From the NCBI GenBank assembly GCA_020633895.1, contig JACKCT010000005.1:1-64000 (forward strand): DNA of 64,000 nucleotides. Direction: 5' to 3'. The position numbers and the translations under genes were made by a program. The stretch comes from Deltaproteobacteria bacterium (GTDB lineage Bacteria > Lernaellota > Lernaellaia > JACKCT01). How positions within the stretch are numbered: the first letter of the stretch is position 1; every line of letters begins with the position of its first letter. The notes under the pieces are model-generated. The model worked only from the letters and a program-made list of their open reading frames with translations, was not told where the DNA came from and made no database searches. This document shows, one piece after another, positions 1-64,000 of this stretch.

Positions 1-118
1 AAGATCGGAAGCGATTCCCAGATCGGTCGGAGCGAAGCGACGCCCCCCCAAGGCACTCCCGACAACGCGCCAGCGTCAGAGATGCGAAACATCTCCCAGT
101 CCGTGCCGACTACGGCAC

Positions 119-1498
119 TTAGTGGACTTTCATTTTGCCCAGGACGACGGCGACGGTTTCCATGAGGATTTTGATGTCGAAGGCGAGGGAGACGTTTTTG
201 ATGTAGTAGAGGTCGAGCTGGAGTTTTTCCTTGGCGTCCTCGACGGTGGCGCCGTAGGGATAGCGGACCTGGGCCCAGCCGGTGATGCCGGGTTTGACCA
301 CGTGGCGCTGGGAATAATAGGGGATGACCTCGGCCAGGCGATGGACGAAGTAGGGGCGCTCGGGCCGGGGGCCGACAAAGCTCATTTCGCCCCGGACCAC
401 GTTGAGGATTTGCGGGATTTCGTCGACGCGGAAGCGACGGATGAATCGGCCGATGGGCGTGACGCGCGGATCTTTTTCCTGGGCCCACTGCGGGCCTTCC
501 TTCTCCGAGTCGGTGTACATGGAGCGGAATTTGTAGACCGTGAAGGTCTGTCCCTTGAGGCCGACGCGCTCCTGGCGATAGAGGATGGGGCCGCGGTCGG
601 TGAGCTTGATGATGAGCGCCACGATCACGCAAAGGGGCGCCGTGGCGATCAGCAGGATCGTGGAGGCCAGCAGGTCGAAGGCCCGCTTGGTGACTTGCTG
701 GAACCGGCCGACCTTGAAGCCCTCGGAGAAGATGAACCAACTGGCGCGCAGGCCTTCCAGGACGATTTTGCCGGTGAACTGCTCGTGGAATTGGGTGCCT
801 TCGGTGATGGTGACACCGCGCATCTTGAGTTCCATGAGCTGCTTGACCGGCAGGTTGCCTCGGGACTCTTCCATGGCCACGACGATCTGGTCCACGTCCC
901 GGTTCTCGCAGATTTCGATCAGTTCGTCCCGGGTGCCGATGATATGGTGGCCGCCGGTGACTTCCTCGCCCAGGCGCATCGGGTCCTTGGTGATCAGGCC
1001 GACGACGCGGTAGCCCGAGTGGCGATAAGCGTCCACCTCGGCGATGACCACCATGGCCGCCGCGTCGTCACCGACGATCAGCAGGTTCTTGTTGAACGCC
1101 ACGTCCCCGGAGATCGTCGACCACACCAGCCGGTAGAGCACCGTAAAGAGCATGACGTACACGACCGTCAGGGACAGGATGCCGCGCCCGATAATCAGCG
1201 GTGGATAGGTGTAGTAGACGGCGGTGAGGATCACCAAAACGGTGATGTTGACGATCAGCAGCCGGTTGACGAACTCCCGTAACGAGAGATGCAACTGGAT
1301 CTGGTAGAGGTTCCAATACTGGAACGAGCCCTTGTAGACCAGAAACGCCAGGATCACGGCCCAGCGTTTTTGCGGGTCCAGGAAAGGGTCGAAGTCTTCA
1401 AGCAGAAAGCGCGTCTCGGACGCGGCGAAGATGGCCGCCAGGATCAGCAGATCCTGAAAAAGCGTATAGACAAAGACGCGGCTGGATCCCAGCGCCAA
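119..1498 (-). CDS. Exopolysaccharide/O-antigen priming enzyme: polyprenyl glycosylphosphotransferase (WbaP/EpsB 'bacterial sugar transferase' family)
   Basis: 459-aa ORF with an N-terminal multi-TM block, a central NAD-binding-like linker and a C-terminal sugar-transferase catalytic core (…KFRSMYTDSEKEGPQWAQEKDPRVTPIGRFIRRFRVDEIPQILNVVRGEMSFVGPRPERP…). Motif order and length match full-length WbaP-type enzymes. Strong GC3 codon bias. Confidence 0.85.
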   Translation of the reverse strand: MALGSSRVFVYTLFQDLLILAAIFAASETRFLLEDFDPFLDPQKRWAVILAFLVYKGSFQYWNLYQIQLHLSLREFVNRLLIVNITVLVILTAVYYTYPPLIIGRGILSLTVVYVMLFTVLYRLVWSTISGDVAFNKNLLIVGDDAAAMVVIAEVDAYRHSGYRVVGLITKDPMRLGEEVTGGHHIIGTRDELIEICENRDVDQIVVAMEESRGNLPVKQLMELKMRGVTITEGTQFHEQFTGKIVLEGLRASWFIFSEGFKVGRFQQVTKRAFDLLASTILLIATAPLCVIVALIIKLTDRGPILYRQERVGLKGQTFTVYKFRSMYTDSEKEGPQWAQEKDPRVTPIGRFIRRFRVDEIPQILNVVRGEMSFVGPRPERPYFVHRLAEVIPYYSQRHVVKPGITGWAQVRYPYGATVEDAKEKLQLDLYYIKNVSLAFDIKILMETVAVVLGKMKVH

Positions 1499-1883
1499 GG
1501 AGCCACCTCAAACTTCGCGGGCGAAAATTACAATAGACCCGCCGAGATGACCTGCCCGCGCCCCATGGTTTCTCGGCGAACTGCCGGTAAAGTTTTGAAC
1601 GATACCGGAGCTTATTGTCGTCATTCCGGACCAATGGTCAAACGTTCCCGACGGCGCCTCCGTGTTTTTGCAAAAAGGCTCCATTGCGGTCCGTTTGATG
1701 TCACCGATTGTGAGGGGATGTCGGGCGTTTAGCAAGTTTTGTCGGATTTTCGTGTCGGGGACGGGCCCGGACGCGCCCTTGCGCCGGGAGGCACGGGCGT
1801 TTAGTCTGGACATTCCGCCTTATCTTGGGTATCGAGAGGCGGCAAATCCAATCGTTTTTTTGTCCTAGGAATTGAGGGAACCC

Positions 1884-3887
1884 ATGGCTGATACGCCTTT
1901 GGACGCGCAAAAACTGCGCCGTGTGGCCGATACCATTCGTTTTTTGGCGGTCGACGCCGTTCAAAAAGCCAACTCGGGGCATCCGGGCATGCCGATGGGG
2001 TGCGCCGACCTGGCCGTGACCCTTTGGGCGCGGCATTTGCGTTTCGACCCGGATGACGCCAATTGGCGGGGGCGGGACCGCTTCGTCCTGTCCAACGGCC
2101 ACGGCTCCATGCTGCAGTACGCGCTGCTGAATCTGTTCACGTCCCACATGCCGATGGATCAGATCCGCGACTTCCGCCAGCTTCACAGCACCACGCCCGG
2201 CCATCCGGAGCGGGGCGAGACCGAAGGCGTGGAAGTCACCACCGGCCCGCTGGGGCAGGGCATCGCCAACAGCGTGGGCCTGGCCCTGGGCGCCAAGATG
2301 GGTTCGGCCCGGTTCGGCGGCGGCGAATTCGATCCGGCGGGATACCGGGTTTTTTGCATCGTCGGCGACGGATGCCTGATGGAAGGCATCAGCTACGAGG
2401 CGGTCAGCCTGGCCGGCCACTGGAAGCTGGATAACCTGTGCGTCTTTTATGACGACAACGAAATCTCCATCGACGGGTCCACCGACCTGACGTTTTCCGA
2501 GGACGTGCCGGCCCGGTTCGCGGCGGCGGGCTGGGAGGTGGTGGACGTCGACGGCCACGACTACCAAGCCGTCGAGCAGGCCATTGAGCGCTTTGAACAA
2601 TCCGACCGGCCCACCCTGATCGTCACGCACACCAAAATCGGCTACGGCGCCCCCACCCTGGAAGGCACTGCCAAGACGCACGGCGCGGCCCTGGGTGAAA
2701 AAGAGATCGCGGCCATGCGCGAGAAATTCGGGTGGGAATACGCTCCCTTCGAGGTTCCCGGGGATGTGACCGAGTTTTGCGCCGAGATCATCCAGGCGAA
2801 AAAGGAGCTGCGGGCCGACTGGGACAAGTCGTATGTGGCTTGGAAGAACGCTCGGGAGGACAACGGTCTTTCGTTCGATGTGTTCCATCAGCGCCGACTG
2901 CCCGACGGGCTCTACGACACGCTCATCAAAATGGCGCCGACCAAGGTGTCGGCCACCCGCGCCCACGGCGCCGAGGTGATTCAGCAGGTGGCCCGGGAGG
3001 TTCCCGCGCTGGTGGGCGGCGCGGCGGATCTGGCCGGTTCCACCAAGACGACCATCAAGAACTCGCCCCATATCTCGGCCGAGGATTTCTCCGGCCAGAA
3101 TATGCACTTCGGCATTCGCGAACACGCCATGGCGGCCATTTGCAACGGGCTGGCGGCGGCGGGCGGGTGGTTCCCCTTCGCGTCCACGTTCCTGGTGTTC
3201 GCCGATTATATGCGCCCGTCGATCCGCTTGGCGGCGATCATGAAGACGCCGACGATTTTCGTGTTCACCCACGACTCGTTCCAGGTGGGCGAAGACGGGC
3301 CGACGCACGAGCCGATCGAGCATCTGGAGTCGTTGCGCGCCATTCCCGGACTGCGGGTGCTGCGCCCGGCGGACGGCATCGAGACGGCGGCGGCGTGGTT
3401 CGCGGCGCTGCATTACGACGGTCCGACCGCGCTGATCCTCACCCGGCAGGACATCCCCGCCTTCGATCGGGACAAGGAGTTTCATTCCACCGATCTTTTG
3501 CGCGGCGCCCAGGTGGTCCAAAGCGGACTGAACGAGCAGGCGACCCTGGTGGCCACCGGCTCGGAGGTGCCCGTGGCCTGCGAGGCGGCGAAGATCCTGG
3601 CTGAAAAAGGCATCAATGTGCGCGTGGTGTCCATGCTCTGCCGCCGCCAATTCCAAAACCGCCCCAAGGACGACCAGGACCGGACCATTCCGCCGTCCCT
3701 GCCGATGGTCTCCATCGAGGCCGGCGTGCCCGGCGCGTGGGGGACGTTGGCCAAAAGCGGCTGGCTGCATGTGGGCATCGACCATTTCGGCGCCAGCGCC
3801 CCGGCCGAGGATCTGATCAAAGAGTTCGGGTTTGACCCGGCCGCCGTTGCCGATAAGATCGAGGCATGGTTATCGGAGCGGGATTAG
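1884..3887 (+). CDS. tkt: Transketolase
   Basis: N-terminus …AVQKANSGHPGMPMGCADLAVTLWARHLRFDP…SNGHGSMLQYALL is the canonical TPP-binding transketolase signature; about 667 aa. The ATG at 1884 is preceded by a GAGGG Shine-Dalgarno (SD) sequence. The track ORF starts at an upstream TTG at 1872 that overlaps this SD. Confidence 0.92.
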   Translation: MADTPLDAQKLRRVADTIRFLAVDAVQKANSGHPGMPMGCADLAVTLWARHLRFDPDDANWRGRDRFVLSNGHGSMLQYALLNLFTSHMPMDQIRDFRQLHSTTPGHPERGETEGVEVTTGPLGQGIANSVGLALGAKMGSARFGGGEFDPAGYRVFCIVGDGCLMEGISYEAVSLAGHWKLDNLCVFYDDNEISIDGSTDLTFSEDVPARFAAAGWEVVDVDGHDYQAVEQAIERFEQSDRPTLIVTHTKIGYGAPTLEGTAKTHGAALGEKEIAAMREKFGWEYAPFEVPGDVTEFCAEIIQAKKELRADWDKSYVAWKNAREDNGLSFDVFHQRRLPDGLYDTLIKMAPTKVSATRAHGAEVIQQVAREVPALVGGAADLAGSTKTTIKNSPHISAEDFSGQNMHFGIREHAMAAICNGLAAAGGWFPFASTFLVFADYMRPSIRLAAIMKTPTIFVFTHDSFQVGEDGPTHEPIEHLESLRAIPGLRVLRPADGIETAAAWFAALHYDGPTALILTRQDIPAFDRDKEFHSTDLLRGAQVVQSGLNEQATLVATGSEVPVACEAAKILAEKGINVRVVSMLCRRQFQNRPKDDQDRTIPPSLPMVSIEAGVPGAWGTLAKSGWLHVGIDHFGASAPAEDLIKEFGFDPAAVADKIEAWLSERD

Positions 3888-3959
3888 GGCGGCCCCCAAG
3901 GCGCGTCCTCGGGCGGTGTCGCGGCATGACGCCCGCCGCCGTGTCGGTCGGGCGCTGAC

Positions 3960-5555
3960 GTGTCGAGTCGGCGCGTCGACCGCCCGATGGATCGGGCCGA
4001 ATATCTTTGGCTCGCGGCGATTCTGGCCGCGGGCTTCGCCGTGCGTCTCTACTTGCTCCTCGCCTACGAAAACATCTTCTCCTGGGAGGCCGAGGACTAC
4101 TCGAAGATCAACCTCGTCCTGGCTTGGATCGAACAAGGCAAGCCCTATCCCGACCCCAACTTCGGCCCTCTGCACACTTGGCTCATCTATCTGATCACCC
4201 TGCCGTTCGAGGATCGCGTCCTGCCCGTGCGCTTGGTGTCGCTCGTTTGCGGCACGGGGGCGCTCGCGGCGTTTTTCGGCATGGCGCGATTCACCGTGGG
4301 CCGCACGGCGGCGTTGATCGCCACGGCCCTGTTCGCATTCTATCCGGTGCATGTACGGGCCAGCGCGACGAGCCTGGCCGAGGCGCCGTACACGCTGTTG
4401 TTTTTCGGCGGGCTGTGGGCCTTCGCTCGATATTGGCGAAGCGACGGACCGCGCACGGCGTGGGTCGCGGCGTCGGGACTGATGCTCGGGGCGGCGGGGA
4501 TGCTGCGTTTCGAGGCGTGGCTGTTCTACCCCGGCTTGTGCCTCTGGGCGTTGGCGGCGGACAAATCGGCGAAGGGCTTCGCCAAGGCGTGCGTCTACGG
4601 CGTGATCCTGGCGGCGTTTCCCCTGTGGCATATGTATTACTGCTGGAAGACCGCGGGCAATCCGTTTTCCTTCGGCGCGACCTCGGCGGCGAGCTTCGAG
4701 CTTTACCTGCCGTCCATGCCCTTGTCCTATCGGGCGACGGCGTGGTTGCAGGCGTTCTGGCTGGCGATGAGCCCTTACTTGGCGGTGACGGCGCTGCTGG
4801 GGCTGGTGTGGGCGGCGTTCGCCCGGCGGGGCGGATTTCTGTTGACGCTCTTTGTCTTCCCCTTTGCGCTGATGAACTACCGCACCCTCCAGGGGCAGAT
4901 CGACCCGGCGCTGCTACGTTACAGCGTGGTGCTGGCGGCGTTGTTGATCCCCACCGGCGCGGGGGCGATCGAGGAAACGGGAAAGATCCTGGGGCGGTGG
5001 CTCAAGCGCCCGGCGATAATTTCCGGCGTGGTCACGGCCGGGCTGTGCGTGGCGATGACGACGTGGGCGCTGGCCCAGGCCGAGGAGAACCGGCTGCCCG
5101 AGGATCTCAAACATCTGGCGTCGTTCCTGGCCCACGACACCGCCGACGGTGAGCGCATCATCCTGGACAAGCGCTTCCACCCCTATCTGGTCGTGGAAAG
5201 CCGCAAGGATCCGGCGTCCCTGCGCACCCTAATGTACGCCGGAGGCCCGGTGCCCGCCCAGGACTACGAACGCCTGGCGCGCAAGTTCTTCCCCTTGTCC
5301 GACCGCCACGCCCCGGAGGTGCCGCCGGGCCGCGACATCAAGCTCTTCGACCGCACGGCCTACGAGCAGATGATGGACGAGTTCAACCCGACCCTGCTCG
5401 TGCTGGACTTCGAGTCGGGCGGCAACATCCAGGCCTTTCCCATCGAGCCGGACGAGGAATCGGCCGTCATCGACGGACGCACCTTCACCCGCGTCTTCCG
5501 CGAGGGCGAATACGCCGTTTTCAAGATCGCACCGGCCGCCGAGGGGGACGAATGA
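3960..5555 (+). CDS. Polytopic membrane glycosyltransferase, GT-C superfamily (PMT/ArnT-like, GT39/GT83-like), with a C-terminal soluble domain
   Basis: About 11 predicted TM helices. An acidic first-loop motif (…FSWEAEDYSKINL…) sits after TM1 as in ArnT/PMT enzymes, and about 150 aa of soluble C-terminus follow. It is a paralogue of the next gene. Start uncertain: GTG at 3960 or ATG at 3987. Confidence 0.55.
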   Translation: MSSRRVDRPMDRAEYLWLAAILAAGFAVRLYLLLAYENIFSWEAEDYSKINLVLAWIEQGKPYPDPNFGPLHTWLIYLITLPFEDRVLPVRLVSLVCGTGALAAFFGMARFTVGRTAALIATALFAFYPVHVRASATSLAEAPYTLLFFGGLWAFARYWRSDGPRTAWVAASGLMLGAAGMLRFEAWLFYPGLCLWALAADKSAKGFAKACVYGVILAAFPLWHMYYCWKTAGNPFSFGATSAASFELYLPSMPLSYRATAWLQAFWLAMSPYLAVTALLGLVWAAFARRGGFLLTLFVFPFALMNYRTLQGQIDPALLRYSVVLAALLIPTGAGAIEETGKILGRWLKRPAIISGVVTAGLCVAMTTWALAQAEENRLPEDLKHLASFLAHDTADGERIILDKRFHPYLVVESRKDPASLRTLMYAGGPVPAQDYERLARKFFPLSDRHAPEVPPGRDIKLFDRTAYEQMMDEFNPTLLVLDFESGGNIQAFPIEPDEESAVIDGRTFTRVFREGEYAVFKIAPAAEGDE

Positions 5556-7006
5556 CCCCCGTCGTCAAGCGTGTCCTCATCGCCTTGATCGTCTTCGGCG
5601 CGCTGGTGCGCCTGGGCATGCTCATTCATTTCCCGAACCTGGATTCGGCCGAGGCGGAAAGCTACAGCAAGCTCAACCTCCTGCTGCAGTGGGATGAGCC
5701 CACGTCCCTGTGGTATCCGGACACCAACTTCGGCCCGCTGCACATGCCGATCCTCTGGCTGCCCTATAAGCTTACCGGCAGCCTGGTGGGCGCCAACCGC
5801 TTCGTCGCATGGCTGTTCTCGGTGGGGTTGATGCTCCCCATCTTCTTCCTGGTGCGTCGGGTGGCCGGGGACAAGGAGGCGCTGGCGGCGGTCGCGCTTT
5901 TGACCATGGCCGCGTTGCCGCTGGCGGTCGGGACGATCACGTTGGCCGAGGGGCCGTACCTGTTCTTCTTTTTCACGGCGCTCATGTATTTCGCCCGCCT
6001 GATCGACAAGGCCGAAACCCACCGGACGCACGTCCTGCTCCTATTCGCCCTGTTCGCCAACGCGGCGATGGCCATGCGTTTCGAGTCGTGGATGTTCCTG
6101 CCCATGTGGCCGCTGGTGATCTGGTATATGCGCGGCTTCAAGCTCGCCGCCGCCGCGACCGCGTTGCTGTCCGCTTTCCCGATTTTGCACATGACGATGA
6201 GCTACAAGATCGTCCACCACCCGCTGGGCTTCCTCATTCAGAGCGCCCAGATTACCGCGATGAACTCGGCCCAGGTGCCGCTGGACGAGCGCGCCGTGTC
6301 CTGGTTCAAGACGCTGATCGCCGTCGAGGGCGAGCCGATGCTCGTGGCCGGGATTTTGGGCGTGATCGTCGTCCTCGCCGGACGCAAGGCGCGGCTGATC
6401 GCCGGATTCTTCCTGTGGCATTTCATCGTGGTGGAGATCCAGGCCCTGCGCGCGGCCATGGCGCCGGAGTTGTATCGCTACGCGGCGCTGATGGTGGTGC
6501 TGCTGATTCCGCCTTCGGCGCAGCTTGTCGTGAAAATCACCACCGCGACGGTGCGCAAGCACGATCTGTGGATTCCGACGGCGGTCGGCGCGTCCCTGCT
6601 GTTGTCGGCGAGCACTCTGCCGTATCTTTCCCGCGTGCAAACCGACGTGGACCTGGCCAACGTGACTTATCTGACCGCCGATGCCCTGGGCGAGCATCTG
6701 ACGGCGGAGGACCGCCTGTTCATGAGCAATGAAGCGCACCCCCATCTGGTCGTCGAGTCGGGCCTGCCTTGGAAGGTGTTCCATCTGCCCATGTATACCG
6801 ACGGACAGATCGCGACGCCCGAGGCCTGCAAGGAGGTCTTCGATCGGGTGCATCCCACGGCGATCCTGGTCTATCGCCACGATCCCACCTTCGCCGAGAC
6901 CTTGGGCATCGATGCCTGCGAGCCCACCGAGGTCTTCGGCAACACGTACGCCCCCGTCTGGGAGCACGATCCCTGGTGCCTATTGCGTCGCGAGGATGTC
7001 GAATGA
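5552..7006 (+). CDS. Polytopic membrane glycosyltransferase, GT-C superfamily (paralogue of 3960..5555)
   Basis: Same architecture and conserved first-loop block (…LDSAEAESYSKLNLLLQWDEP…NFGPLHMPI…). Its start overlaps the upstream stop (ATGA at 5552-5555). Confidence 0.55.
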   Translation: MTPVVKRVLIALIVFGALVRLGMLIHFPNLDSAEAESYSKLNLLLQWDEPTSLWYPDTNFGPLHMPILWLPYKLTGSLVGANRFVAWLFSVGLMLPIFFLVRRVAGDKEALAAVALLTMAALPLAVGTITLAEGPYLFFFFTALMYFARLIDKAETHRTHVLLLFALFANAAMAMRFESWMFLPMWPLVIWYMRGFKLAAAATALLSAFPILHMTMSYKIVHHPLGFLIQSAQITAMNSAQVPLDERAVSWFKTLIAVEGEPMLVAGILGVIVVLAGRKARLIAGFFLWHFIVVEIQALRAAMAPELYRYAALMVVLLIPPSAQLVVKITTATVRKHDLWIPTAVGASLLLSASTLPYLSRVQTDVDLANVTYLTADALGEHLTAEDRLFMSNEAHPHLVVESGLPWKVFHLPMYTDGQIATPEACKEVFDRVHPTAILVYRHDPTFAETLGIDACEPTEVFGNTYAPVWEHDPWCLLRREDVE

Positions 7007-7956
7007 AGCGGGCGGCGTATCTGATTCTCACGGTGGCGGGATTCTTCCTGCTGATGGAACTGGCGCTGCGTTCGGCGCAGTTCCAGGCCCCGGCGGACGT
7101 GCTGGACTATCGCCTGAAAATCTCCGGCGAACTGCACGGCGCGCCCCATCCCACGCGCTTCTGGTACCTGCCCGATCGGGAACCCCACTTTCCCGACGGG
7201 GTCTATAAGATTGCTTGCCTGGCCGATTCGGTCACGGTGATGGACCAGGGGCGCGGCTACCCGGATGACCTGTCCGCCGCCCTGGCCGCCCACGGATTCG
7301 GCGAGCCGGTCTCGGTGTTCAACGCGGGAGTGCCCGAATACTCCAGCTACCAGGGCCGTCTCTATCTCACCGAGGATCTGCTGCCCCTAAAGCCCGATCT
7401 GGTCACGATTCAATACGGCGTCAACGACCATTGGCGGGCCCGGGGCGGGGTGGCCGACAAGGACGTGCGCATGCCGGACCCTCAGTGGCTGCGACGGCAT
7501 CGGGCGCTGACGAATCTGCGCTCCTATCAGGCGATCCGGGCGGGGGTGTTGGCGCTGAGCAAGCCCCAGGGGCCGGGGCCCCTGCGGGTGGGCGTGGAGG
7601 ACTATCGGGACAACCTGCGGGCGATGATCGACGATTCCCGGGAGGCGGGGGCGAACGTGATCCTGGTGCTATCGCCTTATCTGGACCTGGGGCACGATCA
7701 GGATTGGGTGCCGATGCACCGCCGGTACAACCGCGTCGCCTCGGCGGTGGCCGAGGAGAAGGGCGTGCCGGTGGTGGACGTGGTGGACAAGCTGCGCTTC
7801 GCGCCGAATCTGTTCATGGAGCCGGACACGGACCAGATTCACTTCAACCGGGAGGCCGGGCGCATGATCGCCGACCGCATCGCCGAAACGGTGGTGGAGA
7901 AATTTCTGCCGGAACGGACGGACGGCCAGGCCCCCGCTCGGGCCGCCGGGCAATGA
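7003..7956 (+). CDS. SGNH/GDSL-family hydrolase (lipase/esterase/acyl-modifying), secreted
   Basis: Signal-peptide-like N-terminus (MKRAAYLILTVAGFFLLMELALR). SGNH blocks I-III and V are present: …IACLADSVTV…, …VFNAGVPEYSS…, …QYGVNDHW…, …DQIHFNREAG…. The ATG at 7003 overlaps the upstream stop (ATGA). The track ORF begins earlier at 6769 in non-homologous sequence. Confidence 0.7.
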   Translation: MKRAAYLILTVAGFFLLMELALRSAQFQAPADVLDYRLKISGELHGAPHPTRFWYLPDREPHFPDGVYKIACLADSVTVMDQGRGYPDDLSAALAAHGFGEPVSVFNAGVPEYSSYQGRLYLTEDLLPLKPDLVTIQYGVNDHWRARGGVADKDVRMPDPQWLRRHRALTNLRSYQAIRAGVLALSKPQGPGPLRVGVEDYRDNLRAMIDDSREAGANVILVLSPYLDLGHDQDWVPMHRRYNRVASAVAEEKGVPVVDVVDKLRFAPNLFMEPDTDQIHFNREAGRMIADRIAETVVEKFLPERTDGQAPARAAGQ

Positions 7957-8099
7957 CCGCCCTTGGCATGGACTTCCGGTCATTCCTTTTCCTCGCGCCG
8001 TCGCCGCATTTGACGCTATTCTCGACGGGCGGCGCGATCCGATTCGCGACACGCCGGTAGAGGGGAAAACGCGTTCAGGGGCGCGAAAGAGCGACAACG

Positions 8100-9503
8100 A
8101 TGGCCGACGACCGACGAAAATTCGACGACGAATCGACGCGGGCGACCGACGCGGATCTGCGCGGTTTGTCCACGTTTCAATTCGCGTTGGTGGTCATCGC
8201 CGGGTTGGCGGTCTTCACGCTGGTGGTGGCCGGTCTTTCGACCTTTCGCCGATCGGCGAGCCTGGGCGATCTTGGCGACCTGTCCATCGACGAGCAGACG
8301 GTGCGCGAGCGGGGCGGGGAGTTCTTCGAGCCGGATATCACCGGCGAACCGGCGCGCGTGGCCCCCGCCGATCGGCCTCGTCCCACGCCGTTGCCCCATC
8401 GCGCCGCGCCCGAGGAACCCGGCCTGGCCGACAAAGTGGTCAACACTCTCCTGCCCGATCCGAATCGCTATATCTACTCCGATAAAAATTCGTCACCCTA
8501 CTACGGCAAGGACGGCGCCCCCGTCGTCCCCGTGCGAATCCGTCGCGACGATCCCCGCATGGCCGGGTTCAAAGAGAAGATCAAATCCATTATCGGCCGG
8601 ATTTTTCGTTATATTCAGGCGCCCGAAAAAGCCGCCAAGCAAGTGCGCGCGGCGAGTTCCACCTATCTGGGCGCCCTTGGTGAAGCCATGCGGTACATTC
8701 AACGCACCGAAGACGGCCGCGTGCTCGTGACCTATCGGCAGGATCTGGACCAGCGGATGATCGTGGCCGAGGCCGGGTATCGGCGGGCCATCGAATCCAT
8801 GATGGATATCTATTTGGAAGGCATCGAAGGCACGCCGAACTGCGTGGGAACCATGCCCAAGCCGGAGGCGCTCAACGACATGCGCCTGCCCACCTTCGAT
8901 CCGAAGCAGCAGGGCGGCGAGGACGCCCAGGGGCCCGATTACATCTTGGGCAGCCAGGCCGCCGACCCCTTCGCCACCGCCGGGCGCATCCGCGATCACG
9001 TGGCCCAGGTGCTGGACTGCGTGGGGCAGGCGAAGGATCCGATCGGCGTGCAAATCGTCGAGGGCAACCGGGAAGTCTATCGCCAGGAGACGCAGCCGAT
9101 TCCGATTCCCGATGCGGAACCGGGGGAAAAGACGTCCATGTTGCCCGGGACCGAATCCGTCACTCCCGGCATCGAACCGGAGGCGACGCCCAAGCCCACG
9201 CCGGCGGTCTACGGCGCCCTCAAGCCCGGTGAGGACGTCGTCACCAAGCCCACACCGACACCCAAGCCCGGCGAGACGCCCGCTCCCGCGCCCACGCCGA
9301 CGCCCGAACCGGCGGGAGCCGTACGCCCCGAGGCCCCTCCGCCCGGTGTGTACGGCGCGCTCAAACCCGGCGAGGATCCTCGCGCCACGCCCACGCCGAT
9401 TCCCGAGGCGACGCCCCCGACGCCGACACCGTTTCCCACGCCCGAGCCCGGCGCGCTGCCCGAGGGCGTCTACGGACCGCTGAACCCCGGCGAGACTCCC
9501 TAG
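8100..9503 (+). CDS. Hypothetical membrane-anchored protein with C-terminal Pro/Thr-rich repeats ([10 protein letters not shown] ×3)
   Basis: A charged N-terminus is followed by a single TM helix (…[21 protein letters not shown]…), a roughly 300-aa domain, then three copies of (A/G)VYG(A/P)L(K/N)PGE(D/T) separated by PTPTPxP tracts. No family recognised. Confidence 0.5.
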
Positions 9504-9661
9504 CCGCGCCGCCGAAAATCGGACAACGGCCTTGCGCAATCGGCGTATTTGGGTTAACCGTTTTTCCCGGCCCGTCGCGGCCGATTTTCTTTATTGAACG
9601 CCACGCAGTTCGACGGCGCTGCTTATCGCGTCCGTTGGCCGGCACGACCATGGAGACCACG

Positions 9662-9826
9662 ATGCAGCAGTACGTTTGCCAGGTTTGCGGATACGTCTAC
9701 GACCCGGAAAAGGGCGACCCGGAAGGCGGCATCGCCCCCGGCACCCCCTTCGAGGATCTGCCCGAGGACTGGGCCTGCCCCCTGTGCGGTGTCGACAAGG
9801 ATATGTTTGAGCCCATGGAGGCGTAG
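9662..9826 (+). CDS. Rubredoxin
   Basis: [51 protein letters not shown] carries both CxxCG knuckles of rubredoxin. GGAG lies 6 nt upstream of the ATG at 9662. The track ORF starts at an upstream TTG at 9635. Confidence 0.85.
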
Positions 9827-9915
9827 GCCGCGTTGTTGCGTCGGCCTGACTGCCGACTTCGCTTCAGCCGAGTACAAGGTGCGGCGCCCGAGACGGGAAC
9901 CGCTCGACGCCCCGC

Positions 9916-10689
9916 CTAAAACAACATGGCCGTCAGGAAATAGTCCGAGATCAGCACCGTCACCGACGAGACGACCACCGATTCGGTCGTCGCCTTGCCG
10001 ACGCCGGCGGCGCCGCGCGTGGTGCCCATGCCCTTGAAGCAGGAGACCACGGCGATGATGAAGCCGAAGGCCGTCGCCTTGACCAGGCCGTTGGTGAAGT
10101 CGGAAAGCTTCACGTAGGACAGAACGCTGTCGTAGAAGTGCTTGGACGGCACGTCCAGCAAAAACGTGGAAACCACCCACGCGCCGAAAACCCCGATAAA
10201 ATCGAAGATCACCGTCAGCGCCGGGATCATCAACGTGCAGGCCACCACCCGAGGCACCACCAGATATTGCACCGGCGAGACGGCCATGGTGTGCAGCGCG
10301 TCGATCTGCTCGGTCACTTTCATGGTGCCGATTTCCGCGGCCATGGACGAGCCGCAGCGCCCGGCGATCATCAGCGCCGAGAGCACCGGGCCCAACTCGC
10401 GGGTAATGGCCAGCGCCACCGCCGGGCCGACCATCACGTTGGCGTCGAAGCTGCGAAAGGCATGGCTGGTTTGCAGGGCCATGACCGCGCCGGTGAACCC
10501 GCCGGTCAGCAGGATGATCGACAGCGAGCTGACGCCGATGAAGTCGACCTGTTTGATGAGAAGTTCGATCCGGTAGGGCGGCTTGACCAGCCAAAGGAGC
10601 GTCTCGTAGACCAGCATGAGGTAGCGCCCCACCTCTTCCAGGGCGCCGATGACCGCCGCGCCGATGGTCTCGAATACCTTGGTCGTCAT
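9916..10689 (-). CDS. mlaE: MlaE-family ABC transporter permease (phospholipid/organic-solvent-tolerance Ttg2B-like)
   Basis: 257 aa, 5-6 TM helices, with the conserved …VSSLSIILLTGGFTGAVMALQ…ITRELGPVLSALMIAGRCGSSMAAEIGTMKVTEQIDAL… block typical of MlaE. Confidence 0.85.
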   Translation of the reverse strand: MTTKVFETIGAAVIGALEEVGRYLMLVYETLLWLVKPPYRIELLIKQVDFIGVSSLSIILLTGGFTGAVMALQTSHAFRSFDANVMVGPAVALAITRELGPVLSALMIAGRCGSSMAAEIGTMKVTEQIDALHTMAVSPVQYLVVPRVVACTLMIPALTVIFDFIGVFGAWVVSTFLLDVPSKHFYDSVLSYVKLSDFTNGLVKATAFGFIIAVVSCFKGMGTTRGAAGVGKATTESVVVSSVTVLISDYFLTAMLF

Positions 10690-10699
10690 GCCTTCAACC

Positions 10700-11851
10700 T
10701 TATACCTTCAGATCCGAGCTTTTGTAGTAAATGCGAGCGACCCGGTGGTTGATGTTCGTGAAGATCTCGTAGGGGATCGTGCCGCAGTGCTCGGCCAATT
10801 CGTTGGCCAGGATGCGTTGGCCGTTTTGCTCGCCGATAAGCACCACGTCGTCGCCCACGGTCGCGTCGGGCACCTCGGAGACATCCAACATGGTCATATC
10901 CATGCACACATTTCCGACGATGGGAACCCGTTTGCCGTGCACGAGGGCATGGCCCTTGTTGGAGAGCAGGCGGTTGAGGCCGTCGGCGTAGCCCATGGGG
11001 ATGGTCGCGATGATGGACGCCCGGGGCGTCTGATAGGTGCCTTCGTAGCTGATCAGCGATCCCTTGGGCACCTTTTTGACCTGCGTGATTTTGGTGCTCA
11101 AGGTGAGAACCGGCTTGAGGTCGATGAAGGTGCGAAACTCCGGGCTGGGATAGGAGCCGTAGAGGATGACGCCCGCGCGGATCATGTTGAACGGCGGCTT
11201 GGGCACGGCGATGGACCCGGCGCTGTTGGCGAAATGAATGATGGGCGGCTCGATGCCCTCGGCGGCCAGATCCTCGACCACCTTGGTGAAGTTCTTGTAC
11301 TGGTGCCAATAATACTCGCCCACATCCGCCTTGACGGTCGCCAGGTGGCTCATGAGGCCTTCGATGTAGAGCACCTTCGAATCGCGGATCATCTTGGCCA
11401 CCGCGACCGCCTCGTGGGGCTGCAAACCGATGCGGTTCATGCCCGTGTCGATCTTCAGATGCACCGGCCGGTTCTTCACGCCCAGGTTGCGGAACTGGCG
11501 GATGGTGGCCTCGGCGTTGGCCCGGCTGATGATCACCGGCGTGAGGTTGTAGGCCATGGTCTTTTCGGCCTCGCCGAAGTAGATGCCGCCCAGCACGACG
11601 ATCGGCCTGGTGATGCCCCCCTCCCGCAGGCGCACCCCTTCCTCGGAAAACGCCACGCCGAACGCCGACGCGCCCAAACGTTCCAGGTTACTGGCGTAGG
11701 CCACCGCGCCGTGGCCGTAGGCGTCCGCCTTGACCACGCCCATGATCTGAATGTCGTCGCCCAGATGGCGCTGAATGGCCCGATAGTTGTTTTCCAAGGC
11801 GTCGATATCCACCTTGGCGAAAGTCGGGCGTGCGGTGTACTGCGTGAACAT
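10700..11851 (-). CDS. alr: Alanine racemase
   Basis: N-terminal PLP-lysine motif …VVKADAYGHG…, plus C-terminal …VCMDMTMLDV… and …IPYEIFTNINHRV… motifs; 383 aa. Confidence 0.9.
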   Translation of the reverse strand: MFTQYTARPTFAKVDIDALENNYRAIQRHLGDDIQIMGVVKADAYGHGAVAYASNLERLGASAFGVAFSEEGVRLREGGITRPIVVLGGIYFGEAEKTMAYNLTPVIISRANAEATIRQFRNLGVKNRPVHLKIDTGMNRIGLQPHEAVAVAKMIRDSKVLYIEGLMSHLATVKADVGEYYWHQYKNFTKVVEDLAAEGIEPPIIHFANSAGSIAVPKPPFNMIRAGVILYGSYPSPEFRTFIDLKPVLTLSTKITQVKKVPKGSLISYEGTYQTPRASIIATIPMGYADGLNRLLSNKGHALVHGKRVPIVGNVCMDMTMLDVSEVPDATVGDDVVLIGEQNGQRILANELAEHCGTIPYEIFTNINHRVARIYYKSSDLKV

Positions 11852-11886
11852 AATCCTGGTCCTATGAATGCAAGACGGGCGATCGG

Positions 11887-12717
11887 CTAAAGCTCGTCGA
11901 GAATCTCCCGGCGCTTGGCCTCGAATTCCTCGTCGGAGATCAAGCCCTGATCGTGAAGATTTTGGAGCTCCTGCAGCCGTTCGGCGGTGGTGCGTTCTTC
12001 TTGGGGAAGTACGGGTGTCGGCGTCGGCGCGGGAGCCGCGGCGGCGTCGGTCTTGACCGGCATGTCGGGCAGGGCGGCCACGTCGACCACCAACCAGTTG
12101 TCGTGTTCCTTGCGTCGGTAGTCGTCCGAGGGCTCCACGGCCGGCGGGCCGTAGAACGAGCCGGGGTCCAGTTTGTAATTCATCAGGGAGAACTTGGAGC
12201 GCGGATCGCCCGGATAGGCTTCCTCGTCCTTATGCAGCTCCAGCCGGAAGTTGCCCAGCACCAGATTCAGCCGGCCGTCTTCGACCCAGAACCAACCGGT
12301 CGCCAGGCGCTTGGACTTGAAGAGCAGGTCGCGTTTGTAGGACGTTACCTCGAAACGCACCCACTGGTTTGACGTGGCCTTGGCCAGGGCCTGACTGACC
12401 GGCTTGGCGAGCTTGGCGACCTCCTGGTCGTCGAAGACCTCGTTCTTCTTGCGCCATTCGAAAAAGACGTACTCGGAATAGGTCAGACTGGACAGCCAGG
12501 CGGCGAGCTTTTTTTCGTCCACCTGGGCCGGATGGTCGTAGGAGGCCTCGACGACGTTGCCGTCCTTGTCGGTTTCCCAGGCCAGCTCGATCACGTCCAG
12601 GTCGTCCCGGTAGACCTCCGAGGATTTGATCCCCGCCTTGGTGCAGGACGACACCATCAGGGCCGCCAGGGCCAGGATCAGCAGCCGACGCGCATTGCCG
12701 CGGATTCGGAGCGACAT
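11887..12717 (-). CDS. Lipoprotein with C-terminal SHOCT domain
   Basis: The ATG at 12717 gives MSLRIRGNARRLLILALAALMVSSC, a type II signal peptide with lipobox. The C-terminal …RLQELQNLHDQGLISDEEFEAKRREIL matches the short C-terminal SHOCT motif. The track ORF begins 22 codons upstream. Confidence 0.6.
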   Translation of the reverse strand: MSLRIRGNARRLLILALAALMVSSCTKAGIKSSEVYRDDLDVIELAWETDKDGNVVEASYDHPAQVDEKKLAAWLSSLTYSEYVFFEWRKKNEVFDDQEVAKLAKPVSQALAKATSNQWVRFEVTSYKRDLLFKSKRLATGWFWVEDGRLNLVLGNFRLELHKDEEAYPGDPRSKFSLMNYKLDPGSFYGPPAVEPSDDYRRKEHDNWLVVDVAALPDMPVKTDAAAAPAPTPTPVLPQEERTTAERLQELQNLHDQGLISDEEFEAKRREILDEL

Positions 12718-12764
12718 TTTTTGAAGACTCCCGCGTCCATGGGGCGAGATCGATCCAAGGCGAT

Positions 12765-12812
12765 CGAGCTTAGTCAAAGTCAAGCTTGGTCAAAATCGAG
12801 CTTGGTAAAGCG
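12765..12812 (-). promoter_or_regulatory. Three tandem 16-nt repeats (minus-strand reading …TTTGACCAAGCT…) in the upstream region of the SHOCT-lipoprotein gene
   Basis: CGAGCTTAGTCAAAGT / CAAGCTTGGTCAAAAT / CGAGCTTGGTAAAGCG on the plus strand, 48-95 nt upstream of the ATG at 12717. Each unit carries a TTGAC(C/T) -35-like hexamer on the coding strand. Confidence 0.45.
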
Positions 12813-12888
12813 GGCGAATTTTAGCGGCCCGTCCCTACAAAAGCAACAAAACCGGCCCTGACGCGATTCGGCGCGGGAGAGGACGGCT

Positions 12889-13392
12889 TTAGGGACTGGG
12901 CGCGGCGGCCTTGCTCAGGTCCACGTCGATCTTGTCGCCCACCGCCACTCCGGCCTTGGCGAAGTAGCCGTCGTTGGCCTCGATGACATAGCGAACGGCC
13001 GACGGCGGCGAGTGTTGGGACTCGTCGTGGGGCTTCATATGGGCGATATGCACCACGGTGCCGTCCTCGGCGACGAAGGCGGCCGACAGAGGGATATAGG
13101 TGTTGCGCATCCAGAATCCCACGACCTGGGGCGGGTCGAAGACGAAAATCATGCCGTGATCCTCGGGCATCGACTGGCGGTTCATCAGGCCGACCCGCCG
13201 CGTTTCGGGCGTCTGGGCGATCTCCACGGTCAGAGTCTTGTGCCCGACCTTGAGCCCGACCGTCAGCAGATCCTTGTTAACCTCCACCTCGGCCGCCCGG
13301 GCGAAACCGGCGAACGCGAGCAAGGCAACGACGGCGAAAAGGACGATGGCGGCGCGGGGGGACCGCTTGGCGGTCGGATTCCGGGATTTCAT
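12889..13392 (-). CDS. Secreted DUF192-family protein
   Basis: Signal peptide, then …RRVGLMNRQSMPEDHGMIFVF…VGFWMRNTYIPLSAAFV…, typical of DUF192 (COG1430). Confidence 0.6.
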   Translation of the reverse strand: MKSRNPTAKRSPRAAIVLFAVVALLAFAGFARAAEVEVNKDLLTVGLKVGHKTLTVEIAQTPETRRVGLMNRQSMPEDHGMIFVFDPPQVVGFWMRNTYIPLSAAFVAEDGTVVHIAHMKPHDESQHSPPSAVRYVIEANDGYFAKAGVAVGDKIDVDLSKAAAPSP

Positions 13393-13544
13393 CCATCCAT
13401 GGTAAAACGGGGGCTGGAAGCGATCAAGCGCGGGGCCATGGAGCGGCCGCCCGTCGCAATCGCCGGCAGTCGTCTCATCGGATCGAGGCGCGAGGGAACG
13501 AGTCCCGATTGTTGAAGGTCAAGTTGAAGATAAAGATTGACACG

Positions 13545-14126
13545 ATGTCGATCTCGCTCGGCCTGGTCGCGGCGTGCGTCGCCGGCCTGGTCGCGATGTC
13601 GCTGGCGTGCGGACCGGAAGAGGAGCCCGCGACCGTAACGGTGTCCGAGGAGTCGGACCGGGACGGCCTGGATTCCACCGATCCGGAGCCGACCTGCGAC
13701 TCGACGATGACGCTGTATGCCTCGGCCTGTCGCTTGGAGACGGGGGACTGGTCCACCCTGGACGCCCTGGAGGACTGTCGGGAAGGCGCGGACGCCTTCT
13801 GGGAGTGTCTTTTTGCCTGCGCCGACGGCTCGTCCGTGGAATGCGAGGACCTGGGCACGTGCGCGGTGGATTGCCCGGACGCGCCTTGGGAGGACGGCGA
13901 CGGGGACGACGATGACGCCGATCTCCCCTTGGACGACGATACCGATGACGACACGGCCGACGACGACACCGAGGCCGTGAGCTGCGAATGTGAATGCGTT
14001 TGCGACATCGGATCCTCCCATGTGGACTGCGAGGACGCCGCCGCCTGCGGCGACTGCTCCTCCGAATGCCAACGTCTCTGCCCGGCCCTGGGCGGAACAT
14101 TCGTGTCGGCCGACGGCGATTGCTGA
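13545..14126 (+). CDS. Small Cys-rich acidic lipoprotein with poly-Asp tract
   Basis: The ATG at 13545 gives MSISLGLVAACVAGLVAMSLACG (lipobox). About 24 Cys sit in CxC/CxxC patterns, and a central tract reads …DGDGDDDDADLPLDDDTDDDTADDDTE…. GC3 bias is strong on this strand. The opposite-strand ORFs (13389..14165 and 13475..16597) are Arg/Gly-rich junk. Confidence 0.5.
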   Translation: MSISLGLVAACVAGLVAMSLACGPEEEPATVTVSEESDRDGLDSTDPEPTCDSTMTLYASACRLETGDWSTLDALEDCREGADAFWECLFACADGSSVECEDLGTCAVDCPDAPWEDGDGDDDDADLPLDDDTDDDTADDDTEAVSCECECVCDIGSSHVDCEDAAACGDCSSECQRLCPALGGTFVSADGDC

Positions 14127-14374
14127 CATCTTCCGGAACCGGAACGCCGTTGCCCGGTGTCCCATCGATCGTCCGGGCCCGAATTTCCCGTCCGGGCCGA
14201 CACCCTACCCAAGGCGCATCGCAAATCGTAAGATCGGGCGCGATCAAGGAGCGGAATTTGCGCAAATTTGCATTTGAAAGTGCCCCGGCGAGCCGGGGAC
14301 GTCGCCCGTCTCGTCCCGAATCGAACAACGCCGATGGGGAACGCCGCGTCTTTCGGACGTGGTGGATCCCGGTG

Positions 14375-16129
14375 ATGGCGGCGGTGTTGCTCCTTTCCGG
14401 GTGCGCGACCCATCGCCCCATGACCTCCTCGGAGCTGGACACGTTGCGGTCCATGACCGGACTGAACGACGAAGTGCGCCGCCGGGAGATCTATTACGAA
14501 TACCTGCTGGCCGAAAACGCGCTGATCAACGGCGAGTTCGACGACGCCCGCGTCCACTACGAACGCATCGTCTTTTTGGACGACGAGCGCCCCGACGCCC
14601 ATCGCACCCTGGCTCGCCTGCAGGTTCACCAGGGGGATTTGGACGCGGCGCTGCGCCACTCGCGCCGGGCCTACGAGTTGGATCCGGACGACCAGGAAAA
14701 CTCCAACCTGTTGGCCAGCCTGTTTTCGTCCACCGGCCAATTGGACGACGCCATCGCGATCTACCGCGAGGTTCTCGCCAAGCATCCCCAGGACACGGAT
14801 ACGGCCACGCAGCTTGCCGGCCTGCTGATGCTCAAAAAGGACACTGAGGGCGCCCGCGAGGTCCTGGAAAACGTTATCAGCTACGATCCGCACAACCCGG
14901 CGGCGCTGTTTGAACTGGGGCGCATCGCGCTGTTGGAGAAGGACTGCGACACCGCGCGGCCGTATCTGTACAAGGCGCTGACCGCGAACCCGAACCTGGA
15001 TCGGGCGGAGATCGCGCTGGGCTCGTGCGCCGAGTTGGAAGGCGACGAGGAGCGGGCGATCCGCCACTACGAGCGGGCGCTCAAGTTGGCGCCGGACAAC
15101 ACGGTCCTTCGCTCCCACCTGGTCCGGATGCACCTGCGAGGCAACCGCCTGGAAGACGCGTCGCGGGAGAACGAGCGCCTCAAGTTCTTCCAATTCGACG
15201 AGCAGGATATCCGCATGACCCGCGGCGTGATCTACTACCAGCAAGGCCGGTTTGACGAGGCGCTGGTGGAGTTCAACCTGGTGCTCGGCGGCAACGAGGA
15301 CAACGACCGCGCCCTCTACCTGCGCGGGCTGACGCAGACGCGGCTGTCCCAGTTCGACAAGGCGATGGAGTCTTACGAAGCCATCGACAAGAACGACGAG
15401 TATTACGTCGACGCGCTGGCGGCGCGGGCGTCGTTGCTGCGTCGGTTGGGCAAGTTCGAGGAGGCGGCGGACCTGCTGCGCAAGGCCCTCAAAGTCACCC
15501 CCGACGACCCCTACCTGATGCGTACCCTGGCGATCGTGACCGCCGACCTGGGCAAGCTCAAGGAAGCCATCGGCATCATGGAAGACGCCATGAAGATCGC
15601 GCCCGAGGACTTCAACCTGCATTACAGCCTGGCGAATATCTACGAGCGGGCGGGGCAGTGGAAGAAGGGCGTGGAGATCATGGAGGAGGTCTTGGCAAAA
15701 GACCCTGAAAATGCCGACGCCCTCAATTTCATCGGCTACACCTTGGCCGAACGGGGCCTGGAACTCGACCGGGCCGAGAAACTGCTCAAGAAGGCGACCG
15801 AACTGCGGCCCACCGACGGGTTCATCATGGACTCCTACGGCTGGCTGCTCTACCAAAAAGGTCGCTATCAGGAGGCGGTGAAAGTGCTGGAAGCGGCGTT
15901 TCGCCTGGTGCCCGACGAGCCGGTGATGGCCGACCACGTGGGCGACGCCTACCGCGCCCTGGGCGACGAGAACACGGCGCTGCATTACTACACCCGGGCC
16001 CTGGAACTGCATCCCGAGGCGGACCTGATCGAACCCCTGCGACGCAAGGTGATTGAGCTTGGCGGCAACCCGGACGAGGTCAAAACCACGCCGGACACGG
16101 ACGACGATGACGACGACGCGATCGAATAA
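14375..16129 (+). CDS. TPR-repeat lipoprotein
   Basis: At least 12 tetratricopeptide repeats (…AIAIYREVLAKHPQDTDTATQLAGLL…, …HYERALKLAPDNTVLRSHL…). The N-terminus MAAVLLLSGC is lipobox-like. Start uncertain between ATG 14375 and GTG 14372. Supersedes the 1040-aa antisense ORF 13475..16597. Confidence 0.8.
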   Translation: MAAVLLLSGCATHRPMTSSELDTLRSMTGLNDEVRRREIYYEYLLAENALINGEFDDARVHYERIVFLDDERPDAHRTLARLQVHQGDLDAALRHSRRAYELDPDDQENSNLLASLFSSTGQLDDAIAIYREVLAKHPQDTDTATQLAGLLMLKKDTEGAREVLENVISYDPHNPAALFELGRIALLEKDCDTARPYLYKALTANPNLDRAEIALGSCAELEGDEERAIRHYERALKLAPDNTVLRSHLVRMHLRGNRLEDASRENERLKFFQFDEQDIRMTRGVIYYQQGRFDEALVEFNLVLGGNEDNDRALYLRGLTQTRLSQFDKAMESYEAIDKNDEYYVDALAARASLLRRLGKFEEAADLLRKALKVTPDDPYLMRTLAIVTADLGKLKEAIGIMEDAMKIAPEDFNLHYSLANIYERAGQWKKGVEIMEEVLAKDPENADALNFIGYTLAERGLELDRAEKLLKKATELRPTDGFIMDSYGWLLYQKGRYQEAVKVLEAAFRLVPDEPVMADHVGDAYRALGDENTALHYYTRALELHPEADLIEPLRRKVIELGGNPDEVKTTPDTDDDDDDAIE

Positions 16130-16925
16130 AGGCGCCTTGCGGCGCGCGTTGACCGTCGCCGTCGCGCTGGGGCTGTTGGCCGCCGGATGCGCCAAGCAGC
16201 CGCCGTCCGCCGCGAAGCCCATGGACCTGCCGGCCGACACGGATTTCGGCGAGGCGATCGTCGCGCGGGCCAAGCCGTACACCGCGATGGGCAAGGTGAA
16301 GATCGAGGGGGCAAACCTGCCCTGGGCCGACGCGGATATTCTGGTGCATCCCGAGCAGGGAGTGCGGATCGACGCGTTCTCGCCGGTGATGACGCCCATC
16401 GCGTCGGTGGCGCTGCGTCCCAACGGCGCCGAGTTCCTCAACTTCCGCAATCTGGTGCTGACCAAGGGCGATCCCGCCGCCGTGACCGAGGCGATGCTGG
16501 GCGTGCCCATGGATACGCGGGCGCTGCCGTGGCTGCTGGCCGGAAGCCTGCCGCCGATGGGCGACGGATGGCATCTGCAAAAAATGCGTCCCGGCATGGA
16601 AGCGGGAGAAGTGCTGATGCAGGCCTACGGCGAGGACGTGGTCTACGATGCGATCGTCGTGCGCGAGACCGGCGCGGTGCGTCGTTTCGAGGCGCGCTAC
16701 GGCCAACTCGGTTCGGGCGATCCCTATCTGACCGTCGAGCTTTCCGCGCACGACCCCGGCGAGATTCCCGTCCCCCACGATTTGCGTCTGGTCACGGATC
16801 AGCGGCCCGAGGCGTTGCTGATTCACCTGAAGAAAATCGATTTTTCCGACATGCCGCTGGATATCGAGTTCGTCATCCTGCCCAACAACGACACCCACGT
16901 CATCGACCTGAATGCCCGGCGCTAG
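16107..16925 (+). CDS. Outer-membrane lipoprotein, LolB/LolA-like
   Basis: Lipoprotein signal (…ALGLLAAGC). The …GVPMDTRALPWLLAGSLPP… block resembles the LolA/LolB signature, and the gene follows a TPR lipoprotein as lolB does in several proteobacteria. Identity is an inference. Its start overlaps the TPR gene by 23 nt. Confidence 0.45.
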   Translation: MTTTRSNKGALRRALTVAVALGLLAAGCAKQPPSAAKPMDLPADTDFGEAIVARAKPYTAMGKVKIEGANLPWADADILVHPEQGVRIDAFSPVMTPIASVALRPNGAEFLNFRNLVLTKGDPAAVTEAMLGVPMDTRALPWLLAGSLPPMGDGWHLQKMRPGMEAGEVLMQAYGEDVVYDAIVVRETGAVRRFEARYGQLGSGDPYLTVELSAHDPGEIPVPHDLRLVTDQRPEALLIHLKKIDFSDMPLDIEFVILPNNDTHVIDLNARR

Positions 16926-17922
16926 GCCCGAATCCCTGCCCCGAACATCCGCGGCCGACGCGCCGCTGCTGAGCGTGCGAGACCTGTCGGTGCAATTTGC
17001 CGTCGACGGCCGGGTCGCCGACGCGGTGTCGGGGATCGATTTTTCCATCGCGCCGGGCGAGCGCTTCGGTTTGGTGGGCGAGTCGGGATCGGGCAAATCG
17101 GTTTCGGCGCGGGCGGTGATGGGACTTCTGCGCGGGCGCGGACTGCGTGTCGGCGGACAGGCCCATCTGGCGGACGCGGGGGATCTGTTGTCGATGAGCG
17201 GCGCGGCTCTGCGCCGTCTGCGCGGGCGGGACGTGGCGATGGTCTTTCAGGATCCCATGACCTATCTGAATCCGACGATGCGCGTGGGCGAGCAGATCGC
17301 CGAGGTGCTGCGCTACAAGCAGGGCGCGAGTCGGGACGCGGCACGCAAGGCGGCGGTGGAATTGCTCGAACGCGTGCGCATTCCCGACGCGGCGGCGCGG
17401 GCGCGATCTTATCCGTGGCAGTTGTCCGGCGGGATGCGCCAGCGGGTGCTCATCGCCCAGGCGCTGGCGTGTCGGCCGCGATTGCTCATCGCCGACGAGC
17501 CGACGACGGCCCTGGACGCGGACGTGCGCGACCGCATTCTCGAATTGCTCGACGAATTGGTCCGCGAACTGGGCACGGCGGTGTGGCTGATCAGCCATGA
17601 TCTGCATGTGGTCGGGTCGTTTTGCTCGCGCACGGCGGTGATGTATGCCGGACGCATCGTCGAGGCGGGGCCGACCGAGCGCGTGATGGAAAGCCCGGCC
17701 CACCCGTACACCCGCGCGTTGCTGGCCGCCTCCAAGGCGCTGGACGACGGGCGCATCGAGCCGGTTATCTCCGGCCAGATCCACCCGCCCACACGCCATC
17801 CCACCGGCTGCCGCTTCCATCCCCGCTGTCCCGAGGTGGACGCGAAGTGCGCGGCGACAAATCCGGATTTCGTCGACGTTGTCGAGGGACACCGGGCGGC
17901 TTGTTGGAGACTGCAAGGCTAG
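16912..17922 (+). CDS. ABC transporter ATP-binding protein, oligopeptide/dipeptide (DppD/OppD) type, orphan
   Basis: Walker A GESGSGKS, signature LSGGMRQR, Walker B LLIADEPTTALD, and the C-terminal oligopeptide-type extension (…HPYTRALL…CRFHPRCP…). No cognate permease or substrate-binding genes lie within 20 kb. Overlaps the preceding gene by 14 nt. Confidence 0.85.
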   Translation: MPGARPESLPRTSAADAPLLSVRDLSVQFAVDGRVADAVSGIDFSIAPGERFGLVGESGSGKSVSARAVMGLLRGRGLRVGGQAHLADAGDLLSMSGAALRRLRGRDVAMVFQDPMTYLNPTMRVGEQIAEVLRYKQGASRDAARKAAVELLERVRIPDAAARARSYPWQLSGGMRQRVLIAQALACRPRLLIADEPTTALDADVRDRILELLDELVRELGTAVWLISHDLHVVGSFCSRTAVMYAGRIVEAGPTERVMESPAHPYTRALLAASKALDDGRIEPVISGQIHPPTRHPTGCRFHPRCPEVDAKCAATNPDFVDVVEGHRAACWRLQG

Positions 17923-17923
17923 T

Positions 17924-17990
17924 GGGTGCCACACTTTCACGTCGACACCGTCGACGGGAAGGCGTGAACTTTCAGAGCAGCGATCACATC
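17924..17990. repeat. Family F1 element, half copy, fused to a CTTCAGAGCC repeat array
   Basis: GGGTGCCACACTTTCACGTCGACACCGTCGACGGGAAGGCGTGAACTTTCAGAGC… starts 2 nt after the ABC ATPase stop. Contains the GTCGACACCGTCGAC palindrome. Confidence 0.55.
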
Positions 17991-18015
17991 CCTTCAGAGC
18001 CCCGACCACATTCCT

Positions 18016-18228
18016 TCAGAGCCCCGAACGGTAGTGAGAGGTCCGGTACGATTCGGTACGCCGCGTACGTTGTTCGGTTTATCGCGGGTTCGGTGCCGGG
18101 GCGAGGCCAACCGCTCACTACCCACCTTCGCCAAGGCTGCGGCGGGCAAACGGTTCGCGGCTTTGTTGGGTCGGGATCGCCATCGACAACGTTCGAGTTT
18201 GACCCCTCACTACCGTTCGGGGCTCTGA
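18016..18228. repeat. MITE-like element with 26-bp terminal inverted repeats (TCAGAGCCCCGAACGGTAGTGAGAGG … CCCCTCACTACCGTTCGGGGCTCTGA)
   Basis: The terminal inverted repeats match 25/26. Internal sequence (…CCAACCGCTCACTACCCACCTTCGCCAAGGCTGCGGC…) is homologous to the 37081-37230 and 49150-49240 copies. The right TIR overlaps the last 19 nt of the ankyrin gene. Confidence 0.65.
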
Positions 18229-19292
18229 CACGTCTCATTCCGCCGCTCGAGCATGTCCGCCGCCGCGTCATGTCCCGCCTTGCGCGCTTCGTCGGCGGGG
18301 GTGCGTCCGGAGGCGCTGACGATGGCCCGATCGGCGCCGGCGTCGAGGAGCAAGCGGATCACGTCGGCAAAACCGCGAAACGCCGCCCGGTGCAGCGGCG
18401 CGTTGCCGAATCGGTCGACGGCGTTGACGTCCGCGCCCCGCGCGATCAGATCGCGGCAGATCGACGTGTGCCCCATCAACGCCGCCACGTGCAGCAGCGT
18501 GATTCCCAGATGATCCACCGCGCGCACGTCCACGCCGTGCGTCATCAGATATTCGGCCATCGCCGCGTCGTGCATGGCCGCCTCTTGATGCAGCGGCGTC
18601 TGCTCGTCGTCGTTTCGCGCGTTGACGTCCGCGCCGCTTTCGAGCAATTCCCGCACCCGCGCGACATCGCCCGCCGCCGCCGCGTCATGCAGTGTCAGCG
18701 GTTCGGCCGTCGCCCCCGCCAATTCCAGCACCCGCGCCGCCTCCGTCCTCCGCAGTCGCCGGGCCTCGTACAGGGGCGTGCGCCCGTCGGCGTTTGTCGC
18801 GCCCACGTCCGCGCCCCGGTCGATCAATTTCGCCACCGTGGACGCATGGCCCATCATCGCCGCCAGGTGCAGCGGCGTCTGTCCGCGCCCGTCGGGGGTT
18901 GTCGCCTTCGCCCCACGTTCGAGGAGCAAGTTCGTCGCCTGCGTTGCGCCGAGAGCAGCGGCCTTGTGCAACGGCGTGGCGCCGAATCGGTCGACGGCGT
19001 GGGGATCGGCCCCGGCGGACAACAGCAACGACGCGACCGGCAGGCGGTCGTCCCGCGCGGCCCGATGCAGCGCCGTCGCCCCGTTTTTGTCGGTCCCGTC
19101 CAGCGGCGCGCCCAGGTCGAGCAGCACCGTGACCATCTCCAGGTTGTCGTCGTCCGTCGCCCGATGCAGCAGCGGCCGGCCCTTGGCGTCCGTGTCGTCG
19201 ACGCGGGCATGGCGCTCCACGACCCGTCGCCGAAGAGCTTCCGCGTCCCCCTCGTCGAGAAGGCGGTCCAGGCCGGACTCGCCGTGCGTCAT
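18210..19292 (-). CDS. Ankyrin-repeat protein (about 9 ANK repeats)
   Basis: Repeated …G.TPLH.AA..GH..vv.LLl..GAd.na.d… units throughout its 360 aa. The ATG at 19292 overlaps the upstream stop (TGATG). Its last 6 codons lie inside a repeat-element terminal inverted repeat. Confidence 0.85.
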   Translation of the reverse strand: MTHGESGLDRLLDEGDAEALRRRVVERHARVDDTDAKGRPLLHRATDDDNLEMVTVLLDLGAPLDGTDKNGATALHRAARDDRLPVASLLLSAGADPHAVDRFGATPLHKAAALGATQATNLLLERGAKATTPDGRGQTPLHLAAMMGHASTVAKLIDRGADVGATNADGRTPLYEARRLRRTEAARVLELAGATAEPLTLHDAAAAGDVARVRELLESGADVNARNDDEQTPLHQEAAMHDAAMAEYLMTHGVDVRAVDHLGITLLHVAALMGHTSICRDLIARGADVNAVDRFGNAPLHRAAFRGFADVIRLLLDAGADRAIVSASGRTPADEARKAGHDAAADMLERRNETCQSPER

Positions 19293-20098
19293 CAGTTGTC
19301 GCCGCCCAGAATGATCGGCAGCCCTTCCTTGCCCTGGCCGATGACGACCACCTTGGCGTTCGGGCTTTGGGCCAACTCCAGCGTCGCCTCGATGCCCTTC
19401 CACTTGAGCAGATCCTCGTTGAGGCCTTCGGAGACGATCTTCTGGAAGTCGGCGATACCCCGGGCCTCCACCCGCTTGCGTTCGGCCTCCAAGGATTCCT
19501 TTTCCAGCACGAATTTCATCTTCTCGGCTTCCTGTTTCATCGCCAATTTGCGTTCGATGGCTTCCGTGACCTGTTGGGGGAAGTCCATCGCCCGCAGCAT
19601 GATCGCTTCGACGACGATATGCTTGCCGTCCAGCGCGGTGGTCAAATTATCGAAGATCCCTTTTTGGATTTCGTTGCGTTTGGTGTAGGCGTCGATGCTG
19701 GAAAAACCCGCGATCACGTCCCGGACCTGGTTGCGAATCGCCGGTCCGATGAGGACTTCGTAGTAGTTGGGTCCGACCTCCTGATGCAGCTTCGCCACCT
19801 GGTCGGGGTCGGGACGATATCGGACCGAGATGTCGGTCTTGATGGTCAGTTGGTCTTCGGTCAGCACCGTCAGGGTCTCGGTGGCGTCCTTGACGCGAAC
19901 GTCATAGAGATAGACCCGGTTCCAGGGGGCGACCCAGTTCCAGCCTTCTTTTAGGTTTTCGTTCACGTCCGTACCGGTGCGCCAGTTGAAGTACACACCT
20001 CGGGCGCCGGCCGGAACGGTCTTGCCGCAGCCGGTCAAAAGGCCCAGGGAGACGACAAAAAGGGAGATTGCGATCCATTGCCGTGTGCGGTGGCTCAT
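19292..20098 (-). CDS. SPFH/band-7 (prohibitin/stomatin-like) lipoprotein
   Basis: The ATG at 20098 is preceded by GGAG and gives MSHRTRQWIAISLFVVSLGLLTGC (lipobox). The band-7 core …EVLIGPAIRNQVRDVIAGFSSIDAYTKRNEIQ… is followed by a coiled-coil tail. Confidence 0.85.
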   Translation of the reverse strand: MSHRTRQWIAISLFVVSLGLLTGCGKTVPAGARGVYFNWRTGTDVNENLKEGWNWVAPWNRVYLYDVRVKDATETLTVLTEDQLTIKTDISVRYRPDPDQVAKLHQEVGPNYYEVLIGPAIRNQVRDVIAGFSSIDAYTKRNEIQKGIFDNLTTALDGKHIVVEAIMLRAMDFPQQVTEAIERKLAMKQEAEKMKFVLEKESLEAERKRVEARGIADFQKIVSEGLNEDLLKWKGIEATLELAQSPNAKVVVIGQGKEGLPIILGGDN

Positions 20099-20273
20099 CT
20101 TCGAGGACTCCTCGATCAAAGGGGGAAGCGGTTTGGGAATCGGCCTATTGTCGAACAGGCGCGACTTTGACGCAATCGGGGCCGGAACGCGATGAGAATG
20201 GACGATGGTCATTATCCCTTGTGCCCGGGCCCGGTTGTGCTATGATCCGACAATTACCCATGATTTTGGTTGA

Positions 20274-21845
20274 ATGAGCATTCCAATTCCGAATTTGGGC
20301 TGGACCATGAGCGAACGGCGATCACAGCCGGCAACGAACATCTATATCGGCTTCAGCTTGATGCTGGTCGGTCTGCTGTTGCATTACGGCGATTCCCTTC
20401 ACCTCAAGATTTTCGCCGACGACATCCATTCCTGGAACATCATCAAGTCCAACCCGGACATCCACTGGTGGAACCTGCTGGGCAAGGCCTATTTCCCCGA
20501 GCTGTACCGGCCGCTGGAGCTGATGCTCGTGCAGTTGTCCGGCGGCGCCTCCGGCCCGACGACCGAGATTTATCGCATCGTCACCCTGACCGGGCACTTC
20601 CTGTGCGGTATTCTGGTGTGGCTGCTCGCCCGGCGTCTGGACATGACGCGGGCGGTGCCCTACGCGGCCGCGCTGCTGTTCGTGTTCCATCAGGCGGCGA
20701 CGATGGCCGTGCTGTCCAACGACACGGCCAGCCAGGTCTGGTCGACGACCCTCGGGCTGGCCGGGCTGCTGCTCCTTTTCCCGCGCGACGCGGACGAGAC
20801 CGTGCCCGATCGGTGGATGCCCTCCTGGTCGCGCGCGATCGCCTCGGCGGCGCTGATTTTCATCTCGCTGTTGTGGAAAGAGGCGGGGGCGGGGTTCGTG
20901 TTCATCTACGGCGTCGTCATGATGTACGCCGTCTACCGCAGCGAAAACCGGCGGGCCTGTTTCGAGCGCCTATTGCCGCTGTTGCTGATTTTCGGCGTCT
21001 ATCTCTTTTTGCGCTTCAATGCCGGTGTCGCCGTGCCGCGCATCGGCTATTCGTCGCGATACACCATCTGGCCGGGCATCAACTGGCTGCGCAACCCGCT
21101 GCTCATGCTGATGGCCTTGTCCACGCCCATCAGCACGCCGTGGATCGCCTCCCAATACGGCGAGGGGCACTGGCTGGCGTTCGCCCTGGCCGGGGCTTCG
21201 AGCATCGCCTACGTGACGGTGGCGGGGGTGGGCATCGTGCTGGGCGTTCGCAACACGCCCTCGGATCGGCGGCCGTTGATCCTGCTGGCGATCTGTCTGG
21301 CCCTGTCCATGTTCCCCGAGATCCTCACCCGGCGGGTCAGCGAGTTGTACACCTACAAGCCCAACGTCTTCTACGCGCCGCTGATCGCCTACGGCTGGGT
21401 GTCGGCCTATGAATGGATGGATCGGCAGTATCGCAAGGGTTGGATCATGATGGTCGCCGTGGCGCTGGCGTTGTCGCTGCACGTTTCCTCGGGAACGCAC
21501 AAGCAGATCGTCCTGGCCAAGAACGGGGAGCGGACCGAGCAGTTGATGACCGAACTGCATCGGCAGGTGCCGGCCATCAAGGATCCGACGATCGTCATTC
21601 TCTCCGACGACGAGGCCGATTCCTTCCAATATTCCGTCTACCAGATGCGCCCCATGGAACTGTTCGGCGGGCCGTACACCATCGAATACATCTACGGCGT
21701 CAAACCCATCGCCTACCGGGTGGTCAGCGGGCCGACCATGCCCGACTGCTTGGCCATTGCCGGTCAGACCGGGCCGGTGGACTGCCTCCAGATCCGCTAC
21801 ACCGACGGCGCCCTCAAGGCCGAACTCGCCCATGTCGGCGGCTAG
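20274..21845 (+). CDS. Polytopic membrane protein with C-terminal soluble domain (possible GT-C-like glycosyltransferase)
   Basis: More than 10 TM helices. A first-loop acidic motif …KIFADDIHSW… is present, with about 140 aa of soluble C-terminus. No precise family recognised. Confidence 0.5.
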   Translation: MSIPIPNLGWTMSERRSQPATNIYIGFSLMLVGLLLHYGDSLHLKIFADDIHSWNIIKSNPDIHWWNLLGKAYFPELYRPLELMLVQLSGGASGPTTEIYRIVTLTGHFLCGILVWLLARRLDMTRAVPYAAALLFVFHQAATMAVLSNDTASQVWSTTLGLAGLLLLFPRDADETVPDRWMPSWSRAIASAALIFISLLWKEAGAGFVFIYGVVMMYAVYRSENRRACFERLLPLLLIFGVYLFLRFNAGVAVPRIGYSSRYTIWPGINWLRNPLLMLMALSTPISTPWIASQYGEGHWLAFALAGASSIAYVTVAGVGIVLGVRNTPSDRRPLILLAICLALSMFPEILTRRVSELYTYKPNVFYAPLIAYGWVSAYEWMDRQYRKGWIMMVAVALALSLHVSSGTHKQIVLAKNGERTEQLMTELHRQVPAIKDPTIVILSDDEADSFQYSVYQMRPMELFGGPYTIEYIYGVKPIAYRVVSGPTMPDCLAIAGQTGPVDCLQIRYTDGALKAELAHVGG

Positions 21846-22096
21846 CCGCCGACGTCTCGATCGACCCCGCAACCGCCCGAATTTGAATATTTTTTGTTAA
21901 AAAAAAGCGAGAAGCCTTAAAAAAGCGGCTTCTCGGAGGGAGGGTAGCAATTAGGTCGTTGAACCCGGAGACACAAACGTCAGTTCGCGCCTCCGGGGCC
22001 ATGATGCCTTCCGCGACATCGAATTGTCAACGAATTTCTGGTTGTTGGGTTCCGATTGCCGCCATTTGTCGTCGTTCGAACGCCTGGGGACAACAT

Positions 22097-22141
22097 TGGG
22101 GATAAAGAAACGCCGCCCGGACCGTTGCGATGGCGGGCGGC
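22097..22141 (-). terminator. Putative terminator of the poly-Asp lipoprotein gene
   Basis: Minus-strand 9-bp stem CGCCGCCCG…CGGGCGGCG followed by a T-rich TTTCTTTATCCCC, about 65 nt below the stop at 22207. Confidence 0.45.
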
Positions 22142-22206
22142 GAAGCTGTTGAATTTGTCGATGACGCCGGGTTCCGGGAAAATCCCGACGCGCCGGCGGC
22201 CTCGCG

Positions 22207-23664
22207 TTACGGCGCCGGGGTATAGCCTCCCGCATTGGGCGAGGCGATGAACTCGGCGGCGAACTCATGGTTCGGGTCGAAGGCGACGGTCCTGGCGTTG
22301 GTCCAGTCGCTCGCCCAGACGGTTCCCTCGGCGGCGAAATACCACAGGTCCGCCACCCAGAACGCGCCCGCGATGGTCAACGGGTCGTCCGTTCCCTTGA
22401 CCCAGGCGTTGTTGTCCTGCGTGTCGAAGACCCACACCGATCCGCTGAAGTTGTCGCCCACGTAGGCCAGTCCGTTGCCGTCGATCGCGATGGGCCCCGG
22501 AGCGCTGCCCACCTCGACGGTGTCGTCGACGGTGTCGTCGGACAGATCGATCATGTCCACCTTGCCCGTGGCCTCGCCGTAGTCGCCGGTTTCCACCACG
22601 TAGAGGTAGTCTTCGTTCGGACCCAGCGCCACGCTGCCCGGATTGATCTGGGACAGTTCGATGGCGCCCACCGACGCCTTGGAGCCGGACAGGTCCACCA
22701 CCGCCAGCTTGCCGGGGGAGGCGTAGCCGAAGGTGTTCGAGTCATAGCCCGTACAGGCCACGTACACCTTGTCGCCCGTCTTCGCGAAATTGGCCGGAAC
22801 GCACTTCTCGGGCAGGGCGACGGTTTCGGCCGTCTCGGCGTTCAGGTCGTAGATCGTCAGATCGTTGGACAGGTTGCCGGTCACGTACATCAGGTCGTTT
22901 TCGATGAACAGATCCCACGCGGCGGCCACGCCGGTCAGCGTTATCGTCTCCACGCTCGGACCGTTCGGATCGATGACCGAGACCAAGCTGTCGGGCGCGG
23001 TGGAGTTGAGGACATAGACTTTGCCTTCGTAGGTGAAGGCGGCGTTGGGAACAGTGAACGAGACCGGGGCGAGGCCGGCGAAGTAGTCGGAGGCGACCAG
23101 GCCCGTGTCCGCGTCAAAGGCCGCCAGCGTGCCGGCGACGGCGTCATAGAGGAACACATCCGGCCCGACGAACACATCGAACGACGCCGAGATCGTGTTT
23201 TTGGCGATGTCCAACAACACGGTGATCGTCGCGCTGCCCGGTCCTTCGGCCCGCAATTGGTGGGCATCGGTGACGGAGACGACGCTGTCGTCGGAGGTGA
23301 GGAACACGAAATTCACCTCGTCGGTTTCCGTATCGTCTTCCAGCACGGCGACCGCCCCGATGTCCCGATCGTCGCCGCCGAGGGTCATGCCGTAGACATC
23401 GGTCGGCACCTTGATCGCCTTGGCGTCGGGCAGCTCCGCCGTGTCGTCGTCATCGTCGTCGTCACCGGTGTCGTCGTCACCGGTGTCGTCATCGCCGGTG
23501 TCGTCGTCGGCCGTGTCGTCATCGTCGGAGTCGGTATCGTCGTCGGAGTCGTAGTACTTGTTGGTCACGTCCTTTTCGCTGCAGCCGGATAGAATCGCGG
23601 CCGAGATCGCCAAGATCAAGAACAGAACCAGGAACGAAAATTGAGGCACCCGGGAAATGGACAT
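22207..23664 (-). CDS. Lipoprotein: poly-Asp linker plus beta-propeller (YVTN/NHL-like) domain
   Basis: MSISRVPQFSFLVLFLILAISAAILSGC (lipobox). The linker reads …DSDDDTDSDDDDTADDDTGDDDTGDDDTGDDDDDDDT…. It is followed by repeated …YVTGNLSNDLTIYDL… and …LYVVETGDYGEATGKVDMIDL… blades. An AAGGAGGG SD precedes the ATG. Confidence 0.7.
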   Translation of the reverse strand: MSISRVPQFSFLVLFLILAISAAILSGCSEKDVTNKYYDSDDDTDSDDDDTADDDTGDDDTGDDDTGDDDDDDDTAELPDAKAIKVPTDVYGMTLGGDDRDIGAVAVLEDDTETDEVNFVFLTSDDSVVSVTDAHQLRAEGPGSATITVLLDIAKNTISASFDVFVGPDVFLYDAVAGTLAAFDADTGLVASDYFAGLAPVSFTVPNAAFTYEGKVYVLNSTAPDSLVSVIDPNGPSVETITLTGVAAAWDLFIENDLMYVTGNLSNDLTIYDLNAETAETVALPEKCVPANFAKTGDKVYVACTGYDSNTFGYASPGKLAVVDLSGSKASVGAIELSQINPGSVALGPNEDYLYVVETGDYGEATGKVDMIDLSDDTVDDTVEVGSAPGPIAIDGNGLAYVGDNFSGSVWVFDTQDNNAWVKGTDDPLTIAGAFWVADLWYFAAEGTVWASDWTNARTVAFDPNHEFAAEFIASPNAGGYTPAP

Positions 23665-24080
23665 TCAGTCCCTCCTTGTCACCCGCAAGGGGGTCGCGCG
23701 TTTCGGGATGGGGAGGCGAGGGCTGATCCGGGGCCGGGCGGCCGGCGAGTCCATCAAAAAACCCCGACGTCGGTGGCGACGCGGGGCTCGGGGGATTCGG
23801 TTTCCCTGGAGCAAACCCGCTCTTTCACCCGAAGAGCGCTGACGGTTTGCGACGGACAAGGCAGTTTTCTGGCTCGGAGCTTTGGGGGCTCCTTACAGTG
23901 GCGGGACCGCTCCGGACTTTCACCGGTCTTCCCTGCGGGAGGAATCATTTCCTCCACCACATGCCCGTCGAACGATTAGATTGTCGTCGGCGCTTCTATC
24001 ACGGCGCTGACGGCGGGTCAAAGGGTATTCCCGTTGCCGATCTCACAGGCGGGACGGATCGAGCGAAGGGGCGGGATCGA

Positions 24081-24189
24081 GGGTGCCGCACTTTTCCTCC
24101 GCCGAAGGCGGGGCAAAGGTGTGAATGGGGATGTCGGTTAATTCTCACACCTTCCTTCGGACTGTTGTCCTCATGAAAGTGCGGCACCC
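24081..24189. repeat. Nested-hairpin intergenic element, family F1, full copy A (GGGTGCCRCACT…CCGCCGAAGGCGG…GGTGTGAA…TTCACACC…AGTGYGGCACCC)
   Basis: Outer 12-bp inverted repeat GGGTGCCGCACT/AGTGCGGCACCC and inner GGTGTGAA/TCACACC hairpin. Lies between the permease stop and the upstream lipoprotein gene. Confidence 0.7.
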
Positions 24190-24203
24190 ATTGGTGGTGT
24201 CGG

Positions 24204-25604
24204 TCAGAGCCGAATCGGCAAAAACACGTAGCGCGCCAGGAACAACGCCGCCAGCGCCCAGGCCAGGGGATGCACCTCCCGCGCCTTGCCGGCGGCGGTT
24301 TTGACGAGGGGATAGGCGACGAAGCCCGCCGAGAATCCCGTGGCGATGGAAAAGGTCAGGGGCATGGCGATGATGGTGACGAAGGCGGGGAAGCCCTCGG
24401 TGACGTCGTCCCACGCGATCTGGCGCACGGTGCGCAGCATCAGGAAGCCGACCAGAATCAGCGCCGGGGCGGTCACGGGCCGCAGGTAAATCTCCGGGTT
24501 GAGCGGCGAAGGCACCGACGCGCCGAACATCGTCACCAACGGCGAGAAAAACAGCGCCAGCAGGAACAGCCCCGCCGTCACCACGCTCGCGAATCCGGTG
24601 CGCCCGCCTTCCGAGACCCCCGCCGCGGACTCGATGTAGCTGGTCACGGTGCTCGTGCCGGCGATGGACCCGAAAACGGTACCCAATGCGTCGGCGGTCA
24701 GGGCCCGCGTTGCACGGGGGAGGCGGCCGTCACGCAAAAAACCGCCTTGTCCCGCCACGCCGATCAGCGTGCCGATGGTGTCGAACATGTCGACGAAGAG
24801 CATCATCAGGATCGGCGCGATCAGGGGAAACACCAGCGCGTCGTTGATGCGCAGTTTGGCGAAGGCGCTCGGCGAGGGGGGCGTCGAGATCACGCCGCCG
24901 AATTCCACGATGCCCAGGGGGATGCCCAGCAGCCCCGTGGCCACGATGCCCAGGAAAATCGCCCCGCGCACCCGCCGCGCCATGAGGATTGCCGTGATCG
25001 CCAAACCGACCAGCGCCAGCAGCGTCGGCGCGGACGTCACCGACCCGAGTTGCACGAACGTCACGGGATGATCGGCGATCAGCCCCGCTTCTTCCAATCC
25101 GATGAACGCGATGAACAATCCGATGCCTCCGGCGATTCCATGCTTGAGGCATTCGGGCACCGCGTGGATGATCATCTCCCGCACCTTCAGGAACGTCAGC
25201 GCGGTGAATACGAAGCCGGAGATGAACACCATGCCCAGGGCGATCTGCCAGGGTGCGACACCGCCGGCCACCTCGCCTCGGGCTTGCAGACCGGCGATGA
25301 AATTGCAGACTTCGAAGGAGAAGAAGGCGTTCAGGCCCATGCCCGGCGCCAGGGCGATGGGATAGCGGGCCAGTACGGCCATCAGCAGCGTGGCGAACGC
25401 CGAGGCCACGCACGTCGCGGTCATCACGGCGCCGAAGTTCATGCGTGCGCCGGCGGCGTTGGAAAGGATGGCCGGGTTGACGACGATGATATAGGCCATC
25501 GTCATGAAGGTGGTGGCCCCGGCGATCGTTTCGGTGCGCAGATTCGTACCGGCCTCGGCAAAGCCGAAGTATTCGTCGATGCGCGAGAGAACCTTGGATG
25601 TCAT
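24204..25604 (-). CDS. NCS2-family nucleobase permease (AzgA/PbuG-like adenine/guanine/hypoxanthine transporter)
   Basis: 466 aa, about 13 TM helices, with conserved …TTFMTMAYIIVVNP… and …GLNAFF… motifs of the AzgA subfamily. Confidence 0.88.
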   Translation of the reverse strand: MTSKVLSRIDEYFGFAEAGTNLRTETIAGATTFMTMAYIIVVNPAILSNAAGARMNFGAVMTATCVASAFATLLMAVLARYPIALAPGMGLNAFFSFEVCNFIAGLQARGEVAGGVAPWQIALGMVFISGFVFTALTFLKVREMIIHAVPECLKHGIAGGIGLFIAFIGLEEAGLIADHPVTFVQLGSVTSAPTLLALVGLAITAILMARRVRGAIFLGIVATGLLGIPLGIVEFGGVISTPPSPSAFAKLRINDALVFPLIAPILMMLFVDMFDTIGTLIGVAGQGGFLRDGRLPRATRALTADALGTVFGSIAGTSTVTSYIESAAGVSEGGRTGFASVVTAGLFLLALFFSPLVTMFGASVPSPLNPEIYLRPVTAPALILVGFLMLRTVRQIAWDDVTEGFPAFVTIIAMPLTFSIATGFSAGFVAYPLVKTAAGKAREVHPLAWALAALFLARYVFLPIRL

Positions 25605-25711
25605 GGAGTGCCTCGCGGCATGATTTGCCCGAGTACGCTATCATTAAAGGCGCGGTCGTGTCAGCAAGGCACGGGCGCGGCGGGAACCCGGACGGGGCGC
25701 TTGAACGGACA

Positions 25712-27577
25712 ATGAACGACAACCCCACCCCCCGAACCTCACGCGGGCGTCGCGCGATCCACGCGGTCATTGCCGTGGTCCTGGCGTTGTTCGCCCTGGA
25801 GACCGGCGCGCGCCTGCTCGAACGCGCCCGGCCGGTGCCGCCGGTGGACGCCCGCAGCCCCTTGGAATTTCAGCAGATCCCCGACCAGGACACGCACACG
25901 ATTGAGGACGGGCGGATCTACATCGATCTGGCCCTGTGGCGCGGCCAGCAGCTCGCCCAATCCAAGGGCCTGGACGAATTCCGGATTGTCGTCCTGGGCG
26001 GCAGCGCGGCGGCGGGGATGGGCGTGGCGCCCCCGGCGGCTTTCGCGCGGGTGATGGAACGATTGCTCAACCAGGCCGCCCCAGGGCGTCTGGTGCGGGT
26101 GATCAATCTGTCGCGTGTCGGCTACGCCAGTCCCCAATTGGCGCGCATCCTGGAGATGATCGGACCGGTGATCCAGCCGGACCTGGTGCTGACCGTGATG
26201 GGCAACAACGAATTCCTGGACATGGTCCGGGGACGCACCCCGGAGGAGATCGACGCCCTGCTCCTGGCGCGAGAGGTGGAGCGGCGTTCGGCCCTGACGC
26301 GCCTGTTTCGTCCTCGGCAGCGCCTGACGCCCATTCCGCCGGGCATGGACACCGCGCCCCGGCCCCTCGACCCGTCCCAACGGCCCGAGGTGGCGGACTA
26401 TGTGGTGCGTCGCTTGGGTCGTTCGGTGGCGAATATGAAGCAGTGGGCCCGGCGAAACGGGGCGGATCTGATGGTCGCCACCGTTCCGGCCAACAAGCTC
26501 TACGGCGACGGTTCGCGGGACTGGGCGTTCGCGGTCGACGGCGACGACTTACCTCGGGAGTTTCAACGGGCGCGGTGGGCGCTGCGCTACGAGGCGCCGG
26601 AAAAGGCGATCGAGGCGGTGGCGGGTTTTGGCGGTGACGATCTGCGCGGCATGGGCGCCCGGTGGGTGACGGCCATGGCGCTTCATCAGCTCGGCCGGGA
26701 CGACGAAGCCCTGCCGATGGTGCGTCAGTTGGAGCGGGACTTGTACACGCTCGCGGTTGTCGGCAAGGGCGGAGCGGGGCTGCCCAATCTCTACGGTCGC
26801 GTGCTCGGTTCGTTGGCGAACGACTTCGGCGAGGCGGTCGACCTGGACCGCGCCGCCGAGCCCATCGTGCGAAATCTCCCGTCGGAAGGCGCCACGCCGA
26901 CTTTGTATTTCCGCGTGGGGGCGTTTTGGTATTACGCGGGAGAGGGGGATAAAGCCGCGCCGTTGCTCGATTATGCCGAGGAAACGGATCGCACCGTCTC
27001 CCGAGCCGGAGCGATTATTAACGAAGCGCTACGCCGCGCCGCTGCCGACACCGGGGCGAGGTTCTACGACCTGGCCGGGGATCTGGCCGAGTATTCCCCC
27101 CTGGGCATTCCCGGGTTCGATGCCTTTCTCGACTATTGCCACTACAACGTGCGAGGAAACCGGATCGCGGGCCGTCTGCTGGCCGGGGAAATCGCCCGAA
27201 GGTACGGTTTCGACGGCCCCATGCCCTCGGTGGGCGATCTGTTGGCCGAGGAGGCGCGCCTACGAGCCGGGCGGGAGACGGATCTGCCGGATTTGGCCTG
27301 GTGGGCCGGGGCGGATTATGACGTACTGCGTCTGGTGGATGAGAAGATCGACGACACCCCGGCGTATTTCGAGGCCTTGGAGGCCCGCATCGCCCGGGAG
27401 GGCCCCACACCCCTCTCGCTGACCTTTCTGGGTAACTGGAAAACCTACCACCCCGCCACGCAGGACGAGGCCACCCTCGAGGCCGCCGAAAAGCTCTATC
27501 GTCGGGCCTTGGAACTCGACCCGAAATTCGAGGCCGCCCGGGCCGATCTGGACCGCGTCGCCTGGATTCGACAATAG
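25712..27577 (+). CDS. Large membrane-anchored SGNH-hydrolase-like protein with C-terminal helical/TPR-like region
   Basis: The ATG at 25712 gives an N-terminal TM helix. SGNH-like blocks follow: …IVVLGGSAAAG…, …LTVMGNNEF…, …DYCHYNVRGN…. A long alpha-helical extension then ends in a TPR-like …LYRRALELDPKFEAARADL…. Confidence 0.6.
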   Translation: MNDNPTPRTSRGRRAIHAVIAVVLALFALETGARLLERARPVPPVDARSPLEFQQIPDQDTHTIEDGRIYIDLALWRGQQLAQSKGLDEFRIVVLGGSAAAGMGVAPPAAFARVMERLLNQAAPGRLVRVINLSRVGYASPQLARILEMIGPVIQPDLVLTVMGNNEFLDMVRGRTPEEIDALLLAREVERRSALTRLFRPRQRLTPIPPGMDTAPRPLDPSQRPEVADYVVRRLGRSVANMKQWARRNGADLMVATVPANKLYGDGSRDWAFAVDGDDLPREFQRARWALRYEAPEKAIEAVAGFGGDDLRGMGARWVTAMALHQLGRDDEALPMVRQLERDLYTLAVVGKGGAGLPNLYGRVLGSLANDFGEAVDLDRAAEPIVRNLPSEGATPTLYFRVGAFWYYAGEGDKAAPLLDYAEETDRTVSRAGAIINEALRRAAADTGARFYDLAGDLAEYSPLGIPGFDAFLDYCHYNVRGNRIAGRLLAGEIARRYGFDGPMPSVGDLLAEEARLRAGRETDLPDLAWWAGADYDVLRLVDEKIDDTPAYFEALEARIAREGPTPLSLTFLGNWKTYHPATQDEATLEAAEKLYRRALELDPKFEAARADLDRVAWIRQ

Positions 27578-27722
27578 CGAATTTCCCCGCGATCAAAGGT
27601 CAAGAAGCACGGGAAAACCGCCGATGTATGAGCGCTTAGGCGGCTTGACTTCATAAGGCCTAGAGCCTACCGTCAAATCCGTTTTGAACCCAAATTGTGC
27701 GTGACGGCAAAGGCCCGAATCG

Positions 27723-29657
27723 ATGTACAACGAGTTTTTCGGCTTCAAAAAGCTACCGTTTTCGATCACGCCCGACCCCAATTTTGTGTACATGTCCTCG
27801 TCGCACCGAGAGGCGCTGGCGCAGATGATGTACGGGGTGCAGGAGCGCAAGTGCCTGATGGTGGTCTCCGGCGAGGTGGGCGTGGGCAAAACCACGATGA
27901 TCTTCACCCTGCTGTCCCACCTGGAAAAGGACGCCGAGACGTGCATCATCTTCGACACGCACGTCGATTCAAAAAGCCTGTATCGCTATATCTTCGCCGA
28001 CTTCAAGATCAAGGAAAAACCCGAGGACCGGGCCGACGCGACGATCATCCTGCGCGAGCACCTGACGCAACGCCTCCAGGAAGGCAAGCAGACCCTGCTG
28101 ATCCTGGACGAGGCCCACGCCTTGTCCGACGAGATCCTCATGGAGGTCGTCTTCCTGACCAACATGGAGACGATGCAGAACAAGCTGCTGCAGATCATCC
28201 TGGTCGGCCAGACGGAGATCAACCAGGTCCTCACCTCCCACAAATTCCGCCAGCTTCGTCAGCGCATCAATCTGCGCACCGAGATCCGCCCCCTGACCTT
28301 CGACGACACGCGCCATTACATCTACCACCGCGTGCGCGAGGCGGGCCGGGAGGATCCGGAAAACCTGTTCACCGAAGAGTCCATCGCGCTGATCTATCGG
28401 TTCAGTAAGGGCCTGCCGCGCATGATCAACACCATCTGCGACAACTCGCTCTTGGTGGCTTACGCGCGCAAGATCCGCCACGTCACGCCGGAACTGGTCA
28501 AGGAAACGTACGCGGACCTGATGGAAATCGAACAGCGGGCCGAGGGCCCGGGGCCGGAAGCGGCGCAGGCCGCGGCGGCGGACGAGTCGTCCTTCGAGGC
28601 TCCGCCCATGCCCACCGTCGACTCGGAAGGCAATCAGGTGCTCTCCGAGGAAGTCGTCAACCAGACGCAGACCGACGACGAGCAGGTACGCATCGTGCGT
28701 CGCGTGGTGCGCACTCCCGACGGGCGCGAGGTGGTCAAGAAGGTCCGCCAGATCCGGCGCGTCAAACGCAAGCTCGACGATCTGGCCAACGAGGCCTTAA
28801 GCGCCGGTTCGACGGCCGCCGCCGCTTCCAAGAGCGGGCGCATCTCGTCGCTGCCGACGCTCATCCCGCTGCCCGAGGATCTGCCCGAGGTGGGCATTAC
28901 GCCCAACGCCAGCGAGGAATTGCTCGTCGCCATGCGCCACGACAACCCGGCGGCGGTGCGCCAGTATCACCTGCTCTGGAACCGCATCGAGGCGATCAAC
29001 CAAAACGAGGAATGCCGCGCGTTCATCGTCAGCAGTTCCCTGCCCAAGGAAGGCAAGACCATCACCAGCATCAACCTGGCGGCCACCATCGCCCAGGCGC
29101 CGGAGATGCGCGTGCTGCTCATCGACGCGGATCTGCACATGCCTCGCGTGCATGAATACCTGGGGTTGCCCATGCCCGAGACGGGGCTGGCCAATATCCT
29201 GGAAGGCAAGGCCGAGCTGAAGGAATGCCTGATGCGCTACGAGCTGCCGCGCCTGTATTACCTGCCGTCCGGCCAGGTGGAAGGCATGCCCACCGAGCTT
29301 TTGGTCGGCAAGGCGATGGAAAAGCTGCTCGACGAGGTCAAAGGGTACTTTCACTTCATCGTCGTCGACTCGCCGCCGATTGTGCCCATCGCCGATACGG
29401 TGGGGCTGGCGGCCATGGTGGACGGCACGGTGCTGGTGTGCCGCGCCCGCCAGACCAGCAGCAAGGTGCTGATGCAGGCCGCGGAGGATCTCAACGACCG
29501 GCGCATCGTCGGCATCGTGCTCAACGCGTTGGACTTCCGTTTGGCCGGCGGTTATCGCCACGGCTACGGCAAGTACGGCTACGGCAAATACGGCTATGGA
29601 TACGGTTACGGCTACGGGCGACGCAAAGCGGCCGCCGCCGAGGCCAAGACCGGTTAG
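27723..29657 (+). CDS. Fusion protein: N-terminal ExeA/GspA-like AAA ATPase (PEP-CTERM-type EPS 'EpsG-like') and C-terminal BY-kinase (polysaccharide co-polymerase tyrosine kinase) domain with Tyr/Gly-rich tail
   Basis: N-terminus: …VVSGEVGVGKTTM… (Walker A) and …LLILDEAH… (Walker B), typical of the ExeA/AAA_22 family. C-terminus: …SSSLPKEGKTIT… (BY-kinase Walker A), …VLLIDADLHMP… (Walker A', with R→H), …FIVVDSPP… (Walker B), and a tail …YRHGYGKYGYGKYGYGYGYGYG. No TM segment is present. Confidence 0.75.
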   Translation: MYNEFFGFKKLPFSITPDPNFVYMSSSHREALAQMMYGVQERKCLMVVSGEVGVGKTTMIFTLLSHLEKDAETCIIFDTHVDSKSLYRYIFADFKIKEKPEDRADATIILREHLTQRLQEGKQTLLILDEAHALSDEILMEVVFLTNMETMQNKLLQIILVGQTEINQVLTSHKFRQLRQRINLRTEIRPLTFDDTRHYIYHRVREAGREDPENLFTEESIALIYRFSKGLPRMINTICDNSLLVAYARKIRHVTPELVKETYADLMEIEQRAEGPGPEAAQAAAADESSFEAPPMPTVDSEGNQVLSEEVVNQTQTDDEQVRIVRRVVRTPDGREVVKKVRQIRRVKRKLDDLANEALSAGSTAAAASKSGRISSLPTLIPLPEDLPEVGITPNASEELLVAMRHDNPAAVRQYHLLWNRIEAINQNEECRAFIVSSSLPKEGKTITSINLAATIAQAPEMRVLLIDADLHMPRVHEYLGLPMPETGLANILEGKAELKECLMRYELPRLYYLPSGQVEGMPTELLVGKAMEKLLDEVKGYFHFIVVDSPPIVPIADTVGLAAMVDGTVLVCRARQTSSKVLMQAAEDLNDRRIVGIVLNALDFRLAGGYRHGYGKYGYGKYGYGYGYGYGRRKAAAAEAKTG

Positions 29658-29718
29658 CGTCGGCGCCGCTTCGATTGCAAGCGGCCTAGCGACGGACTTC
29701 GATGAGGGAGACGACGAC

Positions 29719-30498
29719 ATGACCAGACGCATCGCGTTCATCCTGGTCGCCTTGATCGCGCTGGGTCTTTTCGCCGGGAGCGCCGCCGCTCAGGTGATTT
29801 CGGGCGAGCAGTTCATCGTCGTGCGATACTACGCCGGCGACGTGCTGGTCAAAACCATCACCGTCACGCCCGACGGCCGCTCGTTGCAGACCGTGCCCAA
29901 CGCGGGCCTGGTGGGCAGCATCGACACGGCCAAGGCCTATCTGGTCGAGGGCAAGATCGAAACGCCCATCGGCTTGGGCGGAGGCTCGACCGGCACGGGC
30001 GGAACGGGCCTGGAGTCGCGCGACGCCTATCTGATCGGCCCGGAAGATCGGCTGGCGATCAACGTCTGGGAAAACGAGCAGCTCACCCGCGACGTCCCGG
30101 TGCGCCCCGACGGGATGATCTCCATGCCGTTGCTGGGCGATATCCACGCCGCCGGCATGACGACCACGGCGCTCAAGAACTACATGACCGAGCAGCTCAA
30201 GCGCTACATCGAAAACCCGGTCGTGACCGTCACCGTCGCGGAGATCAATAGCTACAAGGCTTACGTCCAAGGCAACGTCAACAGCCCGGGCGAGTACAAG
30301 ATTTCCGGCCAGACCACCGTCACCCAGGTCATCAGCCTCGCCGGCGGCTTCAACGAATTCGCCGACCAGGGCAACATCCGCATTCTGCGTCCGGCCAAGG
30401 CGGGCAAGCAGACGATCAAGGTCAACTACAAGCGGATTCTCAAAGGCAAGGACGACGATGAGCGCATCCTTCCCGGCGACACCGTCGTGGTTCCCTAA
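29719..30498 (+). CDS. Polysaccharide export protein, short Wza/EpsA-like (Poly_export + SLBB)
   Basis: The ATG at 29719 with a GGGAG SD gives signal peptide MTRRIAFILVALIALGLFAGSAAA. The …IGPEDRLAINVWENEQLTRDVPVRPDGMISMPLLGDIHAAGMTTTALKNYMT… block is the poly-export domain. The protein lacks the long C-terminal helix of full-length Wza. Confidence 0.8.
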   Translation: MTRRIAFILVALIALGLFAGSAAAQVISGEQFIVVRYYAGDVLVKTITVTPDGRSLQTVPNAGLVGSIDTAKAYLVEGKIETPIGLGGGSTGTGGTGLESRDAYLIGPEDRLAINVWENEQLTRDVPVRPDGMISMPLLGDIHAAGMTTTALKNYMTEQLKRYIENPVVTVTVAEINSYKAYVQGNVNSPGEYKISGQTTVTQVISLAGGFNEFADQGNIRILRPAKAGKQTIKVNYKRILKGKDDDERILPGDTVVVP

Positions 30499-30518
30499 GG
30501 CAAAGGTGGGAGTCCGTA

Positions 30519-31808
30519 TTGCGTTGGATGATTGACCGAGCGGGGCCGGGCACCTTGCGTGTCCTGATGTTGACGGCGGCGCTGCTGGTCGTCGCGCTCC
30601 GTCCGTCCGTCGCCCACGCCACCAAGCTGACTATCTATCCCTTGCTGGCAACCTGGTACGAATACAACGACAACCTGTTGGCCACCGCGGAAGAGTCGGA
30701 CGAGGAAAAGCTCGCCGATTCGTCGATCACCGTTCAGCCCGCCCTGCGCGTGAGGTACGAGTCCGTGCGCACCGAGGCCGAGATCGGCGGCCAGGCGGCG
30801 TTCCAGTGGTTTTTCAACGAGCAGTCGGAAAACGGCCTGCCCGATTTGGTGGAAGGCCACGCGCTCTACGGCGTCTGGCTCACGCCGTCGACCCGTATCG
30901 AGGCCTCCGACGATCTGGGCTTTTTCTTCGACAGCCGCGACACCATCGGAACGCAGTCCCAGGAACTGCTGCAAGTGCAGACGGCGTCCATCACGAACAC
31001 CATCGGCCTGGGCCTGACGCACATCTTCGATCTGCGCAATCAGGTCGCGGGAAAGTACGAGTTCGTGACCAACGAATACGAGGACGAAGATCTGGCCGAC
31101 GTGGTCACGCACCGGCCGACGATCGAGTACGAGCACCGCGTCAGCCCGGTGCATACGATCGTGGTGTTCGGCCGATTCACGCGGAACATCTTCGATCCCG
31201 AGTTCGATTTTCTGCGGCGCATCTGGGATTCGGACGCGCGCATGGACGAGGAGTTCCCCACGGAGCTTCGCACCGACAACGACTTCGACACCTACGTCCC
31301 GGGCGTCGGCTTGGACTACCGCATGACCGCGACGCTCTCCTTTTCGGTGCGGTCGGGCATGATCGTGCCGGCGCGGCTGGTGGACAACAGTTACCAGCTT
31401 GACGAGTTGGAGTGGTATCAGGTCGTCTCGGCGGAGAAAAACTGGCAGATGGTGCGTCTGGGTGTGGGCTACGAGCGCGACTTGGAGCCGGCCAGCGGCA
31501 TCAACACGGCGGTGCTCTCCCAGAACTACAACGCGGATCTCACGGAAGTCTGGACCCGCAAATTCGAGACGAGCCAGAACGCGTACTTCAACCGCGCCAC
31601 CCAACTGGACGGTGATTTCGACACCTACGCCGGGGCGGTCGCGGCCAACTACTACATCGCGCCGTGGATCGGCATCGGCGCGGGCTACCAGCACATCCGG
31701 CAGTATTCCGACCTGGGCGCCGACGACACCGAGACCATCACCAACCGCGCCTTGTTCACGCTCGAAATCTCCACTCCCCAGGCCGATTCCCTCAGCCTCG
31801 ATCTTTAA
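30519..31808 (+). CDS. Putative outer-membrane beta-barrel protein of the EPS export module
   Basis: Signal peptide (…LLVVALRPSVAHA). Alternating amphipathic beta-strand pattern with abundant Tyr/Asn/Asp/Gly. Positioned directly after the Wza-like and kinase genes, as EpsL-type barrels are in PEP-CTERM loci. Fold not verified. Confidence 0.5.
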   Translation: MRWMIDRAGPGTLRVLMLTAALLVVALRPSVAHATKLTIYPLLATWYEYNDNLLATAEESDEEKLADSSITVQPALRVRYESVRTEAEIGGQAAFQWFFNEQSENGLPDLVEGHALYGVWLTPSTRIEASDDLGFFFDSRDTIGTQSQELLQVQTASITNTIGLGLTHIFDLRNQVAGKYEFVTNEYEDEDLADVVTHRPTIEYEHRVSPVHTIVVFGRFTRNIFDPEFDFLRRIWDSDARMDEEFPTELRTDNDFDTYVPGVGLDYRMTATLSFSVRSGMIVPARLVDNSYQLDELEWYQVVSAEKNWQMVRLGVGYERDLEPASGINTAVLSQNYNADLTEVWTRKFETSQNAYFNRATQLDGDFDTYAGAVAANYYIAPWIGIGAGYQHIRQYSDLGADDTETITNRALFTLEISTPQADSLSLDL

Positions 31809-31868
31809 CGTTCCAACAAGCAAAACGGTGACAATCGAACAGAGCGGGTAGGTGCGTCTCGGCACTTA

Positions 31869-31969
31869 TCGTTGTCATCCCGAACGAAGTGAGGGATCTC
31901 TCGTGTGATGAATCGACACGTTTTCGAACATCGAACGAGAGGTTCCTCGTTTCACTCGGAATGACAACG
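31869..31969. repeat. Imperfect 35-bp inverted repeat element (TCGTTGTCATCCCGAACGAAGTGAGGGATCTCTCG … CGAGAGGTTCCTCGTTTCACTCGGAATGACAACGA)
   Basis: Arms about 80 % complementary around a 31-nt centre. The arm motif CCGAACGAAGTGAGGG resembles the TIR of the 18016-18228 element. Lies between the convergent barrel gene and pckA. Confidence 0.55.
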
Positions 31970-31997
31970 ATTTGCGCGGGAACGATACCTCGCCACG

Positions 31998-32022
31998 AAA
32001 AACGCGGGCCTTTCGACCCGCG
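31998..32022 (-). terminator. Rho-independent terminator of pckA
   Basis: Minus-strand hairpin CGCGGG-TCGAAAGG-CCCGCG followed by TTTTTCG, 33 nt downstream of the pckA stop. Confidence 0.65.
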
Positions 32023-32054
32023 TCCGATTGTTCTTCGTTGTTGGCGGCGAAGCG

Positions 32055-33665
<1,611 letters not shown>

Positions 33666-33961
33666 CGGACTCCTCCTCGCGTCGCTGCCCCGCGACGCTG
33701 TGCGACTGCTCGAACATACCCCATCCGACGCGCCGCGTCGATAAGGGTTTTTCCCGCCAAAAGCCTCCACCGGCGCCCATCGGCCGGTGATAGCCGGATG
33801 ATGACGAAAATAGGGCGAGATGGGCAAAAACCGAAACGGGCGACGCCTCGAGCAGGACGTGGATTTTTTATACCACAGGCCGTGGAATACCGCCAAGCCA
33901 ACAGTGCCTTGGAGTGTCGTTTTCCTTGAAGTATCGGGAGGATAGATGAAAAGAGGGGGCG

Positions 33962-34354
33962 TTAGCCCGAAATCTTGGGAACGACGACCCAGCAGCCGTC
34001 GTCCGTGGCCATCCGGCGCGCGTTCCGCGTATCCAACTCCACTCGACAGGCGAAATTTTTGGCGAACGAGCCGCAAGCCGGGCAGTAGCCGTAGACGGAT
34101 AAAATGCCGTCGTGAATGCGTGCCTTGACTTCTCCGTCCCGGTTGAGCATGTCATCCCCGCAACGCACTCGGATCAGCACGTTTTTTCGTTGCTCTTCGA
34201 TCCAGACCACGGGATAAGCGGGGCGTGGCGACGGCACGGCTTCGGCGGTCTTCGGGGCGGACGAACTCCAGTCTTCTTTTAGGTTTTGCATGCCCATCGA
34301 TGTCGGCCATTCCTGGAGGTCGTGCATATTTCGTCTCATCGGCTGGTAGCCCAA
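33962..34354 (-). CDS. Hypothetical small protein with Cys4 zinc-ribbon-like motif
   Basis: …RCGDDM…(24)…CPACGSF…C… pattern. The gene lies between pckA and an AT-rich promoter island. The start codon is ambiguous (several in-frame Met). Confidence 0.35.
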   Translation of the reverse strand: MGYQPMRRNMHDLQEWPTSMGMQNLKEDWSSSAPKTAEAVPSPRPAYPVVWIEEQRKNVLIRVRCGDDMLNRDGEVKARIHDGILSVYGYCPACGSFAKNFACRVELDTRNARRMATDDGCWVVVPKISG

Positions 34355-34360
34355 GGTCGC

Positions 34361-34490
34361 AATGACTGCTTTGGCTATATTAGTCAGTAGGTTTATTAAA
34401 TATGTTAGATAGAAAACGAAACAATGCCATGACCGGCGGTTTTGACCATTAGTCTCGTTAGTCCTTACTCAATAATATTTAAACCTGACA
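34361..34490. promoter_or_regulatory. AT-rich island (about 30-35 % GC in a 65-70 % GC genome): divergent promoter region between the Cys4 small-protein gene and ppa
   Basis: …TTTGGCTATATTAGTCAGTAGGTTTATTAAATATGTTAGATAGAAAACGAAACAATGCC…TTTGACCATTAGTCTCGTTAGTCCTTACTCAATAATATTTAAACC… with TTAGTC ×3 and TTGACC/TAATAT-like hexamers. Confidence 0.5.
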
Positions 34491-34664
34491 GCGCCGGCGT
34501 ATTATCTTTGAGCTTCGACATGGCCTCCCGAGAGACCGGCATTCAGCGCAAATAGAGATATTGGAGCCTTGCCGGCGACCATAGGCGACAGCGAGAAAAT
34601 GGCCTAGAGTGAAGGGGCCGCGTCCGCCCGCGACGAATTTTCCCCGAAAATGGAGGTGTCTTCC

Positions 34665-35222
34665 ATGTCCCATGCCTGGCATGACCTGCCCACGTTCGAA
34701 GGCGGCCGGGACGACGTCTTCGTGGCGGTCATCGAAATCCCCAAAGGCAGCAAGGTCAAATACGAGATGGACAAAGCGACGGGCCTGCTGCGCGTCGACC
34801 GCATCCTGCACAGTTCGGTGATCTATCCGGCCAATTACGGTTTTATCCCCCGGACTTATTGCGACGACGGCGACCCCCTGGACGTCCTGGTGCTGACCAG
34901 CGAGCCGGTGGCGCCCATGTCGCTGGTGGTCGCCCGGCCGATCGGCATGATGCGCATGATCGACCAGGGCAAGCAGGACGATAAGATCATCGCCGTCCAC
35001 GTGAACGATCCGGCCTTCGACGAGTACCAACGCATCGATGAGCTTCCCAAGCACATCGGCCGGGAAATCCGCCGCTTTTTCATCGATTACAAAGCGCTGG
35101 AGGCCAAGGATGTGCAGGTCGACGATCTGTTCGATCGGGACGTCGCCAAGGCGACGCTTGCCGACGCCGTGGAACTGTATGCCCGGGAGAAAGAGCATCT
35201 GCCGGGGTACGGTACGTCGTAG
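34665..35222 (+). CDS. ppa: Inorganic pyrophosphatase (family I)
   Basis: …DDGDPLDVLVL… and …DDKIIAV… signature. The ATG at 34665 is preceded by GGAGGT. Confidence 0.92.
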   Translation: MSHAWHDLPTFEGGRDDVFVAVIEIPKGSKVKYEMDKATGLLRVDRILHSSVIYPANYGFIPRTYCDDGDPLDVLVLTSEPVAPMSLVVARPIGMMRMIDQGKQDDKIIAVHVNDPAFDEYQRIDELPKHIGREIRRFFIDYKALEAKDVQVDDLFDRDVAKATLADAVELYAREKEHLPGYGTS

Positions 35223-35420
35223 CCTTGGCGAAAGTGGATCCGGTCCCCCTTCGCCGGATGCCATGATCGAGTTCCCCCCCCCAAAATAGACGAGAGCCCC
35301 AGCTTATAAGGCCGGGGCCGTCTTGGGCGAGACCCGCGATTTCTCGCGGGCGCTCGGCGGATATCGCCTCGCCGACGTAACTGTTGTCAGAGGTCGGATG
35401 GACGAGGCGGGAAGGTCGGT

Positions 35421-35855
35421 TTACGAGACCTTGACCTCGATCTTCTTGGGCTTGGCCTCTTCCTTCTTGGGCAGCGTGATCTCCAGGACGCCGTCGGTCA
35501 TCTTGGCGTCGATCTTCTCCGGATCCACGTTGTCGCCCAGGGTGAAGCGGCGCAGGAACTTGCCGGTGCGGCGCTCAACCCGGTGATAGGTCTCTTTCTT
35601 CACGTCGCGCACGATCTTGTGCTCGGCCGAGATTTCCAGGACGCCTTCGTCCACCGCAATGTGCACGTCGTCCTTCTTGATGCCCGGCAGCTCCGCGGTG
35701 ACGACCACGGCGTCCTCGCGCTCCACGATGTCCACGCGCGGTGCGAACACCGTCGGTTTTTCTTCGCCGTTGGACTCGAGTCCGCGCCAGAAATTGTTGA
35801 AAAGCTCGTCCACGGCGGTCGGGGTAAAGGGCGTGTTCCAACGTACCAGGGTCAT
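35421..35855 (-). CDS. Hsp20/alpha-crystallin small heat-shock protein
   Basis: …RVDIVEREDAVVVTAELPGIKKDDVHIAVDEGVLEISAEHK…GKFLRRFTLGDNVDPEKIDAKMTDGVLEITLPK is the canonical ACD. Confidence 0.9.
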   Translation of the reverse strand: MTLVRWNTPFTPTAVDELFNNFWRGLESNGEEKPTVFAPRVDIVEREDAVVVTAELPGIKKDDVHIAVDEGVLEISAEHKIVRDVKKETYHRVERRTGKFLRRFTLGDNVDPEKIDAKMTDGVLEITLPKKEEAKPKKIEVKVS

Positions 35856-36014
35856 CTTTCGCTCCTCCTATATGGGCCCCGAAACTTACGGTTCTTGAAG
35901 TTCCGGGTTTGTTGTCTTCGGTTCGTCTCTACGCCAAACAACCTAACCAGCCATCGGGGGCCGTCAAGCGCCGTTTGTTAAATTTTTCACAATAAAAACA
36001 ATGGCTTGAGGGTG

Positions 36015-36042
36015 TTGACAGGCCCCGGGTCGTGGTTATGTT
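36015..36042 (+). promoter_or_regulatory. Sigma-70-like promoter upstream of the EamA transporter gene
   Basis: TTGACA (36015-36020), 16-nt spacer, TATGTT (36037-36042), about 118 nt upstream of the ATG at 36160. Confidence 0.45.
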
Positions 36043-36159
36043 GTTTCTTCTGCGCCCGGTTTTTCCCCCGCTTCCTATGCCGCATTTTCCCGATGGGAAT
36101 CCGTTGACGCTCGATGGCGTCTTTTCATTTGCGGTGCGACGTGTCACAACGCGGCGGCC

Positions 36160-37026
36160 ATGTCCGATCGACTACGCGGTATCGTCTCCATCCTGATCGC
36201 CTGCCTGTTTTTCGCCTCCGGAACGGTCGGCGCGAAATTGCTTTCGGGCACTTTCTCCGGCTCCTACATGGCCCTGGCGCGCTTTGTCGTGGGGGCGGTG
36301 CTGGTCTTCGGGGCGGTGGGGATCACGCGGCGGCCGCTTCGGGTGACGAACTGGCGGGCGTGGATCGGGCGCGGGCTGTTCGGCGCGCTGGCGATGGTCT
36401 TTTATTACGTGGGCATCGCGGCGACCAGTTCGGGCCGGGCGACGCTGCTGCTGGGGATGGCGCCGGCGTTCGTGTTGGTGATCGGGGCGCTGTTTTTCAG
36501 CGAGCAGTTCCGCTGGGGCTATGTGTTCGGGCTGGCGCTGTGCATCGGCGGGGCTTCGCTGATTTTGAGCGATGGGTCGAGCTACCCCCTCTGGGGCGAT
36601 CTGACGCTCCTGGCCGCGGCGCTGATGCGCGGTTTCGCCCTCAACTACATCCGCGAGTTGCGCACCGACGCCCACGACCCGGTGACGATTTATTTCGCGG
36701 TGTGCGTGTTCGGCCTGCCGATGGTGCTGCACACCGCGCCCGAAACGGCGCACATCACCGCTTCGAACCTGCCGCTGCTGCTGGCCGTCTCGGCGATCAT
36801 GTTCTTCGCGCAGATTTTCTTCGCCTACGGCTTCAAGCACACCAGCGCCGTTGCCGCCGGGCTGCTCACTTACCTGGTCATCCCCTTGGCGGTCGGGCTG
36901 TCGATCGTCTTTGTCCACGAGCGGATCACGCCGCGATTCATCGCCGGGGCGTTGGCGATTTTCCTCGGTCTGGTCGGCGCGGCGTGGATGGTGAATCGGC
37001 CGGGCAAGGCGACACCTGCGGACTAG
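36160..37026 (+). CDS. EamA/DMT-superfamily transporter
   Basis: 10-TM protein with two EamA repeats; 288 aa. Confidence 0.8.
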   Translation: MSDRLRGIVSILIACLFFASGTVGAKLLSGTFSGSYMALARFVVGAVLVFGAVGITRRPLRVTNWRAWIGRGLFGALAMVFYYVGIAATSSGRATLLLGMAPAFVLVIGALFFSEQFRWGYVFGLALCIGGASLILSDGSSYPLWGDLTLLAAALMRGFALNYIRELRTDAHDPVTIYFAVCVFGLPMVLHTAPETAHITASNLPLLLAVSAIMFFAQIFFAYGFKHTSAVAAGLLTYLVIPLAVGLSIVFVHERITPRFIAGALAIFLGLVGAAWMVNRPGKATPAD

Positions 37027-37080
37027 CGGCGCCGCAACGCTACACTGACCGAACGGAGCCCCGACCCTGCGACCAATGTC

Positions 37081-37230
37081 GGGCGCCGCACTTTCGCGAC
37101 CCGAAGGTGGAGCGAAGGTGTGATTTTCCCACTCGCGACCTCACCCTTTCAGAGCCGCGCACGGCTCGCCAAGCCGCAGCCTTGGCGAAGGCTGGTTGTA
37201 AGCGGTTGGGTTCGAATTTGTGCGAATCGT
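37081..37230. repeat. Composite repeat: F1 half-copy plus CTTTCAGAGCCGCG plus GCCTTGGCGAAGG module, inverted relative to 18016-18228
   Basis: GGGCGCCGCACTTTCGCGACCCGAAGGTGGAGCGAAGGTGTGA…CCCTTTCAGAGCCGCGCACGGCTCGCCAAGCCGCAGCCTTGGCGAAGGCTGGTTGTAAGCGGTTGG. Lies between the convergent EamA and motB genes. Confidence 0.6.
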
Positions 37231-37243
37231 CTGGTCTCTCAGC

Positions 37244-38254
37244 TTACTCGGTCGCGGCCTCGACATCCCCTTCGGCCTCGGCGGTCGCCTCGGCGACGGA
37301 CTCGGAGGTGACGGTCACGCCCAGGCTCCCCATCTCGCCGGTCGGCACCGTCGTGTCGATAAGCAGACGCGGGTCCACGGGGCGCAGCGGGTCGGGATCG
37401 ATGTCGCCGGGACGGCGCTCCTGCAGCAGGCTTTGGCGCGTCGGCTTCATGCGGATTTCCACGCGACGATTTTCCTGGCGACCGTCGGCGGTGTCGTTCG
37501 AGGCGACCGGGCGCGTGTCGCCCATGGCCGCCGCGCTGTAGCGCGTTTCGTCGCCGGACGCGAGCGCGAGCATGCGTTTGACGACCGACGAGGAACGGGC
37601 CGCGGACAGGGACCAGTTGTCGGCCATGGAACCGCCTTCGGGCGGGCGATTGTCGGTATGCCCCTCGACCGAAACGCTCAGGTCATAGACGGACGCCGCT
37701 TCGGCGATTTTCGCCAGAAGAGGATTGGCGTCGGGGCTGACCTCCGTGTCGCCGGGCCCGAAGGTCAGCGACTCGGGCAGACGCACCCGAATGCCTTCCC
37801 GATCCGCCGAGAAGACGATCTTTTCGTCAATCCCGAAGCGGTTGGTCAGGTCCACCAGGCTCACCCAGGTCTCATCCTCGCCCACACGCTCGCGACGCAC
37901 TTCCTGGACCAGTTGGCCCAGGGGCGTGTTGCCGGTGTTGCGAACGTCGGTAAGGTCCGACGTGGTGGTGTCCGGCTCGGCGGAGAGATTACGGGCGACC
38001 TGGAAGAGCAACTGGATGCTGGGAATGAACGTCGGATTGGCCGGCACCGGCTCCTCGGGCTGGATGGCAGCGTAGACCAGCTCCGAGGCGGCCTGGGAAA
38101 TAGTCCGGGCTTTCTGGTCGTCCAGGGACGACATGGTCAGCAACAAGACGAAGAAGGTGAGCATCAGCGTGATCAGATCGCTGAAGGTCAGCATCCATCC
38201 CAACGGATCCGGGCCGTCGGCGGGGACGATTTTGACGTTCTTGTTCTTGCTCAT
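37244..38254 (-). CDS. motB: MotB-like stator subunit (OmpA-like peptidoglycan-binding C-domain), channel Asp present
   Basis: The N-terminal TM …WMLTFSDLITLMLTFFVLL… carries the conserved Asp. The C-terminal …HTDNRPP…NWSLSAARSSSVVKRML…NRRVEIRM is an OmpA/MotB domain. Confidence 0.8.
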   Translation of the reverse strand: MSKNKNVKIVPADGPDPLGWMLTFSDLITLMLTFFVLLLTMSSLDDQKARTISQAASELVYAAIQPEEPVPANPTFIPSIQLLFQVARNLSAEPDTTTSDLTDVRNTGNTPLGQLVQEVRRERVGEDETWVSLVDLTNRFGIDEKIVFSADREGIRVRLPESLTFGPGDTEVSPDANPLLAKIAEAASVYDLSVSVEGHTDNRPPEGGSMADNWSLSAARSSSVVKRMLALASGDETRYSAAAMGDTRPVASNDTADGRQENRRVEIRMKPTRQSLLQERRPGDIDPDPLRPVDPRLLIDTTVPTGEMGSLGVTVTSESVAEATAEAEGDVEAATE

Positions 38255-39087
38255 CGACCTTCGTCCGGGACCGCTTCGGGCGCCTTGCTGGGCCCTCGGA
38301 AGGGGTTGCGCAAGCCGAAGGCGGTCCAGAAATCCCGACGTTGGGTAGCGGCCTTGGCGGCCATCGCCTGACGTCGGCCCTCGCGGATGTTGTTGAGGGT
38401 GACGACGACGCGCCGGTTGCTGGTGGTCAGCAGGTTCGGGCTGTTGATGTCCACTTGTTCGTCGTTGGTGCCCTTGGCGGTGACGCGCAGTTTCTCCGCC
38501 TTGACCCCGGCCGCCATCAGCGCCCGCGCCGCCGCGATGGAGCGATTCATGGACAGATCCCAGGGCGAGGCCGAGCCCGGCTCGTCCGCCTCGGCATAGC
38601 CGGTCAGCTCGATGCTCAGGCCGTATTCCCGCGCCGGGGCCGTGACGACTTCCAGCAGATCCAAGGCCGATTCGGACAGGGTGTCGCTGCCCGGCGCGAA
38701 CATCAGCGCCTCGGGAAAGGTGATGTTGATGTCATAGTCGTTGGGCACGGCGAGCATACGCACGCGCATCGCCTTGGCTTCCATCGCCGAGTGGATCTTG
38801 CGGTAGACCGGGTCGTGAATGACCGACAGGGTCTTGATCCATTCGTTGACGTTTTCCAAGGCGTCGTCGCTGGTGAACTTGAGCAGGCTGTATTGGAAGG
38901 GCATGCCGCCCTCGACGATGCCGAAGGTGCCGACCAGGGAGTTGAGGGCCTTGTGCTTGCGCGCCTCGTCGATCACCGCGATGGAGTTGAGCAGAATGAA
39001 AAAGCACAGCAGCAACAGGAACAGCGAAGTCACCAGAACGATGTTGGGGTCGCTCTCCCGTTCCTCGTAGATCTTTTTCTTGCCCAT
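38251..39087 (-). CDS. MotB-like stator paralogue lacking the conserved channel aspartate
   Basis: TM …IVLVTSLFLLLLCFFILLNSIAV… has no Asp. OmpA-like C-domain (…NRSIAAARALMAAGV…NRRVVVTL). The ATGA at 38251-38254 overlaps the downstream motB. Confidence 0.7.
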   Translation of the reverse strand: MGKKKIYEERESDPNIVLVTSLFLLLLCFFILLNSIAVIDEARKHKALNSLVGTFGIVEGGMPFQYSLLKFTSDDALENVNEWIKTLSVIHDPVYRKIHSAMEAKAMRVRMLAVPNDYDINITFPEALMFAPGSDTLSESALDLLEVVTAPAREYGLSIELTGYAEADEPGSASPWDLSMNRSIAAARALMAAGVKAEKLRVTAKGTNDEQVDINSPNLLTTSNRRVVVTLNNIREGRRQAMAAKAATQRRDFWTAFGLRNPFRGPSKAPEAVPDEGR

Positions 39088-39099
39088 GGCGCGCTCCGG

Positions 39100-39867
39100 C
39101 TATTTGTCGAACTGGGACTTGCGCATATTCGGCGGCAACAGGCTGTTGAGGCGCGACTCGATGACGCGGGGGTTGTCGCCTTTGGAGATGGATTCGACGC
39201 CCACCATGATGATGGTGTTGTAGAGGACCTCGGAGGAGCTGCGCGTGCGCAGCTTGCCGGCCAGGGGGTTGAAGACCACGTTGGCCAGCATGGCGCCGTA
39301 AAACGTCGTCAACAGGGCGACGGCCATGGCGGGACCGATGGCCGACGGGTCGGCCATGTTCTGGAGCATCTGCACCAGGCCGATGAGCGTTCCGATCATG
39401 CCCATGGCCGGGGAGATGGTGCCGGCGGTTTGGAGGATATCGGCGCCTTTCTTGTGCCGGTCGGCCAGCGCCTCGATCTCCGATTCCATCTGGGAGACGA
39501 TCGCCTCGGTTTCCGAACCGTCCACGGCCATCATCAGGCCCTTCTTGAGGAAGGGGTCCTTCACGTCCTTGCCGGCTTCCTCCAGGGCGAGGATGCCTTC
39601 GGTGCGCACGAGCTGGCCGAACTTGACCAGGCGATCGACGTATTCGTCGGGAGCGAGATCCCGATTGAAAAAGCCTTTGCTGACCACCTTCGCCAGGCCG
39701 GCCACGTCCTTGAGCGGATAGGAGACCAGCACCACCATCAGCGTACCCAGGACGGTGATCAGCACCGACGGCACGTCAATGAAAATCGCCAGCGAGCCGC
39801 CCAGCAGCATCGCGGTGGCCACCAGGCCGAAGGTTCCGACCATACCGATTAGAGTGGCGATATCCAT
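39100..39867 (-). CDS. motA: MotA/TolQ/ExbB-family proton-channel stator subunit
   Basis: 255 aa, 4 TM helices, with conserved …GTISPAMGMIGTLIGLVQML… and …ALLTTFYGAMLANVVFNPLAGKL…. Confidence 0.85.
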   Translation of the reverse strand: MDIATLIGMVGTFGLVATAMLLGGSLAIFIDVPSVLITVLGTLMVVLVSYPLKDVAGLAKVVSKGFFNRDLAPDEYVDRLVKFGQLVRTEGILALEEAGKDVKDPFLKKGLMMAVDGSETEAIVSQMESEIEALADRHKKGADILQTAGTISPAMGMIGTLIGLVQMLQNMADPSAIGPAMAVALLTTFYGAMLANVVFNPLAGKLRTRSSSEVLYNTIIMVGVESISKGDNPRVIESRLNSLLPPNMRKSQFDK

Positions 39868-40078
39868 TTGTTCGATCCCTCGTGCGTGTTGCCGTTGTTG
39901 GGCGCCGTTTTTCTATTCCCGGCGCGTCGATCTTTCATCGTCGAACGGGGCAAAGTCCTAAAGAATGGAAAAGAGGGCCGATGGGCGAAATGTGGAATTC
40001 GTGCGGCTTGATCCGGACCGGCCCGTCGCCTATTGTGGGCGGCCCGTTGAGACGCAAGCCCCGTGAAGGATCGTCCGT

Positions 40079-42496
40079 TTGTCCGAACAAGTCCAAGATC
40101 CCATCCTGCGCGACCTGAATCCCGAGCAAAAACAAGCGGTTTTGCACGACGCGGGGCCGTTGTTGATCTTCGCCGGGGCCGGGTCGGGCAAGACGCGGGT
40201 GCTCACGCGGCGCATCGCCTATCTGGTGGCCCGGCGGGGGGTGGATCCCTATCGCATCCTGGCCGTGACATTCACCAACAAGGCCGCGGCCGAAATGCGC
40301 GAACGCATCAGCGGCATGCTCCCCGGCGTGGGCGAGAAGGTGTGGGTTTCGACCTTCCACTCGTCCTGCGCGCGCATCCTGCGGATGGACGGCGACAAGA
40401 TCGGCTTCGACCGCTCCTTCACCATCTACGACGAGGCCGACCAGCGGGCGCTGGTCAAGGAACTGCTGCGTCGGGCGCAGATCGACCCGACGGTGCTGGA
40501 CCCGCGTCGCGTGCTGTCGGTTTTTGACGAGGCGAAGAACAATCTGACGAATCCGGCGGACCTGGCCTCGGACCACTTCACCGGCCCGGCGCGGGATCGG
40601 TTTTTGCGCATCGCGGAGATGTATACCAAGGAGCTCAAGGCCAACAACGCGATGGACTTCGGCGATTTGATCGTCAACACGGTGGAGCTTCTTCGCACCG
40701 ATTCGGAAGTGCGGGAGGCCTATCGGCGGCGCTTCGAATATATTCTTGTGGACGAGTTCCAGGACACGAACGCGGCCCAGTACACCCTGCTGGATTTGCT
40801 GCTGGGCTCCCACCGCAATCTGTGCGTCGTGGGCGATGACGACCAGAGCATTTACCGCTGGCGCGGCGCGAATATCGAGAACATCCTGGGCTTCGCCGAC
40901 CAGTTTCCCGAGGCGACCAAGATCATCCTGGGGCGCAACTACCGTTCCTCCTCCAACATCCTGGCCGTCGCCGACGCCTTGATCCGACGCAACACCGGCC
41001 GAGAGATCAAGAACCTCCAGACTTCCAACGACCCGGGCCGCCCCGTGCGTCTGTTTCGCGCCGACGACGAATACGACGAAGCGCGCTACGTGGCCGACCA
41101 GATCCGGGATCTGGTCGAACGCCTGGGCATCCCGCCGGGCGACATCGCCGTGTTTTATCGCATCAACGCCCTGTCCCGCGTGTTCGAAGAAGAGTTGATG
41201 CGACGAGGCACGCCGTTTGTCGTCGTGGGCGGCACGCGGTTCTACTCCCGCAAGGAGATCAAGGACGTGCTGGCCTATTGGCGCGTCATCGCCAACCCGG
41301 CCGACAGCGTCAGCGCCAAGCGCATCATCAACACGCCCTCGCGCAAAATCGGCAAGACGACGGTGGAGCGAATCGACGACTTCGCCGCCGAGCAGGGTTT
41401 GCCGTTTCTTGTCGCCGCGCGACGGATGGTCAAGACCGAAGAACTGCCCGCCGCCGCGACGAAGGCCGTGGCCGGGTTCATCGAAATTGTCGACGAGTTG
41501 ACCGCCGATTCGCTGCGTTCGTCCTTGCCCGACCTGCTGGAAAAAACCCTGCAACGCACCGGCTACCGCAAGATGCTCAACGAGGACAAGTCGGTGGAGG
41601 CGCTGTCGCGCAAGGAGAACCTGGGCGAGTTGGCCGAGGCCGTGGCCCAGTACACCAAGCGCTCGCCCGACGCGGTGCTGGCCGATTATTTAGAAGCGGT
41701 GACGCTCACCGAGCAGGCCGACGAGGCGGCGGACGTGGACAATTCGGTGCGCCTGATGACGTTGCACAACGCGAAGGGGCTGGAGTTTCCGGCCGTGTTC
41801 ATGGTGGGCATGGAGGAGGCGGTGCTGCCCCATTCCCGTTCGATTTCCTCGGGCCTGACCGCCGAGATCGAGGAGGAGCGGCGCCTGGCCTACGTGGGCA
41901 TCACCCGCGCGAAACGTTATTTGACGCTCACCTGCGCGGCGCGGCGTCGGTCCTATTCCGGCCTGCCGACGTACGCCCGGCCCAGTCGTTTCCTCGACGA
42001 AATCCCCGAGGACATGCTCGACATCCAGGGCTTCGCGGCCAATCCCTTCGGCTCGCCCCTGGGCGCCGAGGAGCCGGGGGGAACGGTTTACGAATTCGAC
42101 CAACCCCGGGGGCGCAACTTCGGATCCGGCTCGCGTTCCTTCGACCGGCCGCGCCCGTCGACGCCTCGTCCTTCCTACGCCTCGAACGAACAGGCCACGC
42201 GTGTCGCGCGGCGTCGTCCCGGCGATTCTTCAAGGCCCACCGGATTTGTCCCCGCCGGGGAAAAGGTCCTCGACTACGGCGCTCCCGCGAAAAAAACCGC
42301 GACACCCTCCGCGAGCGGAGCAGGCAAGGGCGGCGGCGCGCTGCGCGTCGGGCAGAAGGTCCTGCACGCCAAATTCGGCAACGGCGAGGTGCTCTCCGTC
42401 GTCGGCCAGGGCCCCAAGGCCAAGGTCATGGTCCGCTTCGGCTCGGTCGGCGTGAAGACGATGTTCCTGCAATACGCGAATCTGGAAACGGTGTAG
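40079..42496 (+). CDS. uvrD: ATP-dependent DNA helicase PcrA/UvrD
   Basis: Motifs I (AGAGSGKT), Ia, II (DEFQDTN), III-VI, and a C-terminal Tudor-like tail (…GQKVLHAKFGNGEVL…); 805 aa. Confidence 0.92.
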   Translation: MSEQVQDPILRDLNPEQKQAVLHDAGPLLIFAGAGSGKTRVLTRRIAYLVARRGVDPYRILAVTFTNKAAAEMRERISGMLPGVGEKVWVSTFHSSCARILRMDGDKIGFDRSFTIYDEADQRALVKELLRRAQIDPTVLDPRRVLSVFDEAKNNLTNPADLASDHFTGPARDRFLRIAEMYTKELKANNAMDFGDLIVNTVELLRTDSEVREAYRRRFEYILVDEFQDTNAAQYTLLDLLLGSHRNLCVVGDDDQSIYRWRGANIENILGFADQFPEATKIILGRNYRSSSNILAVADALIRRNTGREIKNLQTSNDPGRPVRLFRADDEYDEARYVADQIRDLVERLGIPPGDIAVFYRINALSRVFEEELMRRGTPFVVVGGTRFYSRKEIKDVLAYWRVIANPADSVSAKRIINTPSRKIGKTTVERIDDFAAEQGLPFLVAARRMVKTEELPAAATKAVAGFIEIVDELTADSLRSSLPDLLEKTLQRTGYRKMLNEDKSVEALSRKENLGELAEAVAQYTKRSPDAVLADYLEAVTLTEQADEAADVDNSVRLMTLHNAKGLEFPAVFMVGMEEAVLPHSRSISSGLTAEIEEERRLAYVGITRAKRYLTLTCAARRRSYSGLPTYARPSRFLDEIPEDMLDIQGFAANPFGSPLGAEEPGGTVYEFDQPRGRNFGSGSRSFDRPRPSTPRPSYASNEQATRVARRRPGDSSRPTGFVPAGEKVLDYGAPAKKTATPSASGAGKGGGALRVGQKVLHAKFGNGEVLSVVGQGPKAKVMVRFGSVGVKTMFLQYANLETV

Positions 42497-42504
42497 CCGC
42501 CCCA

Positions 42505-42623
42505 TCCTTCAGAGCCGCGACCGTATCCTTCAGAGCCGCGACCGTAAGGGAGCGGGTTGATTCGCCTTGAAAGACGAGACCGCCTCTTTGCGATGTCCGA
42601 GCCGCGACCTGTAGGGAGCGGTC
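42505..42623. repeat. Tandem 21-nt repeats TCCTTCAGAGCCGCGACCGTA (×2 perfect) plus a degenerate third copy, ending in the AGGGAGCGGG motif
   Basis: Starts 9 nt after the uvrD stop. The unit CAGAGCCGCGACCGTAAGGGAGCGGGTTG recurs at about 48870 and 49034. Confidence 0.7.
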
Positions 42624-42689
42624 TTATATTTGTTGTCGGAAATGGGCGCGGCTGCGCAAGACGTCGGGGCCGCCACGGCCCTTGCGGTC

Positions 42690-43382
42690 CTACTTGGTTT
42701 TGCGGACGCCTTTGAGTTTGGTGCGGCCGTCTTCGATGGTGACTTTGAAGGCCACGTCGGCGCCCAGGTGCTGGCGCAGGGCGGGCAGTTGTTTGCCGAT
42801 GGATTTCTGGAAGGCGTCGTAGGAAGGGATGGATTCCTTCGTCTCCTTGCGGGCGGCGACGTATTGGTCGTAGAGCTGGCGGGCGTTGCGCACGCCCTCG
42901 GTGTTGATTTCCTTGACCTGAGCCGGCGCGGCGTTGCCGTGTTTTTCGCCCAAGGCCGCGATGCGGTCCTTGCGTTCGGTCTCGGCGTCCTCGACGCGCT
43001 TTTTGGCGTCCTGATAATCCTGCTCGGTAATCACGCGCCCTGTTTTCTTGTCGAACTTGCCGACGTGGTAATCGGCCTTGAATTTGTGCGGCGCGTAGGT
43101 GCCGGCCTCGATCTCCTGCATGATGCGATCCCAGAGGCGGCGGTAGGTGTTCAGCGTCGCCAGCGCGGTCTGCAGGCGAAAGCGGGTGGCCGAGTTGCCG
43201 ATATGTTCCCGGGACACCTGGCGGACGAATTTTTCCAAATCCGTTCGCGCCCTAAGCGGCGGAATGCGGTTCACCCCGGCGAAATACTGGTCATAGTCAT
43301 GACGCAGCACTCGCGTGCGCTCTTGGATTTCATCGATGGCTTTGTCGACGTTCATGGCTAACGTGCTGTTTCGGCCCAACAA
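42690..43382 (-). CDS. Hypothetical cytoplasmic protein (highly charged, helical)
   Basis: Lys/Glu/Arg-rich with coiled-coil-like segments. No recognisable family. Start ambiguous (M1 at 43382 or M10 at 43355). Confidence 0.45.
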   Translation of the reverse strand: MLGRNSTLAMNVDKAIDEIQERTRVLRHDYDQYFAGVNRIPPLRARTDLEKFVRQVSREHIGNSATRFRLQTALATLNTYRRLWDRIMQEIEAGTYAPHKFKADYHVGKFDKKTGRVITEQDYQDAKKRVEDAETERKDRIAALGEKHGNAAPAQVKEINTEGVRNARQLYDQYVAARKETKESIPSYDAFQKSIGKQLPALRQHLGADVAFKVTIEDGRTKLKGVRKTK

Positions 43383-43524
43383 GCGAAGTTCTGGACAATT
43401 CTAGTGGGTCAGGGCCGATCCGTAAACGGCCCGGACATGACGCACCGACAACGCACCGCCAAGTGCGGCGCCGACGACGCCTGACTTGACCGGGCGGCGA
43501 CGGCGTGGTGTAGCATCGACGGCG

Positions 43525-44844
43525 ATGGAAATCTTGCGACAATCCAAGCGATGGGCACTCGCCCTGGCCCTATCGGCCACGGCGGTTCTCGTCGGGTGCG
43601 ACGATCTGCATCGGGAGGCTTCGCCCACGCCGGTGGAGCAGGTGGGCGTGCAGCGGGTCGACGCGGAGGACGCGCGCTTCGCCATCAGTCCGGGGCACCT
43701 GGAAAAAGGCGTGGAACGCACCGCCATCCGCTCGTGCCGCCGCCCCTTGGGCCTGGAGATCGACCGGCGCGGCCGCCTTCTGGTCGCCTGCGCGCTGCTC
43801 GGCGAAATCCAGGTCATCGACCCGACGTCCCGCTCGGTGCTGGAAACCTGGGGTCCCTTCTACGACAAACTCTTCCGCTTGGACGTGGTGCCGGGAGACG
43901 CGCGCCTGATCGCCGTGGGCATGGCGGGGAGCATCGCCCACATCCTCAACCTGCATACCGGCCGTCCCATCGAGCGGGTGAACGTCGGGCGCAACATCGC
44001 CGACATGAAACGCCTGGGCGACACCAGCGAATACCTCATCGTCTCCTCCCAGGAAAAACAAATCACCGTGTTGGACGCCTCTACCGCGAGCATCGAACGG
44101 GTCCTGCGTTTCCCCGAGCCGGTCGGCTACGTGGCCGTGGCGCAAAATAGCGAACTGGCCGCCGTGACCGGAGGTGTCTACAAACGCACCGGCAAGGGCG
44201 TGGAGATGGTTTCGGGGCACGTGTATTTCTTCAACCCGCGTCAGGAGACGTCCATCGTCGTGGGGCAGACCTTGGCGCCGGGCAAGATGTCGCGGGAGCC
44301 GGTGTTCGTTCGCGACGACCAATGGCTGCTGGTGCCCAACCACACCGAGGGGACGGTCAGCGTCTTCGACGTCGCCACGCGCCAGCTCTACCGCACGCTG
44401 GATGTGAAGGCGGGGCCGGAGCGGTTGATCATCGGCCCGGAAGGGCGGCGGGTCTACAGCCTGAACACGCGCTCGGCGTCGGTGAGCGTGATCGAACTGG
44501 CGCCGCTGACGGTGCTGCGCGACATTCCGCTGCCCAGTCCTCCCGAAAACGGCGTGGTCAGCCCCGACGGGCGCTATCTGGTGCTGACGCTGCCCGATGT
44601 GCCGACCGAAAAGCAGCCGGTGATTTCCAAACCCGGCGCGCCGGTGACGGAAGAGGAACTGGCGCTGCTGTCCGAGGAAGTGGGCGAGATCGGCAACTAC
44701 ATCGCCCTGGTCGATCTGCACGATTTGACGCTCGCCGACCTGATTCCCGCCTCCGCGGATCCCGCCGCCATCACGCAGTCCGCCGACGGCCGTCGGGTCT
44801 ACGTCGCCAATTTCAAAGCGAATACGGTTTCGATTTTTCAGTAG
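43525..44844 (+). CDS. YVTN-family beta-propeller repeat lipoprotein
   Basis: The ATG at 43525 gives …WALALALSATAVLVGC (lipobox). About 40-aa YVTN-like repeats follow, ending …RRVYSLNTRSASVSVIE… and …RRVYVANFKANTVSIFQ. Confidence 0.7.
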   Translation: MEILRQSKRWALALALSATAVLVGCDDLHREASPTPVEQVGVQRVDAEDARFAISPGHLEKGVERTAIRSCRRPLGLEIDRRGRLLVACALLGEIQVIDPTSRSVLETWGPFYDKLFRLDVVPGDARLIAVGMAGSIAHILNLHTGRPIERVNVGRNIADMKRLGDTSEYLIVSSQEKQITVLDASTASIERVLRFPEPVGYVAVAQNSELAAVTGGVYKRTGKGVEMVSGHVYFFNPRQETSIVVGQTLAPGKMSREPVFVRDDQWLLVPNHTEGTVSVFDVATRQLYRTLDVKAGPERLIIGPEGRRVYSLNTRSASVSVIELAPLTVLRDIPLPSPPENGVVSPDGRYLVLTLPDVPTEKQPVISKPGAPVTEEELALLSEEVGEIGNYIALVDLHDLTLADLIPASADPAAITQSADGRRVYVANFKANTVSIFQ

Positions 44845-44870
44845 GGCCGTGGTCGTGCGGCATCGTCGAC

Positions 44871-44976
44871 GGGTGCCACACTCTTAGGCCGCCGAAGGCG
44901 GACAAGGGTGTGAAGCTCCGATGTTGAGAATTTCACACCTTCTCTCCGACTTCGTCGTCGCGAAAGTGTGGCACCC
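44871..44976. repeat. Family F1 element, full copy B
   Basis: GGGTGCCACACTC…CCGCCGAAGGCGG…GGTGTGAAGCTCCGATGTTGAGAATTTCACACC…GAAAGTGTGGCACCC. Position-by-position homologous to copy A. Sits between convergent genes. Confidence 0.7.
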
Positions 44977-44996
44977 GATCGCTTGCGTGCGTCCGC

Positions 44997-46301
44997 CTAC
45001 CGCATCTTCTTGCGCAACGTCGTCAGCGAAAAGATGTTCGGGTCGACGCCGACGTTGGCCTGGTTGGTGAACCAAGGGAAGAGCGTCGCGTGCTCGGACT
45101 GCAGGTCGACGACGAACGCGGTGGCGATGGTCGGCGGTTTGCTCGTCGGGTCGGGCGACTGGTTGGTGGCGGCGATGACGACCTTCCACGGGTTGCCCTT
45201 GCGGTCGTAGGCCAGTTTGGCGAAGGGGTAGAAGCTTTCGGCGTCGATGTAGAGAAGCTGCTTGGAATAGGGATAGCCCTTGAGCTTGGGCGTCAGTTGC
45301 ATCACGTACACCGGCCGGGGCTGCCATTTGAGATTCGGGTTCCAGTGGGGCCAGGTCTTCATGTCGTAAGTTTTCTCCGCGGCCTCGGGACCGTACTCCA
45401 CCTCGGCGTCCACCGGCGCGAACATGGTCGTCTTCTTGACGATGGTCCACTCCATCCACTCGGGGCGGCCCGAATAACCCCGGATGTCTTCGTAATAAAG
45501 ATCCGTGTTGTTCCAGGGCTCGCCGTGGTTGTCCGAGCTGAAGCGGAAGGTGCGCTTCTGGGACGGGACGTAGAGCCAGCCTTCCCGGTGGCCGGGGCCT
45601 TGGTAGATAAAATAGAGCGCCATCTGACCCTTGCGATCGAGGGGGTAGAGGGTCTCGGTGATGGACGCCGCCTCGATCTTTTTTCCGTTCAGGGACGACA
45701 CGGTCGGCTTGGGGGCGATGTCGGTGCGGTTGATGGCCTGCATGACGGTCCACCGCCAGCGTTCCTCGCGCTCCACGCCCCGCTTGGCGTCGATCCAGTA
45801 GACGCCGAACTCGTGCTGGCCGTCGTCGCCCGAGTAGGCGTTGTAGAAATTCCACGCCACCTGACGCGCGTTTTCCGGGGCGGGGAAGGGCAGTCCGGCG
45901 ACATAGCCCGCGAGGCCTTCCTTATCCGTCGCCGGTCCGATGTCCACCAGCGAAGACTTTCCGCGATATTGGTTCGTCGCCGCGATGTACCCGTCGGACG
46001 GGGCATAGGGGATGTAGTCCTTGGTGACGACGGTCAGCTTGTAGTCCTGCATCAGCATCTTGACCGGCTCGGCGAGAAAGTCGGCATACGTCGCCATATT
46101 CGACGCGTCGATGGTCATACCGGCCTTGAAATCCGGGATGGAGGCCAGATCCGGCTTGAAACCGACGGATTCGCCCCAGCCGGCGCGGGTGATTTTGTCT
46201 TGGGCGGTCAGGTTCGGAGCCGTCAACGCGGCGAAAAAGAGCATCGAAAGGACCGCGCAAAATAGGGCGGCGAGAAGGCGCGGAAAACGGTCGCGGCGCA
46301 T
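44997..46301 (-). CDS. Secreted protein, DUF1329-like
   Basis: Signal peptide, then a roughly 400-aa Trp/Tyr-rich domain. Overall resemblance to the DUF1329 family of proteobacterial periplasmic proteins is from memory, not verified. Confidence 0.45.
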   Translation of the reverse strand: MRRDRFPRLLAALFCAVLSMLFFAALTAPNLTAQDKITRAGWGESVGFKPDLASIPDFKAGMTIDASNMATYADFLAEPVKMLMQDYKLTVVTKDYIPYAPSDGYIAATNQYRGKSSLVDIGPATDKEGLAGYVAGLPFPAPENARQVAWNFYNAYSGDDGQHEFGVYWIDAKRGVEREERWRWTVMQAINRTDIAPKPTVSSLNGKKIEAASITETLYPLDRKGQMALYFIYQGPGHREGWLYVPSQKRTFRFSSDNHGEPWNNTDLYYEDIRGYSGRPEWMEWTIVKKTTMFAPVDAEVEYGPEAAEKTYDMKTWPHWNPNLKWQPRPVYVMQLTPKLKGYPYSKQLLYIDAESFYPFAKLAYDRKGNPWKVVIAATNQSPDPTSKPPTIATAFVVDLQSEHATLFPWFTNQANVGVDPNIFSLTTLRKKMR

Positions 46302-46485
46302 GGGGCCTCCAAGGCGAGAGCGCAGGTGAACTTGCGTCGTTGTTATCAGGGGTTATGGGGACTGTCCAGACTGTCGGGGCACGGCGGTGATGTTGCCCGG
46401 CGACCTTCGAAAAATCCCGCATTTCTTCTTGGCCGATCGGGATGGTTTCGGTATTATCCGGCTCCGAATTTTCCGGCCGAACCTT

Positions 46486-46555
46486 GCGCTTTAAGCACTG
46501 CGCCTTGAACACTGAGCTTTGAACACCGCGCTTTGAACACAGCGCCTTGGGAGTA
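46486..46555 (+). promoter_or_regulatory. Iteron-like array: 14-nt direct repeat GCGC(T/C)TTGAACAC(N) ×4.5, ending in the RBS of the downstream secreted-protein gene
   Basis: GCGCTTTAAGCACT / GCGCCTTGAACACT / GAGCTTTGAACACC / GCGCTTTGAACACA / GCGCCTTGGGAGTA at exact 14-nt period. The last unit contains the GGGAG SD 8 nt before the ATG at 46562. Confidence 0.55.
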
Positions 46556-46561
46556 CAACGA

Positions 46562-48724
46562 ATGCATTGGACATGGAAGCTGGCGGTGATTTTGACCGCC
46601 CTGATGATGACGTTTCCGCTGGTCGCGGCCGATTGCGGCGGCGACGACGACGATGACGACGATTCGAGCGACGACGACACGGCCGACGACGACGACACCG
46701 GCGATGACGACACAGTCGATGACGACACAGTCGATGACGACACAGTCGATGACGACGATACCGTCGACGATGACACGGCCGACGATGACACGGCCGACGA
46801 CGACACCGGGGACGACGACGTCGAGGTTCCCATCGTGCAGTCCGAAGCGTTTTTGAACCGCTGCGCGACGTTCATCGACAATTGCGCGACCAACACCGGC
46901 GGCCGGTACGAGCAAATCTGCGCCCTGGAAAAAGACCAGTCCATCAACGAGGACGTTATCCGCAATTACATCTCGAGCACGGTCGAGCCTCGGGAGGACA
47001 CCGCGGACTTCGGCATGACCGGGTTCATGCGCATGATGTATCTCTACGAAGACAAACTGGCCGAGCCCCTGCGCACCGAGATCGAGGACGCGTTCCTGGG
47101 CTTCAAATACTGGCCCGATGAAGCGGGGCCGGACGAGATGGTCTTCTGGTCGGAAAACCACCATATTCTCTTTCACAGCCTGGAATATCTCGCCGGCCAG
47201 AAATGGCGCAACGAGACGTTCACCAACGAGCCCATGACCGGCCAGGACCACATCGACAAGGTGCTGCCCCGGCTGCATCGTTGGCTGGACTGGCGTTTGC
47301 TGCACGGATTTTCCGAGTGGCATTCGAATGTCTACTACAACGAAGACGCGCCGCCGCTGCTGAACCTGGTGGATTTCGCCGAGGACGCGGACATCCGGGA
47401 GAAGGCGAAGCTGGTGCTGGACATGCTGCTGTTGGACATGGCCTTCAACTCCAAGGACGCCACCATCGCCACCGCCCACGGCCGCACCTATCCGGACAAG
47501 ATCACCAACCGGTCTTCCGACTCCATGAGCGGCGCCCAGTCCCTGTGGTTCGGCAACACGGACAAGTGGATGACCGACAACGGCGGCTTCACCGAAACGC
47601 ACCTGTGCACCAGCGCCTACGCGGCTCCCGAGGCGATCGTGCGCGTGGCCAACGCGACGCCGGACGAGTTCCTGAACTTCCAGCGGGACGGCATCAACAT
47701 CGCCGACGCGGATGACTACGGCTTGACTTACACCGATCCGGACGACGTGCTGTTCTGGTGGTCGATGGGATCCTACGCGGCGCCGGATATCATCGAAGGG
47801 ACTTTCGATACCTTGGACGAATGGACCATGTGGGACGGCGCGTTCTTCGGCGATCTCAATTTCCTCGAACCCATCGCTCAGTCGCCGATTATCAAGACGC
47901 TCATCACGCTGCTGCGGCCTATTTCCCAAGGCCCCGCGCTGGAAGAACTCAACATCGTCACCTATCGCACACCCGAGTATCAGCTCTCCTCCGCCCAGGA
48001 TTACAACCCGGGCTATTGGGGCGCCCAGACGGCGATGTGGTCGGGGCTGATCGACCCGCAGACGAGCGTGTACACGTCCATCCCCGGCGGCGCGGGCGAT
48101 TATCTGTCGACCGACTGGACCGGCGGATTCCTGCCTCGCATCGGTCAGGTGGAGAATGTGGCGATCCTCGTCTACGGCGAGGAGGGCTTCTTCCTGGACA
48201 ACCTGCTGCGGCCGGTCTTCAACAAGGGTTACGCCCACGCGTTCTTCCCGCGCGGCAACTTCGACGAGTGGAGCCAGTCCGACGGCTGGACCTTCGGACG
48301 CAAAGGCGACGCCTATGTGGCGCTCTACGCCTCGGCCCCGACGCGCTGGGCGGACGGAGAGACGTCGGACTACGAACTGATCGCCGACACGATCAATCTG
48401 GTATGGATCGTGGAGATGGGCAGCGCGGCGCAAAACGGCACCTACGAGGCCTTCAAGGCGGATATTCTGTCGGCGGACGTGACGGTCGACGGGCTGGATG
48501 TGACGTACGATTCGCCCTCGGTCGGTGAGCTTTCCTACGGCTGGACCGGGCGCCTCAAGCGCGACGGCAAACGCGTGGACCAGGGGTCGTTCAAGCGCTT
48601 CGACAATATGTACATTCAGCATGAGTGGGGCGACACGCTCTACACGCTCAACATCGACGAACTGCGTCTGGAGCTGGATGTGGAGAACCTGACACGCACG
48701 ATGTACGAGGGTAGCGGTTCGTAA
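46562..48724 (+). CDS. Secreted protein: poly-Asp linker plus large alpha-helical domain (possible polysaccharide lyase/heparinase-II/III-like fold)
   Basis: The ATG at 46562 with a GGGAG SD gives MHWTWKLAVILTALMMTFPLVAADC. About 80 aa of DDD(T/A/V/G) repeats follow, then a roughly 600-aa domain (…VFWSENHHILFHSLEY…WHSNVYYNE…). A rho-independent terminator follows. The function call is weak. Confidence 0.6.
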   Translation: MHWTWKLAVILTALMMTFPLVAADCGGDDDDDDDSSDDDTADDDDTGDDDTVDDDTVDDDTVDDDDTVDDDTADDDTADDDTGDDDVEVPIVQSEAFLNRCATFIDNCATNTGGRYEQICALEKDQSINEDVIRNYISSTVEPREDTADFGMTGFMRMMYLYEDKLAEPLRTEIEDAFLGFKYWPDEAGPDEMVFWSENHHILFHSLEYLAGQKWRNETFTNEPMTGQDHIDKVLPRLHRWLDWRLLHGFSEWHSNVYYNEDAPPLLNLVDFAEDADIREKAKLVLDMLLLDMAFNSKDATIATAHGRTYPDKITNRSSDSMSGAQSLWFGNTDKWMTDNGGFTETHLCTSAYAAPEAIVRVANATPDEFLNFQRDGINIADADDYGLTYTDPDDVLFWWSMGSYAAPDIIEGTFDTLDEWTMWDGAFFGDLNFLEPIAQSPIIKTLITLLRPISQGPALEELNIVTYRTPEYQLSSAQDYNPGYWGAQTAMWSGLIDPQTSVYTSIPGGAGDYLSTDWTGGFLPRIGQVENVAILVYGEEGFFLDNLLRPVFNKGYAHAFFPRGNFDEWSQSDGWTFGRKGDAYVALYASAPTRWADGETSDYELIADTINLVWIVEMGSAAQNGTYEAFKADILSADVTVDGLDVTYDSPSVGELSYGWTGRLKRDGKRVDQGSFKRFDNMYIQHEWGDTLYTLNIDELRLELDVENLTRTMYEGSGS

Positions 48725-48754
48725 TCGCTACTTCAAATAACCGTCAAACACACG

Positions 48755-48785
48755 ATCCCCGGTCGACCTCGGCCGGGGATTTTTG
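48755..48785 (+). terminator. Rho-independent terminator of the 46562..48724 gene
   Basis: ATCCCCGG-TCGACCTCGG-CCGGGGAT stem-loop followed by TTTTTGT, 30 nt after the stop. Confidence 0.6.
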
Positions 48786-48841
48786 TGGCGCAGTCGCCAC
48801 GGGCTGGGAGATGCCTTGCATCTCTGACGCCGGCGCGTTCC

Positions 48842-49240
48842 TGGATGTCCGAGCCGAGATCAATTCTTTCAGAGCCGCGACCGTAAGGGAGCGGGTTGGT
48901 TCGAGGGATGAAAACGATCGGGTGCCACACTTTCGCGAGGACGAATGTCCGAGAGAAGGTGTGAATGCGATGTCCGAGCCACGAGCCGTAGCGAATGGTC
49001 TTTCGTGCGTTGTCCAGGGCGATCACGCCGAAACAGAGCCGCGACCGTCAGGGAGCGGGTTGGCGGCGCCCTTGCGAAAATCGTTCGTTATTTACGAATC
49101 GAAACGCTCGACAACCCCGCGCTGACGCTTGGGGCTCAGAAAGGGCGGGATCGCTCCAATTGTCGAACGCTTTGGACCGCTTGCTGACTAGCCTTCGCCA
49201 AGGCTACGGCTTGGCAAGCAGCGCGCGGCTCTGCCGGCAT
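48842..49240. repeat. About 400-bp intergenic repeat mosaic (GATGTCCGAGCC ×2, CAGAGCCGCGACCGT(A/C)AGGGAGCGGGTTGG ×2, F1 half-copy, GCCTTCGCCAAGGC module)
   Basis: Every sub-module has at least one other copy elsewhere in the window. Occupies the convergent gap between the secreted-protein gene and pilX. Confidence 0.65.
48920..48980. repeat. Family F1 element, half copy (inverted orientation)
   Basis: GGGTGCCACACTTTCGCGAGGACGAATGTCCGAGAGAAGGTGTGAATGCG matches the reverse complement of the 3' half of copy B. Confidence 0.6.
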
Positions 49241-49433
49241 GGACCGGTCGCGCAAGTCGCGACTCGGAAAATGCGCATCCCTTCCAAAGGCCAACGCCGG
49301 CCCGAAGGCCGGCGCTCGCGGTGTAGAGGTTTCGGCTTTCGCCTTGGCATGCTGCGCGGGGAAGGCGGAAGGGAAGGATGGAAGGGACGAACCCTCCCCC
49401 GCGCGGCGCTGTTCGCCTAGAAAAAATCGTCGA

Positions 49434-50612
49434 TCATTCCGTGACCTCGTGCCAGAGCAGGACGTCGATCGGGTCGGCCACGATGTTGTACGCCGACGAG
49501 TAGGTGTACCAAAAATTCGGGTCCGAATTGTTCGAGAACTCGGACGGGTTCTGCACGGTGACGGTGCCGAACGCCGTGACCACGCCCGTGTATTTGATCT
49601 TGCCGTGCAGCTCGTAGTCGCCCTCGGCGTAGGTCAGGCCGTTGAGGAAATTCTGCTGATTGCCGCCGCTGGCGAAGTCGAGCAGCACATCGTCCTTGCT
49701 GATAAGGCTCACCGTCGTGCCGTTGCCCGAGGAAATGCCCGCGCCGATGATCTTGCCCGTGCAGATGATGGTGCCGATGCCCTGGATCGCGCCGTGCAGC
49801 ACCAGGTCGCCGTCCACGTAGATCGCGCGCTTGCCGTCCGCGTCCTCGGGCACGTTGTTGAAGTTCAGGTTGTTGATGGTCATGGGCGTGTCGCCGTTGC
49901 CCATGATGCCGTCCGAATCGTAGGAGTAGCCGACCGGCGCCTTGTGGGCCAGGTCCACCCAGTCCTCGTCCGAGAGCTTGGCCGCCGACAGGTCCAGGGC
50001 CTCTTTCTCATACCGATGCACCGGATTGGTGTTCGATCCGTCCACGAAATTGATCGTGGAGGTGGACGGGGCGTAGATATTCAGATCCGGCGTTCCCGAG
50101 TCCAGATCCAGATAGGCGTCGCCGTTCAAACGCACGCCCTCGGAACTGACGCGGGGCTTGCCGGCCAGCAACAGGTCGCCGCCCACGTTGAGCGCGTGGT
50201 CGAAAGCCGAATCGATGTTCACCACTACTTCGATAATGCGCAGGCTGTTTCCCGACTGCCCCCGGGAGACCAGCCGCGCGATCTGTCCGGAAAGCGTGTC
50301 GACGGTGACTTCGTAGGACGTGCCGTTGGCCTGAGCCGTCGACGGGATGCCCGCGGTCCATTCGTTATTTTCGCGAAGCTCCGCGATGGCGTTTTGGACA
50401 CCCGCCTCGGCGGCGAAGAACGCCTGGGCTCCGGTGCGGTAATTGGCGGTGATCTTCAGGTCCGTCGAGGCCACGACCATGCCGCCCATGCCGACCAACA
50501 GCGTGAGCATCAGGACGACCATCACGACGATCATCACCACGCCGCGCCGGTCGTTCCGGGCGATTCGCGGGAATTTTCGTCGGGTCTGTCGCATCTTCGA
50601 CGTCCTAGTCAC
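49434..50612 (-). CDS. PilX-like type IV pilus minor pilin/assembly protein (PilX_N domain)
   Basis: The N-terminus …RRGVVMIVVMVVLMLTLLVGMGGMVVASTDLKITANYRTGAQAFFAAEAGVQNAIAEL… matches the PilX N-terminal domain. 392 aa, larger than typical PilX. Confidence 0.7.
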   Translation of the reverse strand: MTRTSKMRQTRRKFPRIARNDRRGVVMIVVMVVLMLTLLVGMGGMVVASTDLKITANYRTGAQAFFAAEAGVQNAIAELRENNEWTAGIPSTAQANGTSYEVTVDTLSGQIARLVSRGQSGNSLRIIEVVVNIDSAFDHALNVGGDLLLAGKPRVSSEGVRLNGDAYLDLDSGTPDLNIYAPSTSTINFVDGSNTNPVHRYEKEALDLSAAKLSDEDWVDLAHKAPVGYSYDSDGIMGNGDTPMTINNLNFNNVPEDADGKRAIYVDGDLVLHGAIQGIGTIICTGKIIGAGISSGNGTTVSLISKDDVLLDFASGGNQQNFLNGLTYAEGDYELHGKIKYTGVVTAFGTVTVQNPSEFSNNSDPNFWYTYSSAYNIVADPIDVLLWHEVTE

Positions 50613-53600
50613 AGTGGTCCGGGTACACGCAGTCCCCGGCCTGCTGGAAGTTGCTTTCGCAGCTTGCGCTCCGGTTGCCGGACGAATCCACGGCCCGGAT
50701 GTAGTAGCCGTAGCACTTGTTGTTTGTGTTCAAGCTGTTCTGATCGTCCACGTACTCGATGAGCGAGGGCGAGGACGCATCGATGTCGGTGACTTCGGTG
50801 TATTTTTTCTGGAAGCTGCCGCAATCGGTGCGCCGGTAGACGTCGTAGCCGACCACGTCCGGTTCCGAATTCGCCAGCCACGACAAGCCGACTTCCTTTT
50901 TGCCGTACGCGGTGGCCACCAGGCCCGCGGGGCACGCCGGGGCGCTGGTGTCTTCGTCCAGATCGTAGGTGTACGCCCCGGCCGACGGGCTGCGGTCCGA
51001 TTGGCCCAGGTTGTCCACCGCCTGGAGGTAGACCCACACGCGGGCGTTGTCGGCGTAAGGCAGCGTTCCGCCGTAGCCGCCCACATCGCCGTCGTATTCC
51101 AAATCCACATAGCTGTAGCCGCCGGTGGGCGCCGTGCCGTTCATGGACAGGTCGATCTTGTAGTACGCCCGCACCGACTGCAGGCCCGCGCCCGAGTAAT
51201 CCACGACCGCCGCGTGCACCGGCACCTGACGATATTCCTGCACATGCACCGCCCCCACCGACGCGCTCATGGGCGTGCTCGCCGACGGTTCGTCCTGGTA
51301 GGCGGTGCCGATGGCCGGTCCGGCGGAGACGGACACGGTGATCTCGTCGGTGGTGCAGGCCCGTTCGCTGTCGTCCAACTCGTAGGTGAACGACACGCTC
51401 ACCACCGCGCCGGACATGGGCATCATGCTGTCCGATTCGACCACGGAGACGCGCGCGCCGGCCGAGTGGCTCTGGGCGGTCGGAGCCGACAGGGACAAAA
51501 CGCCCGTACCCACGCTGCTGACGACCGCCTGCTCGGCCTCGTCGCCGATGTAGATGGTGTCGCCGACGCTAAAGCCCGCGGAGTTGTCCACCGACAGCAG
51601 GCTCGCGCCCGAACCGGTGTACGCCGACAGCTTCGTCGAGGAGTGGACGAATTCCAGCGACACGGTGGCCGTTTCTTCCGAGTCCAATTCCACTTCGTCG
51701 GACGAGTCGAATTCGAGCGTCTGGTCGCTGGGCAGCGGGCCGTCGTCGGAGCCGTCCCACAGCACGTCCGAGTCGGGGATCGCGACGCTGTAAAGGCGGG
51801 CCTGCGTGCGGTCCCAGCCGACGGTCAAGCCGCTGATGGTCGCGCGCGTGGTCGCGGTGTTTTTGATGCGGAAGTTGACCACCTGCTTGTGATCGCCGCC
51901 CAGGGAATTGGTGTAGGTGTCGTCGCGCTCGATGGCGCCGCCCTCGATGTGGAACTGGCGATATTCGGACTGCGTCGTCTGGCCTTCGTTGTCGGTGGCG
52001 ACCACATAGGCGTTGTAGGTTCCCGCGCACCAGGTGCTCACGTCGCCGTCGTCGCAGGGGATCTGATCGCCGCCGAATCCGCAGTACTGGGGAACCCGTT
52101 CCGTGTGGGGGAACTGGCCGGTTTCCGGATCGGGGGTGACGAAGAACTGCACGTTGTCGATGCCCAGGCCGTTGGAGTCGCCTTCGCTGTAGCCCGGCTC
52201 GTCCGGGTCCGCGGCGGTGGCGCGCAGGAAGAGGACACCGTTGGTGATGACCTGGCCCTCGGCCGGTTCGACCATCTGCACCACCGGGCCCTGAGCGTTG
52301 GGCGCGGCCTGGGCGGTGGTTTTGTCCGAGCAGTTGCCGCAGCGATCGCACGCGAAGGCGCTGTAGTAATAGGTGACGCCGTTGATGAGGTTCTCGTGGG
52401 CGAAGGTCATGGCCGCGCCCGGTTGGCCGGTGATGTTGGCCACCTCGTTGCCGGACTGCGTCGAGAGGGGATAGCCGGTGGTGGACGAACGCACCACCAC
52501 CCGTTCAAAGTCGGTGGCGGCCGGGTTGGTCCAGGACAGGTTCACCGTCTGGTCGCCCCCGCCCGCGCCGAAGGGTGCGGGAGCCGACGGGGGCGTGGGC
52601 GGATCTTCGCCGGGCGCGGTGTCGGTCTCGCCCATGTTGGGCGCGTCGTCGCCGGCTCCGTCGCCGTCACCGTAGACCAACTCGCTGGGCTCGCCCTCGT
52701 CCACGCAGTCCACGGAGGTCAGGCGGTAATAGTACGTCCGGCAGGGGTCGACGGCCGTGTCGGTGAATTCCAACGTTTCGTTGTCCAGTTCGGTTTCGTC
52801 GGCGATGCGGGAGCCTTCGGTCAAGGCGAAGTTCGGTTCGGTGCCGCGATAGAGGCGATAGCCGGACACGTCCAGATCCGCGGGCGGATCCCACGTCAGC
52901 AGGACCGAGCCCACGGCCGCGGAGGCGTCGATATTCATCGGCGGGTCGGGGCGCTCGTTGTCGAGCAGGGTGAAGCTCGTCTCCGAGGAAGGCACCGATT
53001 CGTTGAAGTTGGAGTCGTAGGCAATCATCGAAACGAAGTAGGTCGTTTCGTTGGCCAGGCGCGGGTCTTCCACCACGATTTCGCCGGACGTCTCGTCGGC
53101 CACGTTGTAGGGCGGGGTGAGGTAGTCGCCGGACGCGGGGCCGTAGAGAACCTTGTAGCCGCCCAGGTCCGTCAGATCCGAACCGTCGCAGGCGTTCGTG
53201 TTCGGCGGCGTCCAACGCACTTCAAAGTGCCCGCACATGCCGGTTTCCAACACCTGCAGCATGGACGGCGGATTCGGCGCGCAAGCGTCCTCGCTGAATC
53301 CCCGGGCGCCCATGTTGCGCAGATCCACCGTGGACGCGTAGGTGCGCGTGCGGCCGGTACTGGAGATTTGGCTGGTCATCTCAATCTGGATGCGGCGGAT
53401 CGCGGCGCGCTCGGTGGGCGTGAGGCTGGTGAGGGTTTCGGGCGTCATCTCCTGCTCCGCCTCGTTGAAATAGCGGAAGGAAAAATCGATGACGTCGGTG
53501 GCCATTTCCTCGCCGTTTTTCGCCAGCAGGGTCTGGGGGTAATTGAAGTCGTAGGTGATGGATTCGACGGTCTTGATGAACGTCCCGCCCGCCGGGAAAT

Positions 53601-54096
53601 CCTCGGTCAGGGGCTGGGCCAGATTGATGACGTCCGGTTCGCCGCCCAGTTCCACCGGGTTGGACGTCGACACGGCGCGCATCTCGACCGTATTGCCGCT
53701 ATGCAAAAAGATGAAGTCGCCGGGCTCAATCGTGTCCTGCTCGTCGTTCAGGTCGACGTAAAGCTGCGTGTCGCCGGCGTTGGCGGCCTGGGCGAGCACG
53801 GCGTTGATGTCCGAATCCACGTCGCCCCGGAAGGTCAGGCTGGTGAGCTGGGCGTCGGCGAAGGTCTGCTGTCCGACCACGCCGAAGTTGGCCATGCGCA
53901 ACTCGCGGGTGATCTGTTCGAGCGCCAGCTTGGCCGATTGCTGCACCTGGGACTGCTGTCCGATGGCCAAAAAGCCCCGGGACTGGGCGGTGTAGACGGT
54001 GTAGGCCGCGATCATCACGCCCACGGCGAGCGTCATGGCGATGGCCGTTTCGATCAAGGTGAAACCCGCGCGGCGGCGGCGAGGCGAAAATCCCAT
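50605..54096 (-). CDS. Giant type-IV-prepilin-like protein (PilW position) with FN3-like repeats and a Cys-rich C-terminus
   Basis: The N-terminus MGFSPRRRRAGFTLIETAIAMTLAVGVMIAAYTVY is a class III signal with a G|FTLIE prepilin cleavage/methylation site. Several …SGYRLYRGTEPNF… / …VGYDVYRRTDCG… fibronectin-III-like modules follow; 1163 aa. Confidence 0.7.
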   Translation of the reverse strand: MGFSPRRRRAGFTLIETAIAMTLAVGVMIAAYTVYTAQSRGFLAIGQQSQVQQSAKLALEQITRELRMANFGVVGQQTFADAQLTSLTFRGDVDSDINAVLAQAANAGDTQLYVDLNDEQDTIEPGDFIFLHSGNTVEMRAVSTSNPVELGGEPDVINLAQPLTEDFPAGGTFIKTVESITYDFNYPQTLLAKNGEEMATDVIDFSFRYFNEAEQEMTPETLTSLTPTERAAIRRIQIEMTSQISSTGRTRTYASTVDLRNMGARGFSEDACAPNPPSMLQVLETGMCGHFEVRWTPPNTNACDGSDLTDLGGYKVLYGPASGDYLTPPYNVADETSGEIVVEDPRLANETTYFVSMIAYDSNFNESVPSSETSFTLLDNERPDPPMNIDASAAVGSVLLTWDPPADLDVSGYRLYRGTEPNFALTEGSRIADETELDNETLEFTDTAVDPCRTYYYRLTSVDCVDEGEPSELVYGDGDGAGDDAPNMGETDTAPGEDPPTPPSAPAPFGAGGGDQTVNLSWTNPAATDFERVVVRSSTTGYPLSTQSGNEVANITGQPGAAMTFAHENLINGVTYYYSAFACDRCGNCSDKTTAQAAPNAQGPVVQMVEPAEGQVITNGVLFLRATAADPDEPGYSEGDSNGLGIDNVQFFVTPDPETGQFPHTERVPQYCGFGGDQIPCDDGDVSTWCAGTYNAYVVATDNEGQTTQSEYRQFHIEGGAIERDDTYTNSLGGDHKQVVNFRIKNTATTRATISGLTVGWDRTQARLYSVAIPDSDVLWDGSDDGPLPSDQTLEFDSSDEVELDSEETATVSLEFVHSSTKLSAYTGSGASLLSVDNSAGFSVGDTIYIGDEAEQAVVSSVGTGVLSLSAPTAQSHSAGARVSVVESDSMMPMSGAVVSVSFTYELDDSERACTTDEITVSVSAGPAIGTAYQDEPSASTPMSASVGAVHVQEYRQVPVHAAVVDYSGAGLQSVRAYYKIDLSMNGTAPTGGYSYVDLEYDGDVGGYGGTLPYADNARVWVYLQAVDNLGQSDRSPSAGAYTYDLDEDTSAPACPAGLVATAYGKKEVGLSWLANSEPDVVGYDVYRRTDCGSFQKKYTEVTDIDASSPSLIEYVDDQNSLNTNNKCYGYYIRAVDSSGNRSASCESNFQQAGDCVYPDHCD

Positions 54097-54098
54097 GG

Positions 54099-54494
54099 CT
54101 ATCTCCTAGCCACCAGCGTGTCCAGCACGACGGACACGCCTTGGGACGACCACACCTGGATGCGGACGGTTTTGAGATTGTCGTCCGCGTTGGTGGTGAC
54201 GGTGGTGTTGCGAGCGTAGGTGGCGTAGTCGGGGATGCCGCCGTAGGGTTCGTTGGTTTCGATGACCTCGTCGTAGCCCCGGCTTTTGACGTCTTCCATC
54301 GCCGATTCGGCGAGCTGCGTCGCGACCATGACCGCCGCGGAGGACCGCTGACCGTTATAGATCGCCATCAGCGTCGACGCCGTCGCCAACAGGCCCACGG
54401 TCAGCAGGCCGATGGACACCACCACCTCGACCAGCGTGAAGCCGTCGCGGCTTGTCGGTCGGTGGCGCGGGCTATGGCGCATGGAGATCGTCAT
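54099..54494 (-). CDS. PilV-like type IV pilus minor pilin
   Basis: MTISMRHSPRHRPTSRDGFTLVEVVVSIGLLTVGLLATASTLMAIYN… carries the prepilin motif and a PilV-type N-domain; 131 aa. Its start overlaps the upstream stop (TAATG). The track ORF is over-extended to 55196. Confidence 0.75.
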   Translation of the reverse strand: MTISMRHSPRHRPTSRDGFTLVEVVVSIGLLTVGLLATASTLMAIYNGQRSSAAVMVATQLAESAMEDVKSRGYDEVIETNEPYGGIPDYATYARNTTVTTNADDNLKTVRIQVWSSQGVSVVLDTLVARR

Positions 54495-55093
54495 TAGCGG
54501 AACTCCAGCCAGGGGCCGTCCAGGTTGCCGCCGTCGAAACGCAGCATCTTGACGTTGCCGGTGCCGTGGATGTTGACCGCCCGGTCCCGCTGCGTGGCCA
54601 TCGCGGACATATCCTGGGAGGTGGACAGATAGATGGTTCCGGCGTCCAGGGCGGCGCCGTTGGATTTGAAGGTGACGTGAATCGGGTCGGAGGTGCCGTT
54701 CATCTGCACCGGCAGACCCAGGGGATTGCCCAGCAGGTCGGTGTGGGAGGCGGAGCCGTACTGCAGCCCCGGACCGATGGCCGACAGTTCGACGGTTTTG
54801 TACAGATCGTAGAGGTCCGGGCCGTTGCGCTCGGCGTCCTTGTAGATCGAGTAGGTGTGCGTTTCCAGGTTGAAGGTGACGATCACGTCGTAGTTGCCGT
54901 CCACCGCCAGCGAACGGGCCAGACGCATGTCCATGGCCACGGTGCGAACGGCGTTGTTGACGGTAAGCTGCCGCTGCCACGCCGCCATCGAAGGAACCAC
55001 AAGGACGGTGGCCCCCATGATCGCCATCACGATGATCAGCTCCAGGAGCGTAAATCCTGCTCGGCGGCTGGTTTTTCGGCGCGACGTGCTCAA
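54494..55093 (-). CDS. FimT/GspH-family type IV minor pilin
   Basis: …SRRAGFTLLELIIVMAIMGATVLVV… (prepilin motif) plus a GspH-like body. A TTG start is preceded by GGGAGGAAG. First gene of the operon. Confidence 0.75.
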   Translation of the reverse strand: MSTSRRKTSRRAGFTLLELIIVMAIMGATVLVVPSMAAWQRQLTVNNAVRTVAMDMRLARSLAVDGNYDVIVTFNLETHTYSIYKDAERNGPDLYDLYKTVELSAIGPGLQYGSASHTDLLGNPLGLPVQMNGTSDPIHVTFKSNGAALDAGTIYLSTSQDMSAMATQRDRAVNIHGTGNVKMLRFDGGNLDGPWLEFR

Positions 55094-55120
55094 GAGACTT
55101 CCTCCCGAATCCTCGAAGAA

Positions 55121-55135
55121 GCAAGTTCAGTGCCG
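55121..55135 (-). promoter_or_regulatory. Sigma-54 (-24/-12) promoter of the minor-pilin operon
   Basis: The minus strand reads CGGCAC-TGAAC-TTGC (GGCAC, N5, TTGC), about 12 nt upstream of the GGGAGGAAG RBS of the FimT-like gene. Sigma-54-dependent pilin promoters are well known. Confidence 0.5.
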
Positions 55136-55347
55136 TTCGGAAATAGTTATTGATATCAGTTGGTTGGAAGTAATCGTCAGTCGTGTCCGAGATCAAAAAT
55201 AAGCGAAAGAGTAAAAAGAGATTACGAATTGTAAGATGGGATGAGTCGACCCACGGATGCCGCTAAGAGGCACCGCGCCGTGCCGGTTTCGCTTACTATT
55301 TCGGCATCCGGTATAGTCCAGGGTATTCTCTGACGTCGGAGTAGCGG

Positions 55348-56808
55348 GTGAAGCGGCTGCGGTTGCGATACGCATGGTTGGCGGTTGCCGCCGTCGTCGT
55401 TATCGCGGTGTGGGGACGTCATACGTCGGCCGACGCCGCGGACCTTTTGGACGTTTTGCTGTGCGTCGCGTTGGTGGCCGGTTGGTCGTGGTCGACTTTG
55501 AGGATTCTCGACGCGTCCATCGGCCCCGGCACGACGGAAAAGACGGACAACGGCCGACATCGTCGTCGGGTTCGGTTCGCCTCGCTGGGTCTGCCGGCGG
55601 CGTTTTTGCTCGGCGGCCTTTGGGAGGTGTCGGCATCGATGCCGTTGCCGCCGGGCCAATTCGTCGCGCTGGCAACGGCCGCGGGCGGAATTCCCGGATG
55701 GCTGTTGCTCTGGGCGTATCGGAAGAGGCTTCGATGGGATTGGATGTTGGCGGTGTGGCCCGTGTTGGCGTTGGCGGCTTCCGAGGTGTGTGCGTTGCCG
55801 GTGGCCGAAGCAACGCAAGACGGTATCGTCACCATCCATGAGGCGCCGGGTCCGGCGGCGCGCAGTCGTTGGAATATCGAACGGCACACCAATCTTTTCG
55901 GTCAATTCGATAGCGCGGATCACGTGGAGTCATCCCACGGTAAGCCTTTTCCGCTTCGTCGTCGGCCCGGTGAACGCGTCGTTGTCGCCTTGGGGTCGTC
56001 GTCCACCTACGGACAGGAACTTGCCGATCCCCGAACGCAATCCTGGCCCGCCGCCTTGCAACGGCGCTTCGGCCGCGCGGCGGCGGTGTTCAACGCCGGT
56101 GTCGGCGGGTACAACTCTTTTCAATTGACGGTCTATTATCGGGACGTGGTCAGCCGCCTGCGCCCGGACGTGCTGGTGTTTTACTACGGAGGCAACGAGT
56201 CGTTCGGTGACGTGGGCAAGCGGCTGCACCGCCGCTTTGAGCAATTGATCGACCGGTCCGGGTGTCGCGATATTTCCTGCCGTCGCATGGTGGTTCGATA
56301 CGGCACGACCGATCCGACAACGCTGGCGCTGGCGCGCGTGTTGTCGCGATCGATCCTCTATCGAAGTCTGGCGCGGGGATTCGTGGAAACCCGGTCGGGC
56401 TTGGAGAATTCGGAGAAGGATCGCCGGCCGAAGAGGGCCGATGATCCGCCGCTGATGACCACGGAACAATGCGTACGCGAGCTGGTGGGAATCACGCGAT
56501 CCTGGGGCGGGCGCATTTTGTTGGTCCCGGAGATCCGTTCCGGCGCGGGATATGCGATGCTCCCCTATCACAGGATCGAGCGTCCGGACCTGAGCGTCGC
56601 GGCGATCATGGCCCGGATTGGCCGGACGGAAGACGGAGCGGAGTTTCTGGATATTCGGCCGCGCTTCCCGCCGGAGCGTTCCGACGAGTGGTTCGCCGAC
56701 CGATCGACGCATTTCAACGCGGCCGGTTCCGCGCGCTTGGCGGACACGATCGGCGACGAGTTGGCGCGGCTGCGTTGGATGGATGCGAAGGACTCGGCGG
56801 CGCCGTGA
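55348..56808 (+). CDS. Membrane-anchored SGNH-hydrolase-like protein (N-terminal about 5 TM plus C-terminal SGNH-like domain), paralogue A
   Basis: GTG start. TM block, then …VVALGSSSTYGQ…, …VFNAGVGGYNSFQ…, …FYYGGNESFGD…, …DRSTHFNAAG…. Closely related to the next gene and to 7003..7956. Confidence 0.6.
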   Translation: MKRLRLRYAWLAVAAVVVIAVWGRHTSADAADLLDVLLCVALVAGWSWSTLRILDASIGPGTTEKTDNGRHRRRVRFASLGLPAAFLLGGLWEVSASMPLPPGQFVALATAAGGIPGWLLLWAYRKRLRWDWMLAVWPVLALAASEVCALPVAEATQDGIVTIHEAPGPAARSRWNIERHTNLFGQFDSADHVESSHGKPFPLRRRPGERVVVALGSSSTYGQELADPRTQSWPAALQRRFGRAAAVFNAGVGGYNSFQLTVYYRDVVSRLRPDVLVFYYGGNESFGDVGKRLHRRFEQLIDRSGCRDISCRRMVVRYGTTDPTTLALARVLSRSILYRSLARGFVETRSGLENSEKDRRPKRADDPPLMTTEQCVRELVGITRSWGGRILLVPEIRSGAGYAMLPYHRIERPDLSVAAIMARIGRTEDGAEFLDIRPRFPPERSDEWFADRSTHFNAAGSARLADTIGDELARLRWMDAKDSAAP

Positions 56809-56833
56809 TCGGCCATGAAATCGGGAGACGTGG

Positions 56834-58291
56834 ATGCCCATGAAATCGGTCGTTCGACTCGGCGCGATCGTCATCGCGTTCGGCGCGTTCGCGGCGCTCT
56901 GGGTCGCGATGTATCGGGATCCGCCGCCGATCTCCAGCTATCCGCCGATCGCCTGGCCTTATCGATACAGTTTCGTGGCGTTGGTCGGCGCCGTTGCGCT
57001 GATGCGCTGGCTGGTCGGCGGTCTGGTCGTCGGCGAAGTCTCCGAATCGCGCCTGCCGGTCGCGGCCGTTCTTTTGGGCCCCCTCGTCGGAACCCTGATC
57101 GGCGTCGTCGTTCGCTGGCGGGGGTGGGGCGATCCTTATTCCCCGGCGCTGATCGTCGCGTTGTCGGCAACCGCGTCCGGACTGACTTTCTGGGCCTTCT
57201 TGATCCGGCGACGCAAGTCCTTGCGCTTCGACGCCGCGCTCCTGCTTTGGCCCATCCTCGTTTTTGTCCTGGCGGAAATGTGCGCCGTTACCTTTCGGAT
57301 CGAAGTGGCGCCCGAGCCGCCGGAGATGCGGGAAGTCCGTGGCGGCAAGTTGCGTTGGCGGATTGCCAAGGACACGAACCTGAGCGGGCGCTACGACGAC
57401 GCCCATTTGATTCCGGATGCGTTCGATGAACTCGTGCCCGTCAATCTTCCGAAGAAGACGCGCATTGTCGCGTTGGGCACGTCGTCCACTTATGGACAGG
57501 GGCTGGCGGATCCGGCCCACGAAGCCTGGCCCGCGGCGCTGGAACGGGATCTGCCGGAACGGTACACGGTCTTTAACGCCGGGTGCGGCGGGTATAATTC
57601 TTTTCAACTCCTGCTGTACTACCAGCAGGTGCTCGTGCGTCTGAGCCCAAGCGTCGTTGTTTTTTACTACGGCGGCAACGAGGCTTTCGGCGATGAGGGC
57701 AAGCCGGTTTACGCTCGCCTGCAAAAGCTGCTCGACGAGTCCAAGTGTGAAAGCGTCGAGTGCCGACTGGATGTCATCCGTTACGGCTCGCCGAGCCGGT
57801 TGGGTCGGCTGCTCTCCAAGGGAATCGAACGGTCCATCCTGCTCGATGCCTATCGCCAGTCGCTTCTGAATTTCATCGACCAGATTCGGTACGCCGAGCG
57901 GCGTCGCACCGGCAAATTAAGTCCCGTCCGCTTGCCTCCGCTGCCTTTGGAGATTCTTGGATCGTTGGCCGAGGCGACCGAGGCCGGGGGAACGCGCCTG
58001 CTGCTTGTTCCGGAGGTCGGTCGTCCCAATATATTCGCCGGCACCGGGAAAAAAGACGGTGAGCAGGCTGCGGCCCGAGAACCGGACTTCATGGCCCAAG
58101 TCGCCGCCGAGCATCCCCACGTGGAATATTTCGACGTCCGCTCGATCTTTTCGCCGGAAGCGGCAAACCGCCTCTTTATCGACACGACGCACCTGACCGC
58201 CGAAGGTTCGACGCGTCTGGCACGGGCAATCGGCGAGAAACTGCGTTCGCTGGGTTGGATTGAGGATGAAAAAACGCCGCCGGGCTCGTGA
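56834..58291 (+). CDS. Membrane-anchored SGNH-hydrolase-like protein, paralogue B
   Basis: Same architecture (…VALGTSSTYGQ…VFNAGCGGYNSFQ…FYYGGNEAFGD…DTTHLTAEG…); 485 aa. Confidence 0.6.
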   Translation: MPMKSVVRLGAIVIAFGAFAALWVAMYRDPPPISSYPPIAWPYRYSFVALVGAVALMRWLVGGLVVGEVSESRLPVAAVLLGPLVGTLIGVVVRWRGWGDPYSPALIVALSATASGLTFWAFLIRRRKSLRFDAALLLWPILVFVLAEMCAVTFRIEVAPEPPEMREVRGGKLRWRIAKDTNLSGRYDDAHLIPDAFDELVPVNLPKKTRIVALGTSSTYGQGLADPAHEAWPAALERDLPERYTVFNAGCGGYNSFQLLLYYQQVLVRLSPSVVVFYYGGNEAFGDEGKPVYARLQKLLDESKCESVECRLDVIRYGSPSRLGRLLSKGIERSILLDAYRQSLLNFIDQIRYAERRRTGKLSPVRLPPLPLEILGSLAEATEAGGTRLLLVPEVGRPNIFAGTGKKDGEQAAAREPDFMAQVAAEHPHVEYFDVRSIFSPEAANRLFIDTTHLTAEGSTRLARAIGEKLRSLGWIEDEKTPPGS

Positions 58292-58319
58292 CCCGACGGC
58301 GCCTGATGCCGGTCGCTAC

Positions 58320-60419
58320 TTAGCGCTTGTAGGTGAAGGTGTAGCCGCCGACTTCCATGGTGTCGCCTTCCTTGACGAAGGTTTCGGCCATCTCGACCCC
58401 GTTGAGCTTGACGTTCTCCACCTCCACGTCCGGTTTGCGGACCCGCAGGCGGCCTTCACCGCGCAGCAGCACCAGTTCGAAGGCGATCACCGGAATGCCG
58501 GTGCCCCGAATCTGCCAGTCGCAGGCCGGGCCGCTGCCGACGCGGAAGACGTCCGTGACGATTTCCTTGAGGTCGAGTGTCTTTCCGTCGTTCTCGCCGG
58601 TCGGGCTGGAGAGCTGCGTCAGCTTGCCGCCGACTTCGCCGATTTGAGGCGGCTTATAAAGCACCTTGACGGCCACGAGCACGACGATCAGCAGAAAGAC
58701 CAGGAATCCGCCGGCGATGCCCAGATAAAGGGGCGTGTCGCTCTTGGCCTGGTAGGCGAAACTGGCGCGATACATGCGCTCGCTGCCGTCGCCGAAGACC
58801 ACGTTGTCCTTTTTCGAACTCAAGGTGAGGTTGGCGGTGTAGGTGCCCGGACTCCGGGGATGGCGAACCTGGACCCGATAGCTGCCCGGTTCGATCTTGG
58901 CCCCGTCGCTCAAGGGTTCTCCCCGGGGATTGACCACCCGCACCAGATTCGGATCGAAGCGCACCTGCACGTCCATTTCCGAGGCGGCGAAATCCTCGGC
59001 CTTGAAGGTCAGGGTCCCGTCGGAGATGGCCCCGGCCTTGATCTTACGCATGGCGAAGGGGCCCAGATCCCAGGCATTGGGCCCGACGTTCTTGGTATAG
59101 TCCCCGCCCGGCGGCGACATGGTCACGACCACGCGACTTTTGGGCGGCCGGATGGTGAGGTTGAGGTAGCTGAGCATCTCCGGCGAACCGGAGAGGAAGA
59201 ACATGGGATTGGCGCCCTTGGCGGTGAACACCAGTTTGACCGTCACCGAGGTCGTTTCGTTGTCGATGAGCGCCTGCACGCCCTTCAGGCGCGTGTTGAG
59301 TTGTTGGTCGATATGATCGAAGGGCGGGTAGAGCATGGAGTTGACCTCGATGCTCGCGCCCTTGGGGAGGCGGCCCAGCGGTGTGTCCAGTACCTGCACT
59401 TCCACCGATTCGGCTTCGCCCCCGATCGCCACGTCCCCGATCGCCAGGGGCAGCGCGCCTTCGATCAATTGGGATTTGTCCTCCAGGCTCTCGGAGATGG
59501 AGAACGAGGTGCGCGACAGGCGCAGCATCTTGTCCACGGCCATCAGGTCGGCGAACTTGCTGATCGCCACTCCCGGACTCGTGCCGGCGACGCGTTTTTC
59601 GTCGCGCATTTCCTGGTTCATTTTGTTGTCGGGCACCGGGCCCTCGACATAGACCTTGTTGAACCAGAACCGGTCGTCCATCTCCCCCCGATGCAGCGCC
59701 ACGCCCTGGATGATGTGGGCGAAGGTGGTCGAGCGCATGCCGTTGGGCGAGTCGGTGTAGACATTCAGCCGATGCAGGTGCTTGCGGACGTAGTCCAGGC
59801 GCTCGTTGCGTTCGTCGGGCACCAAATGGCGCAGGAAGTCCAACCCGGCGATGCCCGCGTCATAGACGCCGGAGGTAATCAGATCGCGCTTGAGCGACGC
59901 CCGGAAGAAGCCGGGCCAGGGTTCGGACTTGCCGATCTCGGGGGTGTATTGGGGCAGCAGCGTCGACTGTGCCGGCGGCACGGCCACCTCTTCCGGACTG
60001 CGGGGCGCGGGTTTGCCGTCGGGCGAACCGTAGCGGAAGGGGTCCAGGTAGACCGCCAGGTTTTTCGCGTCCTCGTCACTGTTGATCACGAACGCTCGCC
60101 AGGGGTCGAACGGGCCCTCGTCGCCGTCGAAGTCCAGCACCGCGCGGGCGAAGGGCACGACGTACACGGTCGACGGGCGGGGCGCCGCGTTGACCTCGTT
60201 GACGATGCGCTCGATCACCGAGTCCAGCACGTCGTCGGTGCGACGGCCGCCGATGCAGTGGGGACAGCCGACCATGGAGTTGGTCACGTCCACCATGTAC
60301 ATGAGCACCGGGCCCTCGGTGGGCGCGGCCGCGTCGGCCGCCGACGCCGGCGTCGACATCCCCCAGCAGCCCCAGATCACGACCAGCGCGGCGACAAAGA
60401 TAATCAGTCTGGCTTTCAT
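58320..60419 (-). CDS. Bitopic signalling protein: signal peptide, periplasmic VWA-like plus large domain, one TM, cytoplasmic FHA domain
   Basis: The ATG at 60419 gives MKARLIIFVAALVVIWGCWGMSTPASA. A MIDAS-like …VLMYMVDVTNSM… follows, then a single TM (…LYLGIAGGFLVFLLIVVLVAVKVLY…). The C-terminal …VFRVGSGPACDWQIRG…LVLLRGEGRLRVRKPDVEVENVKLNGVE… resembles an FHA domain. Confidence 0.65.
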   Translation of the reverse strand: MKARLIIFVAALVVIWGCWGMSTPASAADAAAPTEGPVLMYMVDVTNSMVGCPHCIGGRRTDDVLDSVIERIVNEVNAAPRPSTVYVVPFARAVLDFDGDEGPFDPWRAFVINSDEDAKNLAVYLDPFRYGSPDGKPAPRSPEEVAVPPAQSTLLPQYTPEIGKSEPWPGFFRASLKRDLITSGVYDAGIAGLDFLRHLVPDERNERLDYVRKHLHRLNVYTDSPNGMRSTTFAHIIQGVALHRGEMDDRFWFNKVYVEGPVPDNKMNQEMRDEKRVAGTSPGVAISKFADLMAVDKMLRLSRTSFSISESLEDKSQLIEGALPLAIGDVAIGGEAESVEVQVLDTPLGRLPKGASIEVNSMLYPPFDHIDQQLNTRLKGVQALIDNETTSVTVKLVFTAKGANPMFFLSGSPEMLSYLNLTIRPPKSRVVVTMSPPGGDYTKNVGPNAWDLGPFAMRKIKAGAISDGTLTFKAEDFAASEMDVQVRFDPNLVRVVNPRGEPLSDGAKIEPGSYRVQVRHPRSPGTYTANLTLSSKKDNVVFGDGSERMYRASFAYQAKSDTPLYLGIAGGFLVFLLIVVLVAVKVLYKPPQIGEVGGKLTQLSSPTGENDGKTLDLKEIVTDVFRVGSGPACDWQIRGTGIPVIAFELVLLRGEGRLRVRKPDVEVENVKLNGVEMAETFVKEGDTMEVGGYTFTYKR

Positions 60420-60696
60420 CCGAGTTATCCCATGCAGATTTTGGATCAAACGACACTTTAACGACAGGTCGACCGCCGATCAACAAAGCCTCTTCGGCCG
60501 CCCCGAGGATTCTTGACGAGGCCCCCCGACCCTCCGTAGCCTGCGAGCGACGCAACATCCCCGGCAAATTCCCGCTTGCGTCCCGAGGGCGAATCGGATA
60601 GAAACGCTTTCGGGATTTGAACGAGCGTTCAAAATCGGGTAGAATTGCAGGCGAGCGACGACATCGCGCGCAACCGGAATATCGAAGGAGGGCGAG

Positions 60697-61941
60697 ATGG
60701 GCAATCTGGCGATCAACGGCGGAACGGCGCTTCGGCAGGAACCTTGGCCGGCGTGGCCGCCTTATACCGAGCGGGAAAGAGAGCTGCTGCTCACGGTGCT
60801 TGAGTCCCACAACTGGGGCGGGTATCCGTCGCCGAATTTCCAGGCCCGGCGATTCGCCGAGGAATTCGCGAAATACCACGGCGCCAAGTACGGCATCTGC
60901 GCGGCCAACGGCACGGTGACGCTGGAAATGGCCCTGCGGGCGCTCGGCGTGGAGGCGGGCGACGAGGTGATCGTGCCGTCCAACTCGTGGGTGGCCACGG
61001 CGGCGTGCGCGGTGTATCTCAACGCGGTGCCGGTGTTCGTGGACCTGCGGCCGGATAATTTCACCATCGACCACACCAAGATCGAAGCGGCCATCACCGA
61101 CAAGACCAAGGCGATTATCCCGGTGCACCTGGGCTCGTCCATCGCCGACATGGACGCGATCATGGCCCTGGCCGAAAAGCACAACGTCTTCGTCATTGAG
61201 GACTGCGCCCACATGCACGGCGGCAAATGGCGCGATCGGGGCGTGGGCTCCATCGGCCATATCGGCTCGTTCTCGTTCCAGTCCTCCAAGCTGATGACTT
61301 CCGGCGAAGGCGGCATCTGCCTGACTTCCGACAAAACCCTGGAAGAGCGCCTTCAGAGCCTGGTCAACTGCGGACGCAAGGAGCCGGGTTACGACGAATT
61401 CCCCGGGCGGGTTTTCGGCTGGAACTACCGCATCAGCGAGTTTCAGGCGGCGGTGCTGCGCGCCCAACTTGAAAAGCTCGACGAGCGCACCAAGCTTCGG
61501 GCCGAGAACGCGGCGTATCTGACGGACGAGTTGGCGAAGATCGACGGCATCGGCGTGGTGCGTCCCGACGAGCGGGTCACGCAGCCGGCCCACTATCAGT
61601 ACATCTTCACCTACGACAAATCGAAGTTCGGCGGGGTGCATCGGGATAAGTTCCTTGAAGCGGCGATGCACGAAGGGCTGAACCTGGACGGCGATTTTTA
61701 CGTGCCGATGTACGCCAACGAGTTGTTCGCGGCCAAGTCCAGCGAGTGGCCCGCGCTGCGCGACCGTTACGGCGAAGGCATCACCAAGGACTCGGCCGAG
61801 TCGCCGGTGGGTTGGGAATTCGCCCTGGAGACGGGCGTGTGGATGCATTACCCCATGCTCATGGGCACGAAGAAAGACGTGGACGACATCGTCGCGATCA
61901 TCAAGAAGATCCAGGACAATATCGGCGAGCTGGCGGGGTAG
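60697..61941 (+). CDS. DegT/DnrJ/EryC1/StrS-family PLP-dependent sugar aminotransferase
   Basis: …CAANGTVTLEMAL…, …DCAHMHGGKW…, …SFSFQSSKLMTSGEGG… (PLP-Lys block). An AGGAGG SD lies 5 nt upstream of the ATG. Confidence 0.88.
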   Translation: MGNLAINGGTALRQEPWPAWPPYTERERELLLTVLESHNWGGYPSPNFQARRFAEEFAKYHGAKYGICAANGTVTLEMALRALGVEAGDEVIVPSNSWVATAACAVYLNAVPVFVDLRPDNFTIDHTKIEAAITDKTKAIIPVHLGSSIADMDAIMALAEKHNVFVIEDCAHMHGGKWRDRGVGSIGHIGSFSFQSSKLMTSGEGGICLTSDKTLEERLQSLVNCGRKEPGYDEFPGRVFGWNYRISEFQAAVLRAQLEKLDERTKLRAENAAYLTDELAKIDGIGVVRPDERVTQPAHYQYIFTYDKSKFGGVHRDKFLEAAMHEGLNLDGDFYVPMYANELFAAKSSEWPALRDRYGEGITKDSAESPVGWEFALETGVWMHYPMLMGTKKDVDDIVAIIKKIQDNIGELAG

Positions 61942-62076
61942 CCGCCGGGACCGCGTAACACACGGATGACGGCGAGACAAGCGGCTCGCGGCTCGGACGG
62001 GATGTGGTCGGCCTCCCTCTACGACCGCTCGGCCGCCCGCTTGCCCCCCACGCGCGCCGCTTCTAAGATCGCCGAC

Positions 62077-63936
62077 ATGAAAACGGCGGACGAAGCGGCG
62101 CGTCGGCGATTCGCCCTGGGGGCGGTCACGGCGGCGGTGGTGTTGTACCTGCTGCCGTTGTTCAAGGACCCTTCGGCGCTGATGAGCCAGGACGCGTATC
62201 GCTCCCACGATTACCTTCAACAGGCGACCTACGACTTCCTCTTTCGCGACGCCCTGCTCACGCACCACCAATTCCCCTTCCGGACGCACCTCCTCGGCGG
62301 CGGCTATCCCCTCCCGGCCAACCCCCAGGACGTCACCTTCAGCCCCTTCGTCATCACCACCTTCATCCTGGGCCAGGCCCTGGGCATGAAGCTCAACATC
62401 CTGATTTTCTTCCTCATCGGCGCGACGGGGATGTTTGTCCTGGCCCGCGAGCGATTCGACGCGACCACCGGCGGCGCCCTGGTCGCGGCCGTCGCGTACG
62501 CCACGTCCGGCTGGTGGCTCTCGCGCCTGGAGTGGGGGTTCTATTTCAAGAACTACTTCCACTTCGTGCCTTGGATCTGGGTGATGCTGGAGCGGGCGTG
62601 CGAAGGCCGCCGCACGGTCTTCTGGGCTGGTTTGTTCCTGGCCGTCGTGGTCACGCAACTCGGCTTGGGGTACGCGGTCATCGGCTTCTTCTTCCTACTC
62701 TATCTGCCCCTGTCCGCCGCGCTCTCGCCCGCCAGGTCGGCCACGCCCGGCGGCGCGCTCGGGTGGCTGGTCGCCGCGTTCGGGATCAGCGTCATCTTCG
62801 CCGCGGCCAAGGTCCTCCCGATGATCGGCCTGCTCTTGGACAACGTCCGCGCCGTCGACAACTACGATCTCTACACGGGCGTGGGCGGCGGCTACCCCCA
62901 CTTCTACCAATCCGCCCGCGAGTTCCTCCTGGCCCTGGTGCAATACTCGCCGATCCCCAACCGTCCCATCGAGCCGGGCTGGATCGCGCTCGCCCTGGCG
63001 TTGGTCGGCGTGATCGCGGCGGGCCGCCGCCTGCTGGCGCTTTGGGTCGTGGGGATTTATTTCCTGCTGCTGTGCTTCGGGCCGTTTTTGCCGGTCGACC
63101 TGTTCAAGCCCCTGTGGCACCTGCCGTTTTTCCATTCGATGCACGCCCCCTACCAACTCTTTTCGTATTTTGTGCTCGTGGCGCTGTGCGTTTCCGCCGG
63201 GGTGGGGGCGTCGTGGATCGAGGAACGCCTGCCGTGGGGCTTGGGGCCTTCCCTCGGCGCGGCCTTGGCGACATTACTGCTGGCGGTGGGGATGCATTGG
63301 TCGGTGATGGGGCAAATCTTCACCGAGTGGGTGCCGAGGCTGGACCAGGCCGAGAGTTATTTTCAGGTCCAGGGGCGGGACATGGTCCGGGGGGCGCCGC
63401 GCACGCGCAACTCGCAGCAATATTTCAACGCCCTGCGCGGCGTGGGGACCATCGACTGGGACGGCGACGTCCTGCTGCCGGAGAATGTCATCCCGGCCTA
63501 TTTCGTCACTCCCGACGACAGCATGGTCCCCAACATGGATTACCCGGGCGAGGCGTGGATGTACTACGGCCAGGGGGAGGTGACGTCCGTCGAGATCACG
63601 CCCAACCGCCTCAAGGCCGCCGGCACCGCCGTGACCAACGACTTTGTCGTCTTCAATCAGAACTTCAGCCCCTACTTCGACGCGGCCGGAATGTACCGCG
63701 TGTTCGAGTTCGAGGGGCGCGTGGCGGTGGAAGTGGAGGCCGGGGATTTCGAGATCACGGTCAACTACTGGGCCTGGCCCCAGGTGTTGGGAGTGATGAT
63801 TTCGTTGCTCTCGCTGGGGGCGTTGGCCTATTTCGTCCTCACCGGCATCCAGGAAGACCGCCGCACCCCGCCGCCCTACGTCCCGCCCAACGCCCGCAAA
63901 GGGCCGGTGGTGTATCGGTTGGATGGGGACGAGTAA
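62077..63936 (+). CDS. Large polytopic membrane protein with extracytoplasmic C-terminal domain (YfhO-like / GT-C-like)
   Basis: More than 12 TM helices plus a roughly 200-aa C-terminal soluble domain. Resemblance to the YfhO family is tentative. Start taken at ATG 62077; the track ORF begins 37 codons upstream. Confidence 0.45.
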   Translation: MKTADEAARRRFALGAVTAAVVLYLLPLFKDPSALMSQDAYRSHDYLQQATYDFLFRDALLTHHQFPFRTHLLGGGYPLPANPQDVTFSPFVITTFILGQALGMKLNILIFFLIGATGMFVLARERFDATTGGALVAAVAYATSGWWLSRLEWGFYFKNYFHFVPWIWVMLERACEGRRTVFWAGLFLAVVVTQLGLGYAVIGFFFLLYLPLSAALSPARSATPGGALGWLVAAFGISVIFAAAKVLPMIGLLLDNVRAVDNYDLYTGVGGGYPHFYQSAREFLLALVQYSPIPNRPIEPGWIALALALVGVIAAGRRLLALWVVGIYFLLLCFGPFLPVDLFKPLWHLPFFHSMHAPYQLFSYFVLVALCVSAGVGASWIEERLPWGLGPSLGAALATLLLAVGMHWSVMGQIFTEWVPRLDQAESYFQVQGRDMVRGAPRTRNSQQYFNALRGVGTIDWDGDVLLPENVIPAYFVTPDDSMVPNMDYPGEAWMYYGQGEVTSVEITPNRLKAAGTAVTNDFVVFNQNFSPYFDAAGMYRVFEFEGRVAVEVEAGDFEITVNYWAWPQVLGVMISLLSLGALAYFVLTGIQEDRRTPPPYVPPNARKGPVVYRLDGDE

Positions 63937-64000
63937 GCGCCGTGGCCTGCCCGTCTGAGCCGCGCGCGTCAGCAAGCGGTCCAAGACTTACGTTGTTTCA

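Follow-up and report, generated by a model that had tools for sequence, protein, structure and literature searches.

In the parts of their paper that treat class 3, Quentin et al. 2018 (BMC Genomics 19:475, PMC6006769) describe class 3 HUH-Y1 (TnpA_Y1) genes as flanked by atypical REP-like structures with a CnGA foot, which have been amplified alongside these genes in Solibacter, Legionella and Planctomycetes. According to the same parts, class 3 is a small class, represented mainly in Planctomycetes, Acidobacteria and Proteobacteria, and about 600 CnGA-foot copies are present in Solibacter usitatus. Table S1 of that paper lists CAGAGCCGCGACCGTTAGGGAGCG and CAGAGCCGCGACCGTCAGGGAGCG under class 3 for S. 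usitatus and CCGAGCCGCGACCGTAAGGGAGCGGA, with the structure .....((((..((....))..))))., for L. pneumophila. The rule applied there treats consecutive units no more than 150 nt apart as REP clusters or BIMEs, and further experimental analyses of class 3 enzymes are called for.

Two other groups of repeats share features with the locus described here. The E. coli-type REP/BIME and the Pseudomonas REPINs, which are associated with RAYT (class 2 TnpA_REP), are short extragenic hairpins with a 5′ guide tetranucleotide; they form opposite-orientation clusters with accessory motifs, prefer gene 3′ ends and convergent gaps, and show no target duplication. In other REP families, individual REPs are known to abut or overlap gene 3′ ends between convergent ORFs (PMC3733652). 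Bacterial MITEs, such as Correia/NEMIS, RUP, ERIC and Nezha, and likewise the Rickettsia RPEs, are small non-coding inverted-repeat structures beside or within genes, which can overlap a gene end or insert in frame, contribute codons and fold in the transcript.

The window, by which we mean the whole 64,000-nt stretch of DNA that was analysed, has a G+C content of 63.6% and belongs to a MAG named 'Deltaproteobacteria bacterium', a host unlike those given for class 3 REP-like repeats in the relevant parts of PMC6006769. At 18016–18228, it contains a 213-bp stretch with inverted arms at both ends, which a sequence-only reading had taken for a MITE-like element. We estimate at roughly three in four the probability that this stretch is a BIME/REPIN-like cluster of class 3-type REP-like units rather than a MITE bounded by terminal inverted repeats (TIRs); its consecutive units lie within the 150-nt rule. 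For the locus itself little changes, as the ankyrin tail concerned comprises at most five residues and the arrangement is common to a relative with 93% identity. The value of the result lies in classification: an apparent TIR-bounded transposon would become a REP-like cluster of class 3, the least-studied branch of HUH-Y1.

The inverted arms and their repeat family

A repeat search of the window delimited the arms at 18016–18043 and 18201–18228; they are 28 nt each, complementary at 27 of 28 positions (96%) and separated by 157 nt. The arm 26-mer has just two sites in the window (0 and 1 mismatch allowed), and two matches were obtained in none of 100 shuffles. The 26-bp terminal inverted repeats proposed earlier are therefore real and bound 213 bp as claimed, although they are slightly longer than 26 bp. 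Each arm is a self-contained unit, of a subtype termed R′ (CGAACGGTAGTGAG), of a dispersed repeat of ~30 nt, termed R, which mostly occurs singly. R, with the sequence (C)CTTCAGAGCCGCGACCGTAAGGGAGCGGGTTGG, consists of a CAGA foot and a weak hairpin, CCSC-GA-MC-loop-GK-GA-GSGG; in the window it takes the form CAGAGCCGCGACCGTAAGGGAGCGG at 42530 and 48870 and CAGAGCCGCGACCGTCAGGGAGCGG at 49034. The left arm (18016–18043, + strand) has the foot CAGA(G) and the hairpin sequence CCCC-GA-AC-GGTA-GT-GA-GAGG, and does not form the hairpin because of one C:A mismatch in the outer stem. The right arm (18201–18228, − strand, sense to the ankyrin mRNA) has the same foot and the fully paired CCCC-GA-AC-GGTA-GT-GA-GGGG; its predicted fold, ((((..((....))..)))), has an energy of −3.7 kcal/mol, which is weak for a single-unit hairpin.

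The family was reached through the REP/RAYT literature and comparison with Table S1 of PMC6006769. The core of R is essentially identical to the class 3 core in the published table (CAGAGCCGCGACCGTNAGGGAGCG), with the same CnGA foot and the same weak hairpin, ((((..((....))..)))); as given in the relevant parts of that source, the published repeats have a high copy number and an extragenic location, in a host range of Acidobacteria, Planctomycetes and Proteobacteria. The arms, written together as CAGA-G-CCCC-GA-AC-GGTA-GT-GA-G(G/A)GG, combine the CnGA foot of class 3 repeats with a structure-preserving variant of the hairpin. They keep the R fold by two compensatory changes, CCGC/GCGG to CCCC/GGGG and CC/GG to AC/GT, and their combination of a CCCC/GGGG outer stem, an AC/GT inner stem and a GGTA loop differs from the entries of the published class 3 table, where it is not listed. 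Judged from the sequence, the locus adds a new member to a known, barely characterised REP-like family, and with it a new subtype in which the structure is preserved.

Pairing in the hairpin is maintained across the family. In a set of 41 distinct copies drawn from several phyla, standard pairs make up 99.2% of pair cells. Pairs 12–27 and 16–23, which were left free to mismatch in the search pattern, change only by compensatory double substitutions or stay almost fully paired. Pair 12–27 is GC in 31 copies, CG in eight and another combination in two, whereas pair 16–23 is CG in 25 and AU in 16, with no other combination; the C:A of the left arm accounts for one of the two unpaired cells. The covariation score was reached by none of 500 shuffles, and slid controls were 34–52% paired.

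R differs from the E. coli-type REP and its relatives in several respects. Its foot is CnGA and theirs is GT[AG]G; its stem of 4+2 bp, with a GA/GA internal loop, is much weaker than the 7–20 bp of REPs; and its core hardly changes from phylum to phylum, in contrast to REPs, which commonly vary among species. By published association, the enzyme of R would be of class 3 and thus different from the RAYT of REPs. Additionally, long-form units, partial 'stutter' copies and copies on phage contigs, all described below, are features that do not appear in the parts of PMC6006769 concerned with these repeats.

These properties of the arms bear directly on the reading as a classical MITE, in which a 213-bp non-autonomous IS derivative, with its 28-bp TIRs bound by a DDE transposase, would have inserted whole into the 3′ end of the ankyrin gene. 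The long, near-perfect arms (27/28) fit this reading, as do the size and the position at a gene end: inverted arms of 28 nt around a 213-bp unit without coding capacity fall in the range of ~15–30-bp TIRs and 70–300-bp non-coding elements. Moreover, the two arms resemble each other more than either resembles any other R copy in the window, a likeness that would also be compatible with arrival or homogenisation of the pair as a single REPIN-like or MITE-like unit. However, the IS-matching TIRs, target-site duplications and whole-unit recurrence that distinguish MITEs were not found here. The flanks, ...CCACATTCCT| on the left and |CACGTCTCAT on the right, share no abutting direct repeat, so the check for a target-site duplication was negative. 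No second copy of the 213-bp unit was detected in the window, or in public DNA searched with the arm 20-mer; the arms and the internal module instead recur separately within the window. The arm is in itself a REP-like unit, mostly single and present in many phyla, a third R copy lies inside the stretch, and partial copies abut the left arm.

Searches outside the window point the same way. The arm 20-mer had no match in 185,579 species genomes, a collection to which the source genome does not belong, and its three matches in metagenome contigs were chance or unrelated, two being coding in a 54% GC organism and one R-like in a 42% GC organism. No recurrent transposase-like ORF was shared beside family copies at 44 loci from other genomes, among the matches listed. 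Taken together, these observations make the classical MITE highly improbable. The idea of a small non-coding structure with inverted arms, belonging to a mobile or unstable family and encoding the end of the ankyrin gene, survives; its identity as a MITE in the usual sense does not.

Repeat clusters between convergent genes

Pattern and profile searches located about 10 R copies (full or long-form), together with partial ones, in four intergenic regions of the window. Four full copies (42528, 42599, 48868 and 49034) share the plus orientation, one degenerate copy is at 48976, and partial 5′ copies are at 17971, 17993 and 42507. The clusters occupy four of nine convergent intergenic regions and none of 15 divergent or tandem ones (Fisher p about 0.012).

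The cluster with the inverted arms lies in the gap at 17923–18209, which separates the convergent genes for an ABC-transporter ATPase of the oligopeptide type (16912–17922, + strand, to the left; ORF with Pfam ABC_tran and oligo_HPY matches) and the ankyrin protein (− strand, to the right). The stop of the ATPase gene immediately precedes the cluster, whose order is module X, two 22-nt partial copies, R′(+), long-form R(−) and R′(−). Module X (GGGYGCCRCACTTTCRCG...GAAGGYGTGA; 17924–17970, + strand) is an accessory repeat recognised by alignment; its three copies, at 17924–17970, 48921–48967 and 37080–37125, are hairpin-like and always lie just upstream of an R copy. The two partial copies of the R 5′ half (TTCAGAGCAGCGATCACATCCC and TTCAGAGCCCCGACCACATTCC; 17971–18014, + strand), found by repeat search and nhmmer, adjoin the left arm.

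The third R copy of this cluster, inverted and of the long form, spans 18098–18170 (− strand), with its 5′ half at 18162–18150 and its 3′ half at 18121–18109, as delimited by nhmmer, alignment and blastn. At 18109–18162 (−), its loop carries an insertion of ~28–32 nt with the hairpin AGCCTT-GGCG-AAGGNN. When the 18098–18170 region was aligned with 37143–37218 and 49166–49240, the insertion recurred; by blastn, 18107–18143 matches 37209–37173 in inverted orientation (89% over 37 nt), and 18125–18143 matches 49192–49210. The related internal modules noted earlier at 37081–37230 and 49150–49240 are thus genuine matches, which arise because the loop insertions of long-form R recur; they are part of the third inverted R copy and not separate modules. 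In the long-form units at 18109–18162 (−), 37148–37210 (+) and 49176–49233 (−), we also observed a 31–32-nt apical-loop insertion with the perfect hairpin AGCCTT-GGCG-AAGGCT.

The remaining clusters combine the same components. The second (37074–37218, + strand), between convergent genes, consists of module X and a long-form R; the third (42507–42625, + strand), downstream of a UvrD-like helicase gene, contains one partial and two full R copies. In the fourth (48868–49240), R(+) at 48868 is followed by module X, then by a degenerate R(+) at 48976 and a full R(+) at 49034 and, in minus orientation, by the long-form R at 49176–49233. Within the 213-bp stretch, the gaps between units are 66 nt (18043 to 18109) and 39 nt (18162 to 18201). 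Opposite-orientation units no more than 150 nt apart, accompanied by accessory motifs (module X and the partial copies), are the arrangement expected of a REPIN or BIME.

A stricter version of this arrangement is a doublet of the REPIN type, in which two inverted R′ copies and their spacer would form the replicating unit, moved as a hairpin single strand by a Y1 transposase, with the long-form R nested later. The near-identity of the arms is consistent with it, and the 213 nt fold as one hairpin closed by the arms (17990–18250 folded, either strand, z about −3.5). Furthermore, R′ forms compact 72-nt hairpin doublets in Phycisphaeraceae MAGs (loci L011, L013–L015, L021, L028–L030, L033, L034, L046, L047 and L050), with a DNA fold of −25 kcal/mol and z = −6.7, and a locus of the relative GCA_020440635.1 (L126) also has inverted R pairs. 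Nevertheless, only one such doublet was seen here, its unit was not encountered a second time, the 157-nt arm spacing is long for a REPIN and far above typical REPIN spacers, and most R copies in the window are single or in the same orientation. We therefore consider the doublet unlikely as the unit of replication. As a separate observation, some of the Phycisphaeraceae doublets lie inside a repeat of ~160 nt (L021 1437–1596 and L029 4551–4710, 97% identical).

Under the preferred reading as a cluster of individual class 3-type units, and by analogy with REP/RAYT and IS200/IS605, R copies would spread as single-stranded DNA through the action of a class 3 Y1 transposase. The gene for this enzyme would lie elsewhere in the genome, and by the same analogy the CnGA foot would guide the enzyme. 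The lack of a target duplication fits, because single-strand transposition of this type would leave none. Neither the 64-kb window nor 125 other loci yielded a gene for such an enzyme in scans limited to HUH/Y motifs, those of class 3 HUH-Y1 being NHVH, W[TA] and YV[VI]xEQ. GC skew is positive across the window, and for eight of the 12 R-type copies the strand with the foot and hairpin is the G-rich (+) one. Such a bias would fit a single-strand preference for the lagging template, for which a sample of 12 is too small a test.

The ankyrin gene and its 3′ end

The ankyrin-repeat gene (18210–19292, − strand; ORF and Pfam, ATG at 19292) encodes 360 aa, of which the Pfam ankyrin matches extend to residue ~338. 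Its product ends in ...LERRNETCQSPER*, that is, ...RRNETCQSPER, with the stop TAG at 18212–18210 followed by an in-frame TGA. The right arm takes in this stop and the codons for Q-S-P-E-R, but of the Cys codon it includes no more than the third base (18228). Thus, the sequence-only reading was right that the repeat encodes the stop and the end of the protein, but it supplies five codons and not six. The TAG straddles the junction of loop and inner stem in the right arm, with TA coming from the GGTA loop and G from stem 2. At the other end of the gene, the ATG overlaps the stop of the upstream SPFH/prohibitin gene (TGATG, 19290–19294), and this overlap suggests translational coupling of the ankyrin and SPFH genes.

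The original proposal, in which an insertion at the ankyrin 3′ end remodelled the C-terminus, is plausible. Either an R copy would have landed on the 3′ end or the ORF would have drifted into an R copy, so that translation would now end at the TAG straddling the R′ loop and inner stem. For the protein, the consequence is probably neutral, because the tail consists of at most five residues beyond the last ankyrin repeat. A repeat that supplies the stop of a gene is ordinary behaviour for repeats of this kind. In a side observation, an R copy on the Legionella adelaidensis replicon NZ_LR134420.1 (L059 3001–3026) overlaps the 3′ end of hemB and gives its last three codons, the stop TAA being the complement of the GTTA loop of R.

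Relatives of the locus were compared through the neighbouring gene. A search with the ankyrin protein returned only generic ankyrin proteins with no more than 41% identity, and orthologous loci were reached via SPFH. The SPFH protein has a 100% identical counterpart in a MAG that bears the name 'Deltaproteobacteria bacterium', and its homologues at 65–70% identity include one in Candidatus Lernaella stagnicola (67%). The sister MAG GCA_020633875.1 matches the window at 99.8–99.9% and carries an identical 213-bp unit. Apart from this MAG, the only ankyrin orthologue found is in GCA_020440635.1 (L008), with 93% nucleotide identity across the locus. There the right arm stands at the same place with two substitutions and provides the same stop (...RRDETRQSPGR*), and the contig ends inside the element. 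Among the relatives examined, no orthologue without the repeat element was found. In relatives with 65–68% SPFH identity (L054, L055 and L057), the ankyrin gene is absent downstream of SPFH, and the gene is therefore a lineage-specific addition.

Two further observations concern contig ends at this position. In GCA_020633875.1, contig JACKCU010000002.1 ends at 18228, the last base of the right arm, and JACKCU010000030.1 starts at 18229, with neither overlap nor gap (L053 and L004); in Logan, two contigs terminate close by, at 18240 and 18213. The break at 18228/18229 could be repeat-induced, a population insertion polymorphism or a post-assembly split. Annotators should take into account that in these lineages such repeats often contain the ends of genes and of contigs.

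The position of the clusters raises the question of a role for the host. They might be a non-mobile stack of stem-loops that the host has selected, and conserved, because it ends transcripts in both directions or stabilises the mRNAs of the ABC-ATPase and ankyrin genes. That clusters lie only between convergent genes is consistent with such a role. An intrinsic terminator scan of the gap gave one weak match, compared with 0.5 expected, and none that was convincing. The right arm and the stop have been kept in the relative with 93% identity, and the compensatory changes preserve the hairpin. In contrast, R clusters vary between genomes that are 99.4% identical in the flanking genes, a sign of turnover and not of conservation, and the same 25-nt core occurs in unrelated phyla and on phage contigs, a distribution more readily explained by the work of a dedicated enzyme than by independent selection. 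Additionally, no Rfam family matches: at the gathering threshold, the whole window yielded no family for R and only a cobalamin riboswitch, and permissive Rfam searches of two R clusters gave chance-level matches only. We therefore judge selection by the host to be distinctly improbable as the primary explanation. It is compatible with the preferred reading, a cluster of class 3-type units, as a secondary, exapted function, in which the stacked hairpins might, speculatively, form 3′ stem-loops that end or stabilise the two convergent transcripts. The riboswitch is at 23843–23978 (− strand; RF00174, 49.4 bits, E = 2.5e-9).

Turnover and distribution of the repeat

A second region of GCA_020440635.1 (L126) offers a direct comparison with the window at 37244–42524. 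The genes are 99.4% identical, but the R clusters at both ends (L126 1–165 and 5419–5640, compared with 37079–37243 and 42497–42689 of the window) are not alike in the number, the type or the orientation of their copies. In the window, motB is followed downstream by module X and a long R(+), whereas two R copies, both in minus orientation, stand there in GCA_020440635.1. On the downstream side of the UvrD-like helicase gene, one full R in GCA_020440635.1 corresponds to a partial and a full copy in the window. The turnover of R clusters is therefore much faster than that of their flanks. Gene order in GCA_020440635.1 changes right after the R copy downstream of the helicase gene, and R clusters thus coincide with a rearrangement breakpoint, the break in synteny falling at an R copy.

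With a degenerate pattern for R and R′, at least 44 loci were found in the species genomes; the matches listed include Bryobacterales/Solibacter, Terriglobia, Phycisphaeraceae, Isosphaeraceae, Planctomycetales, Thermoguttaceae and Anaerolineaceae. In the plasmid collection, R was present only in replicons of Legionella adelaidensis, with no transposase nearby, and cultured phages gave no meaningful R match. In the literature, a search for the sequence of the repeat gave nothing but a match to an unrelated primer.

Several features of the wider family were noted in passing. The R core occurs at 66 viral-contig loci of IMG/VR (L060–L125), and one of these contigs, L093 (38–4201), encodes matches to phage major head, portal and scaffold families. 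Partial copies of 15–22 nt, comprising the foot and the left half-stem, are stacked directly 5′ of 44 of 182 full copies in other genomes. These stutter stacks were seen at 26 loci from several phyla and from phage contigs (e.g. L012, L042, L051, L066, L074, L079 and L101), and in the window at 17971–18014 and 42507–42527. The near-identical core across phyla, the stutter copies and the presence on phage contigs are points of somewhat higher interest than the locus itself. For the study of class 3, the material now includes a subtype with a preserved fold, long-form units, partial 5′ copies, fast-turnover clusters at a synteny break and copies on phage contigs.

A bolder proposal would join these observations into one account. 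The class 3 REP-like family would be an active, horizontally spreading single-stranded DNA element, possibly carried by phages, whose loops (GTAA, GTGA, GGTAG, or TTA on the complement) repeatedly give host genes their stops; the pair at 18016–18228 would be a mobilisable REPIN-type unit, and the contig break in the sister MAG would reflect an insertion polymorphism in a natural population. We regard this account, taken as a whole, as doubtful.

Two viral-contig loci, L066 (1366–1659) and L100 (13157–13450), contain five-unit tandem R arrays with a 68-nt period. A CRISPR array was considered for both and rejected because the intervening 'spacers' are identical; in each array, a segment made up of a partial copy, a full copy and a tail has been duplicated in tandem. 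Finally, an R′-like copy, TTTTGAGCCCCGAACGGTAGTGAGCGGG (L002 1689–1711), is intergenic in a 42% G+C organism, where it lies among other short dispersed repeats, and the R family may reach beyond the high-G+C phyla listed above.

Follow-up and report, generated by a model that had tools for sequence, protein, structure and literature searches.

The window, a 64-kb stretch of DNA, contains a conserved three-gene operon encoding a soluble fusion of an AAA+ ATPase with a BY-kinase, a short OPX protein and an outer-membrane β-barrel. This compact operon encodes the regulation and export functions of a Wzx/Wzy-type EPS pathway of the exosortase (XrtA/PEP-CTERM) lineage. A recurrent cassette comprises OPX, barrel, PCP, ATPase, kinase and priming transferase (PGT) genes, and the module is a part of it in rearranged form.

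The fusion gene (27723..29657, + strand) codes for 644 residues arranged, from the N- to the C-terminus, as an ExeA/TIGR03015-type AAA+ ATPase, a linker, a BY-kinase and a Tyr-rich tail. The initial annotation had proposed a single soluble protein with these two cores, and the proposal holds. All the motifs it quoted (GVGKTT, LILDEAH, SLPKEGKT, LLIDADLH, FIVVDSPP and a Tyr cluster) are located in this one ORF, both halves have domain matches, the AF2 model contains two confident domains, and a Kyte–Doolittle scan of the protein found no hydrophobic segment of transmembrane (TM) level. The ATPase domain (residues 1–267; 27723..28523, + strand) matches Pfam AAA_22 (E = 6e-21) and, over 267 of the 269 positions of the profile, TIGR03015 (E = 1e-74; its 251 bits fall short of the equivalog cutoff of 324.5). 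It has a Walker A (G50-EVGVGKTT) and a Walker B motif (LILD129-E130-AH); among solved structures, MuB (E = 2.9e-6; Foldseek TM 0.73) and TnsC come closest to it. Our literature search found no experimental paper on TIGR03015-type ATPases.

The linker (residues ~268–377; 28524..28853, + strand) is mostly disordered (pLDDT below 60), contains a weakly modeled three-strand β-meander (residues 305–346) and gave no match in a Pfam search. It holds a conserved basic motif, VRIVRRVVRTPDGREVVKKVRQIRR, at residues ~323–347. A regular expression found this motif in 15 of 16 core-family sequences; it is absent from P0018 and P0019. The BY-kinase catalytic domain (residues ~378–611; 28854..29555, + strand) has the expected Walker A (EGK445T), Walker A' (D468-A-D470-L) and Walker B (D549-SPP) motifs. 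Residues 424–611 match TIGR01007 with 134.6 bits, above the cutoff of 108.05, and TIGR03018 with 153.7 bits. In the PDB, the domain matches VpsO (E = 3.7e-27), Etk (E = 3e-23), Wzc, CapAB and BceF by sequence, and Wzc and VpsO by structure (Foldseek TM 0.71–0.86). BY-kinase matches (E = 1e-27 to 1e-16, with VpsO, Etk and Wzc at 1e-27 to 1e-20) are far ahead of MinD (E = 4e-7), so the C-terminal half is not a generic MinD/ParA-type P-loop protein. At helix α2, where the ring-contact motif ExxRxxR is expected, the window protein has RxxHxxW (R413-QY-H416-LL-W419), a register that was checked against Etk and across 25 sequences. Among these, ExxRxxR is lost only in the window family and is kept in PCP-adjacent fusions and unfused kinases. 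The replacement suggests that an octamer of the Wzc/CapB style may not form in the same way. The protein closes with a Tyr cluster, YRHGYGKYGYGKYGYGYGYGYG, and a basic C-terminus (29556..29654, + strand; nine Tyr in the last 34 residues). This (YG)n-type tail is disordered in the AF2 model. Tyr-Gly repeats occur family-wide (mostly 6–9 Tyr in the last 34 residues; four in P0018 and P0019), and Y615 is invariant in the fusion family.

The same uninterrupted ORF is present in one identical protein and in 18 further full-length clusters (47–65% identity, 578–653 residues) from separate assemblies; about 19 independent clusters share the architecture. The catalytic residues of both NTPase domains, the ATPase Walker residues included, are invariant in 16 fusions having 45–67% identity to the window protein. 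Only one close 'half' protein was examined (P0127), and it is a fragment at the end of a contig. We found no description of the ATPase–BY-kinase fusion architecture in the literature.

The two downstream genes, initially annotated as a short Wza-like exporter and a probable outer-membrane barrel, are indeed of these types. The OPX ORF is open from 29596, and its likely ATG at 29719 is preceded by a GAGGGAG ribosome-binding site. The resulting 259-residue protein (29719..30498, + strand) is a Class-3 (D1D2) periplasmic OPX with a Sec signal peptide, an N-terminal extension, Poly_export (9e-26) and one SLBB (1.6e-12), ending right after the SLBB with no Wza_C helix. It also matches EpsY (116 bits) and TIGR03027 (141.7 bits, under the cutoff of 180), and its C-terminal end, PGDTVVVP, is as in exosortase-type OPX proteins. 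The 429-residue barrel (30519..31808, + strand) has a signal peptide and, in the structure model, ~18 long β-strands; it is the OPX partner and a distant relative of the TIGR03016 family. The pair thus corresponds to the Class-3 OPX/porin composite translocon already described in 2022–2026 (PMC9603273, PMC9601211, PMC12819527). For comparison we used M. xanthus WzaX/S/B-WzpX/S/B and EpsY/EpsX, and V. cholerae VpsN/VpsM, in which Poly_export and SLBB without Wza_C likewise stand beside an ~18-stranded barrel of ~430 residues (PMC9603273, PMC9601211). Both OPX/barrel pairing and OPX–PCP contact are experimentally established in Class-3 systems (PMC9601211, PMC9603273, PMC12819527). Unlike them, the window OPX has an N-terminal extension of ~75 residues and a VVVP end instead of Phe-Phe (PMC12819527). 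Its sequence has neither a lipobox nor a C-terminal Phe-Phe, both of which matter for WzaB (PMC12819527). Its signal is of the signal-peptidase-I type, whereas a lipobox is present in the OPX proteins of three sister loci (L001, L004 and L005).

The absence of an adjacent Wzz/chain-length gene was borne out by domain scans. No Wzz/GNVR protein was found in the 64-kb window by Pfam and/or NCBIfam searches of all predicted genes but one dubious 142-residue ORF, and a PCP HMM matched none of the window stop-to-stop ORFs of at least 100 residues. Seven sister loci, covered over ±10 kb or as far as the contig reached, likewise contained no PCP/TAD gene. The fusion–OPX–barrel triad is conserved in eight loci; the surrounding regions with gene calls are mostly unrelated to one another. 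In the window lineage (Lernaellota and relatives) the cassette is reduced to fusion, OPX and barrel. Glycan genes are scattered in the window (PGT at 119–1498, DegT at 60697), which also contains a pseudopilin/minor-pilin cluster at 49–55 kb.

The complete cassette (OPX, barrel, PCP, ATPase, kinase and priming transferase) was observed in three exosortase-type or closely related loci (L042, L045 and L006). In L042 and L045 the ATPase and the kinase are separate adjacent genes with an ATGA overlap, as the initial annotation had stated for such loci. Its labels, 'EpsG-like' for the ATPase and 'EpsF-like' for the kinase, were misassigned, because in NCBIfam EpsG (TIGR03029) denotes the kinase and EpsF (TIGR03017) the chain-length determinant. 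In L006 the two are fused within the same cassette. In both distant fusions with visible context, L006 and L007, the fused gene directly follows a normal Wzz/GNVR PCP; a fusion by itself is thus no sign of PCP-free working. The separate L042 proteins are colinear with the fused P0130: the ATPase aligns to its residues 1–272 (57% identity), and residues 1–318 of the kinase align to its residues 298–597. In the ATPase tree (neighbor-joining, computed without support values) the fused proteins form a polyphyletic set: P0130 and P0133 show 55–57% identity to the unfused L042 ATPase but only 33–35% to the window family. Judging from these sequences, the fusion appears to have arisen at least twice. 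The window lineage kept the fusion, OPX and barrel, set apart from the PCP and the priming transferase.

The XrtA/PEP-CTERM cassette (TIGR03027 OPX, TIGR03016-like barrel, TIGR03007 PCP, TIGR03015 ATPase, TIGR03018 kinase and PGT) resembles the window operon in profile scores (TIGR03015, 251 bits in the window and 297 in L042; TIGR01007, 135 and 140), in the ATPase-then-kinase order and in a short OPX that ends with PGDT[IV]VVP and is followed by a homologous barrel. It differs in several respects: in the window operon, ATPase and kinase are joined in a single polypeptide, the gene order is permuted so that the fusion comes first, and the neighborhood lacks PCP, PGT, exosortase and EpsI. In addition, ExxRxxR gives way to RxxHxxW in the window kinase, and the place of the 'IYDALKRAE' N-terminus is taken by a basic linker motif. 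The earlier suggestion of an undescribed variant stands for the fusion architecture, but not as a new principle, since the module is a subset of a recurrent cassette.

The lack of a transmembrane part in the kinase was also noted correctly, but it is not an oddity, because CD-type kinases in Firmicutes and Myxococcus are alike in this respect (PMC4007543). CD-type kinases (S. aureus CapB/CapA, B. subtilis PtkA/TkmA) share with the window kinase the soluble domain, Walker A, A' and B motifs and the C-terminal Tyr cluster, and CapAB matches it in sequence and fold. Nevertheless, 230 of 252 CD-type kinases have a co-located TAD gene (PMC4007543), whereas the window kinase has none adjacent and is fused N-terminally to an AAA+ ATPase. 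The CapB ring-contact residues E23/R26/R29 (PMC2422856) are not conserved in it. The top sequence matches, VpsO and Etk, belong to the PCP-2a type (Wzc/Etk/VpsO), and VpsO likewise has a short OPX and a barrel, VpsN/VpsM, as its partners (PMC9601211); unlike these proteins, the window fusion has no TM helices or periplasmic Wzz/GNVR region, and the partner is a cytoplasmic ATPase. The next-best database matches of the fusion include many GspA/ExeA proteins, many with PF01471. ExeA/GspA shares the N-terminal AAA_22-type ATPase with its 'LPF...PDP' lead-in, but in ExeA this is followed by a TM helix and, on the periplasmic side, a peptidoglycan-binding domain (PF01471), whereas in the window protein a BY-kinase takes their place, and the window neighbors are EPS export genes, not T2SS genes.

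Taken as a whole, we consider it likely that the cassette-derived operon works with a PCP-partnered kinase and an ATPase that assembles the export complex. A PCP encoded elsewhere in the genome would be expected to serve as the membrane docking site of the kinase and as the bridge to the OPX; it is a candidate partner, found neither in the window nor near the seven sister loci. The kinase domains would autophosphorylate one another on the disordered Tyr tail, a ring and trans-autophosphorylation model derived from CapAB (PMC2422856). The phosphorylation cycle would gate polymerization and export, as in Wzc and CapAB. ExeA promotes outer-membrane secretin assembly. Together with the relationship to the MuB/TnsC clade of ring- or filament-forming adaptors, this analogy points to a role of the AAA+ domain in export-complex assembly: the tethered domain probably spends ATP on assembling or remodeling the trans-envelope complex. 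The fusion would hold both activities at 1:1 in the same place. Against this reading stand the missing PCP, the RxxHxxW replacement in the ring-contact helix and the window OPX without lipobox and Phe-Phe end.

An unlikely but still appreciable alternative is that, in the window lineage, a ring or filament of the AAA+ domain takes over the scaffold role of the PCP octamer in kinase trans-phosphorylation, and that the fusion regulates or energizes the OPX/barrel translocon without any Wzz-type co-polymerase. The strict conservation of the triad, yet without a PCP nearby in any of the eight loci, would fit this, as would the loss of ExxRxxR only in the window family, the family-specific basic linker motif and the oligomeric AAA+ adaptors as closest structural relatives. 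So would residues 381–390 before the kinase core, whose pLDDT of ~80 amid disorder suggests a docked segment in the model. However, the scattered glycan genes of the window genome make a distant PCP plausible, and 'orphan' kinases of the CD type are believed to use a TAD from another locus (PMC4007543). The linker is missed by a profile built from 101 PCP tails (best −3.8 bits, E ~15), which gives no sign of a built-in activator. Moreover, a periplasmic Class-3 OPX was demonstrated to need a PCP bridge to the inner membrane (PMC9601211, PMC12819527), and a soluble cytoplasmic protein cannot contact it.

It is improbable that the kinase mainly phosphorylates the priming transferase or a UDP-sugar dehydrogenase, thus controlling precursor supply, with only a regulatory linkage to the export genes. 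Ugd/CapO-type dehydrogenases and PGTs are BY-kinase targets (PMC2422856, PMC4007543), and a Bac_transf PGT lies directly 3' of the kinase gene in the cassette, but the window lineage has no adjacent PGT while OPX and barrel are still adjacent. Such a role is compatible with the main explanation. There is very little probability that the protein acts like GspA/ExeA in type II secretion or in the assembly of a pilus secretin, with no connection to polysaccharide, even though 'general secretion pathway protein A' is the JGI name of several family members and the window has the pseudopilin/minor-pilin cluster. The fusion lacks a TM segment and a peptidoglycan-binding domain, its best family match is the exosortase-associated TIGR03015, and its neighbors in the window and sister loci are always OPX and barrel, never GspB or a secretin; genuine GspA-type loci (L011–L039) have no EPS genes nearby. 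Least probable of all, to a negligible degree, is an artefact, either a frameshift from sequencing or assembly that made one ORF of two genes, or a C-terminal half that is only a MinD/ParA-type ATPase. Since the unfused genes overlap by ATGA, a single indel error could fuse them. We rejected this explanation, because about 19 independent clusters share the architecture and a conserved linker of ~110–150 residues, to which nothing corresponds where the unfused genes overlap, and because both sets of catalytic motifs are invariant. The TIGR01007 score, the Walker A' and DSPP Walker B motifs, the Tyr cluster and the BY-kinase matches in the PDB argue against MinD.

The cassette-derived export module thus remains our preferred explanation. 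Because the fusion unites genes that are neighbors in exosortase-type loci, it suggests that the so far uncharacterized ATPase of these loci acts together with the kinase.

The open reading frame at 27723-29657 (+) encodes a protein of 644 aa, contains all the motifs quoted for it in the initial annotation and has a GC3 of 0.88, typical for genes of the window. Its N-terminal half (aa 1-267) aligns with positions 1-267 of the 269 positions of the NCBIfam model TIGR03015, 'XrtA/PEP-CTERM system-associated ATPase' (251 bits, E 1e-74). This score lies below the equivalog cutoff of 324.5, as does that of the ATPase from the exosortase locus L042 (296.9 bits). Pfam detects AAA_22 plus AAA_31/CbiA in the protein; at the level of HMMs, TIGR03015/AAA_22 map to the N-terminal half and TIGR01007/TIGR03018/AAA_31 to the C-terminal half, as had been proposed. 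A Kyte-Doolittle scan revealed no transmembrane-like segment, in agreement with the suggestion of a soluble protein. The catalytic residues of the ATPase (G50-x-x-G-x-G-K-T-T and D129-E130) are invariant in an alignment of 16 fusions. The AlphaFold2 model (mean pLDDT 71) features two confident domains, aa 1-267 and ~378-601. The modelled N-terminal domain resembles MuB (Foldseek TM 0.73), and the ATPase-domain profile likewise detected MuB (2.9e-6) and TnsC (8e-5) in the PDB; the same profile search found no solved cytoplasmic domain of ExeA/GspA.

The region spanning aa ~424-611 matches BY-kinase models, scoring 134.6 bits with TIGR01007 (above the cutoff of 108.05) and 153.7 bits with TIGR03018. 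The Wzc, Etk, EpsG and TIGR01005 models were matched at their kinase ends only. Walker A (E443-G-K445-T), Walker A' (D468-A-D470) and the extended Walker B (VVD549-S-P-P) of the kinase are invariant among 16 family members, and the residue following DxDL is His, replacing Arg, in the window's subclade. The last 34 aa of the window protein include nine Tyr residues. This Tyr-Gly-rich tail, disordered in the AlphaFold2 model, is kept across the family, with 6-9 Tyr in this stretch in most members and 4 in P0018 and P0019. In a comparison with PDB sequences, the C-terminal half matched VpsO (3.7e-27) and Etk (3e-23), as well as Wzc, CapA-CapB chimeras and BceF, whereas the match to MinD was much weaker (4e-7). 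The model of the kinase domain (pLDDT about 65-89) matched the kinase domains of Wzc, VpsO and CapAB (3la6, 6u1q, 4jmp) with a Foldseek E of 1e-13 and target TM of 0.71-0.86. Judged by the HMM cutoff, catalytic motifs, Tyr cluster and predicted fold, the C-terminal half is a genuine BY-kinase.

Across 5.8 billion proteins, a word-indexed search detected one identical entry, encoded on a 260-kb contig of an NCBI MAG labelled 'Deltaproteobacteria bacterium', and 18 further full-length clusters of the same architecture (578-653 aa, 47-65% identity). The latter originate in assemblies of NCBI, JGI, ENA and Logan and include a cluster from Candidatus Lernaella stagnicola, a member of the phylum Lernaellota. 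The ATPase-kinase fusion put forward in the initial annotation is therefore real: neither two genes joined by a frameshift nor a C-terminal domain of merely MinD/ParA type agrees with the shared architecture of the clusters, the invariant catalytic sets and the PDB and Foldseek matches. Half-length close relatives were considered as possible split genes; the sole one examined (P0127) is a fragment ending at the edge of a 2.2-kb contig.

The fusion architecture is rare. Among 1.84 billion cluster representatives searched with HMMER, it was confirmed in seven 50%-identity representatives, two from the window family (P0012 and P0018) and five distant ones (P0129, P0130, P0131, P0133 and P0135; 31-37% identity), all five of which match TIGR03015 together with TIGR01007/TIGR03018 in NCBIfam. 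A pattern scan of 185,579 species genomes contributed at least three more full-length fusions. Databases label the fusion generically, either as 'polysaccharide biosynthesis tyrosine autokinase' or as 'general secretion pathway protein A'. The remaining two-stretch matches (P0128, P0132, P0136, P0141 and P0148) turned out to be tandem double TIGR03015 proteins, another recurrent fusion of this ATPase. In the distant fusions P0131 and P0135 the Walker A lysine of the kinase is replaced (GEGTS and GDGRT, respectively) and the Tyr cluster is absent, so these two are probably pseudokinase versions.

The distant fusions and their unfused counterparts reveal how the protein arose. P0130 sits in a complete exosortase locus (L006) with the order EpsH, EpsI, TPR protein, OPX (197 aa), 447-aa protein, Wzz+GNVR co-polymerase (PCP, 504 aa), P0130, Bac_transf, glycosyltransferases and sigma-54 regulators, while P0133 directly follows a 510-aa GNVR PCP (locus L007). 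In the unfused locus L042 the order is EpsI, EpsH, ..., OPX (204 aa), 450-aa protein, PCP (505 aa; TIGR03007, 258 bits), AAA_22 ATPase (322 aa; TIGR03015, 297 bits), kinase (331 aa; TIGR01007, 140 bits), Bac_transf and GT2; another unfused locus, L045, has the same six-gene order. The ATPase and kinase genes of L042 overlap by ATGA. The L042 ATPase aligns to aa 1-272 of P0130 (57% identity), and the kinase, beginning with its first residue, to aa 298-597. Given this colinearity, the fusion joins two adjacent, stop/start-overlapping genes of a recurrent cassette: OPX, barrel, PCP, ATPase, kinase and priming transferase (PGT). The ExeA-only loci L011-L039, considered as an unfused baseline, represent GspA/T2SS-type contexts without EPS genes, and L042 and L045 were used instead. 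Exosortase-type kinases open with a conserved 'IYDALKRAE'-like motif and an N-terminal extension of ~100 aa (L042, 12486-13481); the motif persists in P0130 (aa ~298-311) and P0133 (aa ~325-338), but the window family lacks it.

Neighbour-joining analysis of the ATPase domains (computed without support values) renders the fusions polyphyletic. P0130 and P0133 cluster with the ATPase of L042, an unfused protein to which they are 55-57% identical, and share just 33-35% identity with the window family. The ATPase half of the window family, in turn, shares 43-45% identity with several unfused ATPases versus 33-39% with any distant fusion. This polyphyly points to two or more independent fusion (or fission) events.

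In the window family the cassette is reduced and permuted to fusion, OPX and barrel, away from PCP, PGT and exosortase genes. The order of the fusion, OPX and ~420-430-aa barrel genes is invariant in the window and seven sister loci (L001, L003, L004, L005, L008, L009 and L010). The flanks of this triad are similar among L001, L004 and L005; elsewhere they differ and, where genes were called, are mostly housekeeping, and in the window pckA and ppa directly follow the triad. Scans found no promoter-like sigma-70 site within 27400-32200 and no terminator-like site between the stop codon of the outer-membrane protein gene (31808) and pckA.

The initial annotation had noted that no Wzz/chain-length gene is adjacent, and this holds on a larger scale. 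Sister loci with precomputed Pfam hits have no Wzz/GNVR annotation within ±10 kb. An HMM built from 120 exosortase-type PCPs had no match in the 64 kb of the window or in any of the seven sister loci; two positive controls scored >680 bits. In the PCP homology search, each of the best 120 matches was closely related to the query PCPs, and the organism-named ones belong to Terriglobales or other Acidobacteriia. Pfam and/or NCBIfam scans of the window's predicted genes, all except one dubious 142-aa ORF, detected neither PCP nor exosortase nor EpsI, and the latter two were not found within ±10 kb in L001 and L003-L005 either. Exosortase and EpsI do adjoin the distant fusion in L006 and the unfused genes in L042. 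Glycan genes are scattered in this genome: a PGT gene at 119-1498, GT-C genes at 3960-7006 and a DegT gene at 60697.

Several other genes of the window deserve mention. Three GDSL/SGNH-like paralogues are located at 25598-27577 (+), directly upstream of the fusion gene, 55348-56808 (+) and 56834-58291 (+), and in L001 a GDSL_2 gene (14015-15295, -) lies directly downstream of the triad; these neighbours might be linked to EPS O-acyl modification. A 711-aa TPR protein (13994-16129, +) has the exosortase-system PrsT as its best NCBIfam model (TIGR02917; 212 bits, below the cutoff of 312), which may reflect generic TPR similarity. A pilin-like cluster at 49434-55093 (-) codes for a 392-aa PilX_N protein, a 199-aa GspH/N_methyl pseudopilin and a 1163-aa protein that combines a prepilin methylation motif at its N-terminus with an fn3 domain and is unusually large for a pilin-like protein. 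Two lipoprotein-like ORFs, 22207-23664 (-; 485 aa) and 46547-48724 (+; 725 aa), feature a signal peptide followed by long poly-Asp stretches (DDDTxDDD repeats) and matched no Pfam or NCBIfam family. The 709-aa protein encoded at 58320-60449 (-) has an N-terminal signal or transmembrane segment and a second transmembrane segment at aa 576-594, with no Pfam match. Finally, two MotB/OmpA-like genes come after a MotA/PomA-like stator gene at 37244-39867 (-), giving one A subunit and two B-type partners.

The second gene of the triad (29719-30498, +) likely starts at ATG 29719, with a GAGGGAG ribosome-binding site 8 nt upstream. Its product consists of a Sec signal peptide, an extension of ~75 aa, Poly_export (9e-26) and a single SLBB domain (1.6e-12). 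The protein stops one residue past the SLBB_2 match and therefore lacks a Wza_C helix. The nearest models are TIGR03027 (141.7 bits) and EpsY, and the domain composition, Poly_export (D1) and SLBB (D2) in the absence of Wza_C and GfcC, is that of Class-3 OPX proteins. Lipoproteins make up about half of this class (PMC9603273). In the window OPX no Cys follows the signal peptide and a lipobox is missing, while the orthologues in L001, L004 and L005 do have one. The C-terminus of the window OPX reads ...PGDTVVVP rather than Phe-Phe. PGDT[IV]VVP at or near the C-terminus is common to all examined exosortase-type and window-family OPX proteins (L006, 6532-7125; L042, 8002-8616; L045, 3019-3660; window, 29719-30498), and L045 alone adds QSFF after it, resembling the Phe-Phe porin-binding tail of WzaB (PMC12819527).

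The third gene (30519-31808, +) encodes a protein with a signal peptide and no Pfam family. TIGR03016 is matched by its N-terminal part only, at 27.3 bits (cutoff 90.85), and the L006 and L042 barrels are also below the cutoff. The AlphaFold2 model, derived from a shallow alignment (pLDDT 66), shows about 18 long beta-strands after a signal helix, so that the gene adjoining OPX encodes a predicted outer-membrane barrel of the 16- to 18-stranded kind. Profile-profile comparison identified the window-family barrel as homologous to those of L006 and L042 (hhalign 91.7%, E 8e-7, 216 columns). The pair is like the composite translocon of a Class-3 OPX plus a beta-barrel porin, represented by Myxococcus WzaX/S/B-WzpX/S/B, EpsY/EpsX and Vibrio VpsN/VpsM (PMC9603273, PMC9601211, PMC12819527). 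Unlike WzaB, however, the window OPX has neither the N-terminal lipidation signal nor the C-terminal Phe-Phe porin-binding tail.

With ExeA/GspA of type II secretion the fusion has the ATPase domain alone in common: it lacks a transmembrane segment and a PF01471 match, and its neighbours are OPX and barrel genes, not GspB/secretin. It differs from PCP-2a proteins (Wzc type) in lacking two transmembrane helices and any Wzz or GNVR match, and from typical BY-kinases in having no fused or nearby transmembrane activator (TAD)/PCP in the 64-kb window and seven sister loci. Unlike XrtA/PEP-CTERM ATPase loci, the window has no exosortase or EpsI among the scanned genes. A phylogenomic survey of BY-kinases recognized no architectures other than TAD-CD and CD, along with a few orphans (PMC4007543). 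Full-text searches found no literature on a BY-kinase combined with ExeA, none mentioning TIGR03015 and none combining PEP-CTERM, 'secretion ATPase' and exopolysaccharide. The ATPase is not discussed in the original PEP-CTERM paper, nor are EPS genes in the paper describing Lernaellota.

With the domain identities, intact active sites, conserved operon partners and origin from adjacent genes established, a working model can be proposed by analogy. In Aeromonas ExeAB, ExeA promotes secretin assembly through peptidoglycan. Because the AAA+ domain of the fusion is related to ExeA and to the oligomeric adaptors MuB and TnsC, it would probably assemble or remodel a trans-envelope PCP-OPX-barrel complex. 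ATPase and kinase probably form one cytoplasmic unit docked under the PCP, considering the repeated fusion, the overlapping adjacent genes and the constant position of the ATPase gene between the PCP and kinase genes. The kinase domains would trans-autophosphorylate on the flexible Tyr tail, and cycling between phosphorylated and unphosphorylated states would gate polymerization and export, as in Wzc and CapAB (PMC2422856). For the window lineage a PCP would be expected elsewhere in the genome, since the glycan genes are scattered and CD-type orphan kinases presumably make use of an activator encoded at a distance (PMC4007543).

Alternatively, in Lernaellota and related uncultured lineages the ExeA-type AAA+ ring, rather than a PCP octamer, might gather the kinase domains, the fusion then controlling a PCP-less minimal export module of fusion, Class-3 OPX and barrel. 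The dislocation of PCP from the triad fits this idea, and so does the kinase sequence itself. In the octameric ring of CapB, the ExxRxxR residues E23, R26 and R29 touch E133 and R81 of the adjacent subunit, and the motif is kept in nearly all BY-kinases, CpsD excepted (PMC2422856). The window kinase has R413-x-x-H416-x-x-W419 instead, in a register identical to E-AV-R-AL-R of Etk, 32 residues before the Walker A lysine. RxxHxxW is present in 16 of 16 core-family sequences (the outliers P0018 and P0019 have RxxHxxS and RxxRxxA), while ExxRxxR is retained in the unfused kinases of L042 and L043 and in the PCP-adjacent fusions P0130 and P0133. Substitution of one ring for another would explain this loss. 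Yet a Class-3 OPX, being periplasmic, depends on a partner in the inner membrane (PMC9601211, PMC12819527), and the linker shows no sign of a built-in replacement for a PCP tail. The linker string LPTLIPLPEDLP (family consensus LPxVxDLP) does resemble the LP[IV]LGxLP tail of the L006 and L007 PCPs, but an HMM of 101 PCP tails recognized no fusion linker (best -3.8 bits, E~15) and the leading Leu-Pro is also not kept in the closest subfamily, so that a PCP-tail mimic stays speculation. We therefore consider replacement of the PCP by the AAA+ ring rather unlikely; if true, nucleotide hydrolysis and Tyr phosphorylation in the cytoplasm would be coupled in a new way to polysaccharide export at the outer membrane.

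The linker between the two domains is largely disordered in the AlphaFold2 model, and in isolation it had no match in a Pfam scan. It bears a strongly basic, family-specific motif, (E)EVRIVRR[IV]VxxPDGRxVxxKVRK[IV]R, modelled as a low-confidence beta-meander. A relationship of this motif (IVRRVV-RTPDGR) to the N-terminal extension of the family OPX (IVVRYY...TPDGR) was rejected (hhalign probability 2%).

The main value of these observations is the evidence that the uncharacterized exosortase-locus ATPase works with a BY-kinase, which provides a concrete testable hypothesis for an uncharacterized component of a widespread environmental EPS/floc-formation pathway. The window lineage is in addition a natural experiment, in which the kinase has no PCP close by and carries a rewritten ring-contact motif; it bears on the activation and oligomerization of 'orphan' BY-kinases.

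Follow-up and report, generated by a model that had tools for sequence, protein, structure and literature searches.

We consider it probable, with moderate confidence, that the motA-motB'-motB cassette analysed here is a relocated flagellar stator, which in this lineage was transferred from the cluster of flagellar genes to another site. The interesting part of this probably relocated stator is the odd second subunit, MotB', a MotB paralogue without the ion-binding aspartate that, based on sequence comparison, is a distinct and conserved subfamily.

A sequence-only reading of the window (the whole stretch of 64 kb that was analysed) had proposed a motA-motB'-motB operon, and this was borne out, coordinates included, by three tightly coupled open reading frames on the minus strand (Table 1). 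The reported ATGA overlap between motB' and motB was found to be real, and this translational coupling fits with a roughly equimolar synthesis of the two proteins. The OmpA-type domains of both B genes scored above the Pfam cut-off of 27.2 bits, and the EamA and PcrA/UvrD neighbours as well as the type IV minor-pilin and EPS genes in the same window were also recovered. The claim that the cassette has no flagellar context held throughout the window. A phmmer comparison of the 64-kb window with 17 flagellar proteins of related loci matched only the three cassette genes, and when about 40 proteins of the window were scanned with Pfam, genes for flagella, chemotaxis, Tol-Pal, TonB/ExbBD or gliding were not found apart from the cassette. 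Zorya genes were likewise absent from the 64-kb window, and flagellar genes were absent from the 10 kb beyond one window edge.

Table 1. Coordinates of the stator cassette and of neighbouring features in the window.
Feature	Position	Strand or orientation	Remarks
motA	39867..39100	-	255 aa; Pfam MotA_ExbB 106 bits
motB'	39087..38251	-	278 aa; aspartate-less MotB paralogue; OmpA 42.1 bits
motB	38254..37244	-	336 aa; MotB_plug 53.8 bits, OmpA 54.1 bits
motB' stop/motB start ATGA overlap	38251..38254	-	reads ggtcgATGAgcaag; translational coupling
motA-motB' spacer, 12 nt, with GGAG	39088..39099	-	reads TAGccggagcgcgccATG
motA-pcrA divergent intergenic region	39868..40078	.	presumed promoter region
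EamA gene	36160-37026	convergent to cassette	neighbour
PcrA/UvrD gene	40079-42496	divergent from motA	neighbour
Type IV minor-pilin genes	49.4-55.1 kb		
EPS genes	0.1-1.5 kb and 27.7-30.5 kb		

The surroundings of the cassette were also scanned for regulatory elements. No riboswitch or other RNA element was detected near the cassette with Rfam, and in the motA-pcrA intergenic region neither a sigma-70 consensus nor a convincing match to that of sigma-28 or sigma-54 was found. When the regions upstream of motA were compared between the window and five stand-alone relatives, no sigma-28 or sigma-54 promoter was matched consistently. A sigma-70-like motif upstream of motA was common to loci L008, L009 and L089.

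MotA has four transmembrane helices and a cytoplasmic torque-generating domain. Among the NCBIfam models it matched PomA best (284.5 bits), followed by MotP (239 bits) and MotA (205 bits), and these scores were about ten times higher than those against the TolQ/ExbB models (about 25 bits). As the score was below the cut-off of every NCBIfam equivalog (341 bits for PomA), the protein is a member of the flagellar stator A family (MotA/PomA; FIT/TGI4 in PMC12505986), but of no named equivalog. The closest solved structure was that of Vibrio PomA (8BRI), which was matched over the full length (residues 1-254) with 217 bits and 44% identity. The rotor (FliG)-contact residues R88, E96 and E97 were retained in MotA, together with P153, P201 and R234 (P151, P199 and R232 in PomA). 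In PomA numbering, R88, E96, E97, P151, P199 and R232 were kept in all nine members of the stand-alone clade, with a single E96D change. The retention of the rotor-contact residues favours a flagellar role for this predicted channel subunit.

The threonine triad T158/T185/T186 is described as conserved in all Na+-driven stators (PMC10374538). It is present in the window MotA as T160, T187 and T188, and was invariant both in the stand-alone members (9/9) and in the homologues embedded in flagellar operons (78/78), which suggests that the stator is probably coupled to Na+. At two positions, however, the window MotA carries T89 and N217 (position 215 in PomA) where the embedded homologues hold conserved charges. 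Position 89 was K or R in 78 of 78 embedded MotAs, whereas the stand-alone clade has T or Q there. Position 215 was K or R in 72 of the 78 and W in the other 6, whereas the stand-alone clade has N. These changes could point to an altered partner.

MotB combines the aspartate of a TFSDL motif with a plug, a long linker and an OmpA-like domain, and its C-terminal tail is acidic. The ion-binding aspartate in its helix (WMLTFSDLIT) was conserved in all 84 MotB sequences compared. The best NCBIfam scores were 132 bits for MotD and 130 bits for MotS, both below cut-off. The long linker and a C-terminal P(A/V)DPxGS extension of MotB were specific to the stand-alone clade.

MotB' is made up of a transmembrane helix, a conserved juxtamembrane helix and an OmpA-like domain. 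In its helix (IVLVTSLFLL) a serine stands at the position of the ion-binding aspartate. The lack of the canonical aspartate in the middle gene had been overlooked in the sequence-only reading. Across the 84 MotB' sequences compared, this position was never Asp; Ser was found in 74%, and among the remaining sequences that were inspected it was Ala, Thr, Gly or Cys. The FFILLN motif in the helix, with its invariant Asn, was 100% conserved in the 84 sequences, and in the following juxtamembrane segment (A..SL.G.FG) the S and F positions were 99-100% conserved. MotB' scored 23.6 bits against MotB_plug, for which the cut-off is 24, and has at this place its own conserved A..SL.G.FG segment, which is predicted to be helical at residues 41-55. 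An AlphaFold model of MotB' (pLDDT 64.6) contained helices at 14-39 and 41-55 and an OmpA-like domain at 110-232. Its top Foldseek matches were MotB/MotS periplasmic domains, among them those of Salmonella MotB, B. subtilis MotS and H. pylori MotB with a probability of 1.00. A peptidoglycan-binding domain is thus predicted in both B genes, and the OmpA motif of the window MotB' is somewhat degenerate, with GYAEAD instead of GHTD. MotB' and the downstream MotB share 20% identity and differ in their transmembrane motifs.

In a library of 1.84 billion proteins, the combination of this Asn with a missing Asp was found in 80 of the 150 best MotB' representatives (148 retrieved). At E<=1e-30 there were 559 MotB' representatives, a count that takes in some canonical MotBs. 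No description of an Asp-less MotB paralogue was found in the searchable literature.

A scan of 185,579 species genomes gave relatives with the same cassette in 159 species-level genomes. Stators with two different plug/anchor subunits had been called rare, which does not agree with this number, nor with Aquifex, which also has a motA/motB1/motB2 set (PMC4525482). In 70 of the 75 trio-bearing loci the three genes were located inside a canonical flagellar operon, between flgE and fliL, in the order fliI-fliJ-fliK-flgD-flgE-motA-motB'-motB-fliL-fliM-fliN-fliOPQR-flhB-flhA, so that this type of cassette is flagellar by association. The embedded cassettes belonged to Desulfobacterota, Myxococcota, Nitrospirota, Acidobacteriota and others (loci L003, L007 and L010-L087), and their carriers include the cultured Desulfocarbo indianensis (L022), Desulfosudis oleivorans (L080) and Niveispirillum lacus (L079 region).

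The detached arrangement recurred in at least eight related genomes or contigs. These stand-alone cassettes formed a monophyletic clade in a MotA tree (neighbour-joining, without bootstrap support), with MotAs that were 59-72% identical. In every member of the clade the cassette was outside flagellar context, and the neighbours differed between loci (PcrA/EamA, PMT_2/HlyIII or Aldedh/Fer4); no conserved non-flagellar partner gene was found beside the cassette at any stand-alone locus. All three open reading frames were intact in at least nine deeply diverged genomes or contigs (PcrA about 55% identical). Between the window and L008, MotA was 72% identical and PcrA 55%, and within the clade the cytoplasmic loop of MotA was 64% identical. 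To judge from these identities, the cassette is under strong purifying selection and, being conserved so strongly, is in use.

Flagellar genes were not seen in about 216 kb of DNA of this lineage from nine genomes or contigs, an absence that is weak evidence as flagellar genes make up only about 1% of a genome. A gene adjoining pcrA at locus L171 matched FlgT_N with 29.7 bits (cut-off 28.8) and has no homologue in the window; it was not counted as a sign of a flagellum. The species-genome scan detected only one MotB' locus each in the L008 and L009 genomes, so the cassette would be their MotB'-type stator if these bacteria are flagellated. The nearest PcrAs, with 57% and 55% identity, came from MAGs, one of them from the same 569-kb contig as L008, and the remaining matches were below 50% identity and from many phyla. 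With PcrA identities this low, the lineage, which the stand-alone clade follows, is deep and uncultured. In the long-read MAG CAXXWT01 the cassette is likewise on a 569-kb contig. A metagenome scan with the stand-alone MotA alignment gave, among the matches listed, ordinary MotAs at 43-55% identity and no clade members.

Based on these results, we propose that the operon encodes a flagellar-family stator of the PomA type, probably coupled to Na+, in which five MotA subunits would form the rotating ring. Canonical MotB would provide the ion-binding aspartate, the plug and the peptidoglycan anchor. MotB' would be an ancient paralogue without Asp, in which an invariant Asn lies close to the periplasmic end of the helix and is followed by a conserved juxtamembrane segment of its own. 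It would most likely pair with MotB as a heterodimer and so fill one of the two central B sites. A near-invariant helix and following segment, as found in MotB', would be expected if the helix is located inside the MotA ring. Separate, non-conducting MotA5MotB'2 units are the less likely alternative. The stator unit would dock on FliG in the rotor of a flagellum whose genes are located at another site in the genome, and the organism would accordingly be flagellated. The ion-binding Asp is described as universally conserved, and in current 5:2 models it is required in both B chains (PMC10374538). A heterodimer with a single Asp is without precedent, which counts against the preferred reading. 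Also counted against the relocated stator were the roughly 216 kb without flagellar genes, the changes at positions 89 and 215, the missing sigma-28 promoter and the PomA score below cut-off.

Alternatively, the flagellum may have been lost and the stator kept, with a peptidoglycan-anchored MotA5-MotB'/MotB complex that drives or gates another machine encoded elsewhere. We regard this as unlikely, though worth weighing. It would fit with a cassette that is detached throughout a monophyletic clade and is flanked by other genes each time, with the clade-wide loss of positive charge at positions 89 and 215, both of them rotor-facing, with the greater length of both B subunits and the conserved MotB extension in the clade, with the lineage DNA in which no flagellar gene was seen, and with the strong conservation of a cassette in use. 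However, no conserved non-flagellar partner adjoins the cassette at any locus, the main FliG contacts (R88, E96 and E97) are kept, as is the entire torque-generating domain, and the nearest relatives of the cassette are all flagellar. Flagellated bacteria commonly have detached motAB operons, which also speaks against reuse of the stator. In the known non-flagellar 5:2 motors the cytoplasmic domains are quite different (PMC12505986), and this again argues against it. Candidate machines for a co-opted stator are surface-motility, secretion, pilus or polysaccharide apparatus. Somewhat more doubtful still is a PomA-like stator uncoupled from the flagellum in which a MotB'/MotB heterodimer stalk with a single Asp powers another envelope or surface machine.

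Decay of the cassette after loss of a flagellar system, leaving it without current function, would be consistent with the missing flagellar context and with the somewhat degenerate OmpA motif of MotB'. Such decay is nevertheless very improbable, as the three open reading frames are intact in all those deeply diverged genomes or contigs, MotA is well conserved across the clade, and the subfamily-invariant residues are all kept together with the translational coupling. Least probable of all is a non-flagellar member of the MotAB-like proteins (Zorya ZorAB, Tol-Pal TolQR, TonB-ExbBD or gliding AglRQS), to which the operon standing alone, weak ZorB matches of at most 63 bits (explained by the shared OmpA-like domain) and the one A and two B subunits of AglRQS might point, but MotA has no PADLOC ZorA match and with 255 aa no long ZorA tail, the ZorC/D/E neighbours are absent, TolQ/ExbB scored about 25 bits compared with 284 for PomA, and TolR, ExbD, AglQ and AglS are without the OmpA-like domain that both B genes have here. 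An assignment of the cassette to Zorya, Tol or Exb was rejected on the PADLOC and NCBIfam scores.

The 5:2 rotary stator models rest on two equivalent B-chain aspartates that alternately bind the ion. MotB' is a conserved Asp-less B paralogue, here translationally coupled to canonical MotB, and occurs in several phyla. If it pairs with MotB in the MotA ring, the result would be one-aspartate motors and a direct test of the alternating-site mechanism; if it forms non-conducting units instead, these could be a built-in placeholder or brake. In the window lineage, with the cassette away from any flagellar gene, the stator would be either an ordinary relocated one or a rare flagellar-type stator that was reused.

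Compared with known systems, Zorya ZorAB resembles the window cassette in that it too encodes MotAB-like proteins in an operon of its own, away from flagellar genes, with a B subunit of the peptidoglycan-binding kind. ZorA, however, was not matched in the window, and neither a long cytoplasmic tail nor ZorC/D/E partners are present there. Myxococcus AglRQS has one A-type and two different B-type subunits. It is listed among the non-flagellar homologues (PMC12505986). AglR is TolQ/ExbB-like and AglQ and AglS have no peptidoglycan-binding domain, whereas in the window the A subunit resembles PomA and each of the B subunits has an OmpA-like domain. Aquifex aeolicus, which is flagellated, has motA followed by two motB genes in one operon, of a PomA-like Na+ type (PMC4525482). 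The Aquifex-type motA/motB1/motB2 set is defined by two MotBs that are nearly identical in their transmembrane and N-terminal regions and can each serve in a functional chimeric stator, while the window B subunits are 20% identical, have different transmembrane motifs and include one without Asp.

Vibrio PomAB (PDB 8BRI/8BRD; PMC10374538) is similar to the window in the full-length PomA match, R88/E96/E97, P151/P199 and the Na+ triad, and the window MotB is similar to PomB in the T-F-x-D motif, the plug and the OmpA-like anchor. In contrast to Vibrio PomAB, the window has a further B gene, for the paralogue without Asp, between those for the A subunit and canonical MotB, Thr instead of Lys at position 89 of the A subunit, and no MotX/MotY or flagellar genes nearby. 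The cassettes embedded in flagellar operons lie between flgE and fliL, whereas that of the window stands alone; its MotB' and MotB are both longer than the embedded counterparts, and its MotA is 47-55% identical to the embedded MotAs and branches outside them. They share with the window the same three-gene order, a MotB' without Asp but with FFILLN and A..SL.G.FG, and a canonical MotB.

The cassette is a flagellar-family stator operon. Its three minus-strand genes were recovered by an ORF check as the sequence-only reading had placed them. The stop of motB' is joined to the start of motB by an ATGA overlap (reading ggtcgATGAgcaag), and motA is separated from motB' by a 12-nt spacer with GGAG within; the three therefore form one tightly coupled operon, and motB' and motB are translationally coupled. 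The motA product matched Pfam MotA_ExbB with 106 bits. Pfam OmpA was found above the cut-off in both B genes (42.1 bits in motB', 54.1 bits in motB), and MotB_plug was clear in motB (53.8 bits) and marginal in motB' (23.6 bits versus a cut-off of 24). The cassette is flanked by genes for an EamA transporter (convergent) and a PcrA/UvrD helicase (divergent). When 17 flagellar proteins from related loci were searched against the window ORFs, they matched the cassette's three genes only. Pfam scans of about 40 window proteins detected housekeeping, envelope, exopolysaccharide (EPS) and type IV minor-pilin genes, and none for a flagellum, chemotaxis, Tol, Exb or gliding. The earlier description of the overlap, the two OmpA-type domains, the neighbours, the missing flagellar context and the minor-pilin and EPS genes was thus confirmed.

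Coordinates of the cassette and of other features in the window and in related loci
Feature	Sequence	Coordinates	Strand	Remark
motA	window	39867..39100	-	255 aa
motB'	window	39087..38251	-	278 aa; first MotB-like gene
motB	window	38254..37244	-	336 aa
MotB C-terminal part	window	37244-37450		ends in acidic low-complexity tail
EPS genes	window	119-1498	-
ORF downstream of riboswitch	window	23664..22207	-	485 aa; no Pfam match
Cobalamin riboswitch	window	23843-23978	-	Rfam RF00174, 49.4 bits (gathering score 31.5)
EPS genes	window	27723-30498	+
Minor-pilin cluster	window	49434-55093	-	type IV pilus; two flanking GDSL lipase genes
Last ORF	window	61966-63936		no exact protein on record
Motif upstream of motA	L008	~9000-9218
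Motif upstream of motA	L009	~5730-5944
Motif upstream of motA	L089	~9790-10000
FlgT_N-matching gene	L171	12531-13823	+	29.7 bits (cut-off 28.8)

Elsewhere in the window, the ORF downstream of the riboswitch may be an uncharacterised B12-regulated gene. The minor-pilin cluster encodes a PilX_N protein, a GspH/FimT-like pseudopilin and a 1163-aa fn3-containing protein, which sits where PilY1 usually lies. The EPS genes encode an initiating sugar transferase (Bac_transf), a Wzc-like AAA_31 tyrosine-kinase-type protein and a Poly_export/SLBB (Wza-like) protein, and the same Wzz/Poly_export pair lies near the cassette of a related locus, L088. The left end of the window and the cassette are on separate contigs in assembly GCA_020633875.1, JACKCU010000002.1 (378 kb) and JACKCU010000030.1 (24 kb), respectively.

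The window MotA is a PomA-type stator subunit. Among NCBIfam models it scored 284.5 bits with PomA, 239 with MotP and 205 with MotA, as compared to about 25 bits with TolQ and ExbB, and it remained under all the equivalog cut-offs. The rotor-contact residues R88, E96 and E97 are kept, as are the channel prolines P153 and P201 (P151 and P199 in PomA) and R234. Also present are T160, T187 and T188, corresponding to PomA T158, T185 and T186, which Hu et al. describe as conserved across all Na+-driven stators, H+-driven stators having alanine at the T158 and T185 positions (PMC10374538). Retention of this threonine triad makes Na+ coupling of the window stator a reasonable expectation. Zorya, Tol, Exb and Agl identities were rejected, as the cassette fails the defining features of each.

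The third gene encodes a canonical MotB: the ion-binding Asp lies in the motif WMLTFSDLIT, and both a plug and an OmpA-like domain are present. The second gene, judged from its alignment with homologues and canonical MotBs, does not encode one: the Asp position is occupied by Ser (IVLVTSLFLL), FFILLN closes the helix, its Asn replacing the Leu of MotBs, and the segment after the helix is unlike the MotB plug. AlphaFold predicted a transmembrane helix (14-39), a second helix (41-55) and an OmpA-like domain, with a mean pLDDT of 64.6 overall and about 80 within that domain, and the model's closest structural matches were periplasmic domains from the MotBs of Salmonella and H. pylori and from B. 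subtilis MotS. Across 84 MotB' and 84 MotB sequences, Asp was present in every MotB and in no MotB', where the position holds Ser in 74% and Ala, Thr, Gly or Cys in the others inspected. The Asn of FFILLN was found in 100% of MotB', and the MotB'-specific juxtamembrane segment was highly conserved (Ser 100%, Phe 99%); the peptidoglycan-binding residues of the OmpA-like domain were mostly retained. MotB' thus cannot bind the coupling ion via the canonical Asp, and very strong constraint acts on its helix region.

One genome per GTDB species was scanned with the MotB' homologue alignment, giving 159 relatives, and 80 loci were fetched and annotated with phmmer. They came from Desulfobacterales, Desulfarculaceae, Thermodesulfobacteriota, Myxococcota, Niveispirillum/Azospirillum, Thiohalorhabdus, Nitrospirae, Tectomicrobia, Acidobacteriota and Sumerlaeota. 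The three-gene cassette recurs (two B genes after motA in 75 of the 80 loci); the stand-alone setting mostly does not, as 70 of these 75 carry the trio inside a canonical flagellar operon (fliI-fliJ-fliK-flgD-flgE-motA-motB'-motB-fliL-fliM-fliN-fliOPQR-flhB-flhA). The same arrangement was seen on two metagenome contigs. The other five were three truncated contigs and L008 and L009, the window's closest relatives. One MotA with two MotBs is therefore a common flagellar arrangement, and the proposed rarity of stators with two anchor subunits did not hold. Two alphaproteobacterial loci (L062, AAP38; L072, Niveispirillum) carry a MotB'-like gene directly upstream of motB without an adjoining motA, with FFILLN, Gly at the Asp position and fliL/fliM a few kb away; the subfamily therefore also occurs outside the three-gene layout.

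Searching 1.84 billion protein representatives with a MotB' profile gave 559 matches at E<=1e-30, and Asn combined with the lack of Asp was found in 80 of the best 150 (148 retrieved). The survey and this search together point to an old, widespread subfamily. Its top NCBIfam match was MotD (55 bits), and NCBIfam holds no dedicated model for it. No description of an Asp-less MotB paralogue was found in the searchable literature, which does not prove its absence; the subfamily, widespread in flagellar operons, is apparently undescribed.

A search with the window MotA returned a tight group at 59-72% identity, followed by the mass of flagellar MotAs at 58% or less. Members placed on contigs (window, L001, L002, L008, L009, L088, L089 and L090) all share the trio and lack flagellar genes in the 10 kb to either side, and their neighbours differ (PcrA and EamA; UvrD and LPG synthase; PMT_2 and HlyIII; aldehyde dehydrogenase and ferredoxin). 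This stand-alone clade was monophyletic and branched outside the embedded cassettes in a PomA-rooted neighbour-joining MotA tree without bootstrap support. The best non-self matches of the window PcrA were 57% and 55% identical, one of them on the 569,306-bp contig of L008, and the remaining PcrAs, from many phyla, were below 50%. The clade follows organismal descent, and the window lineage is deep and uncultured. About 216 kb of lineage DNA contained no flagellar gene, which is close to uninformative because flagellar genes make up about 1% of a genome. On L171, a locus from a relative of the lineage (PcrA 55% identical), a pcrA-adjoining gene without a homologue in the window matches Pfam FlgT_N marginally and in the N-domain only; next to it are DUF4384 and CsgG-like lipoprotein genes.

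The window and L008 share 72% identity in MotA and 55% in PcrA, and conservation of the MotA cytoplasmic loop is higher in the clade (64%) than across the embedded MotAs (51%). The cassette is under strong selection. Two MotA positions set the clade apart: 89, with T/Q in the clade as against R/K in all 78 embedded MotAs and K in PomA, and 215, with N as against K/R in 72 of the 78 (W in six) and R in PomA. The clade has longer forms of both B subunits; MotB of the window, L008, L009, L088, L089 and L090 exceeds embedded MotBs by 50-90 aa, with an extended linker and extra C-terminal sequence that includes a conserved P(A/V)DPxGS motif. Upstream of motA, three members share a motif (TCTTTCGCTTCAATTTGTC..GG..T.TGCTAAGAAA) resembling a sigma-70 promoter (TTCAAT-17-TAAGAA); the window, where GC content is higher, lacks it.

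MotB' would sit inside the MotA ring, most likely as a MotB'/MotB heterodimer, giving a one-aspartate stator; alternatively, MotA5MotB'2 units may serve as non-conducting placeholders or regulators. Both OmpA-like domains would tie the complex to peptidoglycan, and Na+ would probably be its coupling ion. Flagellated bacteria commonly have detached motAB operons. For this reason, and because all cassette relatives are flagellar, MotA retains its main FliG-contact residues and entire torque-generating domain, and no other partner gene accompanies the cassette, we consider, with moderate confidence, a relocated flagellar stator the most likely role in the window organism. Co-option for another machine, in line with the consistent detachment across the clade, the loss of two charges and the greater length of the B subunits, is possible at a rather low probability. 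A decaying remnant is unlikely, as the cassette is conserved. The stator finding itself is real, and describing it as rare, context-free and dedicated to an unknown machine overstated it; more notable are the Asp-less MotB' subfamily and a deep lineage with a detached cassette. Compared with known systems, the Aquifex motA/motB1/motB2 operon (PMC4525482) is a different case from the window cassette, and the best solved relative of the window MotA is PomA of Vibrio alginolyticus (217 bits, full length, 44% identity).

Follow-up and report, generated by a model that had tools for sequence, protein, structure and literature searches.

A flagellar motor cassette with an aspartate-less MotB paralogue and a possibly asymmetric stator

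The window, by which we mean the whole 64-kb stretch of DNA analysed, contains a three-gene flagellar motor cassette composed of motA, a motB paralogue (motB', product B') that lacks the ion-binding Asp in its transmembrane (TM) helix, and a normal motB (product B). The cassette belongs to a large, conserved family that is apparently undescribed so far, and in its members the ion-binding site and the channel plug are divided between the two MotB copies, which suggests a naturally asymmetric stator. As part of the best explanation, whose chances we judge to be even, B' would be a MotB paralogue that has diverged but still functions. Neither the full text of open-access papers and bioRxiv nor a 2025 survey of MotAB evolution was found to describe such an Asp-less copy, and a description elsewhere is possible.

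Organization of the motA-motB'-motB cassette

The features of the cassette are as follows.

39100..39867, minus strand: motA, 255 aa, PomA-like A subunit of the flagellar stator (Pfam and NCBIfam)
38251..39087, minus strand: motB' (B'), 278 aa, ATG start, Asp-less MotB paralogue (ORF, Pfam and family profile)
37244..38254, minus strand: motB (B), 336 aa, canonical Asp-containing B subunit (Pfam and sequence)
38974..39048, minus strand: B' TM helix, residues 14-38, without an acidic residue (AF2 helix 14-37)
39025..39027, minus strand: Ser21 codon (TCG) of B', at the ion-binding Asp position (sequence and alignments)
38986..38988, minus strand: Asn34 codon (AAC) of B', polar, in the periplasmic half of the TM helix; Leu in MotB
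38908..38970, minus strand: B' plug region, residues 40-60, D-EARKHKALNSLVGTFGIVEGG (AF2 helix 41-54)
38392..38754, minus strand: B' OmpA-like peptidoglycan-binding domain, residues 112-232 (Pfam OmpA on residues 129-216)
38299..38334, minus strand: B' C-terminal aromatic tail, DFWTAFGLRNPF
38177..38179, minus strand: Asp26 codon (GAT) of MotB, the cassette's only ion-binding carboxylate (sequence)

A gap of 12 nt separates the motA stop codon from the motB' ATG, which is preceded by GGAG, and the motB' stop and motB start share a 4-nt overlap (ATGA). The motA stop, TAG, is in frame with motB' and lies four codons upstream of its ATG, so that an N-terminal extension of B' is impossible and the 278-aa ORF is the longest reading possible; an upstream in-frame TM segment containing an Asp, a possibility raised in the preliminary description, is thereby ruled out. 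No sigma-70-like promoter was found at 36900-40200, and terminator-like matches are no commoner than in shuffled sequences.

The window MotA matches Pfam MotA_ExbB with 106 bits, and its best NCBIfam match is PomA at 284.5 bits, below the cut-off of 341 for that model. Arg88, Pro153, Thr160, Thr187, Thr188 and Pro201 are invariant across 17 aligned cassette MotAs, and Glu96 is present in the window MotA with Gln at this position in some of the 17; between the two cassette types the residues of the MotA pore and of the rotor contact do not vary, in keeping with a flagellar (FIT/TGI4, PomA-like) stator cassette. We equate Thr160, Thr187 and Thr188 with PomA T158, T185 and T186, the signature of sodium-driven units (PMC10374538).

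No other flagellar genes were found in the 64-kb window by phmmer searches, whose queries were FlgD/E, FliL/M/P and all the remaining ORFs from six flagellar loci, and the neighbouring genes are of a housekeeping nature (PEPCK, pyrophosphatase, Hsp20, EamA and UvrD). The nearest relatives (L006 and L008) have unrelated flanking genes and, like the window cassette, are situated outside flagellar operons. A flagellar role in the window organism therefore rests on the conserved rotor-contact residues of MotA.

Distribution of the cassette

Of 161 relatives retrieved, at least 134 are Asp-less B' proteins with Ser, Ala or Thr at the ion-site position, and the phyla that carry them include Desulfobacterota, Myxococcota, Bdellovibrionota, Nitrospirota and Nitrospinota, among others. 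Desulfatibacillum alkenivorans DSM 16219 (L050) and Desulfocarbo indianensis (L031) are cultured members. The window copy is only ~33-37% identical to its nearest relatives. The usual operon of the family is flgE-motA-motB'-motB-fliL-fliM; when loci were sought from the B' side, motA was directly upstream in all but two, where an ORF overlap or a contig end affected the call.

The preliminary description had asked whether Asp-containing and Asp-less copies are always paired. An Asp-containing motB directly follows the Asp-less copy in 77 of 77 loci with enough downstream sequence, these being retrieved by the B' TM pattern alone and the copies classed by an FF-anchored rule with a check by eye. 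Searching from the MotA side gave 26 loci with an Asp-minus followed by an Asp-plus copy, 3 with the order reversed, 4 with two Asp-plus copies and 16 with a single Asp-plus copy; an Asp-less copy alone or doubled was seen in none of the 55 loci found in this way. The pairing thus holds in one direction: the Asp-less copy always has an Asp-containing partner, but single-MotB cassettes exist, as do cassettes with two Asp-containing copies, both in the Desulfovibrionales, where Asp-containing orthologues of B' fill the same operon slot, and in metagenomes, where some (L104, L110 and L151) have near-identical TM segments.

The B' transmembrane helix

The B' TM helix reads IVLVTSLFLLLLCFFILLNSIAV and that of the downstream MotB contains TFSDLITLML, both exactly as quoted in the preliminary description, where an invariant Asp had been noted in the second. 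Residues 14-38 of B' contain no D or E, confirming that the TM helix of the upstream paralogue is devoid of acidic residues, and alignments with E. coli MotB and the solved C. sporogenes MotB place Ser21 in the Asp column, the position of E. coli MotB D32 and PomB D24. A full-length family profile (residues 1-243) matches the solved MotB structures 8ucs and 6ysf at E 1e-53, and also 6ysl, with the Asp opposite Ser/Ala. A shifted ion site was considered and rejected: the Asp13-Pro14 pair of B' is juxtamembrane, before the helix, and is shared with the partner MotB as Asp16-Pro17.

Among B' relatives the Asp column is occupied by Ser in 71, Ala in 50 (Ala being present in about one third of family members), Thr in 8 and Asp in 28, the Asp count including two reference sequences; a few have Glu (L119, L125 and L126), Gln or Asn. 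The absence of Asp recurs in most members of this set, in a TM helix that is otherwise strongly conserved, and is a matter of neither chance nor decay. Across 78 cassettes residues 25-34 of B' (I/L-L-L-x-F-F-I-x-L-N) are 91-100% conserved, except for positions 28 (81%) and 32 (55%), and the ion-site half of the helix (residues 16-24) is under relaxed constraint. Leu26, Leu27, Phe29, Phe30, Ile31 and Leu33, together with Ser50 further along, are invariant in the family. In the 78 partner MotBs, Trp20, Met21, Thr23, Phe24, Asp26 and Leu27 are 94-100% conserved, with Asp26, Trp20, Thr23 and Phe24 at 100%; the counterparts in B' of the ion-site residues Trp, Thr and Phe are not conserved. Conservation at consecutive positions of the B' helix places constraint on all helical faces, which agrees with a helix surrounded by protein, the situation of MotB within the MotA pentamer, and makes the purely structural membrane anchor that had been offered as one interpretation unlikely.

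Asn34 is present in 94% of the 78 cassette B' proteins and throughout an Asp-less subclade (115 of 115), and its position is mostly Val in the Asp-containing orthologues of B'. By alignment it corresponds to PomB L37; the adjoining residue, PomB L36, touches the plug of the partner chain.

Partition of the ion-binding Asp and the plug motif

An AF2 monomer model of B' has helices at residues 14-37 and 41-54, the second of these lying in the plug region. The Pfam MotB_plug match to B' (23.6 bits, E 4e-5) is just under the cut-off of 24, and the downstream MotB matches MotB_plug with 53.8 bits and OmpA with 54.1 bits. In the 78 cassettes the B' plug region is conserved at Asp40 (92%), Ala47 (86%), Ser50 (100%), Leu51 (88%), Phe55 (97%) and Gly56 (94%), and on sequence alignment the conserved plug residues map onto PomB I50, M54, F58 and G59, which insert into PomA. 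Stator plugs work in trans, and their environments are not equivalent.

With plug presence scored by the pattern SLxGxFG, the motif is found in 67 of 78 B' proteins, in none of the 78 partner B proteins (that of the window included) and in 14 of 16 single-copy MotBs. Single-copy MotBs therefore combine the Asp with SLxGxFG, and in window-type cassettes B alone has the Asp and B' alone the motif. The partner B retains an amphipathic segment after the TM helix, which is less conserved. This partition amounts to complementary subfunctionalisation, as expected if both products serve one complex. The heteromeric stator with a non-conducting pseudo-subunit proposed at the outset is accordingly favoured, though unproven, on the grounds of co-encoding, TM and plug conservation and the division of Asp and plug; the term 'pseudo-subunit' is too weak for B', which appears to be the plug-bearing subunit.

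The OmpA-like domain and C-terminal tail

Pfam OmpA matches B' with 42.1 bits against a cut-off of 27.2, the domain has pLDDT values mostly above 90 in the AF2 model, and Foldseek puts periplasmic domains from a MotB-like protein, MotS, MotB and PomB at the head of its matches. The preliminary description had called this domain complete, and it is so in its confidently predicted fold and in keeping the key Arg; the peptidoglycan-binding motifs are degenerate, reading GYAE / LSMNRS / NRRVVV in the window B' against a consensus of GHTD / LSxxRA / NRRVEI, with the Asp displaced. In the family as a whole the Asp of these motifs is kept in 65 of 78 members and the Arg in 59 of 78. The aromatic tail recurs in the nearest relatives as DFWKRFGARNPF and RWWKRIGIVNPF, the main B' family has an FTYKKFDFKVF-type tail in its place, and the partner MotB has no aromatic C-terminal tail. 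Pfam and NCBIfam searches of B' gave no match to ExbD/TolR (PF02472) at E <0.01 and no MotY_N, FliL or other accessory domain.

A model for an asymmetric stator

We propose that B', B and MotA form a MotA5:B':B stator with one ion site, a reading whose chances, judged from sequence comparison, we put at about one in two. B' would take one of the two central axle positions in the MotA pentamer, beside one Asp-containing MotB; B would supply the sole ion-binding carboxylate, and B' the canonical plug helix (in known stators the plug lies in trans, over the partner's side) as well as a second peptidoglycan anchor. The resulting unit would have one ion pathway rather than two. This arrangement is favoured by the co-encoding of motA-motB'-motB, and by the near-absolute constraint in B' on a MotB-like periplasmic TM half and on the MotA-binding plug face while the ion-site half is relaxed. 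The Asp-containing B' orthologues in the same slot in Desulfovibrionales, the full-length profile match to solved MotBs and the invariance of the MotA pore and rotor-contact residues in both cassette types also count for it. A physical B'/B heterodimer, single-pathway operation and energetics such as one ion per 72 degrees are things that we only infer.

Several observations count against a MotA5:B':B stator. Substitutions of D32 in E. coli MotB are dominant-negative, and a half-site stator would consequently need further features. The amphipathic segment kept in B means that B2 homodimers might still be plugged, and the window cassette and its nearest relatives are outside flagellar operons. 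The two MotBs encoded together in Aquifex can each, as chimeras, work with MotA on their own (PMC4525482), so that paralogous MotBs can form separate stators.

The last point bears on an alternative that we think unlikely, in which there are two separate complexes, a conducting MotA5B2 and a non-conducting MotA5B'2, the latter passive, locked or idling (as a brake, spacer, bearing or assembly scaffold) and producing no torque. B' retains, on its sequence, all that it would need to seat in a MotA pentamer and bind peptidoglycan, and the metagenomic two-Asp cassettes with near-identical TM segments are likewise in keeping with separate complexes; but these leave unexplained the loss of SLxGxFG from every partner B when single-copy MotBs keep it, and an inert competitor for MotA and rotor sites, made constitutively by translational coupling, should carry a cost and yet is conserved across several phyla. 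Quite unlikely, in our estimate, is a B' that stays outside the MotA pore as a membrane-tethered, peptidoglycan-bound accessory (like MotY of the T-ring, FliL or PflB) recruiting or stabilising MotA5B2 round the rotor. Operon-level association is equally compatible with such a role, fliL adjoins in most operons, the OmpA-like domain is mostly intact across the family and the B'-specific tail could touch another structure. A plain anchor, however, has no need of so strongly conserved a TM segment with the same [IL]LL[AT]FF[IV]LL motif as MotB, nor of keeping exactly those plug residues that insert into PomA, and B' has neither a known accessory domain nor the TM His of a TonB/TolA-type SHLS motif.

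It is very unlikely that B' still translocates ions, whether through the hydroxyls of Thr20/Ser21, through Asn34 or, in some lineages, through Glu, with both pathways active and an altered chemistry or ion specificity. The three-Thr sodium-type signature of MotA, the frequency of Ser/Thr at or beside the site, the occasional Glu, Gln or Asn there and the near invariance of Asn34 could be read in this way; against this, Ala occupies the site in many members, the Trp, Thr and Phe of the ion site, which never vary in B, have no conserved counterparts in B', and the carboxylate of MotB is described as universally conserved and as essential in 5:2 motors. That B' is a decaying duplicate, a functionless pseudogene in progress, is scarcely credible. 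The degenerate peptidoglycan-binding motifs of the window copy and its low identity to relatives might suggest it, but the ORF is intact and translationally coupled, and the family, which numbers hundreds of representatives spread over several phyla, has kept certain residues invariant and gained a conserved Asn, a conservation that effectively refutes it.

Extending the MotA5:B':B model to the family, we venture with rather less than even confidence that many Desulfobacterota, Myxococcota, Bdellovibrionota, Nitrospirota and Nitrospinota have flagella driven by obligate MotA5:B':B stators with one carboxylate and one canonical plug contributed by the other subunit. This would be a half-site 5:2 motor using one ion per 72 rather than 36 degrees, reached by stepwise complementary loss after motB duplication, with the two-Asp intermediate in Desulfovibrionales.

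The TM Asp of MotB, PomB, ExbD and TolR is treated as universal and essential, and in current rotary models the A pentamer is driven in 36-degree steps by an alternation between the Asp residues of the two B chains. A widespread, conserved cassette with the carboxylate missing in one B and the canonical plug motif in the other is a natural experiment: it could reveal whether one ion pathway would suffice or both are required, the number of ions spent on each step, and how the channel is gated by a plug acting in trans. Hundreds of genes now labelled 'OmpA family protein' or 'chemotaxis protein MotB' would need a new annotation, and the cassette clearly illustrates subfunctionalisation within a molecular machine in which the intermediate state survives. 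Should B' instead prove inert or accessory, it would nonetheless be a new and conserved part of the flagellum in several phyla of environmental importance.

Comparison with known systems

Solved structures of MotB/PomB proteins include those of C. sporogenes (6ysf and 8ucs), B. subtilis (6ysl), C. jejuni (6ykm) and V. alginolyticus (8bri). B' resembles MotB and PomB in its short basic N-terminus, single TM helix with LLxFF, Asp-capped linker, amphipathic plug helix, linker helices and OmpA-like domain, and in the location of its gene immediately downstream of motA. It differs from them in having no TM Asp, an unconstrained cytoplasmic TM half, a conserved Asn close to where the helix reaches the periplasm and a C-terminal tail rich in aromatic residues, and in never being the sole B subunit of its cassette.

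The motA/motB1/motB2 operon of Aquifex aeolicus has, in the same order as in the window, one motA followed by two motB genes, whose products diverge chiefly in their periplasmic part (Takekawa et al. 2015, PMC4525482). Both Aquifex MotBs have an Asp-containing TM, whereas in the window the Asp is in the second copy only and the canonical plug motif is missing from that copy. The motA-motB1-motB2-fliL cassettes of Desulfovibrionales (e.g. Desulfohalovibrio reitneri, P0154/L086) are orthologous to the window cassette, with B1 in the B' slot. B1 belongs to the B' lineage by the score of its post-TM region and has the plug motif ALGS..GTFG and sometimes an LNS motif, but unlike the window B' it keeps the Asp in 113 of 113 parseable sequences; B2, in the one example from L086, is already without the plug motif. 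These two-Asp cassettes look like an evolutionary intermediate. The Desulfovibrionales B1 and B2 proteins are annotated merely as OmpA/MotB family proteins.

The Myxococcus AglR-AglQ-AglS gliding motor similarly has one A-type (TolQ/MotA-like) subunit co-encoded with two different B-type (TolR/MotB-like) subunits. Unlike the products of the window cassette the Agl proteins are TolQR-type, non-flagellar and without a plug or OmpA-like domain, and AglQ and AglS both keep the TM Asp. PMC9389320 treats as undecided whether the two B-type subunits dimerize with each other or each with itself. TonB and TolA, the partners of ExbB5D2 and TolQ5R2, are like B' in being single-pass inner-membrane proteins without an ion-binding Asp that serve a 5:2 motor and reach outer layers, but they bind the outside of the pentamer via an SHLS motif with an essential His (PMC12204202). 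B' by contrast has a MotB pore-type TM motif and a plug, and no His. It also differs from TolR/ExbD in having an OmpA domain and no ExbD/TolR fold match. With MotY of the T-ring and other OmpA-like stator accessories, B' shares an OmpA-like domain associated with PomAB-type stators. MotY is secreted into the periplasm, begins with an N-terminal domain of its own type and lacks the TM and plug of MotB, whereas B' has both the MotB-type TM and the plug, and has no MotY family match in Pfam or NCBIfam.

Organization of the cassette

The cassette comprises three tightly packed genes, all on the minus strand:

39867..39100, minus strand: motA, 255 aa (Pfam MotA_ExbB)
39087..38251, minus strand: motB', the Asp-less MotB paralogue B', 278 aa (Pfam OmpA, 42.1 bits; MotB_plug, 23.6 bits versus a 24-bit threshold)
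38254..37244, minus strand: motB, the partner MotB (B), 336 aa (Pfam MotB_plug and OmpA)

The motA stop and the B' start, which is preceded by GGAG, are 12 nt apart, and the B' stop overlaps the motB start as ATGA. The motA TAG is in frame with the B' ATG four codons upstream, so the B' N-terminus cannot be extended and an upstream in-frame transmembrane (TM) segment containing Asp is ruled out. Upstream of motA no sigma-70-like promoter turned up; the motA-uvrD intergenic region (39868-40078) holds, on visual inspection, a weak sigma-28-type resemblance, TTAGGACTTT...ACGATGAA. There is no B'-specific NCBIfam model, the best B' matches being MotD/MotB, far below threshold; the model nearest to the window MotA is PomA. 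The window MotB carries a long Pro/Asp/Glu/Ala/Thr-rich low-complexity C-terminal extension past its OmpA-like domain (residues ~270-336; 37244-37450), which is absent from most partner MotBs (median about 247 aa).

The window B', whose database source is a 'Deltaproteobacteria bacterium' MAG, is divergent (33-37% identical to its nearest relatives), and with loci L006-L008 it forms a subgroup in which the three-gene operon lies outside any flagellar operon. Neighbouring genes in the window encode PEPCK, pyrophosphatase, Hsp20, an EamA transporter and UvrD; the UvrD side is common to L007 and the window, and the flanks of L006 and L008 are unrelated. A 230-aa ORF with no Pfam match (42690-43382, minus strand) adjoins the UvrD/PcrA helicase gene and is kept beside it in L007 (1135-1734; 174 bits). 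ORFs of 722 aa (46454-48622, minus strand) and 456 aa (30495-31865, minus strand) match no Pfam family at E up to 1e-5 and are candidate genes or shadow ORFs in 63% GC sequence. No other flagellar genes were detected within the 64-kb window, so that a putative flagellar role in this organism rests on the conserved rotor-contact and pore residues of MotA and on family context.

Loss of the ion-binding aspartate

The preliminary description reported that the B' TM helix lacks any acidic residue; the TM strings quoted there for B' and the downstream MotB match the window exactly, and reading of the B' helix bears the claim out. In alignments with E. coli MotB and the solved C. sporogenes MotB, B' has Ser21 in the column of the ion-binding Asp, and the downstream MotB has Asp26 there. 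Asp13-Pro14, ahead of the B' helix, was rejected as a displaced ion site, its counterpart being Asp16-Pro17 of the partner. Among 161 retrieved B' relatives this column is Ser in 71, Ala in 50 and Thr in 8, rarely Gln, Asn, Cys or Leu, and Asp in only 26. Some B'-type proteins (L119, L125, L126; P0138, P0148, P0120; L139) have Glu (ALFLELMMQMLAFF), Gln or Asn, and the site has thus diversified in several ways, including a carboxylate one carbon longer.

Distribution and pairing

An exhaustive phmmer search returned 628 cluster representatives for B' at E up to 1e-3, whose source names go no further than 'OmpA family protein' or 'chemotaxis protein MotB'. When one genome per species was scanned for the B' TM pattern, 203 relatives came up, the best 80 of which are from Desulfobacterales, Desulfarculales (Desulfocarbo indianensis), Desulfatibacillum alkenivorans and Desulfomonilia, together with Myxococcota (Bradymonadales, Polyangia), Bacteriovoracaceae, Nitrospirota, Nitrospinota, Tectomicrobia and Sumerlaeota. 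On three metagenomic contigs the gene order is fliK-flgD-flgE-motA-motB'-motB-fliL-fliM-fliN-fliOPQR-flhB, and this order recurs in the genome loci.

With ORF-start artefacts corrected, an Asp+ MotB (motif D[LM]xxL[LM][LI]TFF) directly follows B' in all 77 loci having at least 800 nt downstream; since only B' was used to find these loci, the pairing is no selection artefact. From the other direction, we started from the 80 nearest relatives of MotA in JGI metagenomes, of which 55 loci had 1.7 kb or more downstream and were counted.

MotB genes following motA in the 55 MotA-side loci
Asp-less then Asp+: 26/55 (Glu at the ion site in 3 of the 26)
Single Asp+ MotB: 16/55
Two Asp+ copies with near-identical TMs, Aquifex-like: 4/55
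Asp+ then Asp-less (reversed): 3/55
MotB unrecognised: 6/55

An Asp-less copy alone or doubled was found in none of the 55. The question of whether such cassettes always pair the two types can be answered with yes, under a qualification: the Asp-less copy always has an Asp+ partner, but single-MotB and two-Asp+ loci exist. The reversed cassettes (L139, L149 and L166; D to N, A and S, respectively) may have arisen by independent losses or by a swap in gene order.

Complementary loss of Asp and plug motif

The B' plug is the better conserved of the two (mean pairwise identity 0.53, versus 0.36 in B), and in our alignment its Ala47, Leu51, Phe55 and Gly56 correspond to PomB I50, M54, F58 and G59, which insert into a PomA cleft (Hu et al., PMC10374538). 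Of the B' proteins, 67 of 78 carry the motif S[LIFMV]x[GD]x[FLAM]G; none of the 78 partners does, and 14 of the 16 single-copy MotBs of the MotA-side sample do. Single MotBs therefore bear both Asp and plug motif, and in two-gene cassettes the Asp is in B only and the motif in B' only. The first motB gene of the cassettes in Desulfovibrionales (Desulfohalovibrio reitneri, Alkalidesulfovibrio, Maridesulfovibrio, Pseudodesulfovibrio and others) scores with the B' lineage after its TM, bears the plug motif and in some cases the Asn as well, and keeps the Asp in all 113 parseable cases; the second gene, in the single case examined (L086), lacks the plug motif. Intermediate cassettes exist, and the probable succession is a duplication, after which the second copy lost its canonical plug, and then replacement of Val by Asn and of Asp by Ser, Ala or Thr in the first.

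Structural features of B' and MotA

The AF2 monomer of B' (pLDDT 81) has a TM helix (14-37), a plug helix (41-54), a disordered segment (56-71), two linker helices, an OmpA-like domain (112-232) and a C-terminal helix; Foldseek matches are the periplasmic domains of MotB-like protein, MotS, MotB and PomB. The complete OmpA-like C-domain described previously is confidently predicted as a fold and has the Pfam match, but its motifs in the window copy are degenerate (GYAE, NRRVVV). Across the 78 B' proteins the peptidoglycan-binding residues are largely retained: the GHTD Asp (65/78), the LSxxR Arg (59/78) and the NRR Arg (78/78). In a large Asp-less subclade (VMTVSLFLILLTFF; P0002, P0003, P0008 and alike; alignment A1 of the B' family) the peptidoglycan-contacting Arg of LSxxRA is replaced by Met (LSGLMA, LSTLMA), and some members of the family may thus bind peptidoglycan less well. 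B' also has a conserved aromatic C-terminal tail absent from partner MotB, DFWTAFGLRNPF in the window subgroup (window residues 252-263; 38299-38334) and of the Phe-ended FTYKKFDFKVF type in the main family (alignment A1); another structure of the periplasm or outer membrane is a possible contact for this tail.

MotA residues Arg88, Pro153, Thr160, Thr187, Thr188 and Pro201 are invariant whether the first MotB is Asp-less or Asp+. The three Thr match the sodium-driven signature of Hu et al. (PMC10374538), and the coupling ion is thus possibly Na+.

Possible roles of B'

Across the 78 cassettes, the would-be ion-site half of the B' helix (residues 16-24) is relaxed, with pairwise identities of 0.14-0.54 except at Leu22, and residues 25-34 (I/L-L-L-x-F-F-I-x-L-N) are 91-100% conserved except 28 (81%) and 32 (55%). 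In partner B, Trp20, Met21, Thr23, Phe24, Asp26 and Leu27 are 94-100% conserved, as is the periplasmic half. B' keeps the MotB motif [IL]LL[AT]FF[IV]LL on consecutive positions, hence on all helical faces, and its Asn34, at a position that is Leu in MotB, is almost invariant. Simple decay of B' is excluded. Residual ion handling by other B' residues is highly improbable. An accessory anchor outside the MotA pore would account for the OmpA-like domain, but conservation on all faces is that expected of a protein-buried helix rather than a lipid-facing one, and we regard this role as quite unlikely.

The most economical reading, to which we give roughly even chances, is that one B' and one B would fill the two axle positions of a single MotA pentamer (MotA5:B':B). 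It is suggested by the invariable co-encoding and translational coupling, by the fact that B' retains precisely those parts of MotB that contact MotA and has lost the ion-site half, and by the complementary partition of Asp and plug. Separate non-conducting MotA5B'2 units are a real alternative, if an unlikely one, because the two co-encoded Aquifex MotBs each work alone as chimeras (PMC4525482) and AglQ/AglS stoichiometry is unsettled in the literature (PMC9389320).

Relation to known stators

We classify the cassette as one of flagellar stator type that encodes an extra, specialised B subunit; full-text searches of open-access papers and bioRxiv gave no earlier description of it and no mention of Asp-less MotB paralogues, and a 2025 survey of MotAB evolution mentions none either. 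The cassette runs counter to the claim that the Asp is universal among stator B subunits, and it gives a direct way to probe how the two pathways of 5:2 motors alternate. The two-Asp+ cassettes of L104, L110 and L151, whose almost identical TMs (e.g. WLVTFSDIMTLLLTFFVLLLSMASM vs ...SMSSM) suggest gene conversion or recent partial duplication, are like motB1/motB2 of the Aquifex motA/motB1/motB2 operon.
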